A stretch of 60,936 nt of DNA from Scenedesmus sp. PABB004 (Eukaryota), in assembly GCA_014905635.1 (NCBI GenBank), contig JABVCE010000038.1, positions 186,001-246,936 on the forward strand. The letters are read 5' to 3'. The translations under genes and the position numbers were made by a program. The notes below the pieces were generated by a model that was not told the DNA's origin, did not search any database, and was given only the letters and a program-made list of their open reading frames with translations. Within the stretch, counting starts at the first letter, position 1; each line of letters starts with the position of its first letter. Below are positions 1 through 60,936 of the stretch, piece after piece.

Positions 1-1599
1 TGCGGCGCCTTGAAGGTGCCGCTCGCGGGGAAGGTCCGGCTGATGTCGGCGGTGTAGCACCGAAACTCGGCGCCTGCGCGCGGCGTGCGGCGGGCGCGGC
101 GCGTGACGGCGGGGCGCTGGCGAGCCGCCGCCGCCGCCGCTGTCGCGGCGGAGCGAGGTCGAGCGAGCAGGGGGTCCCGAACGTTCGGCCCCCGCCCCGC
201 CGCACGCGCGCCGTCCAGGGCGCCCCGCCCCCCGCCCAAAAAAAACAAACCCTAAACCCCGAGCCGCACCCGCGTCGACGAGCACCAGGTCGCCCTCAGC
301 GAGCGTCGCCGCGTTGCGCTCGTAGTGCAGCACAGCCGCGTTGCGCCCCGCGCCGACGATGCAGGGGTAGCCGAGCGCCGTGAGGCCGCGCAGCGCCGCG
401 GCGTGCACAAACGCGGCCTGCGGCGGCGCGCGGCGCGGAGGGGTGGGCCCGCCGGCGGCGCTGCACCGCGCGGCCCCGCCGCGCCGCCGCCGCCGCCTGC
501 CCCGCGCGCCGCGCCGCACCTCGAGCTGAAACTCGGTCACACCCGGCGCCGCGGCCGCCCACATCGCGGCGTGCCCCGCGCCGCTGCCCGCGCTCGCGGC
601 GAGGAGGCAGCCGACCTCGGCGGCCGTCTTGGTCGCGCGCGCGCGCGCGAGCGCCGCGCCGAGGAACGCCGCGCTCGGCACGGCGCCCGCGGCCGCGGCG
701 CCCTGCAGCCCCGCGAGCTGCTGCGCCTGCGACGCCTGGTGGCCGCGCGCGCCGGGCAGCGCGAGCGCGGCGGCCATCGCGTCGGGGTGGTCCTGCTCGC
801 GCACGTGCAGCGTCTCCACGCCGCCATGGCGCGCCTTCACGTACGCCGGCAGGTCCTCGGCGTATATGCACTCGTCCGCCCCCGCCGCCTCGGCGAGCGC
901 GTCCGCGCTCGGCAGCCCGCCCCACCACACCGCCGCCTCCGCGGGCACCTGCGGCGCGCACAACGCGCGGCGCGCGCGGGCGTTAGGCGTCGGCGCGCCG
1001 CCGAGCCGGGCACGCGCGCCGCGTGCCGGCCGCGCCGTCGCCGTGCCTTGGGCGCGACGAGGACGAAGCGCTGGCTCTCCGGATCGATGAGCGCGCCAAA
1101 GCCCGGCTCGCAGACGCCGGTCAAATAGGCAAAGTCTGAGGACGGCCGGAACTTGTGATAAACGTCAGCGCCATTCCTGTGCGCCAGGTCGCCTCCAGAG
1201 ACGTAGATGAGCCCGCCTGCGAGCGGCGGCGGCGGCGGAGGCATGAGCCGCGCGCAGCAGCGGCCGGCGCCGCGGCGCGCCGCGCCGCGCCGCGCCTGCG
1301 AGCGTCTCCTGGCACAGCTTTGCACGCAGCTCCCTGCACTGCTCCCGGTGGTCAATCACTGGGAAGCGCGGGTCGACGGCCTGCTGCGCAGCCGGCACCA
1401 CGGCCGGCGCTGCTGCTGCTGCCGCCGCCGCTGCAGCTCCGCGGCGCCTGCGCGCGCGGTGCCGAGCTCAGCAGCAGCGTCTTGCGGCAGCCGTCGCGCA
1501 GCTCGCCAGCAGCGCCGCGCACCTGGCTCGCGGGGCGGCGGCGAGCGGCGTGGCAGCAGCGCCGCTGCCGCCCACTCGATTCCCGCTCGCGCGCAGCAT
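1..1599 (-). CDS. Xaa-Pro aminopeptidase (peptidase M24B, aminopeptidase P-like); spliced, 3' end runs off the window, start codon tentative
   Basis: Exon peptides HKFRPSSDFAYLTGVCEPGFGALIDP (AMP_N domain, ~1050-1215) and GDLVLVDA..GAEFRCYTADISRTFPASGTFKAP (metal-binding Asp motifs, ~270-295 and 1-73). Candidate ATG at 1599 begins an Ala/Arg/Ser-rich, transit-peptide-like exon. Confidence 0.9.
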
Positions 1600-1948
1600 T
1601 GCCGCTCGCCCACTGGCTGGGTGCCCACGCACGTGCCGGCACTGTCGCTGTCACCGCGCCGGCGACGGGGCTCGTGGCGGCGCCGCGGTCAACCACGAGG
1701 GCTCTGGCGGGTGACGTTCGAGCGCCAGCAGCCGACGTCCGGGCCGCAGCACTCTCAGTGGCTATTGTTCCGCTAGCAGCAGCAGCTCGCACCGCTCAGC
1801 CGCAGGTCGCCCCACCCCAGAATCACCAGCCCGCGCCGCGCCGCGCTGCGCGCTGTGCTCCTCTTTGAGGGCGACGCCGCCCTGCCGCCAGGCGGACGCC
1901 GGCTCGTCCACTCCGCCGGCCGCCAGCTGGCTGTGGGCGCTGCGGCAG

Positions 1949-2051
1949 GTGCACGCACTCGCGCACCCAGCGCAGGGCGTGGAACTCCTGACTGTCTTGT
2001 TGCGACGGCCAGGAGTTCCACGCCCTGCGCTGGGTGCGCGCGTGCGTGCAC
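1949..2051. repeat. Near-perfect inverted repeat (hairpin 1)
   Basis: 1960-1990 is the exact reverse complement of 2010-2040 (31 bp); after one mismatch, 1949-1958 pairs with 2042-2051. Confidence 0.97.
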
Positions 2052-2091
2052 ACCTTCCGCGGCGCGGCGCCGCCGGCTGCCGGCCGGCCGC

Positions 2092-2175
2092 GCGCGCAGG
2101 CCTCCAGCCGGGGCTGCCAGTCCATCACGTGTTGGAACGTGATGGGCTGGCAGCGCCGGCTGGCGGCCTGGGCGC
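2092..2175. repeat. Inverted repeat (hairpin 2)
   Basis: gcgcgcaggcctccagccggggctgccagtccatcacgt / loop gttgga / acgtgatgggctggcagcgccggctggcggcctgggcgc, with a few single mismatches. Confidence 0.95.
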
Positions 2176-2240
2176 GCCTGCTCGTGGGCGCGGCGGCGCT
2201 GCACGCCGGGCTGCCGCGCCCTCCCCGCGACGGGCCTCGG

Positions 2241-2275
2241 TGGTGACGTCTGTGCCGGCGGCACAGACGTCACCA
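2241..2275. repeat. Perfect 16-bp hairpin (hairpin 3)
   Basis: tggtgacgtctgtgcc (2241-2256), loop ggc, ggcacagacgtcacca (2260-2275). Confidence 0.95.
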
Positions 2276-2312
2276 ACCGGCATGCCGGCGCCCGACGACG
2301 GCGGCGCGCTCG

Positions 2313-2497
2313 GTCGCACTCGGTCGCGCTGCTCGGTCGTACTGCTTGGGCTTGAGCTTGAGCACCCGCCCGTCCCCATCCTGCCCGCTCCCCGACCGCC
2401 CGTGGTTTGCGCTCACGGGCGGCCGGCGAGCGGGACGATGGGGAGGGGTGTGTGGGTGGTCAAGCTCCGCCTCGAGCAGCGCGACCGCGCGTGCGGC
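2313..2497. repeat. Long interrupted inverted repeat (hairpin 4)
   Basis: 2321-2335 pairs perfectly with 2473-2487; nested stems gagcttga/tcaagctc, ccccatc/gatgggg, cccgctc/gagcggg and ccgcccgtg/cacgggcgg. Confidence 0.88.
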
Positions 2498-2528
2498 TTT
2501 GCTGCGCAGCAGGGAGGGTTGACTCCGG

Positions 2529-2654
2529 GGGCTGCAGCGGCGCACGCGGCGGGACGGGCGCGCCGCGCGTGCGCATGAAGACGGCCTGCACCTGGGCACC
2601 TATCTCGCGCACGCGCGGCGCGCCCGCACCACCTCGTGCGCCGCGCTGCAGCCC
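2529..2654. repeat. Inverted repeat (hairpin 5)
   Basis: 2555-2574 pairs perfectly with 2607-2626 (20 bp); outer gggctgcagc/gctgcagccc. Confidence 0.88.
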
Positions 2655-2672
2655 TGTGCGTCGGGCGGCGCG

Positions 2673-2815
2673 CGAGCGTGCGCGCGCGCCACGCTGCTGC
2701 GCGAGGGCGAGGCAGTGCGTATGGATGCTCCGGCGGCGCACCGCTGGAGCTTCCGCACGCATCGCCTCACTGCGCGAGCTCACGCGCGTCGCGCAGCAGA
2801 GGCGCTGCACGCTCG
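2673..2815. repeat. Inverted repeat (hairpin 6)
   Basis: Inner stem 2709-2768 (gaggcagtgcgtatggatgctccggcgg-cgca-ccgctggagcttccgcacgcatcgcctc); outer ctgctgcgcga/tcgcgcagcag and cgagcgtgc/gcacgctcg. Confidence 0.85.
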
Positions 2816-2827
2816 GCGGCCGCTGGC

Positions 2828-2960
2828 GCGCGCGCGGGCCCGGCGCACCGCCCGGCGCGGCGGGCGCCAGCCCTGCACGTGCCGCTCAAACAGCTGCTTG
2901 AGCGCTGCGTCCAGGGCTGGCACCCGCCCGCGGCGCGCGGTGCGCCGGGCCCGCGCGCGC
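2828..2960. repeat. Inverted repeat (hairpin 7)
   Basis: 2828-2851 pairs perfectly with 2937-2960 (24 bp); inner gccagccctg/cagggctggc and cgctcaa/ttgagcg. Confidence 0.92.
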
Positions 2961-3621
2961 ACTCTGCGCGTAGACGAGTGCAGGCCAAGCAGGACCTGCA
3001 GCCGTTGTCTTGGGCCTGACCACGTGGAGGTGCTAGTGGTGGGTGCGTCGGGCGCCGGCCGCACAAGGTGCGGTGCTGCGGCGCGTGCGTGCGCCGTGAG
3101 CGCCGAGGCGGCCCGACGCGTGCGCGGTGCCTGGAGGGCTGCTGCTGGGGCCGGGCGCGCATGAAATGGCTTGAGGCTGCCGTGCAACCATCAACCGTGT
3201 TGCCAAACCGCCCGAGCGCACCCCCCACCGCCGCGGTCGGTCAGCCGCGCTGCGCGCCCGCTCCGCGCGCCCCGGCGTCCGGCGGCTCGGGCCCTCGGCC
3301 GGCGCGACGCTGCAGGCGTTGGAGGGCACGGGCCTCCCCGCGCGCGGAGGGCGCGGCGGTCGGCCGGGCGGAGCCCGTGCCGAGCGCCGCGCGTCCCGGC
3401 CGCGGCAGGTGCGCGGCTCTGCGCGGCGGCACAGCCGCACCCTTCGCGCTCGCTCCCGCCCGCCCCGCGCTTCAGCTCGGCCCTTTCACGCGCCCTCATC
3501 ACCGCGCTCCCTGCTCAGCCCGCCGCGTCCCCGTGCGCGCCGCGGCCGCCAGCAGCACCACGCGGCGCCGCCTGCGGCGCCCAGCGCTCGCCGCCCGCCC
3601 GCGGGCCCAGGGCAGCGCGCG

Positions 3622-6600
3622 ATGCTCCGATCGCTCTTCATCACGGCGGCGGCGCTGGCGGCGGTGCTGCTGGCCGGCGGCGCGCCGGCCTCGGCGCAGC
3701 CGCTGCCGCCGCCCGCCGCGGCCGCGCCGGCCCTCAACGCCAGCGCCGGCCTCGACGCCAGCGCCGGCCTCGACGCCGGCGCCGGCCCACGGCCGACCGC
3801 GCCGCTGCCGGCCACCGACCCCGCGTCGCCCGACTTCACGCTGCCCCCGGGCGCGGTCGCGCACCTCGAGGCCCTCGTCGCGCGCGTCGCCGGCAGCGCC
3901 GGCGCCCTGCAAGGCGCCGCCGCCTCGCAGGACGCCGCCGGCGCGCGCGCGGCGGGCTTTGTCTACGCCAACGGCACCCGCCTGCACCTGCGCGGCGAGC
4001 CGTTTGACCTCATCGGCGCCAACGCCTACTGGCTCGTCGACTTCTACGGGCTCAGCTGGGGGCGCCGCCAGATCGACGAGTTCCTCTCGGCCGCGCAGGC
4101 GCACGCCGCGCGCGCGCGCTGCCAGCTGGCCCCCGCGCCGCGCCGCGCCGCGCGGGGAGGCGCGCCGCGCGCGCCGCGGGAGCGCCCCTCGCGCTGGGCG
4201 GGGGCGGAGGCCGAGCTGGCCGCCCGCGCGCGCCTGCGCAGGCGCTGGGCCTGTCGGTCATCCGCACGTGGGCGTTCAACACAGGTGCGCCCGCGCCCTG
4301 CCCGTGCGCCGCCCGCCCGCCCGCCTGCGGCGCCGTCCCGCCCGCGCTCAGCGTGCCGCTGCCGCGCGCCCGCGAGCACACCACACACGCGCGCACACGC
4401 GCACCCGCCCGCGCTGCGCTGCGCCGCAGGCCTGCCGCGCGCGGCGGCGTCGTACGACGCCGTGCAGCTCGCGGGCCTGGACTACGTGATCTGGGCCGCC
4501 AAGGTGCGCGGCCTGCGCCTCAACCTGGCCCTGGGCAACTCGTGGAACGCCTACAAGGGCCCCGAGGAGTGGCTCGCCATGGCCACCGGCTCCGCGGGTG
4601 TGCGCGCGCGGCGCCGTGTGCGCCGTGGGGCCAACCCGCGCGGCGCTGAGCCGCGGCGCGCCGCGGCTGCGCGCGCCGCGCGCGCCGCCGCCCTGACGGC
4701 TGCGTCCGCCCCGCGTGCGCACGCGCGCAGAGGGCAAGGACGTGCTTGACTTTTACTCCGACCCGCGCGCGCGGGCGCTGTACAAGCTCCACATCTGGGG
4801 CCTCCTTACGTGCGGTTGGAGCGACGGTGGACGCCCCGGGGCGCCGCGCGTGGCCGCGCTCCCTCCGAGGGAGCGCGCCTCCCCCGCAGCCCTGGCGCGG
4901 GGCCGCCCCGCGGCGCGCGTGGGCTCGCCTGCCGCTCACGCGCCGCCGTCGCTGCCCACGCCGCCGCCGGCAGGCGCGTCAACCCGCTCACCGGCCTCGC
5001 GCTGCGCGACGACCCCACCGTGCTGGCCTGGAACGTTATCAACGAGCCTCGCTGCCCGGGTGCGGCGTGCACCGCGCGCCGCCGCGGCTCGATCGTCCCC
5101 GCAGCCCCAGCGCGCGCGTGCCGCGTGCTGCGCGCCGCGCGCAGGCTGCGTGGAGCCGGCGCAGCAGGCCGCGCACCAGGGCTGGGTCGCCGACGTCGCC
5201 GCCTTCCTGCGCGCGGTCGACCCCCGGCACCTCATCTCCGCCTCGACCGAGGGCTTCTTCGTGGAGGGTGCGACCCGCGCGCCGCGGCAGCAGCCCGCCG
5301 CCGCGCTGCACCCGTGCCCCGCGCTGCGCCCTTGGCAGCCCGCCGCCGCGCAGCCCGCGCCCCGCGCGCGCAGCCCGCACCCACCCACCCACCGCTCGCC
5401 CCCCGCTCCACGCGCTGCCAACCGCACCCCTCCAGCAGACCCTGCCAGCCTGCTGCACCTCTACAACCCCGGCCCCGGCGCGCAGTGCGACGGCGAGGAC
5501 TGGCTGCGCATCAACGCGCTCCCGCAGGCGCGCCGCCGCCGCGCCCTCGCAGCACGCCGCGCCGCGCCGCTCCCGCGCGCCGCGCGCCGCCCGCCTGTTG
5601 TTTTGCCCGGCGCGCTGTCCCACGCACCCGCGCATGCGTGCGCGCTCGCCGCGCCGTCACGCCGCTGACGTGGATTGGTTACGTCAGATTGACTACGCCA
5701 GCATCCACGTGTATGACAGGCACATGGAGCTCCTGCCCGCGCCGTCGGGCAACCCGGACTGGCCCAACTGGCGCGCCCCGCACGCGCGGCGCCGGCTGCC
5801 GCACGCGCGCGCGCCGCGCCCCAGCGCGTCGCGGCCAGGCGGCTGCCGGCGGGCAGCTCAGGCCCGCCCTGCGCGCCCGCGCCGCGTGCCGCCCAAACCT
5901 GCCGCCAGGGTGTACTGCGAGTTTGACTGCTACCTCAACTGGTTCAAGGCCTACGTCGAGGTGCGCCGCGCGGTCAGCCTTGCTGCACCGGGCGCTGCCC
6001 TGTGCGGCCAGACGCGCGCGCGCGCGCGCACGCGCCGCCGACCGCGCGCGCGCCCGACCCCCGCGCCAGCTGCACGCGTTCCTGTCGGCGCGCGTGCTGC
6101 GCAAGCCGACCGTCATCGAGGAGTTCGGCCTCACCTGGCACAAGAAGACGCTGCCGCAGCAGCGCGCGCTCTTCCAGGCGCGGCGGCGGCGGCGCGCGGG
6201 CGCGGGGCACCGCCGGCACGCCGGCGGCGCTGCGGCCCGCGCCCGCCCGCGCCCTCACGACGCCGATGCCGCGGCGCGCGCCAGGTCGCGCTCGACCTCA
6301 CGCTCGCGTCGGCCGCGGCGGGCGGGGCGATCGCGGGCGCGATGTTCTGGAACGCCGCGCACAACGACACCGTCGACGCGGGTGCGCGGAGGGTTCAGGG
6401 TCAACCCCCGCGCCTCTGTGTGTGTGCAAGCTGCCCTGCGGCGCGCGTGGTGTGGGTGGGCTACAGCCCGCCCTGCCGCGGATGCGCAGCCCACACGCAC
6501 CTGCCGCGGCGCGGCGCAGACGGCTACAACGTGCGCATCGACCGCCCCGCCCTCCTGGACCCGCGCTCCGCGATGCCGCCCCCGGGCGCGCTGCCGGCGG

Positions 6601-7602
6601 GCGTGGTCAGCGCGGCCGCGGCCGAGGCGCTCACGCCCGGTGCGCCCGCTGCGCGCGCTGCGCGGCACCGCCCTCACCGCGCCCGCGCCGGCGCCGCCCG
6701 GCTGTCAGCGGACCTGAAATGGCGGCTTGCGACTGACCGGCACCCCGCTGCGCTGCCCCGCCAGAGAACAATACCGGCCCCGCGCTGCCGGACGTGGTCT
6801 TCACCTCTGCCGGCGCGCCGCCTGAGCTGGCGGTGCAGATGGCGGCCGCACCGGCCGCGCCCCTGCCACTGGAGCCTGCCGCGGCGGGCAGCCCCCTCGC
6901 TGCCGCCGCCAACGCGAGCGCCGCCGCCAACGCGAACGCCGCCGCCAACGCGAGCGCCGCCGCCAACGCGAGCGCCGCCGCCAACGCGAGCGCCGCGGCC
7001 GCCGCCGCCGCGAACGCCAGCGCGGCGCCGGCAGGAGCGGCCGGCCCTGTCCCGCCGCCGGCGCTCACCGCGTCGACGCCGCCGCTGGCAGAGCCGCTGC
7101 CGCCGGCCCTGGGCGCGGTGGCGACCGCCGGCCGCCGCCTGCTGGCGGCGCGGCGCCGGCGCCGGCGCCGCCACTGGCAGCCCAGCGCGGCGCTCGTCGC
7201 AGTTCCCCCGGCGGCCCCGGCGCCGCGCTGGCCGCCGCCACGGGCGCGGGCGTGGCGGAGCACCTTGCCGCGACGTCAGGCCAGCCCTGGCGCGCGGCGC
7301 CCGAGGCGGGCGCCGCGCGCGCCCCGGGCGCCGACGCGGCGCCGCCGCACCACCACCGGCGCCGCGCGCAGCAGGTCGACGCGCTGGACGCGTTCCGGCG
7401 TGCCAGCTGGCGCGAGGCGTGCGCGGTCGAGGCGGCGAAAACCTGGCGACCGTACATGCTGTGGAACATCAGCACCGACGGCTCGCTGCTGGCCCAGCCG
7501 CGCGTCGCGGCTGCGCTCGCCGGCGGGGACGTGGTCGGCGTCATCAGCGAGGCGACCGCGGCGCTGGCGGAGCTGCGGCGCGCGCGCGAGCGGGCGCGCT
7601 GA
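3622..7602 (+). CDS. Secreted GH5 endo-beta-1,4-mannanase-like protein (GH5_7 type), about 14 exons
   Basis: Signal peptide MLRSLFITAAALAAVLLAGG; motifs GANAYWL, GLSVIRTWAFN, GLDYVIWAAK, RVNPLTGLALRDDPTVLAWNVINEPRC (acid/base Glu), DYASIHVY, KPTVIEEFG (nucleophile Glu), GAMFWN, DGYNV. Stop TGA at 7600-7602. Confidence 0.92.
6902..6991 (+). repeat. Coding 18-bp tandem repeat x5 encoding AAANAS
   Basis: Unit gccgccgccaacgcgagc (one copy ends aac) inside a mannanase exon. Confidence 0.9.
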
Positions 7603-7881
7603 GCCGTGCTGGGCGAGCGGGCGGGCGGCGCGGCGCATGCTGCCAGCTGCCGCGGTGGCGGCCGCGCGGCAATGAGAGCTAGCAGCGCTGGTGGTGGGGC
7701 AGCTAGGTCAGAGTTGCTGTGGCGAGGGCGGTCGGCTGTGTCGCTGGGCCGGCGGCGGGGCGCGGTGGCGGGCCAGCGGGCGCGGTGGCAACTTGCAGCT
7801 CGCGGCGCCCCGTCACTCAAACTCCAACCGCGCGGCATGCCGTGCTCCTTGGAACACTCCACCGCCGGCCTCGCGGCCGCC

Positions 7882-9861
7882 TCACGCCTGGGCCGCCGCA
7901 GCCTGGGCCGCAGCCGCCGCAGGCTTGGCCTCAGCCGCAGCCTTGGCCGCAGCCGCCGCGGCCTTGGCCTCAGCCTCAGCCTTGGCCGCAGCCGCCGCCG
8001 CGGCCTTGGCCGCAGCCGCCGCAGCCTCCTCCTCCTTCCTCTCCTCCTCCAGCTTGGTGAGGAGGTCGCGCAGGCTGGCGGACTTGCCGCTCCACGGCGA
8101 CGGCCAGTCACCCTTGGCAGCGAACTCTGCGCGCGTGTCATAAATGCAGCTGTAACGACGCGAGCCGCTGGGGGTCGTGCTCGCCTCCTGCCACGCAAAG
8201 TCCCACAGCTCGCGCACTGCCGCGCGGCTGTAGCGGCCGCGCTCGCTGCCGATGCTGCGCTCCACGCGCGCGCTCTCGTCGCGCACGAGCGCCGCCAGGC
8301 TCTTGTCGCGCGCCTCGTACGCGGCGCAAAAGGCGACGTAGCGGTCGTAAGCGTCGTCCAGCAGGCCGTACACCTGCGGCGACGGCACGCGGCTCGCGAG
8401 CCGATCGGCGGCGGGCGCAGCTCTGCGCGGCGCGGCCCAGGCCCACTGCCGGCCCGCGCGGCGAGCTCGCCGGCCCTCTGCGCACCTCGGCGCTGCCGAT
8501 CAGGTCCAGCACGCCCTGCAGCGCCGGCGCGTCCGCCGAGGGCGGCAGGAGGAGGGGCAGCAGGCTGGCAGAGCCAGCCGAGAACCTGCGGCGGCGGTGG
8601 CGGCGGCCGTGAGGCGGTGAGGCCGCGGAGCTGCCAGGCAGCCAGGTGGCGGCACAGCAGGGCTCACTTGTGCAGCGGGATGGGCTCCAGGCCGCGCAGG
8701 AGCGAGCTCGGCGCGTCCAGCAGCGCACGCACGCGCGCCTGGCCCGCCGCCGCCTCGGCGTCGGGCGTGCCCGCCGGCAGCGTGACCGCGGGCAGGAGCG
8801 CGGTGTGGCGCGCCAGCGCGGCCATGGTCGCCAGGTCCAGCTTGGACGGCCCGCTAGGCAGCAGGTAGAGGCAGGCGGTCACCGTGTGCTGCAGGCTGCC
8901 GCACGCGACGCTCCTGCGGCGGCGCGGGCGGCGGCGTGAACGGCAGCGCCAGGGAGCGCGCGCCGCGCTGCAGCGCACTGGCTCACTTTTGCAGGCCCTT
9001 GCTGCCGCCGAGCTGGGCGTAGTCCTTCTCCTGCTGGCCCAGCAGGTGCGTCACGAGCGTCTCCACGTGCTGCACGGGGTCCAGGCTGAACGCCTGCCCG
9101 GGCGAGTCCTGCGCGCCAGCAGCGGCGCGCCCGCAGCGGCAGCAGGAGGAGCTCAGGCGCGGGTCGGCAGCGCGGGCGGCTGGCTGCGGGGCTCACGCGC
9201 GCGTGCTGTGACAGCCGGGCGTGCAAGCACACCTGGAAGGTGTACACCATCTCCCGGCAGGCCTTGGGCAGCGTGATGGGGTCCAGGCTGGTCGCCCACG
9301 CGACGGGGTCGCGCGCAAACGCATCATGCGGCTCAACCTCCTCGGCGGGCTTGCCCTCGGCGGGCTTGCCCTCGGCGTTGTCGACCTCGGCGGGCGCCAC
9401 GCCGGAGCCCTCGGCGGGCGCCGCGCCCTTGCCGGCGGCCGGTGCGCCGGCGTCCGCCGGCGTCGGGGCCTTGGCCAGCGCCAGCGCGGCGCCCGTGGTG
9501 TCCCTCCCAGTGTACAGCGCGCCGCCAGCAATCAGCAGGTTGACGTGCGTGCGGATGTGCCGCGGCGGCAGGTCGGGCTTGAGGCTGGCCGACGCCGCGT
9601 TGGCCAGGTCTGCGCCCGACCAGCGCGCGCGCGGCGCGCGACGTGCCAGTGGGTTGCCGCCTGCGCGCGGCGGCCGCAGCGAGGCATTGGATTGCACCCG
9701 GCCGTGCTGGGGGCGTGGCGTGGGAGCCACCTGCGCGCCCGTGCCGCACCGGGGCCGCGCAGCGCGACGCCGCCGCTCGGCGCCGCGGCAAGCTGCCGGC
9801 CGGCCTGGCCCTGGCGCAGGGCGTGAGCCCGGGGCGCCGGGCAGCACGTGGCGAGCTGCAT
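7882..9861 (-). CDS. Degenerate septin-like (P-loop GTPase fold) protein with C-terminal Ala/Glu/Lys helix; 5' end uncertain
   Basis: Spliced peptides HVNLLIAGGALYTGRDTT (degenerate G1), YTFQ|DSPG (G3 DxxG), HVETLVTHLLGQQEKDY, VTACLYLLPSGPSKLDLATMAALARHTALLPAVT (septin CLYF...LD..M..L....PV pattern), LLDDAYDRY. Confidence 0.6.
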
Positions 9862-10042
9862 AGGACCTGGCGTGGCCTGCACGAGCGGCGGCGCGACCGG
9901 CACGGACTGCTGCGCGGCGCACGGCGTTTCGTTGCCTGGCACGCGCGATCAGCTGCGCGAGTGCAGGCGGGGGCCTTGGCGCGGATCAGGGAGGCTGCCC
10001 AATGATCACGCGGAGGACAAGCAGTTGAGGAGGCGGCAGGGT

Positions 10043-12633
10043 TCAGGTGCCGATGACCGCCCGCCCGCCGCCGACCTCCAGCACGCCGTGCGCGCCACCG
10101 TTCGCGGGCTCGCCGCCGCTCCCGGGCTCGCCCCCGGCGGGCGGCGGCGGCCGGGCGTAGAACCGGCGCCAGAGCCAGTGCCGCTCCCACGCGCGCGCGA
10201 GGCTCTCGAGCGGCTCCGCGCGGCCCTCCGGCAGCGCCGCGACGGCGAAGAGCATCACCCCGGCGGTGGTCCCCGTGGCGACCCAAATCACGTTGGTGCC
10301 CATGCGGCAGAGCAGGGTCCCCCGAATCGCGGTCGAGAGGCTGCGCGCGCAGCGTGGCGGCGGCGGGCGCGGGGCGGGCGCGGGGCGCGCGCGCGGCTCG
10401 GTGGGCCGCCCTGCCGCGCTGGGCCGCGGTCGCAGCTCAAACAAGAGCGGCGCAGAGGGCGCCGGCGGCGTGCAACGCCGCCAAGAAAGCCGCCGCACCC
10501 TGGACTCCCAGGCCCGCACCTGCGCATGAAAAAGTCGACAGCGAGCGCGAGGCCGACCGCGTGCGCGCGCGTCGCGAGCGGCTGGCTGGACGTGTAGACC
10601 GCGGGCGCCATCGCCCAGAGCCCGCCGACGCTCGCCGCGGCGTTGGTCAGGTACAGCACGAGCGCCGCGGTCGTCGCGCCGCGGCCGAGCGGGCGCGGCG
10701 ACGCGACGAGCAGCGCGCCGACGCCGGCCCAGGTGAGCGCGCCGATCGCGCAGCCGGCGGCGATCATGCGGCGCGGGCTGAAGCGCAACGCGACCACGAC
10801 GGCGACCAGCCCGGCTGCGGGCGGGGCGCGCGCGGCGCGTGAGCGCGCAGGCGCGCGCGGCGCCGCGCTGCAGCGCTCGGCGCGGCGCACCGACTGTGCA
10901 CGTCGCGCCCAGCACGGCCGTGCCGTCGAGCAACGCGTTGGCGTTAAACATTACCGGGAGCAGCCCAACCAGGGCGGGCCCCAAGACCATGAAATGCCCT
11001 GCGCCGCGCGTGGGAGTGAGCGGGCGGCAGGGCGGGGCGCGCAGCGGGTGCGCGGGGCGCGCGCCGCGCACCCGAGACCTCCACGGACGCCGCGAGCATG
11101 CAGCCGGCGATGAGCGGCGGCAGGTTGGGCCGGTGCACCAGCGCGCGCAACTGCTTGGCCATCACATGCGCCTGCGGGGCGCGGCGGCGGCGGTCCGAGC
11201 CTCTCGGCCGCGCCGCCGCGCGCGCCGGCAGGCCGCCCTGGACCGCCGCGCCGCCGCGCCGGCGGGGCTCCCCGGGCCGCGGCGGCTCACGTTTGCGCGC
11301 ACCGCGCCGCTCGGGCGGCCGGCGGCCTTCCAAATCTCCATCAGCTCCGCGTCGATCTGCTCCGCGTGGAACGGCCCCCGAATCACAAACAGCATCTCCC
11401 GGCCCTCGGTGAGCCGCCCGCGCTGCACGAGGCTGTGCGGCGTCTCGGGGAGCCAGCAGAGCAGGAGCAGCATGACCGCGCTCGGCCAGCCCGCCATCGC
11501 GACCATCGCGCGCCAGCCGTGCGGGCCGACGTCGGCGTCGGCGACCGCCTTCATCACCACCAGCGCCACGCACATGCCCGCCTGGCGGCCGAGCGCGACG
11601 GCCGCAAAGCCCGCGCCGCGCCAGCGCGGCGGCGAGACCTCGGCGACCTCCAGGAACGCCGCGAGCAGCAGCGTGCTCGCGCCCGCGCCGACGAGCAGGT
11701 TGCCCACGAGGAGCTGGGCCCATTGGAACGACGCCGCCTGCAGCACCATGCCTGCGTAGCATGGGCGGCGCGGACTCTCTGCCGGCCGCGACGCGGGCGC
11801 GCGCGCGCGCGGGCGGGCGAGGCGCGCAGAGCAGCCGAGGGCGCAGATCCCTCAGCGCGACGCGCACCTGCGAGGAAGAGGGCGTTCGCCGCGCACCAGA
11901 CGACCTTGCGGCCAAACAGCCGGCACGTCCAGGCGGCCGGCAAGGTCGCGACGGCCGACGCGAGCATGCGCACGGCGACAAACCACGCGCGCGCGGTGTT
12001 GACCGCGCTGCACCAGCACGGCTCGGGCGGCTCGCACGCGGCGAGCGTCTTGCCCCGGTTCACGCCGCCGAGCGTGAGGCCGCGCGCGGCGAGCTGCGTG
12101 AACGTCTGGCTGATGAACGACCTCCTGCCCCGCCGCGGCGGCGGCGGCGGCAGAGGGGCGGGGGCGGCGGCGGCGGCGGCCGTCGGCGGCAGCGGCCGTC
12201 GGCGGCAGCGGCGGCGGCCGTTGGCGGCGGCCGTCGGCAGCAGCGACGGCGGGGCGTCGCTGAGCCGCGGCGCGCCGGCGGCATGCGCAGCGCGCACTGG
12301 CTCTGGTCCGACATGGCCACGCTGTCAATGAACCCCACAGCATAGCCGGCCGTCATTGTGGCCCAGAGCACGACCTGCGGCGGCCGCTGCGTTGTCGCGC
12401 CGGCTGGTGACGCCCCGCGCTGCTCCGGGCCCGCGCGCCGCACGCACCCAGACGGCGGGCGTGACTTGGTTGCGCTTGCGCGACCCGGTCGGTGCGCGAT
12501 CGCCCGCCGGCGCGCGCATCTGCTGCGCCTGCGCGGGCGGGGGAGCGGCGGCACCGCCGACGGCCGGCAGCGCTGCTGCCGCCGCGCCGCCCGCTGGCCC
12601 GCTGCTGCTCAGCCTGCGCATCAGGTGCGACAT
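10043..12633 (-). CDS. MFS sugar porter family transporter (divergent STP/HUP-like)
   Basis: TCRLFGRK, EVSPPRWRG, GWRAMVAMAGWPS, LPETPHSLVQRG, LPE in the C-terminal half, multiple hydrophobic helices across spliced exons. Confidence 0.85.
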
Positions 12634-13428
12634 TGCTGCGCCCCGAGTCACGCGGCACTCAAACGGGGCGGCCCGGCCATCGGCGGCGGTCGGTTCGATC
12701 GCCGCCGCTGCTGAGCTGAGGTGCCGCTGAGGTGCCGCTGAGCGCCTGGCCTCTGCGCCTGTGTGTGCGCATGTGCTTCGGTACGAGGGGGCGGCAACGC
12801 CTTGCCGGGACCAGCCGCGCTCGTCGCGACGGCTCGTCACCGCCGGCAGCGCGACAAGGAGCCCGCCCGACGCTCGTGCCGCGCGCGCAGTGGGTTCAAG
12901 CCCGATCAGTCCAGACACAAACAAACAACGGTTCTGGGGCCACCGCACACGCGCGCGGCGCCACAAGCAGTGCGCCTGGCCGTGCGACGCGCGCGTCCAG
13001 ACGGCCGTTCAATGAGCACCGACGGCGAGCACCGAACCTTTTCGCGATGCCCCCCCCTGAAAAACCACAGGGCCGAGAGCGCGCTGGCTCAGGCCTCCGC
13101 GCCGCCCCGCGCCTCATGGCTGCGCGCCCGGCGGCGGCGCCGCCGGGTCGTGCACGGCGCGCCCGCGCGCGTCAGCGCGGGGCGGCGCGGAGTGGGTGGG
13201 TGCGTGTGGGAGTGACGCGTGGGTGGCAGCGCAGTGCTCTAGACCCCAACCAGCAGGCGCGACAGCAATCCACAGCGGCCAGCACCAGTGCCGCGAGTGC
13301 AGCCCTGCAATCCCCACCCCGCCCCGCCGCCCACGGCGCCGTCCAGGCCGCCGGTCGCGCCGCCACTCCCGAGCTGGAGCCCCCGGTGCCTCCTCTGCCC
13401 CCCGCCACAGCCGGCCCGTCGTGATTTT

Positions 13429-15475
13429 TTAGCTGGCGTGCCCCGCGGCGGGGTCCTTGCCGCCCGCCGCGCCGCCGGGCACGTCGGCCACGTCGGCGCG
13501 CAGGTCCGGCGCCGACGGCGCGGCGGCGATCGGCAGCGCCGCCTGCGCCGCGCGCCAGCGCGACACGCGGCCCGCCATGTAGTGAGCGAGCGGCTGCCCC
13601 ACAAAGATCTGCAGCAGCTGCCCCGTGACCGCGGGCACCGCGAGCAGGCCCTGCGCCACAGGGTCCGGCGTGAGGTAGGTGATCGCCGTCACGGCGACGG
13701 GCGCCGATTTCTGGGCGCGGGCGCGGTGCGGCGGCGTGGGCGGCGCGGGCGCGGCGGCGCGTCAGCAGGGCGCGAGCGGGAGCGGCGCGCGCCCGCACAG
13801 GCAGCCCCGCACGCCCGTGTTGCCACATGCCGGGCGCTGCACCTGCGAGGACATGATGATGGTGCTGACCGCCTCTGGCGGCGGCACGCGCATGAGCGTG
13901 ACGGTGATGGAGTTGAAAATGAGATATGCGATGTGGATCAGCAGCGCGGTGAGCAGCACGAGCAGCATCGTGCCGAACGACGTGCCCACGATGAGATCGC
14001 GCGCGCTCGAGAGCGTCTGCGCGGCGCGCGGCGGGCGCGGCGGGGCCGTCAGGGCGGCGGCGCCGGCGCGCCGGCGTGCCGCGCAGGGCCCCAGCAGCCG
14101 GCCCGCGCGGGCGCGGCGCGGCGCGGCGGCGCGCGCGCGCCTGCCAGATGAGGAGCGCGAGGTTGGTGTTGTTCACGAGCCCGAGCTCGGTGCGGTGCGC
14201 CTTGGCCCACGCCGCGACGGGCGGCACCGCGTCGCGCAGCACCTTGCCGAGCAGCGTCGGCACAAAGTTGGAGAGGAGGAGCTTGACGAACATGTCAAGG
14301 ATGTTGATGTCGAGCTCGAGCGCCAGCACCGACGCGCCGCGGCCGAGCATGACTTTGAGCCAGAGGGGGACGAGCACGACGCCGATGACGTTCGACGCGA
14401 CGGTCAGGAAGATGGCCAGCCCCACGTTGCCCTGCGCGCGCGCGCGGGCAGAGGGGGAGCGGGGATAATAGGGAGGGGGCGGGCAAGGGGCGGGGCGGGG
14501 CGGCGCGCGGCGGCGGCGCCGGGGCGAGGGCCGGCGCCGCGCCGCGCCGCGCGCCTTGGCGGACGTCGCGAGGCTGATGCCGACGCCGAGCGTGGTCGGG
14601 ACGACGGTGAAAATGGTCAGCCCCGCGACGTACTCCGCGGGCGCGAGCGGCAGGCGCCGCACCGCAAAGCCGAGCAGCGGCGTGATGCCGACGATGGAGA
14701 CGAGGCCAAACACGGTGCCTGTTGACGTGGTTGGTCGTGTCGGGCGCGGCGGCGCGCGGGCGGGGCGGGCGCGGGTCGGCGGGCGGCCGCCGCTGGCGCC
14801 GCTGGGCCCGCCAGCGCAGCTGACCCAGGCTGGCCCGCAGCCGGCCGCCGCCGCTGGCCGCCGCCGCTGGCCGCGGCGCGCGCGCGCGCGCACCGAGCGC
14901 GGCGGTGCGCGTGAACGCGGCGCGCAGCTCGTTCGTGTTGAGCGTGAGGCCGCTGATGAAGAAAACGATGCATATGTTGATGAACGTCACGACGTGAACG
15001 CCCATCACCGAGGGCGACAGCACCACCTGCGCGCACGCGTGTTGGCGGCTGCGGCGTGCGCCGCGCCCCACGCGTCCGCTCGCCGCACCCGCCCCGGCAG
15101 CGGCCACGCCATGGCGACCACGAACGCCACCAGGAACGCCAGCGGCAGGTAGTTGCGCAGCACGTACGCCCTGGCGGGCGGCGGGCCGGCGGCGGGCCGC
15201 GGCGTGGGCGGCGGGCGGCTGCTTGCGCCGGCGCTGCGGCAGCTTCGGTGCAACCTCCTGACTCACTTGACGGCCGGCCAGAGCGGGGGCTCGGCCGGCG
15301 CGCCCGCCGGGCGCTTTGGCAGCAGGCCCATCGCGCTCCGCGGCAACCGCCCGGGCGGCGCAGGCGGGCGGCGTTCCCTGCAGCGCAGCACGGGCAAGGC
15401 GCGGCCTCGGCGCGACTGGGCGGCGGCTGCTCCCCCTCGCGCGTGGGGCAGGTCGGGACGCTCGCTTGAACCCAT
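13429..15475 (-). CDS. Bile acid:sodium symporter family (BASS4/SBF-like) transporter; start at 15475 or 15331
   Basis: NYLPLAFLVAFVVAMAWPLPG, IVFFISGLTL, VPTTLGVGISL, GNVGLAIFLTVASNVIGV, SSQ|KSAPVAVT, GQLLQIFV. Stop TAA at 13429. Confidence 0.88.
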
Positions 15476-15922
15476 GGAACGGCGCTCCAAGTGGCTGGTG
15501 GCTCGCGCTTGAGTGCGCGGCCTGTCCAGCGCACCTGGGTCACCTAGCCGCCCCGCTGCGCGCCGCCCGGCGCGCCGCCCGCCGCCGCTGGTGACGCCGG
15601 CGCTGCTGCTGCCGCGCGTGCCGGGCGACGACCAAAAGCGCTGCTCCGCCTGTTCACGGCTCAAGCCCGATCAAGCGCAGGAGGAGCTCGTCCCCCTCGA
15701 GGACGAGCCGGGCCGCCGCGCACGCGGCAAGGCGAGCAGTGCTGGGCGCTCAGCGCCGTTGTCAGTGCGAATTGTTCCGGCTCGTGCGTTGTGATCAGGG
15801 GTCGACCCGCCAGCAGCGTCGCGTGTTGTTGGTACACACCTGCGCCAAGGCAAACGCACGAACACGCCCGCGACACAATCACGCTGCTCTCTCGGCAAAG
15901 CACCACTACAAGCGATCAGGTG

Positions 15923-18825
15923 TCAAGGCTGCTCCGCGCCGCCGCCGCTGCCGGCGCCGCCGCCGCTGCCGGCGCCGCCGCCCTCCCAGGCGGCGGGGTC
16001 GATGGCCTCCGCGCAGCAGCTCGCCGCCTCGCCGCCCTCCCCCGCCGCCGCGCTGCTCGACGCCGGCAGCGCCGCGGCGCCGCTGCCGCCGGGGCTGGCG
16101 GCGGCGCCGCCGCCGGGGCTGGCGGCGGCGCCGCCGCCGGCCTCCCACGCCGCCGCGAGCATCGCCGCGACGCCGGCGCCGCCGCCGCCGGTGCCGCCGG
16201 CGCCGCGCGACGCGGAGCTCGCGGCCGCGCCCGAGCTCGCCGACGCGGCGCGGCGGCTGAGCGACGGCGCGGGCGTCACGCCAAACGCGCCGTTGCGGTC
16301 GCGCGCAAACGTGCGCAGATAGTGCGCGGCGTCGATGTCGAGGTTTGCCCGGAACGACCGCCGCGCCGAGCCGGCGGCCGAGCCGGGCGCCGACGGCGGC
16401 GGCGCGTCCAGCATGATGAGCGCGGCCTCGTCCTGCAGCGCCGCGCGCAGCGACGCGCCGTCGCCCCGGCTGTACGTGAGCGCGGCTGGCGGGCGGCGCG
16501 GAGGGGGGAGGCGCGCGCGCGGCGGCGCGGCGGGGGCGGGGCGTCAGACGGGGTTTGGGAGCAGGGCCCCGCACCAGCACCGCGCCGTCGCGCCCGGCGG
16601 CGCGCACCGAGCACGAGCACCGCAAAGCCGCCGGCCTGCAGGAAGCTCCACGCCAGCCACGGCTCGCCGGGCAGCAGCGCGGGGCCGCCGCCCAGCCCCG
16701 GCGCGGTGGGCGCGGGCGCGGTCGCGGGCGCGGGCGCGGGCGCGGCGGGCGGGCCGCCGGCGCGCGCGAGCTCGTCGGCGGCGTCGGGCGCCAGCGCGGC
16801 GGCGACAGCGTATATGACCAGGTTGACGACCCACACAAACAGCGTGCGCACGGCCTGCAGCAGCGTCGTGTCGGCCGCGCTGAGCTCGCCTGCGCGCGTG
16901 CGCGCGTGCGGCGGCGGCGGCGGCGTGAGCGCGGCCGCGCCCGGCCCCCGGCCAGCCCCCCGCCCAGCCCCGGGCCCGCGCGCGCGAGCGCGTGCATTTC
17001 TGCGCGCATTCGCGCCTGCGGTGACCATGCTGCAGAGGTTGTAGCCCTGAAGCGCGCCAGTGTAGGCCGCGAGCAGCCCCGCGAGCAGCGGGCGGCTCCA
17101 GAGCATGGAGAGCGAGTCAAACGAGTCCTCGCTCAGGCCCCAGCCCTCGGCGCCCGCGCCCGCGAGCCCCGCGAGCGGCAGCACGACCAGCAGCTGCGCG
17201 CGCGGCGGGGCGGCGCGCGCGGGGGGTGGGCGCGAGGGGCGGTGCGCGCGCGGGCGCGGCGGGCGTGCGCACTCAACACAGCATCAACAACCCACGCGCG
17301 CACCGTGAGCGCGGCGCCGAGCAGGCCCTGCGCGCCGACGAGCTTGAGCGGCGAGAGCCGCAGCCGCCGGCTGTACCAGGCCTCGTCGATGAGCAGCTGC
17401 CCGGCCGCGACCATCTGGCTCGCCAGCACGAGCCCGACGCCCGCGGCCATCGCGCCGCGCGACCGCGGCGCGGTCGAGCCGCCGTAGCCCGACGCCAGGG
17501 ACGCGGCGGCGACCATGGCGAGGCCGGCCTGGGCGCGGCGCGGGGCGCGGGCGGCAGCGGCGGCGGCGGCGGCGCGGGGCGTGAGGTCGAGCGCGGCTGC
17601 GGGGGCGGAGGCGGGCGCGCGCCGGCGCGTGCCGCCAGCGGCGGCGCGCGCTGGCGCACCGCGCAGCCCGCGAGGCCGCTGACGTGGTGCGCGTTGAGGC
17701 GCTTGCCCCACAGCCCGACGCCGAGCAGCGCGGCGAACAGCAGCAGCGACTGGCGCAGCATCTGCGCCGCCGACGCGGTGATCGCGAGGAGGCCGACGTT
17801 GAGCAGCCCGCTGCTCGCGAGGTCGCACAGCGTCGGCACCAGCAGCCGCAGCAGCTCCAGGCTCGGCAGCCGGCCGCGCGCGGCGCCGCCGCCGCCGGGC
17901 AGCAGCAGCAGCGTCGCCTCCATCATCTGCGCGGCACGCGGCGGCGGCCCCGCGGCAGCAGCGGCGGCGGGAGCCCGTCGGCGAGTCGCACGGTCGCCGC
18001 GGGGGCGCGGGGCCACCGTGCCGCCGCGCGGTCGCGCGCCGTCGCGGCCGCAGCAGCACCACGCACGCGCGCACCTCGTCGTCGTCCGCGCCGGGGTGCA
18101 GCAGCGGTGCCGCGAGCGGGTCGAGCCGCCGCCGCACGGGCGCGCGCTTGGGCCGCAGCCGGCGCGCCGACGCGCGCACGAGGTCCAGCAGCAGCGACAG
18201 CGGCAGATTCATCGACATGCCTTCGGCGCGGCGGGCGAGGGCGGGGCGCCAGCGGCAGGGGCACCAGGGGCGTCAGGGGCACCAGGGGCGTCAGGGGCGC
18301 CGCGCCCGGGCGGCGGAGCTGCTGCTCTGCCCCGCTGCTGCCGCCCGGCAGCTGCCTCGCCGCCGCGTCCGCACCGACAAACATGCAGAGCACGAGGAAC
18401 CAGGGCTTGTGGAAGGGGCGCACCGTGCCGTCGCGGCCGACCGCCTCAACCTCATACGCTGCGCGCGCCGCGGCGGCGGCAGCGCGCGCGCGGTCAGCGC
18501 GGGCGCGCGCGGACGTGCGCGGGGCGGGGCGCCCGCTGCCGCGGGCCCCGCGGCGCGCACCGAGCTTGCCGAGCGTCGACACGGCCACGCCGCACGCGAC
18601 GAGCCCCGCGGCGCCGAGCCGGCGCACGCGCGGGCCGGGCGGCGCGGTCGGCGGCGCCGGCGCGTCGGCGTACGCGTGCAGGCCGTCCGCGAGCGCATAC
18701 GTGAGGAGCGTCGCGCGCTGCGCGTGCTCGCGCACCCACACCGCGGTGTGCGAGATGAAGGGGCTGGGCGAGAAGGAGCCGCCGGAGCCCTGCAGGCGCG
18801 GCCCGCCGTCCGGGCCGCCAGCCAT
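15923..18825 (-). CDS. SLC35F6-like nucleotide-sugar/DMT transporter
   Basis: PFHKPWFLVLCMFV, LLVPTLCDLASSGLLNVGLLAITASAAQMLRQS, LSPLKLVGAQGLLG, LLQAVRTLFVWV, GEPWLAWSFLQAGGF. Confidence 0.85.
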
Positions 18826-19372
18826 CAACGCCGCCGCCGCGCAGCAGCGCTCGGCGCCGCGGCCGCGCGCCGCCGCCGCCGCCGCCGCGCAGCAGCAGCG
18901 CTCGGCGCCGCGGCCGCCCTGCCGCCGCCGCCGCACGCGCCGCCGATCGCCGGCGCAGTCGGCGCAGGCGCTGCTGCAGTCGGCCTTCGGCTTCCTCGCT
19001 GCGCGCGCCGCGCCCCAGCGCCAGCGGCTGCACCGCGGGGCGGCGGCGCCGGTGCCGCTGCCACTGCCGCTCGGCGCGGCCGGCTGGGGCAGCTACGTGG
19101 GACGCGGGGAGGCGTAGCGCGTGGGTGGTGCCACAGGCGATCTGAGGGCGGGGGCGCGCGGGCTCGGGAGCCGTGTGCGTGCGCAGCGGGGCTCAGAGTC
19201 CGCCGGTCTGCTCGTCGCTGGCGAGCGCCCTCGCTGCGATCTCGCGAGGCGTCCACAGCTCGGGGGCGGGTGATCAGGACCTTGGGAACACGCCAAGCCG
19301 CCCCGCAGAGGCAGACGATGCCGCCGGCGCGCGGCAGCAGCTGAGGCCGGCCTCGGAGGCGCGGGGAGAACG

Positions 19373-20158
19373 ATGCTGGGCCAGGCGCGCGGCCTGGCGG
19401 CGTCGGCAGCTCAGAACTCCGGCGATGGCGGAGCCTGGGGGGCGCCCGTGCCCAGGTGGGCGCGCGCCGTCGGGCATCGGCAGCAGCAGCCGGCCCGGGC
19501 ACCCAACAGCGGCAGGGGGCCGCCGGATCAATGCTCACGCGCCTTCAATCGCTCACGCCATGCCATCCGCGCGCCGCCGCAGGCTGGGCTGCGCCCCGCG
19601 CGCGTGGGCGCCGCTGCGGCAGCCGTCCTCCGGGGTGAGCGGCACGGGCGGCTGCCGCAGCGGCCGTGGCGGGGCTCCTCCCGCGCATTGCGGCCCGACG
19701 GGCGCCCTCGCGGGTGGCGCCGGGCCCGGCGGCGAGCGGGCGCGCTGCGGCGCGGCGGAGCGCGCCGGAGCAGCCGTCGCCGGCGGCAGGCCCGATCGGC
19801 GCGCCGCTGCGGCGGCCCCCTCGCTCAGGCCCGCCCCCGCCCCGCCCCGCCTCGCGTCGCGCAGCTGCGGGCGCTCAGGAGCGGCGCCGACGCCGGCGGG
19901 CAGCGAGCAGCGAGCAGCGCAGCGATCCGGCGGCCGCTCGCCGCCCTGCGCGCCTCGGCGTTTGGCGGCGCGAGCGGCGGCCGGGGGCACGCGCTGGACG
20001 CGCCCCACCCCAGCTGCCCGGGCAGCCCGAGCAGCAGCGGGGGCGGCGGCAGCGGCCCCGGCGGCGGCGGCGGCAGCAGCAGCAGCAGCAGGCTGGATGT
20101 GCGCGCGGCGGCTGCAGCGGCAGCCGCCTGTTCGTTCCCCGACCACCGCGGCCAGCTG

Positions 20159-20196
<38 letters not shown>

Positions 20197-23100
20197 GGGC
20201 GCGCAGCTGAGCAGCCACCTCCGGCAGTCGGTGCAGGAGGCGTTCAACGTGATTGTTCACATGCCGGGCGCCGCCTGGCCGCAGACCGCGGCGCCGGCGG
20301 CCTGGAGCGAGGCGCCGGCGCTGGCGCAGACAGCGGCGTGGCTGCAGGAGCCGCCCGCGCGCGTGGGCCGGCCGGAGCAGCTGGAGCAGCAGCGGTGGCA
20401 GCTTGACCCGGAGCAGCAGCAGCGGCAGGCGTGGCGAGAGCAGCAGCAGGCGCTGCTGGCGCCCCACGCCTGGCTGGAGGAGCCGGAGCGCGCGGAGCAG
20501 CAGCGCCACGCGGAGCCGGCGGCGCGCCGGGGCGCCGCGGGCCGCGCCGGCGGCGGCGAGAGCAGCAGCAGCAGCAGAAGCGACGACGCGGCGGGCGCGC
20601 GCGGCTCGGCGCAGGAGCTGACGCGGCGCATCCAGGCCTGCCAGAGCGCGGCCGCGCTCGAGGCGGCGCTCGCGCCGCGCTGGGCCGAGCTGGACCACAT
20701 CCACGTGTCCGCGGCGCTTGTGCAGCTCGCGCGGCTGCAGCGCGCCGCGTCCAGCGGCGGCGGCGCCGCCTACTACCGGCCCTCCACACCCGGCGGCGGC
20801 GCGAGCGCGGCGCTGCTCGAGCGCCTGCTCGCCGCGGCGCACGCGCGCGCGCACGCGATGCAGGCGCGGCAGGTCAGCAACGTGCTGTGGGCGGCGGCGG
20901 CGCTCGGCCTGCGCCCGCCGGCGGCGGTCCAGGGCGCGCTGCTGGCGCGCGCGGGGGCGCTGTTTGCGGCCGGCACGGCGCCGCAGGGCTTTGCCAACAC
21001 GATCTGGGCGGTCGCGATGCTCAAGGCCGCCCCCGGCGCGGCCTGGCTGGACGGCTTCTTCAGCGCGTCCGCACCCCTGCTCCACGCCTTTGCGCCGCAG
21101 GAGCTCAGCAGCACGCTCTGGGCGCTCGGCAGCCTCGGCGTCGCGCCGCCGCCGGCGTGGCACGCCGCGTACGTGGCGGCCAGCACGGCGCGCATGGGCG
21201 GCGCCAACGCGCAGGCGCTCAGCAACCAGCTCTGGGCGGCGGCGAAGCTCGGGCTGCTGTGCCCGCAGCCCTGGCTCGACGCGCTGGCGTACGCGTGCCA
21301 GCTGCGCGCGCGCGAGTTCACGCCGCTGGGGCTGTCAAACCTGCTCTGGGCGGCGGCCAAGGCGAGCGGACGCGCGTCCGCCGCGGCCGGCCGCGGCGGC
21401 GCGCTCGACGACGCCCCCGCCGCGCCCGCTGGCGGCGACGGCGAGCGGCCCTGCACGCGCTGGCTCGCGCCGCTGCTCGCCGCGGCGGAGGAGCGGCTGC
21501 CGTCGTTCAACGCGCACTGCCTCTCCAACGTGGTCTGGAGCCTCGCCGTGCTGCAGCACACCCCGGGGCCGGGCTTTGCGCAGGCCGCCGCCGCGGCGCT
21601 CGCGGCCAAGGCCGGCGGCCTCTCGCCCGGCGGCGCCGCGAGCGCGCTGTGGGGCCTCGCGCGCCTGGGCGCCGTGCGCGACGCCGCGGCGCTCGCGCCG
21701 CTGCTGGCCCGGCTGGAGGCGGTGCTGCCGCAGGCGCGCAGCCAGCACCTGGTATATGTCGCCGCCGCGCTCGCGCAGCTGCGCCAGCAGGCGCCGGCGC
21801 AGCCGCCGGCGCAGCAGCTGGGGCAGCCGGAGCAGCTGGAGCAGCTGGAGCAGCAGCAGCTGGAGCAGCCAGCGCTGGGCGCGGGCGCGGCGGCTGGCGG
21901 GCCGGCCCTGCAGGCGCAGGGCGCGGCCGCGCCGGCGCCGCTGCCGCCGGGTCTGGTGGCTGGCCTGCTCGACGCGTGCGCCGCGGCGCTGCCCGACTTT
22001 GCGCCGGGGCAGCTCTGCCAGCTCGGGCGCTGGCTCGCGGCCGCGGGCGTCGCGCCGGGGGGCGCCTGGACGGAGGCCTACCTCTTCCGTGTCGCCCAGG
22101 CGCTGCCGCGGCTGGCGCCGGGGCACCAGCTCGCGGTGCTGCGCACGCTCGCGGCGTGGCGGCTCGCGCCCGCGCCCGGCTGGGTCGCCATGTTCCTCGC
22201 CGCCGCCGCGGGGCCGCCGGCGGTCGTGGGCTACTCGCCGGGCCACGTCGGCGCGCTGCTGCAGGCGCTCGCCGCGGCGCAGCTGGCGCCGGCGCCGGCG
22301 CAGCTCGAGGCCCTGCTCGGCGCGGCGGTCGCGCCGCCGCAGCGCGTCGGCCCCGGCGCCGCGGCGGGCGTGCTGATGGGGCTCTGCGCCCTCAGCTTCC
22401 GCCCACCGTCCGCCTGGCTGCAGCGCTTCTGGGCGGCCGGCGAGGCGGAGCTGGTGGCGTGCGGCGCGGACGCCGGCGAGCTGGCCGCGCTCGCGGCGGC
22501 GCTGCAGCTGCCGGAGGTCGCGCAGCTCCAGCTCCGGCCCAGCAAGGCCTGGGCCGCCGCGTACCACGGCGCGGCCGCGGCAGCACTGGCGGGGCCGGCG
22601 CAGCAGCAGCCGGACGGCAGCGCCGGCGCGGGCCTCGCGCCGCGCCAGGCGGCGGCCGTGCTCGCCGCGCTCGCGGCGGTGCGGCGGCAGCCCGGCGCCG
22701 ACCACGCGTGCCTGCTGGGCGACCTGATGGCGGTGGCGGGGCGCGGCCTGCACGCGCTGCCGCTGCGCGAGGCGCTGGCGGCGTGGTGGGCGCTCGTCGA
22801 GTTTGGGGTGCTCGCCGAGGCGGTGCCGCTGCCGCTGGTCGCCGCGGCCGCGCCGGCGCAGCCCGAGCAGGCGCAGCTGCAGGAGCAGCAGGCGCAGGAG
22901 CAGGACGAGGAGCAGGCGCAGCAGCAGGCGCACGCGGCGCCGCAGCCGCGCCAGGAGGAGTGGTCCGCGCAGCGCTGGCAGGTGCACTGGCTGGCGCGGC
23001 TCTTCCACGCCCCCGGCGCCGAGGCGGAGCTCGCCGGCCTCGGCGCGGCGCGGCTGCTGCAGCTCGCCGACTGCCTCGGGCGCCTGCAGCAGCAGGCGCC

Positions 23101-24716
23101 GGGCAGCTGGGCGGACGCGTACGCGGCCGCGCTCGCGCCGCACGTCGCCGCGCGCGAGCCGCACGAGCTGGTGTCGCTGCTCGGCGCGCTGCCCGCGCTC
23201 GGCGGCGCGGCGGCGCAGCCCGGCCTCGCGGCGGCGCTGCTGGGCGGCCTGCGGCCGGCGCTGCCGGCGCTGTCCGCGAAGCAGCTGTCCGAGGTGCTCG
23301 TCGCCGCGCACGCGTGCGGCGCGCCGCCGGGCGAGGCGTGGCTCGCCGCCGCGGTCGATGCGGTCGCTGCGCGCCTGCCCGACTTCCGCGGCCGCCAGCT
23401 CATCGCGACGCTCGCGGCGCTCGCGCGCCTGCGCGCGGCGCCCGACCCCGCGGTGCTCGCCGCCGCCGCGGACGCGGCGGCGGACCGCCTCGGCGCGGGC
23501 GTGTCGGCGCTGCTGCTCGTGGAGCTGCTGTGGGCGCTGACCGCGCTGCGCGTGCAGCCGGGGCCCGCCTGGATGGCACGGTTCGAGGCGCGCCTGCTGG
23601 AGAAGGGCCCCGAGCGCCTCGGCCCGGCGCAGCTCAGCCGCCTGGGGTGGTGCCTCGCCGCGCTGCAGCGCAAGCCCGGGCCGCTGCTGATGGCGCGCTA
23701 CCTCGACGCGGCGCGCGACGCTCTGCCAGCCATGGACGCGCGCAGGTGCGAGGGGCCGGCGGGGCAGCCGGCGAGGCAGCCGGCGTGCTGCGCTGCGCGC
23801 CAGCCTGCTCGCGCCCGCCGCCGCCCGACGCCGCCCGCCTGCGCCGCGCCGCAGCCTCGCCGACACGCTGTGGGCGTGCGCGATGCTGGACGAGCGCCCC
23901 GGACGGCAGTGGCTGGACGCGTTTGTCGGCGAGAGCCGCCGCCAGCTGCCGGCGTTCCCCGGCCCGGCGCTCGTGACGGTGCTGTGGTCGTTTGCGCTGC
24001 TGCGGCACCGCCCGCCGAGCGACTGGCTGCACCGCTGCACGGCCGCGCTGACCGCGTGCCTCGAGGCCAGCGGCGCGGCGGCGGCCGCGGCGGCGTCGCG
24101 CGGCGCGCCCGGCGCCGCGCTGCCGCCGCTGCGGCGTCCGCAGCTGCCCGGCGCGGCCGCGGCCGCGGCGTGGCCCGCCGCCGGCGCTGCGCCGGCGGCC
24201 GGCGGCGCCGCGCCGGCGCCGCTCGGCGCGCAGCAGGTGTCGCGCCTCGCGTGGGCGCTCGCGGTGCTCGAGGTCCGCGCGCCGGGGCAGCTCATGCTGG
24301 CGCTCGTGCAGCGTGCCGAGGCGCAGCTCGGCGCGCTGGACGCCGACGCGCTCGCGCAGCTCGCGTGGGCGCTCGGCCGGCTGGACGAGACCCCGGACAA
24401 GGCCTGGGCGCGCCGCTTCGCCACGAGCGCGCGCGCGCACCTGCTGGCGAGCGGCGCCGGCGCCGGCGCGCGCAGGGCGCTCGCGCTCGTGCCGGTGCCT
24501 GCGGCGGCGCCGGCGCCGGCGCCGGCGCCGGCCAGCCTCGCGGCGGCCGCCGCCGCCGCGGGCGTGACGGCGCAGCGCGACATCGCGCAGGCGCTGAGCC
24601 GCGCGGGCGCGGGCCGGCCGCCGCCCACCAAGGCGGCGCTGCTCGCGCGGCTGCGGCAGCTCCGCCCTGCGGGCGCCGCGCCGCGCGCGGCGGCGGACGT
24701 CGTGTCCTCGCGGTGA
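19373..24716 (+). CDS. Octotricopeptide repeat (OPR, Tbc2-like) organellar RNA-binding protein; one clear intron at about 23746-23853
   Basis: LDHIHVSAALVQLARL followed by many ~38-aa repeats: ARQVSNVLWAAAALGLRPP, PQGFANTIWAVAML, PQELSSTLWALGSLGVAPPPAW, AQALSNQLWA. Confidence 0.88.
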
Positions 24717-24945
24717 CGCAGCACGGAGGGGGCGGCGCACTCACTCACGCAGCGTGCGGCTTGGGTTTTTGGGGTGGTGGGCAGGCCTAGTGGCGCGGGC
24801 GGGGGCAGTCGCAGCGGGCGCATGTGTGCTGTTTGGCTGCCGCCGCTGCCTGCTGCGCGGGCCGCGCCGTGCTCCCGGGGCGCGTGGCGCGCGTCGTCGG
24901 TGGGCGTTTCCTTTTCATTTTTGGCCGCGTCGAGCGGGCGGCCGC

Positions 24946-24950
24946 TGTAA
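24946..24950 (+). terminator. Chlorophyte-type polyadenylation signal TGTAA for the OPR gene
   Basis: TGTAA lies 230 nt after the stop codon, following a T-rich patch; UGUAA is the known chlorophyte poly(A) signal. Confidence 0.5.
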
Positions 24951-25202
24951 CAACGCCTGAGGCGTCGCGCTTCCGCGGCGGAACACACACACTCGACTCG
25001 CCGCCTGCGCCCTGAGCCCCGCGTTTGAACGCACGCGGCAACGTGCGGCGGCGAACGCCACTGCGCCCGTCCAATCGCTGCCGGCAACGCCACGCGCACC
25101 GCAGCAACGCGCCACACACACGCGCATCGGCGGCCGCGGCAGCAGCACCGGCAGCGCCGCCACCGCTCCACGCCCAGGCCCGCCGCCCCAGGCCCGCGCT
25201 GC

Positions 25203-27011
25203 ATGCGTGGCGCCTGCGCGCTCGCAGCCTCTCTGTCTCCCAGCCCGCGCACGGCGCACCAGGGCCGCGCTCTGCGCGGGGCGGCAGCAGCAGCAGCAGC
25301 GGGCGCGATGAAGCGCGGCCCGCTCGACCGGTACTTCAGCCGGCAGGCCGACCCCAAGAAGCCCAAGCCAGCCGCCGCCGCTGCGGCGCAGGTGCGGCGC
25401 GCCGGCTGTGCGCCAACGCGGCGGCGGGCGCCGCGCTGCGACCGCGCGCCGCCGCTGCCGACCGCCGGCAGCGGGCCGACAGCCGCTGCTGCCCCGCGCG
25501 GCGGCGCCGCCAGGATGGTAAGGCGCCCTGGGACGACCTCATGCGCGCCGCGCAGTCGGACCAGGCGCCCGCCGCCGCGCCGGCGCCGAGCGACGCGGCG
25601 GCGCCGGGCGCCGACGCGAGCAGCCGGCCCGCGAGCGCGGGGCCGGGCGCGAGCAGCAGCGCCGCCGCGCCGGCCGGCGGCGGCGGCGGCGGCGCGCTGG
25701 GCGCGCTCATGTCGGCGGCGCGCGGCCGGGCCAAGGCGGGCAGCGGCGGCGCCGGGCGGCAGCTGAGCATCGAAGAGATGCGGCAGCTGGCGGAGCGGTG
25801 CGCGGCGCCTGCCGGCGGGCCACCGCGTGGCCGCCGCCGCCGCGCCGGCCCGCGTCAATCACGCCCACCCACCCACACGCCGCCGCCGCCGCGTCTACGC
25901 GCAGCAACGCGGCGGCCGTCGCGGCGGCGGCGCGCGGCGCGCGCGCCGCGGGGTCGCCGCCGGCGCTGCGCGCGCTGCTCGCCGAGCCGAGCTGGGCCGA
26001 GGTGCTGGGCGCCGAGCTGGAGACGCCGGGCGCGGCCAAGCTCCAGGCCTTCTTGCACAGCGAGTGGGCGCGCGCCGTGGTCTACCCGCCCCAGGAGGCA
26101 GTGTTTGCCGCATTCAACGCCGTGCCCTTTGACCAGGCGCGGCGCCGCCGCCCGCGCCGCGCCGCGCGCCCTCCCTCTGACGGGCGGCGGCCGCCTGGCG
26201 CCCGCGCGCCGCGCTGGTACCGTCTGACGCGCGTGGCGCGCGTGACGCGCCGCGCCGGTGCTGCGCGTGGCAGGTGCGCGTGGTCATACTCGGACAGGAC
26301 CCCTACATCAACGCCGGCGAGGCGATGGGCCTCAGCTTCAGCGTGCCGCCCGGCGTGCGCGTGCCGCCGAGCCTGGCCAACATGTACAAGGAGCTCGCCG
26401 CCGACCTCGGCTGCGCCGTGCCCAACCACGGCTGCCTCGAAAAGGCGCGCGGCGCGGCGCGGCGCGGCGGCGCGCGGGGGCTGGTTGACGCACGGCCCAG
26501 CCGCCGCGCGCGCCGCCGCCGTGCGATGACGCCGCCCGCCCGCCCGGCCGCCCGTCGCGGGGCGCGCAGTGGTGCCGCCAGGGCGTGCTGCTGCTCAACG
26601 CCGCGCTGACCGTGCGCGCCAAGGCCTCCAACTCGCACGCGGGGCAGGGCTGGGAGGCCGTGACGAGCGCCGCGCTCCGCGCGCTCGCGGAGCGGCGCAG
26701 CGGCATCGTGTTCCTGCTCTGGGGCAAGTGCGTCGCCGCGCCGTCAACGGGCGCGCGCCTAGGCTGCGCTGCGCGCCGCGCGGTGCCCGGGCCACGCGAC
26801 CCCCGCCCGACCGCCGCCGCCGCGCCGCAGGTTTGCGCAGGACCGGTGCGCCAAGCTCGATATGTCGCGCCACCACGTGCTCAAGAGCGTGCACCCGTCG
26901 CCGCTGTCGGCGCACCGTGGCTTCCTGGGGTGCCGGCACTTTTCGGCGACCAACAGGCTGCTGTCGGCCGCGGGGCTGCCGCCGATCGACTGGGCCATCG
27001 ACCCGCTGTGA
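25203..27011 (+). CDS. UNG: Family-1 uracil-DNA glycosylase, 6 exons; in-frame ATGs at 25203 and 25308
   Basis: [91 protein letters not shown]. Stop TGA at 27009-27011. Confidence 0.96.
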
Positions 27012-27465
27012 GGGTATCGCTCTCGAGCTTTTCGGAGTTGAGGGAGGCTGCAGCGGCACCCGGGAGCGCGCGCGCGGCTGTGGCCGTGCGGGTCGGCGCG
27101 CGGGGCGCAGCGGGCGCTGCGCCGCCGCCGGCGTGACGCGGCGGGCGCGGCAACCGGCCGAGCGGCCCCCGGGCCTCCCACACGGCAGCATCGCAGTCCG
27201 GGGCAGCTCGAGCGCAGGAAGCCTCCCCCGAGTGCGCAGCAGCGACGCCAGCGACAGCAGCGCCGCCGCTGCCAGAGCACCCCCGGTCTGTCCTGGGCCC
27301 GGGAGGCGCCGTTCGTTGCGAGCCTGAGTCCCTGGGCGAGCACGAGCAGAAGCGGAGAGCGTGGCGGGCTCCGCCGCCGCTGCCCGCTGCTGCCACCGCT
27401 GCTGCCACTGCTGCTGCCACCGCTGCTGCCACCGCGGCAGCAGCGCTGCCGCCGCGAGGGGCGCC

Positions 27466-29363
27466 ATGCAGCCCGCGCCCCGGGCGCTGCGCGAGCAGCT
27501 GAAGCGCGCCCACCGCGCCCGCGTGGCGGGGCTGGCGTTTGTGGACGACGACGACGAGCGCGCGGCGGCGGTCGAGGCGGGCTTCGCCGGGCTGCGCTGG
27601 CTCTGGGCGGCCGAGGGCGCGGCGACGACGGCGCCGGTGCTCGCCGGCGGCGTGCACGCGTCCAGCACCGACGACGCGACCCAGGCGATCGGAAACACGC
27701 TGCGCAACGACCAGAGCTTCTGGAGCAGCACCGGCTCGCCCACGCCGGTGCGCGCGCCCCGCGCCGGCCGCCGGCCGCACACGCACGAGCCGCGCGCGCG
27801 AACCCCGCCGCTGCACACGCACGCGCCGCGTCGCGCGCGCCCCACCGCCGCACGCGCACGCGCACGCGCCGCGCAGGACGACGACGAGGCGCTCACGTAC
27901 GAGCTCGCCGGCCCGGCGTGCCGCGTCGCGTTTGTGCGCCTTGGCGTCTACCGCGCCAGCTACCAGCTCGGGTGAGACTCCCCGCGCCGCGCCGCGCCGC
28001 GCCGCGCTGCACACCGCCCTCGGCCGCCGCCCGCCTGCTGCGCTCCGCCGGCCCGCCCCATCCCGCCCCGCCCCGCCCTGTCCCGGGCCCTGAACCCTCA
28101 CCGCCCCTGGCCCGGTTTAAACCCTCCTCCCTGCCCCGCTCGAAGGTATCCGGTGTACCCGCCCACGAAGGTGCAGGCCTTTGTCGGCCCCTCGCCCGAG
28201 GCGCTCGCGCCCGCGTCGCCGGCGATGGAGGTGCTCCCGACCGACGCGCTGCAGACCTTCCCGCTCTCCACCGAAGCGCCAGTCGGGCGGTGCGGCGGCG
28301 GCGCGCGGCGGCGCGGCGGCATGCGCGGCGGCGCGCGCGGCCGCCCGCCGCGCCCCGCGCGGGGCCGGGCCCCGCGGCGCGGCCGCGGCCGACCGCCGCC
28401 GCCGCGCCGCCGCCGGCAGGTTCCTGCAGCTGCGACTGATCGGCAAGCCGCAGGCTCAGCGCGAGGACGGACGCTTTTACGTCGCGATTCGATACGTGGC
28501 TGCGCTCGGCGCGCAGCTGCCCGCCGCCGCGCTGGCGCCGGCGCTGCCGGCCGCGCTGCGCGCCGGCGCGCTCGCGCTCGCGCCCGGCGGCCGCGGCCTG
28601 GGCGCCGCGCCGGCTGGCGCGGCGCTGCTCGCGGCGGCGCGGGGCGGGGGGCCGGGGCCGTGCGAGCCGGCGCGCGGCGCGGCGGGCGTGCAGCAGGCAC
28701 CGGGTGACGCGGGCGAGGCCGCGGTTGTGCTGCGGCAGCGCTCGGAGCAGCAGCAGCAGGGCAGCGCCGACGGCGGCGAGCAGGGCTCCGGCGGCGGCAG
28801 CGGTGGCGTTTGGGCGACCATCGCTGGCGGCCTGGCGCGCGCGCGCTGCGGCGGCACGCTCGCGCCCACGCCCGCGCCCGCGGCCACGGGGCAGCAGCCC
28901 GGCGGCGCCGCCGGCGGCGCCTGCCCGCGCTGGCTGCTGCCGGCCGGCGGCGCTGCGGGCGGCCGGCGCGCGCGGCCGCCGCGGCGCCGGGCGCCGGCGC
29001 CGCGCCGCGCCGGCTGGACGCGGCGTCTGCGGCCGAGGCCGCCCGCATCGAGCTGTTCTTCGTGGAGGCCCTGCGCAGGCGAGCGCGCGCTGACGCGGCG
29101 CGGCGGGGGCGCGCGCGCGCGCGCGCCGCTTCCGCCGCCAACGCCCGTGCCGCCGCCGCCGACGCGCGTTTCGCCGCCGCCTTCTAAAACCCTAAACCCT
29201 AACGGCCGCCAGGCTGGAGGCCCCGGCCGACGTGGAGCGCATGATGGCGGCCTTTCTTGAGGACGAGCCCCTCGACGCGCCGCCGCCGCCGCTGGGGCAG
29301 CAGCAGCTGCTGGTGCAGCAGCAGCTGCACAAGCAGCAGCTGCTGGTGCAGCAGCAGCTGCAC

Positions 29364-29395
<32 letters not shown>

Positions 29396-29753
29396 GCGCC
29401 CGCCGGCGCGCGCGCGCGCCGGCGGCGGCGGCAGCGGGGGCGGCGCCGAGCCGGGCGCGGCGGCGCCGGGCGCGGCGTGCCGCCCCGACCTGGGCGCCGC
29501 GCTGGTGGTGCCGCCGGGGCTGCTGCTTCTCGCGGTGGTGCACGCGCAGGAGACGGAGCCGGGGCAGCCGACGGCGGAGGGCGCCGCGCGGATGGCCGCG
29601 GCGCAGCGGCTGGTCGGCGGCCGCGGCGCGGCGGCCGTCGTGCCAGGGCGCGAGCTGTTCAGCGAGCTGCCGGGCGGCGAGAGCGGCGCCGACGCCTGTG
29701 CGGGCGGCGCCTTTGACGAGGGCCTCGCCGCGGACCTGGCGCTCGCGTGGTGA
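27466..29753 (+). CDS. Protein with an At4g00755-like (F-box-associated, galactose-binding-like) domain; apparent frame break near 28900-28990
   Basis: ASSTDDATQAIGNTL, SFWSSTGS, EALTYEL, YQLG|YPVYPP, LQTFPL, LQLRLIGKPQAQREDGRFYVAI match the motif order I recall for that plant family. Confidence 0.65.
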
Positions 29754-30381
29754 CAGGGCGCTGTGGTTGCGGGGCACGTTGCAGCGGCGGCGCCGAGTTG
29801 CGCGTGCGGGGCCCAGGGCGAGCAGGGCACAGCGCGCCGGCGGCGTGGCGGGCCGGCCGCGGCAGCGTAACGCTGCCACCTGCTGACCGGGCCCCGCCAC
29901 ACCCTGCAAGCATCGCGGCCCGGGGCAGCGCGAGCGCGGCGGCCGCGGGCCGACAGCGCCGGCGCGGGCCGACAGCGGCGCGGCGCGCGCGATGGTCGGC
30001 GAGCAGCGGCAGGCTGTGCGGGCGCGCGGTGGGCTGGAGCCGAGCCAGGCGGTGGCGCAGCTGCGATGGCTGGTGAGGCGCGGAGGGCGAGCAGCCGAAA
30101 CAGCAGCAACAGCAGAGCTTGGCCGCCCTGCCGCGGACGCCACGAAGGCGCAGCGCGGCCGCCAAGCGCCCCGTCGTGTCAGTCTGGCGGTCAGCTCGGC
30201 TCCCTCCCAGCCGCAGCGCTTGCGGTCCACCGCTGCGCAGCGCCGCTGACTGCGGCGTGCGCCACGCCGACGCGCCCGCCGCCCGCCCTGCTGCGCCCCT
30301 TCTCTCGCCCTCGCCGCCCGCCCGCAGTACCATCGCAGCCTTCGTGGAGGCTGGGGCCGGGGGCTGGCCGGCGGCGCGCTG

Positions 30382-30632
30382 ATGCCGCGCGGGTGGGGCG
30401 CGGCGCCGGCGCCGCTGAGCGGCGCGCCGCCCAGCGGCGCAGACGACCCGCCCTGCGACGACGAGGACGACGCCGACGACGCGTCTGACACCCCCGGCAC
30501 GCCGCCGCCAGCGCTGGTGGCCGCCGAGAACGACGGCGCCGAGCTCTGGGGCAGCGCGCAGCAGCAGCGCGGCTGGCGGCCGCCCGTGCGTGTCGTCGAC
30601 GGCGGCGGCGCCAGCGATTTCGAGCCGCTGCT

Positions 30633-30701
<69 letters not shown>

Positions 30702-32038
30702 GCGGCTGTGGGGCGCGCGCGTCCCCGCGTCGTGGGAGGAGGAGGACGACGGCGCCGGCGGCAGCAGCGAGGGCGAGGGCGAGGACGGCGAGCGCGCGGC
30801 GGCGCTGGCCATCCGCCAGGCGTGGCGGCGCGCGGCGAGCCGCGCGGCGGCGGCGGCGGACGTCTCGCCCGAGGAGCGCCACGCGCTGCGCCTCGCGCGG
30901 CGCGAGCAGCAGCAGCAGCAGCAGCGCGACGCCAAGCCGCCCGAGCCGCCGCTGAACCGGGAGCTCTGCCGCCGCCCGGCGCCGTGCAGCTTCCTGCGCC
31001 CCGGCGTGGCGTTCGAGGGCTGCCAGCGCCTGCAGGCGCCGCTCGGCAGCCGCCGGCGCGACGAGCAGTGGGCCGTGCGCGTGGTGCTGCAGCGCGTCGA
31101 CCTCGCGGCCGGCACGGTGGCGGGGTCAATGACCGCCAGTGAGGTGCGCAGCACGCGGGGGCGCCCGCGCCGCGCCCGCCGCGCCGCGCGCGAGCCTTCG
31201 GCCCGACCCGTTGACCCCTTCGGCCCGACCCGTCGACCCGACCGCGAACCCTGTACCCAGGTGCCGGGCGTGGAGGGCGCCATCGAGACCTTCTTCGAGG
31301 GCATCGTCGTGGATGACGTCAACCACGGTGACCGCCGCGCCCGCCGCCGGCGCAGGGGGCCGCCGCCGCGCACGGGGCGGCGCAGCTGGCGCAGCGGCGC
31401 TGCCGCGGGCGCGCCGCAGCGCCGCCCGCCGCCGGCCGCGCGCGACGCGACGCCGACCGCGCGCGCGGCACTGCGCGCCGCCGCAGGCTTCACGTCCACC
31501 CCCGCCGCGGGCTGGGGCGGCGGGCGCGACACCGACCTGCAGCACTGGGGCCGCTTCGAGGGCTGGGGCGCCGAGATGCGGTGCGCGCCGCGGCGGCGCG
31601 GCCGCCCCAGCATGATCGCCTCCCTCGCTCCCTCTCTCGGCCCCACACGCGCGCCGTGCGCCACACCCGCGCCCGCGCCCCCGCAGCTCGCGCGCGCTCG
31701 CGCACGGCGGGCGCTGCGGGCTGCTCGAGTCGGCGCCGGTGGTGTTCATGCGCTGGAAGGAGGCCTTCTTCGTGCGACGCAGCGCGGCCGACTGCGGCCT
31801 GTCAATAAGCGGCTCCTACTACGTAGTGAGCGGCGGCGCCGCATGCGCGGGGGGGGGGGGGGTATCGCACGTGGCCCGGCCGCGCCACCGATGCGTGCTG
31901 GCGTGGCGACCGCGCCGACGCGCGCGGCGCCCCGCGCCGACGCAGGGCCTGCACCGCGCGACCGGCGCGCTGACCGGGTACTACCACGACCCCCACAGCT
32001 CGCCCTTCCAGGAGCTGACCCTGCGCGCGTGCAGCAGC

Positions 32039-32071
<33 letters not shown>

Positions 32072-32101
32072 GTGGCGTTCTCGGACTGCAGCTTCGCATG
32101 A
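30382..32101 (+). CDS. GID4: GID complex substrate receptor 4 (Vid24/GID4 family)
   Basis: CSFLRPGVAFEGCQ, WAVRVVLQRVD, IETFFEG, DLQHWGRF, VFMRWKE, SISGSYYV, LTGYYHDPHSSPFQELTL, C-terminal SFA. Confidence 0.92.
30633..30699 (+). repeat. (GGC)n microsatellite encoding poly-Gly in the GID4 N-terminal extension
   Basis: About 22 uninterrupted GGC units. Confidence 0.95.
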
Positions 32102-32203
32102 CCGTCCTTGCATGACCCTGCCAGCGAATGCTTCTTTTCTGGGCTGCGACCTGACCTGGGCTGGGAAAGCGGGCGCTGAGACGCGCCACGCGGGCTGGGG
32201 CCA

Positions 32204-32258
32204 CCGCAACGCTCCCGCTGCGCACGGCCGCAACGCTCCCGCTGCGCACGGCCGCAAC
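32204..32258. repeat. 24-bp tandem repeat (about 2.3 copies) between GID4 and CABIN1
   Basis: ccgcaacgctcccgctgcgcacgg twice, followed by ccgcaac. Confidence 0.85.
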
Positions 32259-32451
32259 CGCCGAGCGGCGGCGCAAGGGCACAGCGCCTGTGCCCCGCGC
32301 TCGCGGCTGGGATCAGTCCCCGTCTCCCCGGCGCCGCACGAAACAGGCTCGCACTAGGGCAGAGGCGGGGCCCGCACGGCGCGCGCGGCGGCTCGTGCAG
32401 GCCGCCGCAGGCGCCGCATCCATCGCGCACGCTTGAACGCTCCAGCGCTGG

Positions 32452-33447
32452 ATGGCCACACGGCGGCGGGGCTTTGCGGCCCTGAACGAGAAGCCCGCTC
32501 AGGCGCAGGTCGGGCGGCCAGGCGGCAGCGGGGCGCGCCGCCGGCGCGCTGCGCTGGAGCGCAGCAGCGGGCGCACGCGCCGCTTCGCCAACCGCCGCTG
32601 GCCGTTGGGGCGCGCGCAGGGGCATGGACCGGTGGCCGCCGAGAAGATCGAAGCGCTGGAGGCCCGCGTGGTGCGGCGGGGGGGGGGCGCCCGCCGCGGC
32701 GCCGGCGCTGTGCGCCGTGCCCGCCGACGCGCTGCCCGACGGCGGCCGCCCGCGCTCCCGCAGTTGAAGCAGTATGAAGCCGCCGTCCAGCTCATCACCG
32801 CCGGCCGCGGCGACGCGGCGCGCGGCATCCTGCAGCAGCTGCTCGCGGAGCCGCTGCTCGCGGACCAGCAGCCCGGCGCCGCGCAGGCGGCAGCAGCGGC
32901 GGCGCCGGGTGCGCGCTGCGCGGGCGGGCGCGCGCGCGGGCGCGCCGCGGCGGCAGCCGCCGCCCGCGGCGCGGCGCCCACCGCCACGCGGCGCCCGCGC
33001 AGGTGGCGCGCCGCCGCGCGGCGAGTCTAAGGCCCTGGCGGGCATGCGCTACAAGGTGCTGTACAACCTGGCGCCGCTGCTCGGCGCAAGCGCGGCGGGC
33101 CTGGAGGCGTGGTGCGCCGCGCTCGCGCACGCGCCGGGCAACGCGCACGCGTGGAGCGAGGCGAGCGTGGCGCTCGCGCACCTGGGGCACCTGCCGCTCG
33201 CGGCGTACGCCGCCGACCGCGCGCTCGTGCTCAGCCCGGACAGCCTGCTGCTCGCGGAGCGCCTCGTCGTGCTGCTCGCGGCGCAGTGGGACTGGGAGGG
33301 CGCGGGCCAGGCGCTGCTGCGCCTCGCGCGCGTCGCGGGCGGCTTCCACCCCTGGTGCGGCGCCGGCACGGGCGTGGTGCCGCGCGCGCGCGCCGCCACC
33401 CGCATGGGTGCCGCCGCGCGCTGCCTCACGCACTGCCTCACGCCTGC

Positions 33448-33478
<31 letters not shown>

Positions 33479-36400
33479 AGGCTGGCGGGGCTGTCGCAGG
33501 TGACGCCCAAGGCGCGCGGCTTCACAGCCGACGACGTCGCCGCGTGCATCCCCGACCTGGCGCAGCAGACCGCGCACATCCGCGCGCGCGCGAGCCAGCG
33601 TGCGGCGGCGGCCGCGGCCGAGGAGCGCGGCGCGGACGACGGCGGCGGCGGCGGCGCCGGCCCTTGCGGCGCGCTGAGCCTGCGCGTGGGCAGCCTGGAG
33701 CAGCTGCTGCGCGAGCTGGCGGAGCTGCTTGAGCGCCAGTTCTGCATCCAGCAGGCGCTGGGGCGTGCCGGCGCTGCTACGCGCACTGCAGCTGGCCCGC
33801 AGAAGAAGGGCGGCGCCTTGCCAGCAGCCACGGGGCGCGGCGGCAAGGCGTCGCCGGCGGCGGCGGCGGCTGCTGCGTCGGCTGCCGCAGAGGCAGCAGC
33901 AGCCGCAGCCGCACAGGCGGCGGTTGCCACCTCGCCGCTGCCGGCGCCGGCGCAGGGCAGCGCCGTCGCGCTGCGCAGGCTGCGCGTGGTGCTGCTGCAG
34001 CCGGCCACGCCGACGGTGGCGGCGCCGCGGGCGCTGCCGCCGCTGGCGCTTGCGCAGCGGGCGGGCCAGGAGGCGGCAGCCGACGGCGACGTGGCGATGG
34101 CAGAGGCCAGCGAGCTGCAGCAGCAGCCAGAGCAGCTGCAGGCGCAGTCGCCGCGGGCGCTGCGGTCGCCGCGGGCGGCACAGTCACCGCGGGCGGTGGC
34201 GCAGTCGCCGCAGCCGCTGTCGCCGCAGCCGCTGTCGCCGCGGCGGCAGCGCACGCCGCGCAGAGGCTCGTCCGCCTCGGCCAGCCCCGCCAAGCAGCGC
34301 GCCACTGCCTCGGCCAGCCCCGGCAAGCGCGCCGTGCGCGCCCAGGTGGGCTTTGTGGATGCCGACGCCGGCGGCAAGCCGGCGGGCTTTAAGCGCGCCG
34401 CCGGCGGCGCCTCCGCAGCGGGCGGCGGCTCGGGCAGGGGCCGCTCGGGCGGCGGGCGGCACGGCAGGGGCGGCGTCGGGTACAAGATCAAGCCGCCGCA
34501 GCTCGTGCAGGAGGTGGTGGGCAGGTGGCTGGCGCTGCCCGCGCCGCCCGGCGCCGGCGACGGGGACGGAGCGCAGCAGCGCGCCGCCGGCGCCGAGGCG
34601 CCGCTGCCAACGGGCGAGCAGCAGCGGGCGGCCACGCCGGCGCCGATGCGCGGCCCTGACGCGGGCACCACCTGGCCGCAGCTCGAAGCGCGCCTGCTGC
34701 AGGAGCTGGCGGCGCAGGCGCTCGTGCTGCCGCTGCAGCTGGCGCAGCAGCTGCTGGGCCGGCTGCTGCCGGCGGCGGAGCAGCTTGAGCTGCCGCAGGA
34801 GGTCACGGCGCTGCTGCTGCGCCTGAGCGCCTTTGTGCCGGGCGAGCGCCTGAGCGAGCAGGAGCACCTGGCGCTGGCGGAGCTGCACCTGGACGCCGCG
34901 GTCGCAGCCCGCGAGCTCGGGCTCGCCCCGCCCAAGCGCAGCGGCGGCGCGGCGGCAGGGGTCCGCCCCGACGCGCCCGCGGGCGCGGGCGACGGCGGCG
35001 CCGCGACCGCCTCGGGCGCGGCAGGCAGCGGCAAGCGGGCGGCGGGCGGCCGCAAGCGCGCGCTGCCTGGCGACGACAGCGGCGCCGCTGCGCTCGAGCC
35101 CGGCGCCGCTGGCCCGGCGCCGCCGGGCGTTGGTGGCGACGCCACGGCGCCGGCCGCAGGCGAGGCGCCCGTGGAGGGCAGCCCTTCCAAGCGCGCGCGC
35201 AAGACGCGGGTGGCGACGCGCCAGCGGCAGGCGAAGCAGGCGGGCGGCCCCGAGGGCGAGCCGGCGGGCGCGGACGGCGGCGGCGCCGCCGCCACGAGCG
35301 GCGGCCCGGGCTCGCGCATCGCTGCCAAGCAGCTGGCGGAGGCGCAGCGGCAGCAGGCTGAGTCGCAGGCGCAGCGGCACCTCGCGGCCTGCGAGCGGCA
35401 CCTGCAGCAGCGCGTCGCCGCGCGCGCCTGCAGCGGCATGGGCCGGCCGGCCGGCGACGCGGCGCAGCACGACGCGCTCGCGCTGCCGCCCGATGGCGGC
35501 GCGGGCGGCGCAGCGCTGTGGACCACGTCGGCGGACGGCGTCCCTGGCCTGAACCTGCTCAAGGCCCTGTGGCTGCAGCACGAGGAGGAGCGCCGGCCGG
35601 AGGTCGGGTCGCCCCCGCTGGGCGCGGCCGAAGCGCAGGGCCAGCTGCCGCCCGCGACGCCGGCACGGGGCGAGCAGCTGCCCTGGTGGCTGGCGCCAGC
35701 GCTGGGCGATGGCGCGGCGCACCCGGCGGCCGCGCCGGCGCCGGCGGGGTGTGGCCTCAGCCTCACCGATGAGCCGCCCAGCTGCGGGCGCACAGCGCCG
35801 CACCTGCACCTCGCGGACGGCTGGGGCCACGCGCCGCCGGCGGGGCAGCGCGCGCCGCACGCACCTGGCGCCGGGGCCGGGCCCGCCAGTGCTTACTGGG
35901 AGGAGTGGGGTCCGCACGTCAAGCTGCCGGGGCAGGCGCCCTTCGCCGCGCCGGGCGCCGGCTGCGCCTCGGCCGCCGGCGATGCCGCCGACGCAGCCGC
36001 AGTCGTGGCCGGCGCCTCCGGCGCGGCCGGCGGGCTGGGCGGGCTCTGGCGCAGCAGCGTGTGGCTGCAGCAGGAGCTGGCGTCCGACGACGCGGCGACG
36101 CGACGGCTCGACCAGCGCGGCGGGGCGCTGGGCAACGGCGTGCCGCCGCCGCCGCCGCCAGCGTGCAGCGGCGAGGAGGCGCTGAGCCCCGTGGAGCTGC
36201 GCCACTGGTGGGCGTCGGCGCGCCTGCTCGAGGCGCAGGGCCGCATGCGGGCCGCCGATGCTGCCGGGCGCCACTGCCTGGCCTGGTTTGCCGCCCGCCT
36301 GGCCGACGGGCACGTCGCGGCCGCCGCCGAGGCGGCGGCGGCCATGGCGGGCACGTTCCCGGACGGCGGGCGCGACGGCGCGGCCGCGCAGCAGGCGCAC

Positions 36401-39400
36401 GCCGCCGCCGCGGCAGCGCACCACGCCGCCGGCGTGCTGCTGCCGAGCTGCCGCTTTGGCGCTCGCATCACCCGGGCGGCGGTGGACCGGTTGCTGGACG
36501 GCATGTGGCTGCGCATGCAGCTGGCGTCGGCTGCCGCGGCGCTGGCGCGCCTCGAGGCGCCCGCGTCCGAGCTGCAGGCGCGGCAGCAGAAGGCCGGCGC
36601 GCCTGCCGACGCCGCCGCCGCGTCGCAGCCCAGCACGCAGTGCAAGGGCGAGCCCGGCGAGCAGGCGGCGCACGTGCGGGCCCTGGAGCTGGCTGCGCAG
36701 GTGCACCGCGTGGCAGACGAGGCGGTCGCCGGCCTCGCGCAGCGCTGCCTGGCCGGCGCGGAGGGCGGCGGGCTGTCGCCGCAGCAGGTCGAGGGCCTCG
36801 CGCTCATCCAGAGGGCCGCCAGCCGCGGGGCGGCGGCGGCGGCGGCGGCCGCGGCGTGCTGCGCCGCAGCCGGCGCGGCGCCGGGGGCGGTCGCGGCGGC
36901 AGAGCAGCAGGAGCATGCGCAGCAGCGCTATCGGGCGCTCGAGCTCCACGCCATTCTGCTGCGCCTGCAGCACCTCGCGGCGCTGCACTGTGCCGCCGCG
37001 CAGCTGCACGGCGCGGGCGCGCGCGCGACCGCGGCGGCGGCAGCGCCGGCGCTGGGCAGCGCCTCGCGGCCGTTGGCCGGCGGCGCCGGCGCCGCCGCTG
37101 CGGGCAGCACGGACGACCAGCTGCTGGCGGCAATGAAGGACCTGTCGCGCTTCTGGCTCGCCTGCACCAGGCCGCCGGGGCGCACCGGCAGCAGCGCGGC
37201 GCTGGCGGCGGCGGGCAAGAAGGCCGGGGCGCACGCGGCTGCGCCGCACAAGCCGGCGACGGCGCCGGCGGCGCCCGCGGCGCGGCCGCAGGGGCTCAGG
37301 GTGGCGCTGCCCGCCGGCGGCGGCGCGGGCAGCGACGTGGAGATGCAGGACGCGGGCGCGCCCGGCTCGCCGCAGCAGGGCGATGAGCAGCGACCGTCGC
37401 AAGCGGCGCCCAGCCTGGATACGGACGACGACGACGACGACGAAGCCAGCAGGGCGGCCGAGGCGGCGGCGGCAGCGGCGGCGGCGGCGGCCGCCGCCGC
37501 CGAAGCGGAGCGCCGGCGGCGCGAGGCTGAGGCGGCGGAGCTGCACGCCGCCGCCGCGGCGCTGGCGGAGGTCAAGGCGGCGGAGCGCGGCGCGCGCGGC
37601 GAGGCCCTGCTGCTGCAGGAGCTGGCGCGGCGGCCGCCGCTGCTGCGGCTGCTCGGCAGCGTGCAGGCGCAGCTGCAGGCCGTCATGGCTGCCCACTGCG
37701 GCGACCTCGACGTGCCGCTGCTGCACCACGCGGCGCCGCCGCGCGCTGCCACGCCCGCATGCGCGGCCGCGCCCGCGGCGCCGGGCGGTGATGCGCCCGC
37801 TGGCGGCGCGGGCGACGCGGCCAGTGGCGGCGGCGCCGGGGCGGCGGCCCCGGCGGCGGACGGCGAGGAGGGCGCGCCCGGGGCCGAGCGCGCCGGCAGC
37901 GCTGCGCCGGCGCCCGCGCGGGCGTCCAAGCGGCAGCGCGTGGCCACCGCGGTGGCGGCGGCCGCGGTCGCGGCCGCCGCGGCCGAGGCGGAGCGCACCG
38001 GCGGCGGCGCGCCGGGCGGCGCCGGCGGCGGCGGCGGCGGCACGCGCGGCGGCGGCGCCGGCGGCACCAACGCGGTCCGCACGCTGGGCCTGCGCTCGAC
38101 CAAGGCCAAGAAGCTGCTTCTCGAGGCGGCGCTGGGCCTGCTCGCGGCGCGCGAGCTCGACCCGCACCTCGCGGGGCGGCCGGCCGCGCTGCTGGGCCTC
38201 GTCGAAGGGCTGTACGCGCTGCTGGGCCTCAAGTTCAGCACCGCGGCCGAGGTGGCCCGCTTCCTGGAGGCCGCGTGGGAGCGGCTCGCGCTCGCGCTGC
38301 GCGGGCAGCGCGGCGGCGGCGCCGCCGGCGGCGACGGTGGCGCCGGCGGCCTCGCGGCCGCGCTGGACCAGGCACTCGCGCAGCTGACGGCCGACCTCAC
38401 CGGCCTGCAGCTCGGCTGGGCCAACCGGGCGTTTGGGCGCGCGCCGCTCGTGCGGCTCCAGGCGGGCGCCGCGGCGGCGGCCGCCGCCTCTGGCGCGGTG
38501 GCGGCCGCTGGCGTGGCGGCCGCGCCCGCAGCCGTGGCGCCGGCCGGCGCCGCCGAGGACGCCGCCGGCGACGGCGGGCTGGCCGCGCCGGCGCCCGCGC
38601 TGCTGCTGGACGCGGGCGCGGTCGCGGCGGCCGCCGTCCAGGCGGCACACGGCGCGCTCGCGCTCGCGCACCACACGCAGCCCGGCGGCGACGCGGGGCC
38701 GTGCGCCGGCGCGCCGGGCGGCGTCTTCTGGCCGCGCGAGCTGGCGGCGCCCGACGCGCGGCAGCTGCTGCGCCTTTGGCGCTTTGTGTCGGCCGGGGCG
38801 GCACCGGGGGAGATCGCGGCCAACCCCCGCGCCAACGGGGCGTATGCGGCGACGCTCGCGGTCTGCAGGCCTGACGCGCACCTGCTGGCGCTCGCGCGCG
38901 GCGCAGTGGACGACGCCCTGGGCGCGCCGCCCGGCGGCGGCGGCGGCGGCGCCGGCGCGCGGGGCGGAGCCGACGCCGCGCCCGGCAGCCCGGCCGCGGC
39001 CGCCGTCGCGCCAGGGGCGCCGGGGCTGCTGGCCGTCGGCGTGCGCGCGCCGGCGCCGGACGGCGCCGCGTCTGGCACAGGCAGCGGCTCCGAGTCGGAC
39101 CAGGACGACGAGGGCGAGGGCGAGGCGGAGGCCTGGCCGAGCACGGCCGCCGCGATGGAGCAGCGCTTCTGGTGCCAGCTGCGCCCGCTGCTGCGGCTGC
39201 TGGAGGCGCAGCTGCCCGCGCCGCCGGCGGCGCTGCTCGGCGCGGTCGCCGCGCGCCTGGCGGCGCTGGACGGCGGCGGCGCCGACGGCGCGCGCAGCGC
39301 GGCGGCCGCGGGCTGCGGAGCACCCGCCGGCGACGTGGAGATGCGGCCCGCGGACGGCGGCGAACCCGCAGCCGCCACGCCGCGCCTTGAGGCCCCCCCG

Positions 39401-41784
39401 GGCGCGTCGCCGCCGGCGGGCGTGCACGGTTGGGGCCCGGACGACCTGGCGCTTGTGCTCGGCGGCGCGCCCGCTGCCGGTGCGGTGCCGCCCGGGCCGC
39501 CGGCGGCGGAGCTGGCAGACGCAGACCCGCTGCTGGAGGTGCACGCGCTCCTGCACCTCGCCGTCGCTGTGAGCGAGCCGCGCCTGGCTGACGGCGCGAC
39601 GGGCGTGCGGCTGGAGCTGGCCGAGGCGGCGGCCGCGCGCGGCCTCGCGGGCGAGCTCGCGGACCACGAGGCGCGCCTGCTGCGCGCTCTCGCGGTGCGG
39701 CCGGAGTGCGGCCTGGTGTGGCAGCGCCTGGCAGAGCTGTGGTGCTATGCGCTGCAGGGGCGCGAGCAGCTGCTGGACCAGGCGGCGGGCGCGGCGACTG
39801 TTGCGGAGTGGCACGCCGCCGCCGGCGCCGCCGCGAGCGCCGCGGCAGCGCCTGGCGCCCCGGCGCCGGGGGGGCGGGCGGCGCGCGCAGCTGGCGCTGC
39901 TGCAGCGCCTCACGCGGCGCGCGCTGCGCGCGACCGTGGCGGCGGCGGACCTGCTGCGCGGCCAGCTGCGCGACGGCGGCGACGGCAGCGCGCGCGCGGA
40001 CTGCCTGGACGCGCTGGGTGCCCTTCTGCGCGACCAGGCCGCCTGCCTGCCGCCCTGGGCCGAGCCCTGGCGCTTCCGGCCGGCACGCACGCCCCTCCGC
40101 GAGCAGCTGGTGGCGGCGGCGGAGGTGGGCAGGGGCCGCTTGCCGCACGCGCAGCGCGGGGCCCGCCGCGCGGCCCTGCCGGCCCGCCGACCGCGCGCGC
40201 TCACCGCGCACGCTCACCGCCGCGCTCGCCGCCCCGCAGGCCAGCTTCCGCCAGGGCCGGGAGGGCGGCGGCGACTGGCGGCACGCGCTGCGCCTGGGGC
40301 AGGCCGCGGCAAAGCTGCAGGCGCCCGGCTGGCGCGCCGCCTGCCTGCGGCACTACGCCCACGCCTGCTGGCTCTCGCGCGAGGGCGGCCCCGGCGGCGC
40401 GGCATGCCTGCAGCCGCTGGTGAAGCTCCACGGCACGCGGCTGAAGCTGCTTGCCGCCGCGCTGGCCGCGGGCGGCGACGGCGCGGCGCTCGCGGGCCTG
40501 CGGGAGCTGCTGCAGGAGGCCGCGCGCTGGTGCTTCGAGCCGGGCGCCTCGGCGGCGCTGGCGCCGGCGCTCGCGGCGCTGCGGGAGCAGGCGCTGCCCG
40601 GCCTGCCGCCCGGTGACGTGGACGCGGTGTGGCAGGAGCTGCGCGCCGTCGCCCGCGCGCAGCCGGGCGAGGACGACGCCGAGCGCGGCGGCGCACGCGA
40701 GGCGCTGCTGGCGCCCTGGCGCACCGCGGCGGGGGCGCTGCTGGACGACGCGGCCGGCGCGCTGCGGCACGCGCAAGACTGCTACGGCCGAGCGAGCGGC
40801 GGCCGCGAGGCGCTCGGCCCCGCGCGCTACGCCCAGGGGCGCGGCCTGGCGCTGCTGGGCAGGTGCGCCGCCGCGCGAGCTCTGGCCCCGCCCCGCGCTC
40901 GTGCGCGCGCGCGCGCTGCGCCGCGCCGCCTGCAGCTCACGGCGGGCTGGCGCCGCCGCCGCGCCGCCGCCGCCGCGGCCAGGCTGGACGACGCCGCTGC
41001 GGCGCTGGAGCCGATGTTCCGGCTCACCGGCCCGCCGGCGGCGCGAGCGTCGGTCAACCCGCTGTGCATTGAATTCCTGCAGGCCGCGGGGCACATCAAG
41101 CCGGCGCACCAGGGGCCGAGGCGGGGCATGGTGCAGCAGGCACAGCTGGCGCAGCAGGCGCAGCAGGAGCAAGAGCGGGGCAGCGAGGCGCCCACGGCAG
41201 ACACCGGCGCGGCGCCTGCCGGCCCCAGCGCGACGGCGCCCGGCGGCGACGCCGCCGGCGAGGCGACCTGGGGCGCGCGGCCGCCGGGCGTGCGCGGCTG
41301 GGGCGAGGACGAGGGCGCGCGGCAGTGGAGCACGCGCACGCGGCGCGCGCTGCTGCTGTATCTGCAGGTGCGACCGCGGTGGCTGGAGCAGCGCGGGGGC
41401 TGCGGTCCGCCCGCTGACCTGCTGCCGAGCGGGGGAGCGGGTCGACCCGACCGCCGTGCCGCCGCCGTCGCCGCCGCCGCCGCCGCGCAGGTGCTGGCGC
41501 GCCAGCGCGACGCCGCGGGCCTGGCGGGCGCGCGGGCGGGCTGCTGGGCACGGTGGGGCGCGTGGACGACATCCAGGCCCCCGGGTTCAGGCCCAAGGAC
41601 CTGGGCAGCCTCGCGGCGGGCCTGCAGCTGCGCCTGCTGCTGCTGGAGCTCGCGCCCGCGCTCACCGCGTTCGCCGCTGCCTGGCAGCACGCCCCGCGTG
41701 GCGGCGGCGGTGCACCGCTGGCGCCAGCGGGCGCCGGTGAGCACCAGCAGACGCCGCCGCCTGCGGCTCTGCCGCAGCAGCAGC

Positions 41785-41829
<45 letters not shown>

Positions 41830-43736
41830 CGTCGCCGCCCTTCAAGCTGCGCGAGCCGAGCGCCGACGCGCCCGACGCGCGGCTGCAGCTCTTCCTGGAG
41901 GCGTGCACCGCGGCCTCGACCGCGCCGCCGGGCGCCGGCGCCGGCGGCGGCGCGGTTCAGGGCCTGCTGGAGGGCGCGTTCCACCTGTACGTGGACCACC
42001 TTTTCCTTGCCCTCGCGGGCGGGCGGGAGGGCGCGCTGCGCCTCGGCGAGTGCCTGGCCGCGGCGGCGGAGCTCATGCGCGGCGCGGGCGCCGCGCCCGC
42101 CGCGCCCGGCGCGGAGGCCCTGCTCGCGGACGCCGCGGCGAGCGACGCCGCGGCGGAGCAGGTGCTTCAGTTCCTCGCGCACGCGCACCTGGCGGCGCTC
42201 GCGGCGCCGGCGGCCGGCGGCGGCGCCGGCGCCGGCGCCGGGTTGCGCGAGGCGGCGCGGCTGATCAAGCGCACGTTCCCCGCGGGCGCCATGCGCACCA
42301 AGGGCCCCGCGCTCGCGCACTGGGTGGCGCTGGTGTGGCTCATGGGCCGCGAGGCAGCCGGCGGCGTGCTGCGCGCGCAGCAGGCGCTCGCCGGGGACGT
42401 CGACGCCGCTGTCGCCGCCGCGCTCGCGGGCGCGGGCCTGCCGGAGCTGCAGGCGCTCGAGCGCGCGCCGCCGGAGCCGGAGCCCGAGCCCGCCGCGCCG
42501 GCCGCGGTGGCGCAGCCCGGCGACGGCCCGACAAGCCCGCCGCCGGCCGGCGCGGCGGGCGAGCCGGCGGGCAGCAGTCGGGGCGGCTCCGCGGAGCAGC
42601 AGGACGGCGGCGACGAGCGCGCCACGCCGACGCCCGGGCCGCCCACGCCGCTGCCGGCGGCGGCGCCCGGCGGGGGGACGCCCTCGGCCGCGCCGACGCC
42701 CACCGCCGCGACGCCCGGCGGCGAGGGCCGGCGCGCGCGGCGCGCGGCCGCGATCGCCGGCCAGGAGACGATCGCGGCGGCGCTGGGCGTGGCGCCATCC
42801 GCCGGCGGCGCCGGCGCCGCCGCCGCCGGCGCGGCGCCGGCGGCGCGCAAGGAGCACGTCGTGCTGCCGCACCCCGCGCGGCTCGCGGCGCTGCGCGCCG
42901 TCGCGCCGGCGCTGCGCGCGCAGCAGGAGCTGGTCAAGGCGGGGCTGGGCAACCTGCTGGCCGCGGGCGAGGGCCGGGCGTACTCTCGCGAAGTCTTCGC
43001 GCTCACTCGGCGCCTGGTGGACGCCGGCGGCCGCGCCGCGGGCGTCTGGGGCGGCGTGCTCGCGGGCCAGGGCGGCGCGGGGCCCGCGGCGCCACCCGGC
43101 TCGGACAAGGCGGCCGCGGCGATGCTGAGCAGCGCGCTCGGGGCGCTGGCCGACCTCGGCAGGGGGCTCGCGGCGCCGGCGCTCGTGGCGCAGAGCCGCG
43201 CCGCGGCGCCGGGCGCGGCGCCGGGCCCGGCGGAGGGCCCGGCGGAGGGCCCGGCGCAGGCGGCGCAGGCGGCACAGCAGGACGCGGCGGAGGCGGCGGC
43301 GGCGGCGGCGGCGGCGGCGACGGCGGCGGCGGATGCGGAGCAGGCAGCGGCCGACGCGGTCGCGGCGACGCTGTCAGAGGAGGAGGTGCAGGCGGTGCTG
43401 GCGGCGCTGCCGCGGCAGCTGGCGGCGCTGCACCCCGCGCTGCCGCGGCAGTGGCAGGTGCGGCTGCTGACTGTCCCGCCCGATCGCTCGGGGCTGCTGG
43501 TGGACATGCTTGCCGCGCGCGGCGACGAGCCGCTGCCGGAGCGCGCGACGTGGCTGGCGGGCGTGCTGGGCGCGCTGGGGTCCCTGCTGCGGCCGCAGCG
43601 CCAGCCGAGCGGCGCCGGCGCGGCGCCGCCGCTGGAGCTGCTCGCGCCGGGCGCCGCGGCGTGGGCCGGGGCCGGCAGCAGCGAGCCCAGCCCGAGCGCC
43701 GCGCCCAGCCCGGGCCCGGACGGCGGCGAGGACTAG
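32452..43736 (+). CDS. CABIN1: Very large CABIN1/Hir3-like TPR protein (HIRA histone chaperone complex); contains apparent frameshifts
   Basis: N-terminus GFAALNE...EKIEA..LKQYEAAVQLI...ARGILQQLLAEPLL...MRYKVLYNLA...AW..AS..LGHLPLAAYAADRALVLSP...ERLVVLL follows the CABIN1 TPR pattern; later ALAVRPECGLVWQRLA, DWRHALRLGQAAAKL and QPLVKLHGTRLKLL also fit. Stop TAG at 43736. Confidence 0.75.
41776..41827 (+). repeat. (CAG)n microsatellite encoding poly-Gln
   Basis: CAG run with one CGG interruption in the last exon of the CABIN1-like gene. Confidence 0.9.
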
Positions 43737-44145
43737 TTGCGGCGTCGTCGTGCGCAGTGGCGGCGCTCTGCGCCTGGCTGGGGCAGAGGTGGACGACGAG
43801 AGCGGGGCGGGTAACAGACACCGCGCGCCGTGGCGGGCCGAGGGCCATTTACCGCTCCCGCCATGCGGCGGCGGCCAGGGCTGGCGCGCGGCGCAGCCGT
43901 TGCCTGCGCGCCCCCTCTCGCTGCAGTATTACGGCACGGCTGACCGTCTGCTGCCGAGCCACGAGCCACCGCCCGCCCAGCACACTCCCCGCCTCCCCTC
44001 CCCGCCTGCCCTGCCCTCGCCGCCATCCCCGGCCCGCGCGCGCGCGGCCGCCGCCGCGGCAGCGCCCTGCTGCCGCGCCGCCGCGCCGCGCGCGCGCCGC
44101 GCGCCGCCCCTGCTGCTGCTGCTGCTGCTCCGCCGCGCCCGCTGC

Positions 44146-45454
44146 TCATTTGAGCATCGGGTCCTCAATGCCAAACGGCGCGGGCGGCGGGATCCAGCGC
44201 CCCGTCGCCGAGTTGCTCTTGCCCACCTCCCACCCCGGCACCTGCGCGCGCGGCGGCGACGCGGACGCGGCGGTCGGCGGCGACGCGGACGCGGTGGTCG
44301 GCGGCGCGCGCGCGGGCGGCCGCGGGCCGGCGCGCTGCCGCCACCACCGCGCCCCTCCCAACCCCCTCCCACCTCCCCGCCAGCCCGCCCTGCCAGCCAG
44401 CCCTGCCCGCTATAGCCCCCGGCTCACATTCTTCATGATCCGGGCCTCCTCAGCCAGCGCGGCCTTGTTGGCAGCGACCCATCTGCGCGCCGCCGCGCCG
44501 CGCCGCGCGCGGGCAGGAGAGCGTCGCGGCGGGCCGCGGGCGCGTGCGGTGAGCGCGCGGCGCGGCGCGCCATCCAACGAGCAGCAGCGCTCGGCTCGGC
44601 CGGCGCGCGAGCGGCGGCGGCGCGCGCGCCTGATGTCCTCCTCCGCCTGCAGCACGGGGATGATCGGCGCGCGGTGCATCTCCAGCTCCCGCAGCCCCGC
44701 CCTGCGAGGCGGCGGCGGCGGCGGCGGCGCGCCCGTCAGCGCCCGCGGGCGCCTGCTGCCGAATGCCTGGTGCCGACTGCAGCTGCCGCCGCCGCTCACT
44801 TGCGGTCCTGAATCAAATGGTAGACCTGCGGCGCGCGGCGCGGGCGGCGGGCGGGGCGGGGGCGTTGCCGTCGGCGCCGCCGCCGCCGCCGCTGCCGCCG
44901 CGGCGCCGCGGCCGCGCGCGCCCGCTGCCGCCGCCGCCGCCTGCCGCCTGCCGCCCTCCCCTGGCGCTCCCCGTCCCTCCCGCGGCCGCCCCGGCAGCCC
45001 CCGCAGCCGCTGCGCACGTTGTAGTAGCCGTACGCCATGACCGCGCCGCCGACGGCAAAGATGGCCACGCCCGTCGGGCCCGTGCTCGGCAGGCGGCGCT
45101 GGATGCGGATGGACGGGAAGCCGCCCACCGGCGGCATGTCCTGCACGATGGGCATGTCCTTCACGGACTGCGGCGGCGCGCCGCGCCGCGGCGCGGCGCG
45201 CGGAGCGGCGGAGCAGCGGCGGCGGCGCGTCGGCGGCGCGCCCCGGCCCCGGTGGCGCTCCATTCGCTGCTGCGCTGGCCGCCACGCAGCCGGAGGGGCC
45301 TGATCCGGCGGGGGGCGTCGCCCGGCACGCCCCCCGGGCCTCCGCCGGCCCTGGGCGCGGGCGCATCGCTGAGGCGCCCGGACCCCAGCCCGCTGCGGCC
45401 GCCCGCCCCACGCACCACCATGCCCGGGAAGCCGCGCTTGAGCGTCTCCGTCAT
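44146..45454 (-). CDS. NDUFA13: Mitochondrial complex I subunit NDUFA13 (B16.6/GRIM-19), 6 exons
   Basis: SVKDMPIVQDMPPVGGFPSIRIQRRLPSTGPTG, APIIPVLQAEEDIR, EEARIMKN|VPGWEVGKS..GRWIPP. Confidence 0.97.
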
Positions 45455-45673
45455 GGTGCCGCCCCCTGCTGCGAGCTGCGAGTGGCGAGGGCGCTGCTGC
45501 CCGGCGCGCGGGGCGCGGGCGCGGTCTGTGCCGCGAGATCGGGCTGCCCTCGAGGGGAACGAGTGCGCGGGAGCGGGCGCTGCGGGCAGGAGGAGGGGGC
45601 AGCTACGGCTCGACGGCGGCGCTGCTGGGCCCTGCCGCTCGCGCCGGCGGCGGGCCCGGTGCGGCCGGTCAGC

Positions 45674-46701
45674 TCATTTCTCTTCAGCAGCCCCTGGCCC
45701 GGCCCCTGCTCGCTCAACAGGGCCGCACGCGCCCGCGTCGCCTGCCCCCGCCGCCCCGCCCGCGTCGCCGCCGCACTCGCCCGCGTCGCCGCCCGGCAGG
45801 AGCAGGCTGCCCGCGCTGCCGCCGCTGCGCGGCCAGCCGCCCCTTGCGGCCCGCCTCCTCGCGTGTGCGGGGTATGCAAACGTGAAGACGACCGCAAACA
45901 GCAGCGGCACGAGCTGCAGCACGTAGCAGAGCCACACCGCGGCCACGGGGTGGGTGTCGAGGCTGACGCCCGTGACCACGACGATGACCTGGGCCGTGCC
46001 CATCAAGGCCTGGCAGGCCATCCAGCTCGCCGCCGTCACCGCTGCGCAGTGCGCCAGCAGCGGCGTCCCCCACGCCTGCGACAATGCAGCAGCAGCGGCC
46101 AACAGCGGGCGTGGCGTTGGAGCAGCTCGCTATCATGTCCAAGGGTGTGCGCGCGCGGCGTCAGGCCGCCGCCCCGCCTTGCCGCCCGACCACCGCCGCC
46201 GCCGCCGCCGCCGCCGCCGCGCCCTGCATTTTGAACTCAAGTTTGAAACCCGCGCACCTCCCGGGGGCTCCAGTCGCGCAGGTACTCGTCCATGAAGCAG
46301 CGGCCCAGCAGCGCCCACGCGGCCGCCTCGACGGCGAGGAAGAAAAAGTTTATGACGATGAACGCCGCGCGCGCGGTGGGGCCCGGCGCCGCAAACGCGG
46401 CGGGCGTGAGGCCGTAGAACAGCACCGGCGCGGCGAGCTCGATGACTTTCGGATACACGCGGCACTGCCCGCGGCGGTACGCGAGGCCGTGGAGCGCGAG
46501 GCTCGCGGTGACGAGGCACGCGCAAACGGCGACGCTCGGCGCGAAGGCCACGTCCTGCACAAAAACGATCAGTACGAGCGTGAGGGCCTCCAGCGCGTTG
46601 GCGGGCAGCTCCAGGGTGTGGGCGGCAGCGTACGCCCACGCCGCCGCGAGCGCGCGGCGCACGGCGCCGCCGCGCGGCGGCGGCGAGTCCGCCGCGCCCA
46701 T
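45674..46701 (-). CDS. Uncharacterised multi-pass membrane protein, 2 exons
   Basis: Exon 1 starts MGAADS, has hydrophobic helices and ends LLGRCFMDEYLRDWSPRE at a GT donor; exon 2 is AWGTPLLAHCAAVTAASW...LLFAVVFTFAYP. Confidence 0.72.
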
Positions 46702-47137
46702 CCCAGCAGCGGCTGCTGCTGCTTTGCTCCCAAGATACTGCTGCTGTGCTCCCCAGATGCGCCTGCTCCACGCCGGCGATCGAGGCGAGCGGCGCCGCGG
46801 CGGCAGCAGCGGGCCGTCGGTTGTTGGGGCCCCCTGGCGCGCTGAGGCTGCAAGGCTGGCGACGAATGGAGACGACGGCGCTCTCGGGCCAGGCCAGCAG
46901 CAGCTCAGAAAGGCGCGCGGGGGTTGCAGGACCGGGCGCCGTGGGTCATCTGCGCCCGCCCCTGCAGCTGCCCCGACCGACCGCGGCTGGTCCCCAATTG
47001 CGGTCAGGAACTTGCCACGCCGACGGGACAGCCTCACGCGCCATACCCGGCATCCACGCTGCCCCCAGGCGCACGCGCTGGGCCGACCCGCGCGCGCACC
47101 CGCGCACCCTAGCGCCAGAGGCGCCGCAGCGGGCGCC

Positions 47138-48422
47138 ATGCAGGCGCTCCCGATAGCGCACCGGTCGCTGAGGCCGCTGGCGCGGCCCCGGGCAGCCGCG
47201 TCCCGGCCGGGCCTGGCGCTGCCGCGCGGCAGCGGCGCAGTCGCGGCGGCCGCACCGCGCCGCGCGCAGCTGCAGGCGCCCCGGCGGGCGCAGCTGGCGC
47301 AGCCGGTGCAGCAGGCGCAGCAGGCGCAGCAGCAGGAGCGGCGGCGCGTCTGCGCCGCGGCGGCGGCCGGCGCCGGCGGCGGCGAGTCCGCCGCGCCGCA
47401 GCGCCCGCCCGGCGGCAGCGGGCCGCTCGCGTGGTTCGACCGCCTCCCGCCGCGCCTGCAGCTGGGCCTGCTGGGCGCGATGCTCTTCTTCGGCATGGTC
47501 CGCCGCGCGCGCGGGGCGGGCGCGCCGGCGGCGCCGCGCGCGCCCGCACACATCGGCGCCTCGCGCCGCCCCGCGCCTCACCGCGCCCGCCCGCCCGCCT
47601 GACCGCGCCCGCCCGCCCGCCCGCGCGGCGGCGCCAGGTCGTCATTCCCTTCCTGCAGCCGACCTTCTTGTACGGCGACGGCAAGGCGGCGCCGCCCGCG
47701 GCGGCCGGGCAGGCCGCGGCGCGGCTCGTCACGTGAGAGCGCCGCGCGCGCCGCGCGCCCGCGCGTGTCACCCGCGCCCGCGCCCGCGCAACCCACGCGC
47801 GCGCCTGCTGCTGCTGCCGCCGCCGGGCGGGGTCAGGCCGGCCGAGGAGAAGCGTTACACCCTGCCGGTGTACGTCCCCGGCGCGAGCGAGCTGTACGAC
47901 TTCCTGCAGGCGCGCCAGGGCTCAGGGGGGCCGGTCCCGTCAGGGCCCAGGGCTCAAACCCTGAACCCGCGACCGCGCGGCACGCGGCCGGCCGCCGCGC
48001 CCGCCACCCCCGCGCGCCGCGCCCGCGCGCGCGCACCGAGCGGCCGCCGGCCGCCTTGCAGGACAACGCGATGCCGCGCAAGACGCCCGACGGCCGCACC
48101 GAGTCGCCGGGCGTGCTGCGCATCTACCTCTCCTCGATGATCATACTCGCCCTCTTCTACGCCTGCTCCGCCGCGCTGGGCCTGGTCATGCGCGTCGCCG
48201 CGGCGGCGCTGCGCGCGGTCGGGCTCGTCGGTGCGGCGGCGGCGCGCACGCGCCGCGGACGGGCGCGGGGGCTGCGGCGGCGGCGCGCGCGCTGCGGACG
48301 GGGGCGGGGGCGGGGGCTGCGGCTGCGGCTGGCGGCTGCGGCTGAGGCTGTGCCGCGCTGCCCGCGCGCCGCCCGCCGCAGGCCCCGCGCGGCCGCCGCC
48401 CAAGCCGGAGGGGGAGCAGTGA
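47138..48422 (+). CDS. Unknown, probably plastid-targeted small membrane protein, about 5 exons
   Basis: Transit-peptide-like MQALPIAHRSLRPLARPRAAAS...RRVCAAAA; hydrophobic segments LQLGLLGAMLFFGM|VVIPFL and IYLSSMIILALFYACSAALGLV; consistent splice sites. Confidence 0.65.
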
Positions 48423-48686
48423 GGGAGCCGGCGGGCGGGGCGCCGGAGCGCGCCGCGGGGGGCGTCGGGGCAGCGTGCAGGCACTTGCGGGGGCGCGGCG
48501 GCTGCGGCTGGGCTGCATGCGTGATGGAAACGCGTGTGACTTGCCCGCCCTGTCCGGCCGACCGCGACGCGCTGCAGCCCGCCAGCTGGCGGGCTGGAAG
48601 AGCGCGCGCGCGGGCCCCGCCGCCCGGCCCCGCGCAGCGCAGCGGCGGTCACAGGAGCGCCGGCGCGCCCGCGCGCGGCGCCGCGC

Positions 48687-49777
48687 TCACGTGGCGCCGC
48701 CTCGCGGCACACGCAAAAACGAAAACTCGCAGGCCACGCCCGGGAAGCCGGCGTTGACCTCCTGAAAGAACGCTGCGTATCCGAGGTTTGCCAGGTGCAG
48801 GAAGAAGAGCCCCAGGCCGGCGGGGGTGTGCGGGACGTAGTTGGTCTTGGACACCTTGTCGACGTGCACCTCGATCGCGAGCTGCTCCGGCAGCGGCGCG
48901 GCGGGGTCGGACCAGGTGCCGAGCAGCACGTACTCCCAGCCCTCGATGTCCGCCTTGAGCACCTGCGCGGCGGGTTGACCGCCGCGCCGGCCCGCGGGGC
49001 GAGGAGGCGGGTGGGTGGGTGCGGGAGTGGAGTGGGCGGGCGCTGCGGCGCACCTGCACCCTGGCGTGCCCGAGCGCGGCCGTGACGTTGGCGTAGGTGC
49101 GCCACTCGGCGCCGGGCATCGCGCCACCGCCGTCGGGCGGCGCGGCGCCGATGCACCACTTGTGGTACGTGTGCCGCGCCCCTGCATCAAGGCTGCGGCC
49201 GTCAAACGTACAGTCAAACGTGTGGACCTTGCAGGGCGTGTCGCGGAGCATCGCCTCCTCGAAGAGAAAGTTGCCTGGCGCACGGCGCGGCGCGCTCAGG
49301 CGGCGGCGCGCTCCGGCGGCGGCGGCCGCGCCCCGCAGCACGGGCGCGCGCACCGTTGCTGCCCATGCTGTAGATCACGCAGTCGCCGGCGCTGCCGCGG
49401 AAGCTCTCCAGGGAGCAGAGCGCCTTGCCGCCGTCGCCGGCGCCGCCGTAGAGCTTGAGCGGCCGGTCCGGCGGGCAGGCCACGGTGGGTGCAAACACCT
49501 TCCAGTCGGCCGCGCGGAAGCCGCTCTCCGACGGGATGTGGAAAGACAGCGACAGCTGCCCCAGCAGGCCGTTGGCGAAGCGCGTGAGGTTGGCGGCCGC
49601 CGCAGAGGGCGGCGGCGCGCCAGCGGCCGGCGGCGCGGCGGCGGCGGCCGGCTGCTGCGTCGCGGTGTGCGGCGCGCGCGGCGCCAGCCGCACGACCGCG
49701 TCCAGCGCGACGACCAGGATGAGGACCTTGAGCAGGCGACCGGTGGCCGCCCCCGACGGGCCTGGGGCGCGCCGCAT
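48687..49777 (-). CDS. Methyltransf_22/METTL24-like methyltransferase-domain protein with N-terminal signal anchor
   Basis: GDGGKALC, CVIYSMGSNG|NFLFEEAML, CKVHTFDCT, LGHARVQ|VLKADIEGWEY, LPEQLAIEVH, CEFSFLRV. Confidence 0.9.
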
Positions 49778-50058
49778 CGCGGCGGCAGCGGGGGAGCGGC
49801 GCGCCGGCAGCGGGGGAGCGGCGCGCCGAGCAGTCGCCGCCGCCGCGGCGCCGGCCGGCCGCCCGCTGCTTCCCGGGCCTGATCGGCTGCTGATCCCGGC
49901 GCTGAGCGATCGAATCTTGATCGAAATGGGCGCGGGGATGGACGGCTGCGCGGTTGACGCCGCCGTCACAACACGTTCCGGCCGCCGACCGTCGGCGGCG
50001 CGTCGCCGCCCCTCTCGCAACGCACGAGCGCGCTCCCCCGGAGGGCCCCTCCTCCTAC

Positions 50059-53000
50059 TCAGGGCGCCGGCGCCGCGAGCCGCTCGAGCGCGGTGTGCAG
50101 GCGCTCCGCCAGGTCCTGCGCGCCCACGTCGGCGAGCGGCGGCGGCAGCGGCACCCCCCGCCGCCGCCGCCCGGCGACGCCGCGGCGGCGGCGGCCGATG
50201 GCCCCGCGTCGCCCGGCGGGCGCGCGCCGCCGCGCGTGCACTCGTCGAGCAGCGCGCGCAGCGCGGCCTCGAAGCCGAGCCCGCGCAGCGCCGCCGCGCG
50301 CCCGGCCGCGGCCGCGGCCGGCGCGGCCGCCGCCGCGTCGGCGGCGTGCAGGGCCGCCTCTGCCGTGGCGACCATGTCGTCGGCGGCCCCGGCCGCCGCG
50401 CCCGCTGCCTGCAGCGTCGTCTGGAGCGCCGCCGCCGCGCGCGCGTCCTCGCCGGGCGGCGGGTCGCACCACAGCAGATTGATGACGCACCACACGGCTG
50501 CGAGGCGCAGCTCGGGCAGCCAGCGCGGCGGCGGCGCGGCGCCGCCGCCGCCGCCCGCGCGCAGGTGCGCCAGCAGCAGCGCGGGCAGGCGGCTGGCCAT
50601 GACGGCGTCCTTGGCCGCCTCGCTGCCGGAGCAGACGTTGGCCGCGGCGTACAGCACGCGCTCGACGCGGCGGCACAGCGCCGCCGCCGCGCCGGCGTCC
50701 TCGTCGCCGCCGGCCGCGGCGGCGCACGCCCCTGGGTCCAGCTGCTGCTCCAGCAGCGGCAGCAGCCCGCCGCCGCTCCAGGCCGTCAGCTGCGCGGCGG
50801 CGGCGGGCGGGGCGGCGGGTGAGGCGCCGCGCTGGGCGCCGCGAGCCGCCCCCGTCCCGCCCCCTCCCCCGCGCCCACCTCGTCCAGGCTGGCCGCCTTG
50901 CACAGGTTCTGCAGCAGCCCGGTCGCCTGCTCGCGCACGCGCGCGTCGTCGTCGCCCAGCAGCGCCTGCAGCGCCGGCCAGGGCAGCTCCGCGAGCAGCG
51001 CGGCCCGCGTGGCGGCGTCGCACTCGTCCGCCAGGTTCTTGAGCGCCCACGCGCCGTGCAGGCGCAGCTCCGGGAGCATGCTTGCCACCAGCGGCGCGAG
51101 CGCGGGCAGCGCGCCCGCGGCGAGCAGCGCGGCGCGCGCGCTGCTGAACGACAGCAGCAGGTTGCACGCGGCCGCGGCGGCGGCGCCCTGCGCGGCGCGA
51201 GCACAGCGGGCGCGAGGGCGTGTGCTGCTGAGCGGCAGGCGGGCGCGCACGAACAGCCCTTCCCTTCTGCCGCCCGGGCAGAGCAGCGCGCAGGGCGTCC
51301 CTCCATCGCCCGGCCCCGCCCGCACCTGCACCTCGCTCGCGGCGCTGTCCTGCAGCAGCGCCACCAGGGGCGCCGCGACGCCGTCCGGGAAGGTTCCGCC
51401 GCGCAGCAGCCGCGCGCTGCGGCACAGCCCGCGCAGGCACACCGCGGCGGCGGCGCGCACCTGCGGGCGGCGTCGGAGGGTGGCGTCGGCGGGCGGGCCG
51501 CGCGCAGCGCGGCCGAGCCTGCTCCCCGCCCGGCCCAGCGCCCCGTGCGCGCCTGCGCGTCCGCGTCGGCCAGCGCGGCGACGACCGTCGTGACGAGGCG
51601 GCCGCCCTCGACCATCTGCGCACGCGCCGCGTCGCCCTGCAGCGCCAGCGCGCCGAGCGCCAGCAGGCAGCCGCGGCGCAGCTCCAGCGCATCCGCCGCG
51701 GCGTTTGCGGCGGCCGCGGCCGCCGCCGCCGCGCGCGCGCCTTGAGCGCCTCCGGCCCGCCAGGGCGGCTGCCGGGCGCCGCAGCGCGCGCCGGCGCGGG
51801 GCGCGCGGGGACCCCGCCCGCGACGGCGGCCTTGCTGTGCAGCAGGCGGCTGAGCGTCTTGCCGGCGTCGAGCTCCAGCGCCAGCTGCTGCACATCCGGC
51901 CTGCGAGGCCCGCGCGCGAGCGCACGCGTGTTGCGTGAGCGCGCGGCGGCGCGCAGCAGCGCGGCGTTGCGCTGCCCCGGAGCCTGCTGGGCGCACCGGT
52001 CGGCCATGAGCTGGGACAGCACCAGCGGCACGCCCAGCAGGTAGCGCGAGTCGCCCCCCGCCTCGCTGCCAGGCAGCACCGCGTCCGCGGCGCTGCCGCG
52101 GCCGGCGCCGCAGGCGGCAAAGCCGCTGTGCCCGTCCCCGGCGGCGGCGAGCGCCTCGGCGGCGCCCAGCAGGCGCACGAGGTGCGGCAGCACCGCGCGG
52201 GCCGCCGGTAGCAGCTGCGCGGCGCGTCGGCGGGCGCGGGTGCGTCAGTGGGCGCACGGAGGCGGCCGTCGCGCGTGGCGCACGCCCCGCCCGGCGCGGC
52301 GCGGCGCACCGCGTCTGCGTCGTCCGGCGCCGCTGCGCGGCTGAGGTTGGTGACGCAGCGCGCGCACAAGAAGCGCAGCCGGCTGTCGTGCAGCTTCAGC
52401 AGGCGCAACAGCTGCTCCACCACCGCCGGCTGCGCCCGCGCCGGCTGCGCCGCGCCCGGCGCCGGCGGCGCCTTTGCGGGCGGCGCCGCATTGCACGCCG
52501 CCGCCGGCGGCTGCGCCCCGCCCGGCGGCGGGGCGAGCGGCGGCGCCGCGCGCGGCGACGGCACCGGCGCCGGCGCCGTTGCGCGCAGCAGCTGCCGGCA
52601 CGCGTCGTCGCTGTGCGCCGTCACCGCGGCGAGCGCCTCCACGGCGCCCTCCTGGCAGCTCCGGCGGGGCGAGGACAGCAGCAGCACGAGCGCCGGCACC
52701 GCGCCCGCGGCCACCACGGCGCCGGCCTGCGAGCGGGGCGCGCGCGCGCATGGGCGGGCGTGCTGCGCGGCAGCGGCCGGCCGCCAGCGGCGCGCGCGCG
52801 CGTGCGCCCGCACCTCTGCGCTGCCGGTGCAGCAGTTGCCGAGGACGCTGGCGGCCGCCTCGGCCGCGGCCGCCTGCTGCGGCGCCGCCTGCAGCAGCTC
52901 CACCAGGCGCGCGAGCACCGCCGGCTGCAGCAGCGGCGCGCGCGGCGCGGCCGGCGACTGCGACACCGCGCGCGCGCGCGCGGGGCGGGGCGGGGCGGGC

Positions 53001-53577
53001 GGCGTCGGCGGCGAGCGCGCCGCCGCCGCCGCGCGCGCGTGCACGCATGCATGCACGCGCCCTGCCTGAAACACACACACAAACAGACGTGCAGCGGCAC
53101 ACACAGCACGCGCGGCGCACCTGATAGATCAATTTCAGTGCCCGCGCCGCCGCGACGACCTCGCGCGGCTCGCCCCGCGCGAGCAGCGCGCGCGCGAGGC
53201 CGTCGACGCCGCCGGCCGCCGCGATCGCCGCGACGCCCGCCTCCACGCCGTACGCGAGGCTGCCCAGCGCGGCGGCCGCCTGCACGCGCAGCTCGGGCTC
53301 GGCGCCCAGCAGCGCCTCGACGAGCGACGGCACGAGCCCGCCCGCCGCGAGCGCCTCGAGCTTCTTGTGCCGGTTGCCGATGCACGCGTTCTTCAGCTCC
53401 CGCACCGCCCGCAGCTTGCTCGCCGGGTCCATGCTGCGACCGGCGCGGCGGCGGCGCGCGAGCTGGCGCGCGCGGGCGGCGCAGCAGCAGCAGCGGCCGC
53501 GCGCCGCCGCCGTCGGCGGGCCGTGCTCCCGGCCCGGTGGGGCGTTCGCACCTGCTGCTGATCTGGCAGGCCACCAT
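50059..53577 (-). CDS. ARMC8: Armadillo repeat-containing protein 8 (GID5/Vid28 orthologue)
   Basis: KLRAVRELKNACIGNRHKKL, RVQAAAALGSLAYG, AAACNLLLSFS, LRLHGAWALKNL, VREQATGLLQNL, LRLAAVWCVINLLW, C-terminal DLAERLHTALERL. Short first exon MVACQISS at 53577. Confidence 0.9.
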
Positions 53578-54519
53578 GGGGCCGGGACGCAGGACGGCAG
53601 AGCGCGGCGCCGCGGCAACCGCCGCCGCCCGCTGCTGCGTCGCGCGGCCGGCGCGCGGTCGCGAGCTGGGACTGCGCGCCGGTGCTGACCGGTCGCGGCT
53701 CTGGGGGCCGCGAGCGGCGGGCCCGGGAGCTCTGGGGGCGCCAGGGCGCGCGGGCCGAACCTCGAGGGCGCGAGACATCTGCGCTCAGCGCGGCGCGAGG
53801 CGTGCCCCCCACGCCCCGCCGCCCCGGCCAGCGACGCACAACGCGACGGGCTACGTTCACGGAAGCGGCGCCAGGACCTTTCGCGCCTCCCCACGCCGGG
53901 GCGCGGCCCCAAAGTCCGCTCCGGCAGCAGCGGCCGGACGAGGGCGGTCGGGGGGCTGGGCGCCCGGGAAGCGATGCAGCGCGCCCTCGCGGCCTAGCGG
54001 CGACGCCAGCGCGCCAGGTGCGCCGGGGCGGGCCCGATCAACGGCCCTGAGCCCCCTCTGCCGCTGCGGGGCGCGAGAGGGGCGGGGCGGGCCGCCAAAA
54101 GCGCGCGGAGGGCGCGGGCGGGGCGCGCGGGGCCGCCAGGTCGCGGGGCCACGCCGGCATCGCGCCTGATGGTGGCGGAGCGCCCCAGCCGCGGCCCCCC
54201 GCGCGCCGAGCGGCACCTCCCCCGCCGGGGAGCGCCGCGGGGCGTGGCCCAGGCCGGCCAGCGGGCCCCCCGGCGGCCCCGGCGGGCGGCGGCGGGCGCG
54301 CGCTGCTGCGCGCTGCGCGCCGCCGGCGCGCGCCCGGATCGCGTCGCCGCGGGCCCGGCGGCGCTCCGGCGGGGCGGCGGGGCCGTTACAAACGCGGGCG
54401 GCCGGCCGCGCGACGCGCCCCGGGCCCACGCCGCCGCGCGGCCGCCGCGCTGCCGCCGCCGCTGCGCGCCGCCCCGCAGGCGCGGCCGCCGGGCCGCGTG
54501 AGGCGCGCGCCGCGCCGGC

Positions 54520-57500
54520 ATGGAGCCGCAACGCCGGCCCTCGCGCTCGGCCAAGGCCGCCGCGGCCGCCGCGATCGCCGCGACCTCGGCCAAGGGCCAG
54601 GCGGCGGCGCGGCAGAGCCAGGCGGCGGCCGCGGCGGCGCGCCCGCCCGCCGCCGCTGAGGCCGCCGCGGCCGCCGCGGCCGAGGCGGAGGCGGAGGACA
54701 CGGCGCTGCCGGCGGAGGAGGCGGAGCTGTCGGCCGGCGGCAGCGGCAGCGACGCCGACAGCGAGGACTCGGACGAGGGTGAGGGCGGCAGCGGCGACGC
54801 CGACGGCGGCGACGACGGCGGCGAGCGGGAGGGCTCGGGCAGCAGCGGCGGCGATGACGACGACGACGAGGCGGGCGGCTCGGGCGGCAGCGGCGAGGCC
54901 GACGAGGGCGACGCGACGGAGCAGCCCGGGCCCAGCGAGCTGGGCACGCCGGCGCCCGGCAGCCAGCTCGCCGCCGCGGCGGCCGCGGTGGCTGCGCCGG
55001 CCGCGGCGCGGCCGCCCAAGCCGCGCGCGCCGGCGGCGGCGGCGGCGCGGCCGCGGCGCGACCACAGCCACGTGCTCTCGCTGCCGCCGGAGGAGCAGCA
55101 GGCGATCGTGGCGGCCGCGGCGCGCGTGCGGCGCGCGCGCCACGCCGCGCGCGCCACGCCGGCCTGCCCCGAGCCCAAGCGCAACAAGACGCACTGGGAC
55201 CAGCTGCTGGAGGAGGCCGAGTGGATGGCCAAGGAGTTCCAGCGGTGCGCGCAGGCGCGCCCGCGGCGCTGCGCGCCCGCGCCGCGCATTGTGCGCGCCC
55301 GAGTGCCACGCTGCGCGCCCGCGTGCCACGCTGCGCGCCCGCGTGCCACGCTGCGCGCCGCCGCCGCCCACGCCCGCCCGCCGCACCCCCGCGTGTTCAG
55401 GGAGCGCGCGTGGAAGCTGAAGCAGGCCAAGCGCTTCGTGCGCGCGGTCAAGGCGAGCAAGCTGGACGTCGAGTCGCGCAGCCACGTGCGCGCGGCCGAG
55501 GCGGCCGCCGCGCTGCGCCGCCGCGCCGGCTGGGTCGCCAAGGAGGTCGGCGCGTTCTGGAAGAAGGCAGAGCGCGTGGTGAACTACAAGGTGCGCGGAT
55601 CAGTCAAGTTCAAGGCCAGGGCCCGGCGCCCGGGCCGCGCCGCCTGTGCTGCGGCGCCCGGCGCGGCGCGCGCCTCTCGCCGCGGCGGCGCCGCCCCCGC
55701 GCGGCCGGGCCCGCCCGCCGCGCGCCAGGGGGTCCCTCTCACTCAAGCCCCGCGGCCCCGCGCCGCGCCGCGCCGCGGCGGCGCCTCGTGCGCAGGTGTA
55801 CGTCGCGATCGAGTCGCGCAAGCGCGCGGTGCTGGACAAGCACCTGGACATGATCGTCGGCCAGACCGAGGCGTTCAGCAAGATGCTCGCCCAAAACCTC
55901 GCCGCGCCGGCGCCCGGCGCCGCGGCCGACGCGCCGGCGGCGCCTCCCGCGGCGCCCCCCGCGGCGCTGCCCGCGCCGCCGGCGGACGGCGGCGGCGGCG
56001 GCGGGCGGCGGCGGCTGACGCGCAGCAGCAGCGCGGCGGGCGACGCCGTCAGCCCGCCGGCCGAGGCCGGCGGTGCTCGCGGCCAGGGCCGGCCGGCGGC
56101 GCCGGCCGCCGGCAGCAGCAGGCAGCCGGAGCCGGAGCCGGCGGAGGACGAGACGGTGGCGGCGCTGGCCGGCGACCTGCTGCCGGACGAGGACGCGCCC
56201 GCGGAGCCGGCGGCCGCCGAGCCCGCGCCCGCAGCAGCTGGCGCGGACGGCGCCGCCACAGGCACGGGCAGCGCCAAGCGGCGGCGCAGCGGCAGCGGCG
56301 CACCCGCGCCCGCCGACGCGGCCGCGGGCGCGGCGGAGCAGGAGCAGCCGCCCGCGGCCCAGCCAGCGGCGGCGGCCGGCGACGCCGACGGCGGCGCGGA
56401 GGGCGCGGGCGAGCGCCAGCCCAAGCGCGCGCGCCGCTCGGCCGCGGGCGCAGCGCCCGCGCTGGCGGCCGCCGCGGCGCCGCACAAGCCCGCGCCCGGC
56501 GGCGCCGGCCGGCCCGGCCGCGCGCCCGGCGCGCCCGGCGCGGCGTCGCCCGCGGCGAGCGGCGTGGGCGGCGGCGACGCCGACTTTGTGTCAGGCGAGG
56601 AGGACAGCGAGGACGACGAGGCGACGCTGGAGGAGGAGGAGCGCCTCGCCGAGGTGCGGCCCGGGGCCGCCGCTCCTGCTGCTGCCGCCGCTGCTGCCGC
56701 CGCTGGCTGCGGCCACGTCGGCGGCGCCGCGCCGCGCAGCTCGGCTCACGCTCCCGTGCACGCGCGCGCGCGGCGCCGCGCCGCCCGCGGCGCAGGCCGA
56801 CCCCGACGCCGCGGACGCTGAGCTCGACGCGCTGGACGAGGAGGCGGACCTGCCAATCGAGGAGCTGCTCGCGCGGTGCGCGCGCGTGTGTGTGTGTGGG
56901 GGGGGGGGGCACCTGCATTGTTTGTTTGCGTCGGGTCTGGCCCGGCCGGCGTCGCCGCGCCGCGCCGCGCCGCGCCGCGCGCCCACCGCCTGCGCCGTCC
57001 GCGCGCTCGCCCGCCAGGTATGGTTTTGTGGTACCCGAGGGCGACGCGGCGCAGCAGCACCATGACAGCGACGACGACGACGACGACGACGCCGGGTCCG
57101 AGGCGGGCGAGGAGGGCGGCGGCGGCGGCGCCGGCCGCGCCGGCGACGCCGGCGCTGGCAGCAGCGCCGCCGCGGCGGCGGCGGCGGCGGGCGCCAACGA
57201 CGCCGCGGGCGGCGGCGCCGGTGCCAAGGCCGGCGGCGGCGCGCCCGGCGACGCGCCCGGCGACGCGCCCGGCGGCGGCGAGGCCGGCGGCGACGAGGAC
57301 CAGGCGGCGATGGTCGCGGCGAGCCGCGACGCCGCGGCGGCGCAGCCGACCGGCTTCACGCTCGCGACGACGCAGGCGCGCGCCGCGGCGCTGGCTGCCC
57401 CCCCCCCATCTGCCTTCCCGCCCCCTCTCCCCCTCTCCCCCTCCCTCCTTCCGCCCGCGCCCCACGCCCGCACCACACACCCGCCTTCACCTCACGCCCA

Positions 57501-58274
57501 CACCCGCACCCGCACGCGCCGCGCGCCGCGCAGGTCAAGACGCCCGTCCCGTTCCTGCTGAAGCACGTCCTGCGCGAGTACCAGCACATTGGCCTTGACT
57601 GGCTGGTCAGCCTCTACGAGAAGAAGCTCAACGGCATCCTCGCGGGTGGGCGGCGCTGTCGTCAGCCGGGGGCGCGCCGACTGAACGTCTGAACGTCTCT
57701 CAGAGCTTGGTTTTTTGTGCGCCGGCGCGCCGCCCTCGGCCGCCTCACAGCGCCTCTCACACGCCCCGCACGCACGCGCACGCACACACACGCAGACGAG
57801 ATGGGGCTGGGCAAGACGATCCAGACCGTCGCGCTGCTCGCGTACCTCGCGTGCGAGGAGGGCAACTGGGGGCCGCACCTCGTCGTCGTGCCCACCAGGC
57901 GCGGCGCGCGCCGCGGCGCGGCGCGGCGCGGCGCACCGCTGCCGCCGCCGCCCGCCCTCGCGCCCGGCCCTCCCACACCCCTGCTCAAAAACACACTCTC
58001 ACACGCTCACACGCTCACACGCTCACACGCTCACACGCACGCTCACACGCACGCTCACACGCACGTTCACACGCACGTCCGCGCGCGCGCAGCGTGATGC
58101 TCAACTGGGAGATGGAGTTCAAAAAGTGGTGCCCGGCGTTCAAACTCCTCACCTACTACGGCTCCGCCAAGGAGCGCAAGGCGAAGCGCCAGGGCTGGTC
58201 CAAGCCGCACGCGTTCCACGTCTGCATCACCAGCTACACGCTCGTGCTGCAGGACGCAAAGGTGCGCGTGCATG

Positions 58275-58322
<48 letters not shown>

Positions 58323-58884
58323 GGTGGGTGGGTGGGTGGGTGGTGGGTGGGTGGGTGGGTGGGTGCGTGCGTGTGTGCGTGTGCGTGCGTGCGTGTGTGC
58401 GTGCGTGTGCGTGTGTGTGTGCGGCGGGGGGCTGTCCGTTGAGAGCGAAGGGGGCCTGGTGGCGCGGGTTTGATTGTGCTTGCCCCCCGCCCCGTCCCGC
58501 GCGCCGCACGTTGTCGCTGATGCAGTCCGGCAGGGCGCGTGGGGGCGACAACGCGCGGCGCGCGGGAGGGGGGGGGCAGCAGCGGCGCAAGGGGGGCGGC
58601 GCGCGCGCGCGCGCGCGTCGCGCCGGGGCCGCCGGCGCGCGGCGCCTGCGCCTGCGCAGGCGCCGCCTGCCGTCACATGCGCGGGGAGTGGGGGCTCGTG
58701 CGCGTGGCGGCTGCTGTGGGCGCCCCCCGTTGACCTTGAACGCCGGGGTAATCTTGGGGCTACGGCGGCGTTTGAGGTCAAGCGGGGGCGGTCACAGCTG
58801 CCACCGGCCGCACGCGCGGGGCTGGGAAGGCTTTTTTTCTCGCGCCTCTGCCTCTCACACCCCGCGCCTTCAAGCCCCCCCCCT

Positions 58885-58920
<36 letters not shown>

Positions 58921-60936
58921 CCCCGCCCCGCCGCTAAACCCCGCCAACCCAGATGTTCCGGCGCAAGAAGTGGCGCTACCTCATCCTCGACGAGGCGCAC
59001 ATGATCAAAAACTGGAAGAGCCAGCGCTGGCAGACGCTGCTGCGCTTCAACTCCAAGCGCCGCCTGCTCATCACCGGCACACCGCTGCAGGCGCGGCGGC
59101 GCGGCGCGCGGCGCGGCGCGCGCGCGCGCACGGCCGTGGGGGGCGCGCCGCGCCGCGCCGCCGCCGCGCCCCTCCCACCGCGCGCGCGCGCCGCCCGCCC
59201 CGCTGTCCCGCCGCCGCCGCCGCCGGTGTCCTCTCTGACGGTGTGACTGTCATATAACATCGTTACACTGACACTAACAGAACGACCTGATGGAGCTCTG
59301 GTCGCTCATGCACTTCCTCATGCCCGCCGTCTTCTCCAGCCACGCCCAGGCGCGGCGCCCGCGGCGGCGGCGGCGGCGGCGCGGCGGCCGCGCGGCGCGC
59401 GGCGGCGGCGGCGCGGGGCGGCGGGGCTGCGCTGTGCACGCACGCGCGCGGCGGGGCGGCCGCCGCCCCGCCCCGCCCCCCGGGCCCTGCCCCGCCAAGC
59501 CGTCCTCCTTCTGACCCCCGCGCGCGCCTCCTCCCCCTGCCCCCGCCCCGCGCCCCGCCGCCCCCCTCAGTTCAAGGACTGGTTCAGCAACCCGCTGACC
59601 GGCGCGGTCGAGGCGGGCACCGAGGTGTGCGGGCAGCTCGTGGAGCGCCTGCACGGCGTGCTGCGCCCCTTCCTGCTGCGGTGAGGCGCTGCGCCCGCGC
59701 TGCGCCCGCGCCCCGCGCGCGCGCGCGCTCTCGCGCACGTGCGCCCACGCGCCTGTCGCCCACGCCGCGCGCCCGCCCCACACCCGTGTCCCCCCCCCCC
59801 CAGGCGGCTGAAGAGCGAGGTCGAGAAGCAGATGCCGCCGAAGCACGAGCACGTGCTGCCCTGCCGCCTCTCCAAGCGCCAGCGCGCGCTGTACGACGAG
59901 TACATGGCCCGGGCGGAGACGCGCGCCGCGATGTCGGGCGGCAACTTCATGGGCGTCATTAACGTGCTCATGCAGCTCCGCAAGGCACGGCGGGCGGGGG
60001 CGTGAGCTGGGAGGCGGGGCGTAGCTGGGTGGCGGCGGGGTTTAAGCGGAGAGGCGGGGTGGGGTTTAAAAGGGGCTGGTGCTAAACCCCGGCCGAGGAG
60101 GGCGGATTGAGCGCGGGCGCGGGCGGGGGGCGGCTGGGACGGAGCGCGCAACGCCCGGCGCCCAGCGCGCTGCCCCGCACCCCCCCCCCCTCAACGCGCC
60201 CGCCCGCCCGCGCGCCGCCCGCCGCCGCGGCGCCCGCAGGTGTGCAACCACCCTGACCTGTTTGAGGGGCGCAGCATCGTGTCGGCGTACGACATGCCGC
60301 CCCTCACGCTGCGCCTGCCCTCGGCCGCGCTCGGCCTCGTGCCCGACGACGCCGACGTCGCGTCGCGCCTCGGCGCGCTCGGGCTGCTCCCGCGGGCGGC
60401 TGCGGCGCGTGGGAGCACGCCGGCGCCGCGGCGTGGGAGGCGGCCGACGTCGCCGCGCTCGCGGCGCGCCGGCCGACTTTGCGGCCGCGACGGGCGCCGC
60501 GGCGCCGACCCGTGCGGCGGCGCGGCGGCGGCAGCGCGCTGCTGCGCGCCGGCGCGGCGGCCGCGGCCGACGCGGGCCTGGCGCGCGGGGGCGGCGCGCG
60601 GCGCGGCGGCCGCCGGCGTCGCCGGCGGCGGCGGCGTGGGCACGCGCGGCGCGTACGGCGGCCGCGCGGCCGCTGCGGCGTCGGCGGGCGACGTGGTGCG
60701 GCACACGCACGCGCAGCTCATGCTCGGCTCGGGCGCGGCCGTGGCGCTGACCCAGGTGCTCGGCGCGCAGTGGGCCGCCGCGGGCGCGTGGCGGCTCTCG
60801 CGCGTCGCGCTCGCCGCGGCGCTCAGCATGGAGCGCGTGCGGCGTCGACGCGTGCGGGCCCGCCGGCCGCCGGCGCCAGCGGGCCGCTCGTGTCGGGCGG
60901 CTGGCTGCCGGCGACGCGTGCGGCGTGCCGGTCGGC
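54520..60936 (+). CDS. SWR1: SWR1/SRCAP/PIE1 chromatin-remodelling ATPase (H2A.Z deposition); 3' end runs off the window
   Basis: HSA domain [116 protein letters not shown]. Confidence 0.96.
55302..55357. repeat. 20-bp tandem repeat x3 in SWR1 intron 1
   Basis: gtgccacgctgcgcgcccgc repeated. Confidence 0.8.
57997..58078. repeat. Intronic (CTCACACG)n-type minisatellite
   Basis: Reiterated ctcacacg / ctcacacgcacg units. Confidence 0.85.
58273..58421. repeat. Compound (GT)n/(GGGT)n/(GCGT)n microsatellite at the 5' end of an SWR1 intron
   Basis: Direct reading. Confidence 0.95.
58886..58917. repeat. (CA)n microsatellite at the 3' end of the same SWR1 intron
   Basis: Direct reading. Confidence 0.95.

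Follow-up and report, generated by a model that had tools for sequence, protein, structure and literature searches.

The DNA upstream of two divergently transcribed genes in the nuclear genome of Scenedesmus sp. PABB004 carries an array of seven adjoining stem-loops, located at 1913-2962 of the 60,936-nt stretch that was analysed as a whole (the window). The initial annotation had described seven adjacent hairpins here, and they are indeed present, with ~961 of the 1050 bases lying inside them. The array is read here, with a confidence falling just short of even, as seven independent local inverted duplications, or quasi-palindromes. The preferred and still tentative account of their origin is that fold-back or template-switch duplications recurred at this site as at a local hot spot, in which case the array would be a mutational by-product rather than a dedicated RNA gene.

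On the minus strand, a gene for aminopeptidase P (M24B family) occupies 1..1599, with its start codon at 1599 and its 3' part beyond the window edge. Its protein is 99% identical to the NCBI protein HT031_006578 and matches the Pfam families Peptidase_M24 (2.5e-54) and AMP_N (3.7e-21). On the plus strand, the 5' exons of a GH5 endo-beta-mannanase-like gene occupy 3622..4602, the start codon at 3622 being taken from the sequence and the gene continuing past 4602; the best PDB match of its two exons is the tomato mannanase 1rh9 (E 0.051 and 4e-4), in colinear order. The gap between these divergent genes had been taken for the largest non-coding stretch of the window, which a crude codon-score segmentation supports. 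The array does not differ in GC content from its surroundings, and the PABB004 genome is reported, in the available text, to have 78.5% GC and 1.31% repeats (PMC12571836). In the nearest sequenced relatives the aminopeptidase protein is merely 51-52% identical, and a search of metagenome contigs with this protein returned one locus, at 35% identity. Two freshwater metagenome runs share 0.10 and 0.07 of sampled words with the window. Clean cover in them is limited to one contig of 229 nt that is identical to 1623-1851 and one of 160 nt that is identical to 1661-1820; neither run cleanly covers the array, and the remaining pieces and joints come from other organisms through short GC-rich matches.

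The units are quasi-palindromes of 88-185 nt, described here without assignment to a strand, abutting one another, with spacers of 0-32 nt and centre-to-centre distances of 125-181 nt. RNA folding was scored against 100 dinucleotide shuffles per unit on each strand, and the paired z-scores below refer to the two strands. H1 (1913..2090) is a 178-nt quasi-palindrome (z -13.1 / -13.4; -14.6 with DNA parameters). In its core at 1949-2051, 48-nt arms that are 94% complementary flank a 7-nt spacer (z -16.3 / -17.4) and include a 31-bp perfect repeat, 1960-1990 / 2010-2040. H2 (2090..2177) adjoins H1 and is an 88-nt quasi-palindrome with 41-nt arms, 90% complementary around a 6-nt spacer (z -12.4 / -11.1; DNA z -13.0). 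At the core of H3 (2241-2275; z -6.5 / -8.1), the two perfectly complementary 17-nt arms of an inverted repeat are separated by a single nucleotide, within an extended unit at 2225..2292 (z -5.2 / -4.2). H4 (2316..2500) measures ~185 nt with an arm identity of ~70% (z -9.2 / -10.7), and combines an inner core, 2384-2404 / 2414-2434, that is 90% identical across a 9-nt spacer with an outer perfect pair of 15 bp at 2321-2335 / 2473-2487.

The 143-nt H5 (2520..2662; z -8.0 / -9.0) has arms at 2537-2574 / 2607-2644 that are 89% identical around a 32-nt spacer, and includes a 20-bp perfect repeat. H6 (2662..2826), at 165 nt, is the most decayed of the seven, with an arm identity of ~64% (z -6.8 / -6.7). 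The array ends with H7 (2826..2962), a 137-nt palindrome (z -11.3 / -13.7) whose outer arms, 2828-2860 / 2928-2960, are 94% identical with a 24-bp perfect repeat, and whose inner arms, 2859-2893 / 2894-2928, meet with a 0-nt spacer. Perfect cores of 31, 15, 20 and 24 bp had been noted previously and are borne out, while the one given as 16 bp is in fact 17 bp. The earlier remark that stems include many A/T pairs also holds, with 8 such pairs in the 31-bp core and 6 in the 17-bp core. Likewise, no hairpin duplicates another: significant matches within the region occur only between a unit and its own reverse complement.

Every unit folds far better than dinucleotide-shuffled sequence on either strand (z -4.2 to -17.4), and none of the 100 shuffles equalled the observed energy. 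With DNA parameters, z ranges from -5.7 to -14.6 in the five units tested, and flanking intergenic DNA gives values near 0. The RNA reading is thus not refuted by folding at the level of shuffled controls, which the initial annotation had named as a possible refutation. The window of 61 kb contains three perfect inverted repeats with arms of at least 20 nt, all of them inside the array. A palindrome scan of the window returned four hits of at least 80 bits (H1, H2, H7 and one CAG/CTG repeat), compared with 0 in each of 10 block shuffles. Among ~1216 GC-corrected folding windows of 150 nt, 15 of the 40 most extreme fall in 1901-2851. The initial annotation had extended the locus to 1650-3150 by including three smaller stems. 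Two of these, 1650-1715 and 2981-3018, fold at chance level (z -0.9 to -1.6), and the true feature is therefore 1913-2962. The third, at 3045..3119, is marginal (z -3.4 / -3.3), and its membership in the array is doubtful.

The remark that other intergenic regions show nothing comparable is true of the window. However, one 690-nt intron of an SNF2 gene at 58.3-58.9 kb contains two more long hairpins (z -5.1 to -7.3). These intron hairpins are certainly transcribed, as pre-mRNA. Ten other stretches that score as non-coding (0.56-1.17 kb) hold no palindrome above 62 bits, and those above 50 bits are GCC-type simple sequence; for comparison, the array includes units of 127, 89 and 142 bits. Hairpin candidates at 6350-6490, 12030-12170, 13075-13200 and 48470-48610 were not comparable (z -1.7 to -2.8), and those at 33.8, 16.0 and 29.3 kb are GCA/GCC/CAG simple sequence, the first of them in coding DNA. 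A tandem repeat search yielded short arrays only, with scores of 30-55.

Across the whole window, no Rfam 15 family reaches its gathering threshold, and snoRNA, tRNA, SRP, RNase P and other known RNAs went undetected in this search. Seven sub-threshold matches scored 22-34 bits against thresholds of 47-150, and consist of generic miRNA-hairpin look-alikes and one antitoxin RNA. None of 16 open reading frames scored above the Pfam cut-off; for the third frame pair of H1/H2 and for most H5-H7 frames, Pfam was the sole search. A 287-aa plus-strand frame found a single low-complexity match (E 7.9e-4) among 1.84 billion representatives, and a protein search with a 148-aa minus-strand frame returned no match. 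Codon log-odds are at most 0.22 in 11 of 13 segments (12 arms plus the whole of H3), against ~0.5 for real exons, and the H2 arms (14 codons each) are the only ones near exon level. The plus-strand frame 1992-2246 has a weak 3-base periodicity, with GC at the three codon positions of 0.74, 0.69 and 0.92. A 105-nt stretch at 2118-2222 scores as coding-like and has no homologue in the searches made, which for the plus-strand peptide outside H2 were confined to Pfam. Pfam, protein searches and codon scores thus gave no evidence for a protein-coding mRNA over the region, and the non-coding status assigned to it earlier stands. A derivation of the arms as inverted copies of coding genes was likewise unsupported by Pfam, protein searches and codon scores.

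The arms of the units differ in their degree of decay, with identities that span 64% to 86% across units and reach up to 100% in cores. Of 86 arm mismatches, 51 are wobble-incompatible on either strand, and differences between C and G form the biggest class (29 of 86); 36 gap columns occur besides. Oppositions of the G.U type number 21 on the plus strand and 14 on the minus strand (binomial p = 0.31), and in the two SNF2-intron hairpins they number 10 on the transcribed (sense) strand versus 4. Because strand bias is missing, 51 of the 86 mismatches are of the non-wobble kind and no Rfam family is matched, the sequence does not favour an RNA under selection. Perfect tracts exceed the expectation of uniform decay in three of the seven units, namely H1 (p 0.01), H3 (0.007) and H5 (0.02).

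In the preferred account, the 3' end of a growing strand would fold back on itself or switch to the complementary strand, 20-90 nt would then be copied in reverse, and the strand end would return to its template. Point changes and further short switches would leave perfect patches within older, decayed arms, and the overlong perfect tracts in H1, H3 and H5 are as expected from repeated short switches. The inverted copy lies beside its source, with spacers of 0 nt in H7, 1 nt in H3, 6 nt in H2, 7 nt in H1, 9 nt in H4 and 32 nt in H5. The innermost pairs of H3 and H7 would be impossible in an RNA loop, and that symmetry therefore arose in DNA; since it reaches the axis in these two units, it suggests that DNA was duplicated in inverted orientation. 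Equal folding on both strands and with DNA parameters is also counted in favour of a DNA-level origin. According to the available parts of two reports, template switching makes whole hairpins in a single event (PMC10710096) and expands inverted repeats near yeast promoters (PMC13100816).

We infer that the locus itself is a hot spot. Existing palindromes and (GC)n tracts may stall replication and thereby make it one, and negative supercoiling between the divergent genes would favour the extrusion of hairpins or cruciforms. Judged by their sequences, the units probably differ in age. Long palindromes whose spacers are short tend to be unstable, and their persistence requires youth or some benefit. 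Neutral accumulation gives no explanation for the tight clustering of seven units, the perfect cores of 17-31 bp could equally reflect selection on a small-RNA duplex, and the small, non-significant excess of G.U on the plus strand, similar to that in the intron hairpins, is a possible weak signal at the RNA level. Any transcript across the array would fold into duplexes of 17-90 bp that a Dicer-like enzyme could cut, and would thus provide a source from which young hairpin small RNAs could emerge.

The alternative closest to the original proposal is a polycistronic hairpin small-RNA locus, which is unlikely but retains an appreciable chance. Here, a Dicer-like enzyme would cut the stems into miRNAs or hairpin siRNAs of 20-22 nt, with the precursor made either from a dedicated promoter or by upstream or 5'-leader transcription belonging to a flanking gene, and the hairpins, likewise born by inverted duplication, would have been retained for their products. 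The shape of the array is fitting, with long near-perfect stems that contain perfect duplexes of 17-31 bp; stable stem-loops with near-perfect duplexes of at least 21 nt are present (cores of 31, 24 and 20 bp, and of 17 and 15 bp within longer imperfect stems). The concentration of seven units in 1 kb, with none in other non-coding stretches, suggests that the locus matters, and the perfect cores beyond uniform decay in three of seven units, the slight plus-strand G.U excess and the same sense-strand trend in the SNF2 intron are also in line with such products. In the available accounts of Chlamydomonas, the stem-loops that give rise to most miRNAs lie in introns and UTRs of coding RNAs, and some miRNAs originate from rather long hairpins (PMC4817775; PMC5511227). 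No match to a known miRNA family is to be expected, because algal miRNAs are reported to be unconserved even between Chlamydomonas and Volvox (PMC5511227). The available part of another study places the split of AGO clades in an ancestor of the Chlorophyceae, a statement that does not concern PABB004 itself (PMC10226591). However, the strand bias is non-significant, 51 of 86 mismatches break pairing on both strands, and the palindromes of H3 and H7 extend into the loop, a feature that is not required for RNA function. TGTAA, the chlorophycean polyadenylation signal, does not occur in 1-8150. A combined scenario, in itself rather improbable, is a self-propagating 'hairpin nursery' in which serial fold-back duplications between divergent promoters, together with transcription and a Dicer-like enzyme, generate young, unrelated polycistronic miRNA or hairpin-siRNA genes. 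Upstream or divergent transcription would supply the hairpins to the enzyme, and, if true, this would be a template-switch-born set of miRNAs or hairpin siRNAs in a green alga outside Volvocales.

A nest of MITEs or foldback transposons, in which each hairpin is a separate non-autonomous DNA transposon in a tolerant intergenic site, has a small probability. The whole-length inverted repeats of 90-190 nt have the typical shape of a palindromic MITE, and the two hairpins of similar size lie in a large intron, a frequent MITE setting; terminal inverted repeats are present only trivially, as every unit is an inverted repeat from end to end. However, target-site duplications do not exceed chance, since flanking direct repeats (with a slack of +/-4 nt) are 2-5 nt long and within the range of 2000 random placements (commonest 3 and 4 nt), and the one longer repeat, of 8 nt at the H5 core, belongs to the palindromic stem. 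The nine hairpins in the window are all unrelated, so that nine families would have to share 61 kb of a genome whose reported repeat content is 1.31% (PMC12571836), and no second copy of any unit was found in the window. The units abut exactly, with no interruption of one by another, and the centres of H3 and H7 lack a spacer. A 22-mer of the H1 core had 0 exact matches in collections of metagenomes, prokaryote genomes and viral contigs, which is weak evidence because the alga itself seems absent from them. Slightly less probable still is a functional DNA element, in which cruciform-forming palindromes and (GC)n tracts would take up the negative supercoils that arise between the divergent promoters, or which would act as an origin of replication or as an insulator bound by proteins. 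The array sits precisely in the gap between the two divergent genes and folds as significantly with DNA as with RNA parameters, and the missing strand bias fits a double-stranded role, as may the centre-to-centre spacing; inverted-repeat expansion near yeast promoters can alter expression, according to the available text of PMC13100816. Seven palindromes of ~150 bp may act as a sink for negative supercoiling from the two genes. Against such an element, no result gave it direct support, GC content is no different from the surroundings, decayed units (64-75% identity) would extrude poorly, and the window has no other gene pair with comparable upstream DNA. It is highly improbable that the array encodes one large structured non-coding RNA or belongs to a known RNA family. 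Only the dense secondary structure speaks for this, with minimum free energies for 1900-3000 of -903 (plus strand) and -883 (minus strand) kcal/mol, but the fold consists of separate hairpins in a row, with a 7-bp closing stem as the only long-range helix, the two strands fold equally well, and no Rfam gathering score was reached. An assembly or sequencing artefact is given a similarly slight chance. Fold-back chimeras are possible in long-read assemblies and neither metagenome run covers the array, but arm identity is 64-94% instead of complete, short, adjacent and all-different units are not a product of chimeric reads, and similar hairpins lie within an otherwise normal intron.

Among known systems, template-switch hairpins, which in primates include de novo miRNA genes (PMC10710096, available part), offer several parallels to the duplication reading. 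In both cases only a short spacer separates the inverted copy from its adjacent source, perfect pairing originates at the DNA level in a promoter-proximal or other non-coding site, and arm identity is patchy, as repeated short switches predict (PMC10710096; PMC13100816). Unlike those examples, the arms in PABB004 reach 48-90 nt and no ancestral sequence shows the events, and seven unrelated abutting units per 1 kb are not described in the available text of either report. The long-hairpin precursors of Chlamydomonas reinhardtii resemble the array in being chlorophycean, near-perfect, non-coding stem-loops, introns included, and conservation beyond the species is expected for neither (PMC4817775; PMC5511227). 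However, sequenced small RNAs and dependence on DCL3 define the Chlamydomonas loci, which lie in introns or UTRs of coding RNAs, whereas the PABB004 array is known from DNA alone and lies between two gene starts; a cluster of seven hairpins is not described in the available parts of those papers (PMC4817775; PMC5511227).

Polycistronic miRNA clusters and Drosophila-type hpRNA loci have a defined strand, and their hairpins are usually conserved or mutual copies. They share with the array an arrangement of hairpins side by side on what would be a single precursor, but the PABB004 units are unique and both strands fold alike. Palindromic MITEs and foldback elements are alike in their size of 90-190 nt, full-length symmetry and occurrence at intron and intergenic sites; in contrast, the array lacks target-site duplications, yielded no second copy and is abutting rather than nested.

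New miRNA genes have been proposed to start out as inverted duplications that form hairpins. Seven such births side by side and at different times, in a compact and nearly repeat-free genome, would provide a natural system for the study of gene birth, and the array could serve as a test case for whether extreme GC content promotes the birth of hairpins. A limited literature search found no dedicated study of small-RNA biology in Scenedesmaceae. If expressed, the array would be a polycistronic cluster of unrelated hairpins, which is not described for green algae in the available text of the literature examined; if not expressed, it would still mark either a site where mutation is strongly concentrated or an element that acts in the DNA between the two promoters. 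In either case, palindromes of this kind are hard to assemble, amplify and clone, which is relevant to the engineering of PABB004.

The array, seven abutting inverted repeats (quasi-palindromes H1 to H7) at 1913-2962, lies between two genes. On the left, the annotated aminopeptidase P protein, mapped onto the window, starts at 1599 on the minus strand and carries Peptidase_M24 (2.5e-54) and AMP_N (3.7e-21) domains in Pfam. A 145-residue translation of one of its exons matches NCBI protein HT031_006578 from Scenedesmus sp. PABB004 along its entire length at 99% identity; the next matches are in Scenedesmus sp. NREL 46B-D3 (52%) and Tetradesmus obliquus (51%). To the right, a plus-strand open frame starts at 3622 with what resembles a signal peptide; for two exons of this gene, the best PDB match is tomato GH5 endo-beta-mannanase 1rh9 (E 0.051 and 4e-4, in colinear order). 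Given their opposite strands and start codons, the genes diverge, as the initial annotation had read them, across an inter-start gap of 1600-3621. In a crude codon-score segmentation, which assigns 56.5% of the window to coding sequence, this is the longest non-coding stretch, consistent with its earlier description as the largest intergenic gap. The GC content of the window (74-85%) agrees with the 78.5% published for the strain, whose 39.8-Mb genome is described as having 7,092 genes and a repeat share of 1.31%, which, along with that of R. subcapitata, is about the lowest of the order (PMC12571836). Within intergenic DNA of 75-85% GC, one relatively A/T-rich patch stands on each side of the array, at 1740-1830 and 3160-3200. 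These patches are candidates for the core promoters or transcription starts of the divergent pair; in that case both mRNAs would start outside the array, leaving it upstream of each and not within a leader.

Repeat finding over 1500-3300 revealed inverted repeats that differ in arm length and spacing. H1 (1913-2090) has 48-nt arms, 94% complementary, around a 7-nt spacer, H2 (2090-2177) has 41-nt arms (90%, spacer 6 nt), and H3 (2225-2292) has 17-nt arms (100%, spacer 1 nt). In H4 (2316-2500), inner arms of 21 nt (90%, spacer 9 nt) accompany outer arms of 15 nt (100%, spacer 137 nt), while H5 (2520-2662) has 38-nt arms (89%, spacer 32 nt). H6 spans 2662-2826. The outer arms of H7 (2826-2962; 33 nt, 94%, spacer 67 nt) enclose inner arms of 35 nt (83%, spacer 0 nt). 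Perfect cores of 31, 15, 20 and 24 bp are as first reported, and the core given as 16 bp is the 17-nt match in H3. Folding of 1900-3000 yields independent long hairpins in a row for the plus strand (-903 kcal/mol) and the minus strand (-883 kcal/mol) alike. The hairpin centres (about 2000, 2133, 2258, 2409, 2590, 2740 and 2893) are 125-181 nt apart, which is near the size of a nucleosome or Okazaki fragment and may merely mirror unit lengths.

All seven units are far more stable than dinucleotide-shuffled sequence on both strands. With 100 shuffles per segment, z-scores (plus/minus strand) are -13.1/-13.4 for H1, -12.4/-11.1 for H2, -5.2/-4.2 for H3, -9.2/-10.7 for H4, -8.0/-9.0 for H5, -6.8/-6.7 for H6 and -11.3/-13.7 for H7, and no shuffle matched the real folding energy of any unit. 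DNA folding parameters gave -5.7 to -14.6 in the five units examined and +0.6 in a control. Flanking intergenic segments (1716-1900, 3200-3340, 3340-3480 and 3480-3620) have no excess stability (z +2.3 to -1.0). The smaller stems proposed at 1650-1715 and 2981-3018 are non-significant (z -0.9 to -1.6), and that at 3045-3119 is marginal (z -3.4/-3.3).

Self-reverse-complement BLAST of the window found four palindromic matches of at least 80 bits (H1, H2, H7 and a CAG/CTG repeat) vs none in 10 block-wise dinucleotide shuffles; at 60 bits there were six vs a shuffle mean of 0.1. With a spacer of up to 160 nt allowed, the 61 kb contain three perfect inverted repeats with arms of at least 20 nt, all within the array (31, 20 and 24 bp), and those elsewhere are at most 19 nt long and nearly pure G/C. 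The interval 1901-2851 holds 15 of the 40 most extreme 150-nt folding windows after GC correction. None of ten other non-coding-scoring stretches of 0.56-1.17 kb contains a palindrome above 62 bits. The 1 kb of the array holds seven of the window's nine strong hairpins, against none in other non-coding stretches of comparable size. The claim that nothing comparable occurs in other intergenic regions stands for intergenic DNA; only within a 690-nt intron of a plus-strand SNF2-family helicase gene (exon match to SNF2-rel_dom, Pfam, 4.5e-13) does something similar occur, namely hairpins at 58478-58584 (z -7.3/-6.4) and 58690-58812 (z -5.1/-7.0). Four further candidate sites were rejected as not comparable (z -1.7 to -2.8). 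Simple-sequence tracts of CAG/CTG (29277-29399), GCC/GGC (16074-16142) and GCCGGC (24452-24532) also score as palindromes and stable folds, and are the chief false positives for hairpin scans of this genome.

No Rfam family reached its gathering score anywhere in the window, in line with the earlier failure to recognise a known structural RNA. Seven matches in permissive mode (22-34 bits vs thresholds of 47-150; six miRNA hairpin models and one antitoxin RNA) are generic hairpin look-alikes. The units are not copies of one another by BLAST, bearing out the view that the hairpins are mutually unrelated and form no tandem array; no noteworthy tandem repeat was found, and no second copy of any unit in the 61-kb window, where the leftover matches are GC-rich simple sequence of at most 49 bits. 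Flanking direct repeats of 2-5 nt (with 4 nt of slack either way) are in line with 2000 random placements, in which 3 and 4 nt are commonest, so the units have no target-site duplications beyond chance.

None of sixteen ORFs drawn from across the whole region matches a Pfam family above the cut-off. A 287-residue plus-strand ORF through H1 to H5 has a single low-complexity match (E 7.9e-4) among 1.84 billion representatives, and a 148-residue minus-strand ORF through H1 to H3 has none in a protein search. Codon log-odds are at most 0.22 per arm, save for two 14-codon H2 arms, vs about 0.5 in real exons. Given the absence of homologues and these low scores, the region is treated as non-coding. 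The same ORF, Pfam and codon evidence leaves an origin of the arms as inverted copies of genes unsupported. The plus frame 1992-2246 has slight codon periodicity (GC 0.74/0.69/0.92 by codon position). In a crude codon model, 2118-2222 (105 nt; the right H2 arm and following spacer) appears coding-like, and contains a 34-codon frame (ATG 2144, stop 2244-2246); the 84-residue frame enclosing this ORF matches nothing in Pfam.

Divergence between the arms points to an origin in DNA. When each left arm is aligned to its reverse-complemented right partner, 377 positions match and 86 mismatch, with a further 36 gap columns. The mismatches comprise 21 G.U-type oppositions, which could still pair as wobble, on the plus strand, 14 on the minus strand (p = 0.31) and 51 unpaired on either; C/G differences (29 of 86) outnumber every other kind. 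Such a pattern is expected when DNA palindromes decay in a GC-driven genome, and not when selection maintains a structure in RNA of one strand. The symmetry of H3 and H7 reaches the axis (spacers 1 and 0 nt); as the innermost pairs are impossible in an RNA loop, it must have been created in DNA. Arm identities vary widely (H6 0.64; H4 0.70; H3 and H5 0.75; H1, H2 and H7 0.82-0.86), so the units differ in age. The longest perfect tract exceeds that under uniform mismatch scatter in H1 (p 0.01), H3 (0.007) and H5 (0.02) and not in H2, H4, H6 or H7, though this patchiness may partly stem from alignments overrunning true palindrome ends.

Single template-switch replication events are a documented source of complete hairpins and have seeded new primate miRNA genes (PMC10710096), and in yeast, template switching between imperfect inverted-repeat arms near promoters homogenises and expands the repeats (PMC13100816). 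The array fits such a process in its short or absent spacers, unique sequence per unit, mixed ages, patches of perfect identity and absence of transposon hallmarks, and the favoured, inferred explanation is repeated template-switch events at one locus. A role as a source of hairpin small RNAs ranks second: the units would be good substrates if transcribed. In Chlamydomonas, as reported in PMC4817775, DCL3 cuts most miRNAs out of stem-loops in introns or UTRs of coding RNAs, and some hairpin-bearing mRNAs are themselves DCL3 targets; the array, in contrast, lies between two gene starts. Many Chlamydomonas miRNAs are described as deriving imprecisely from fairly long hairpins, and as apparently newly evolved and not conserved even in Volvox (PMC5511227).

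The window contains five TGTAA motifs (2.1 expected from shuffles), the nearest to the array at 8151-8155. TGTAA is the chlorophycean polyadenylation signal, and its absence from 1-8150 leaves an independent array transcript with no obvious 3'-end signal. The chief puzzle is the clustering, which might reflect either a self-reinforcing hot spot or selection. Palindromes and (GC)n tracts may stall replication forks, and negative supercoiling between divergent genes, which promotes hairpin extrusion, could contribute to such a hot spot. Selection would act on a product of the array or on a DNA-level role.

The two SNF2 intron hairpins are certainly transcribed as part of the pre-mRNA, and are therefore better first targets than the array for small-RNA mapping. 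They share no sequence with each other or with the array, and their G.U-type oppositions (10 on the transcribed strand vs 4 on the other) are not significantly biased. The intron also contains (GT)n/(GGGT)n and (CA)n microsatellites. In each of two freshwater metagenome runs, neither of which covers the array cleanly, one short contig (229 and 160 nt) is identical to the 1623-1851 stretch with 0 differences, suggesting that this alga, or one almost identical to it, is present at low abundance in such samples.
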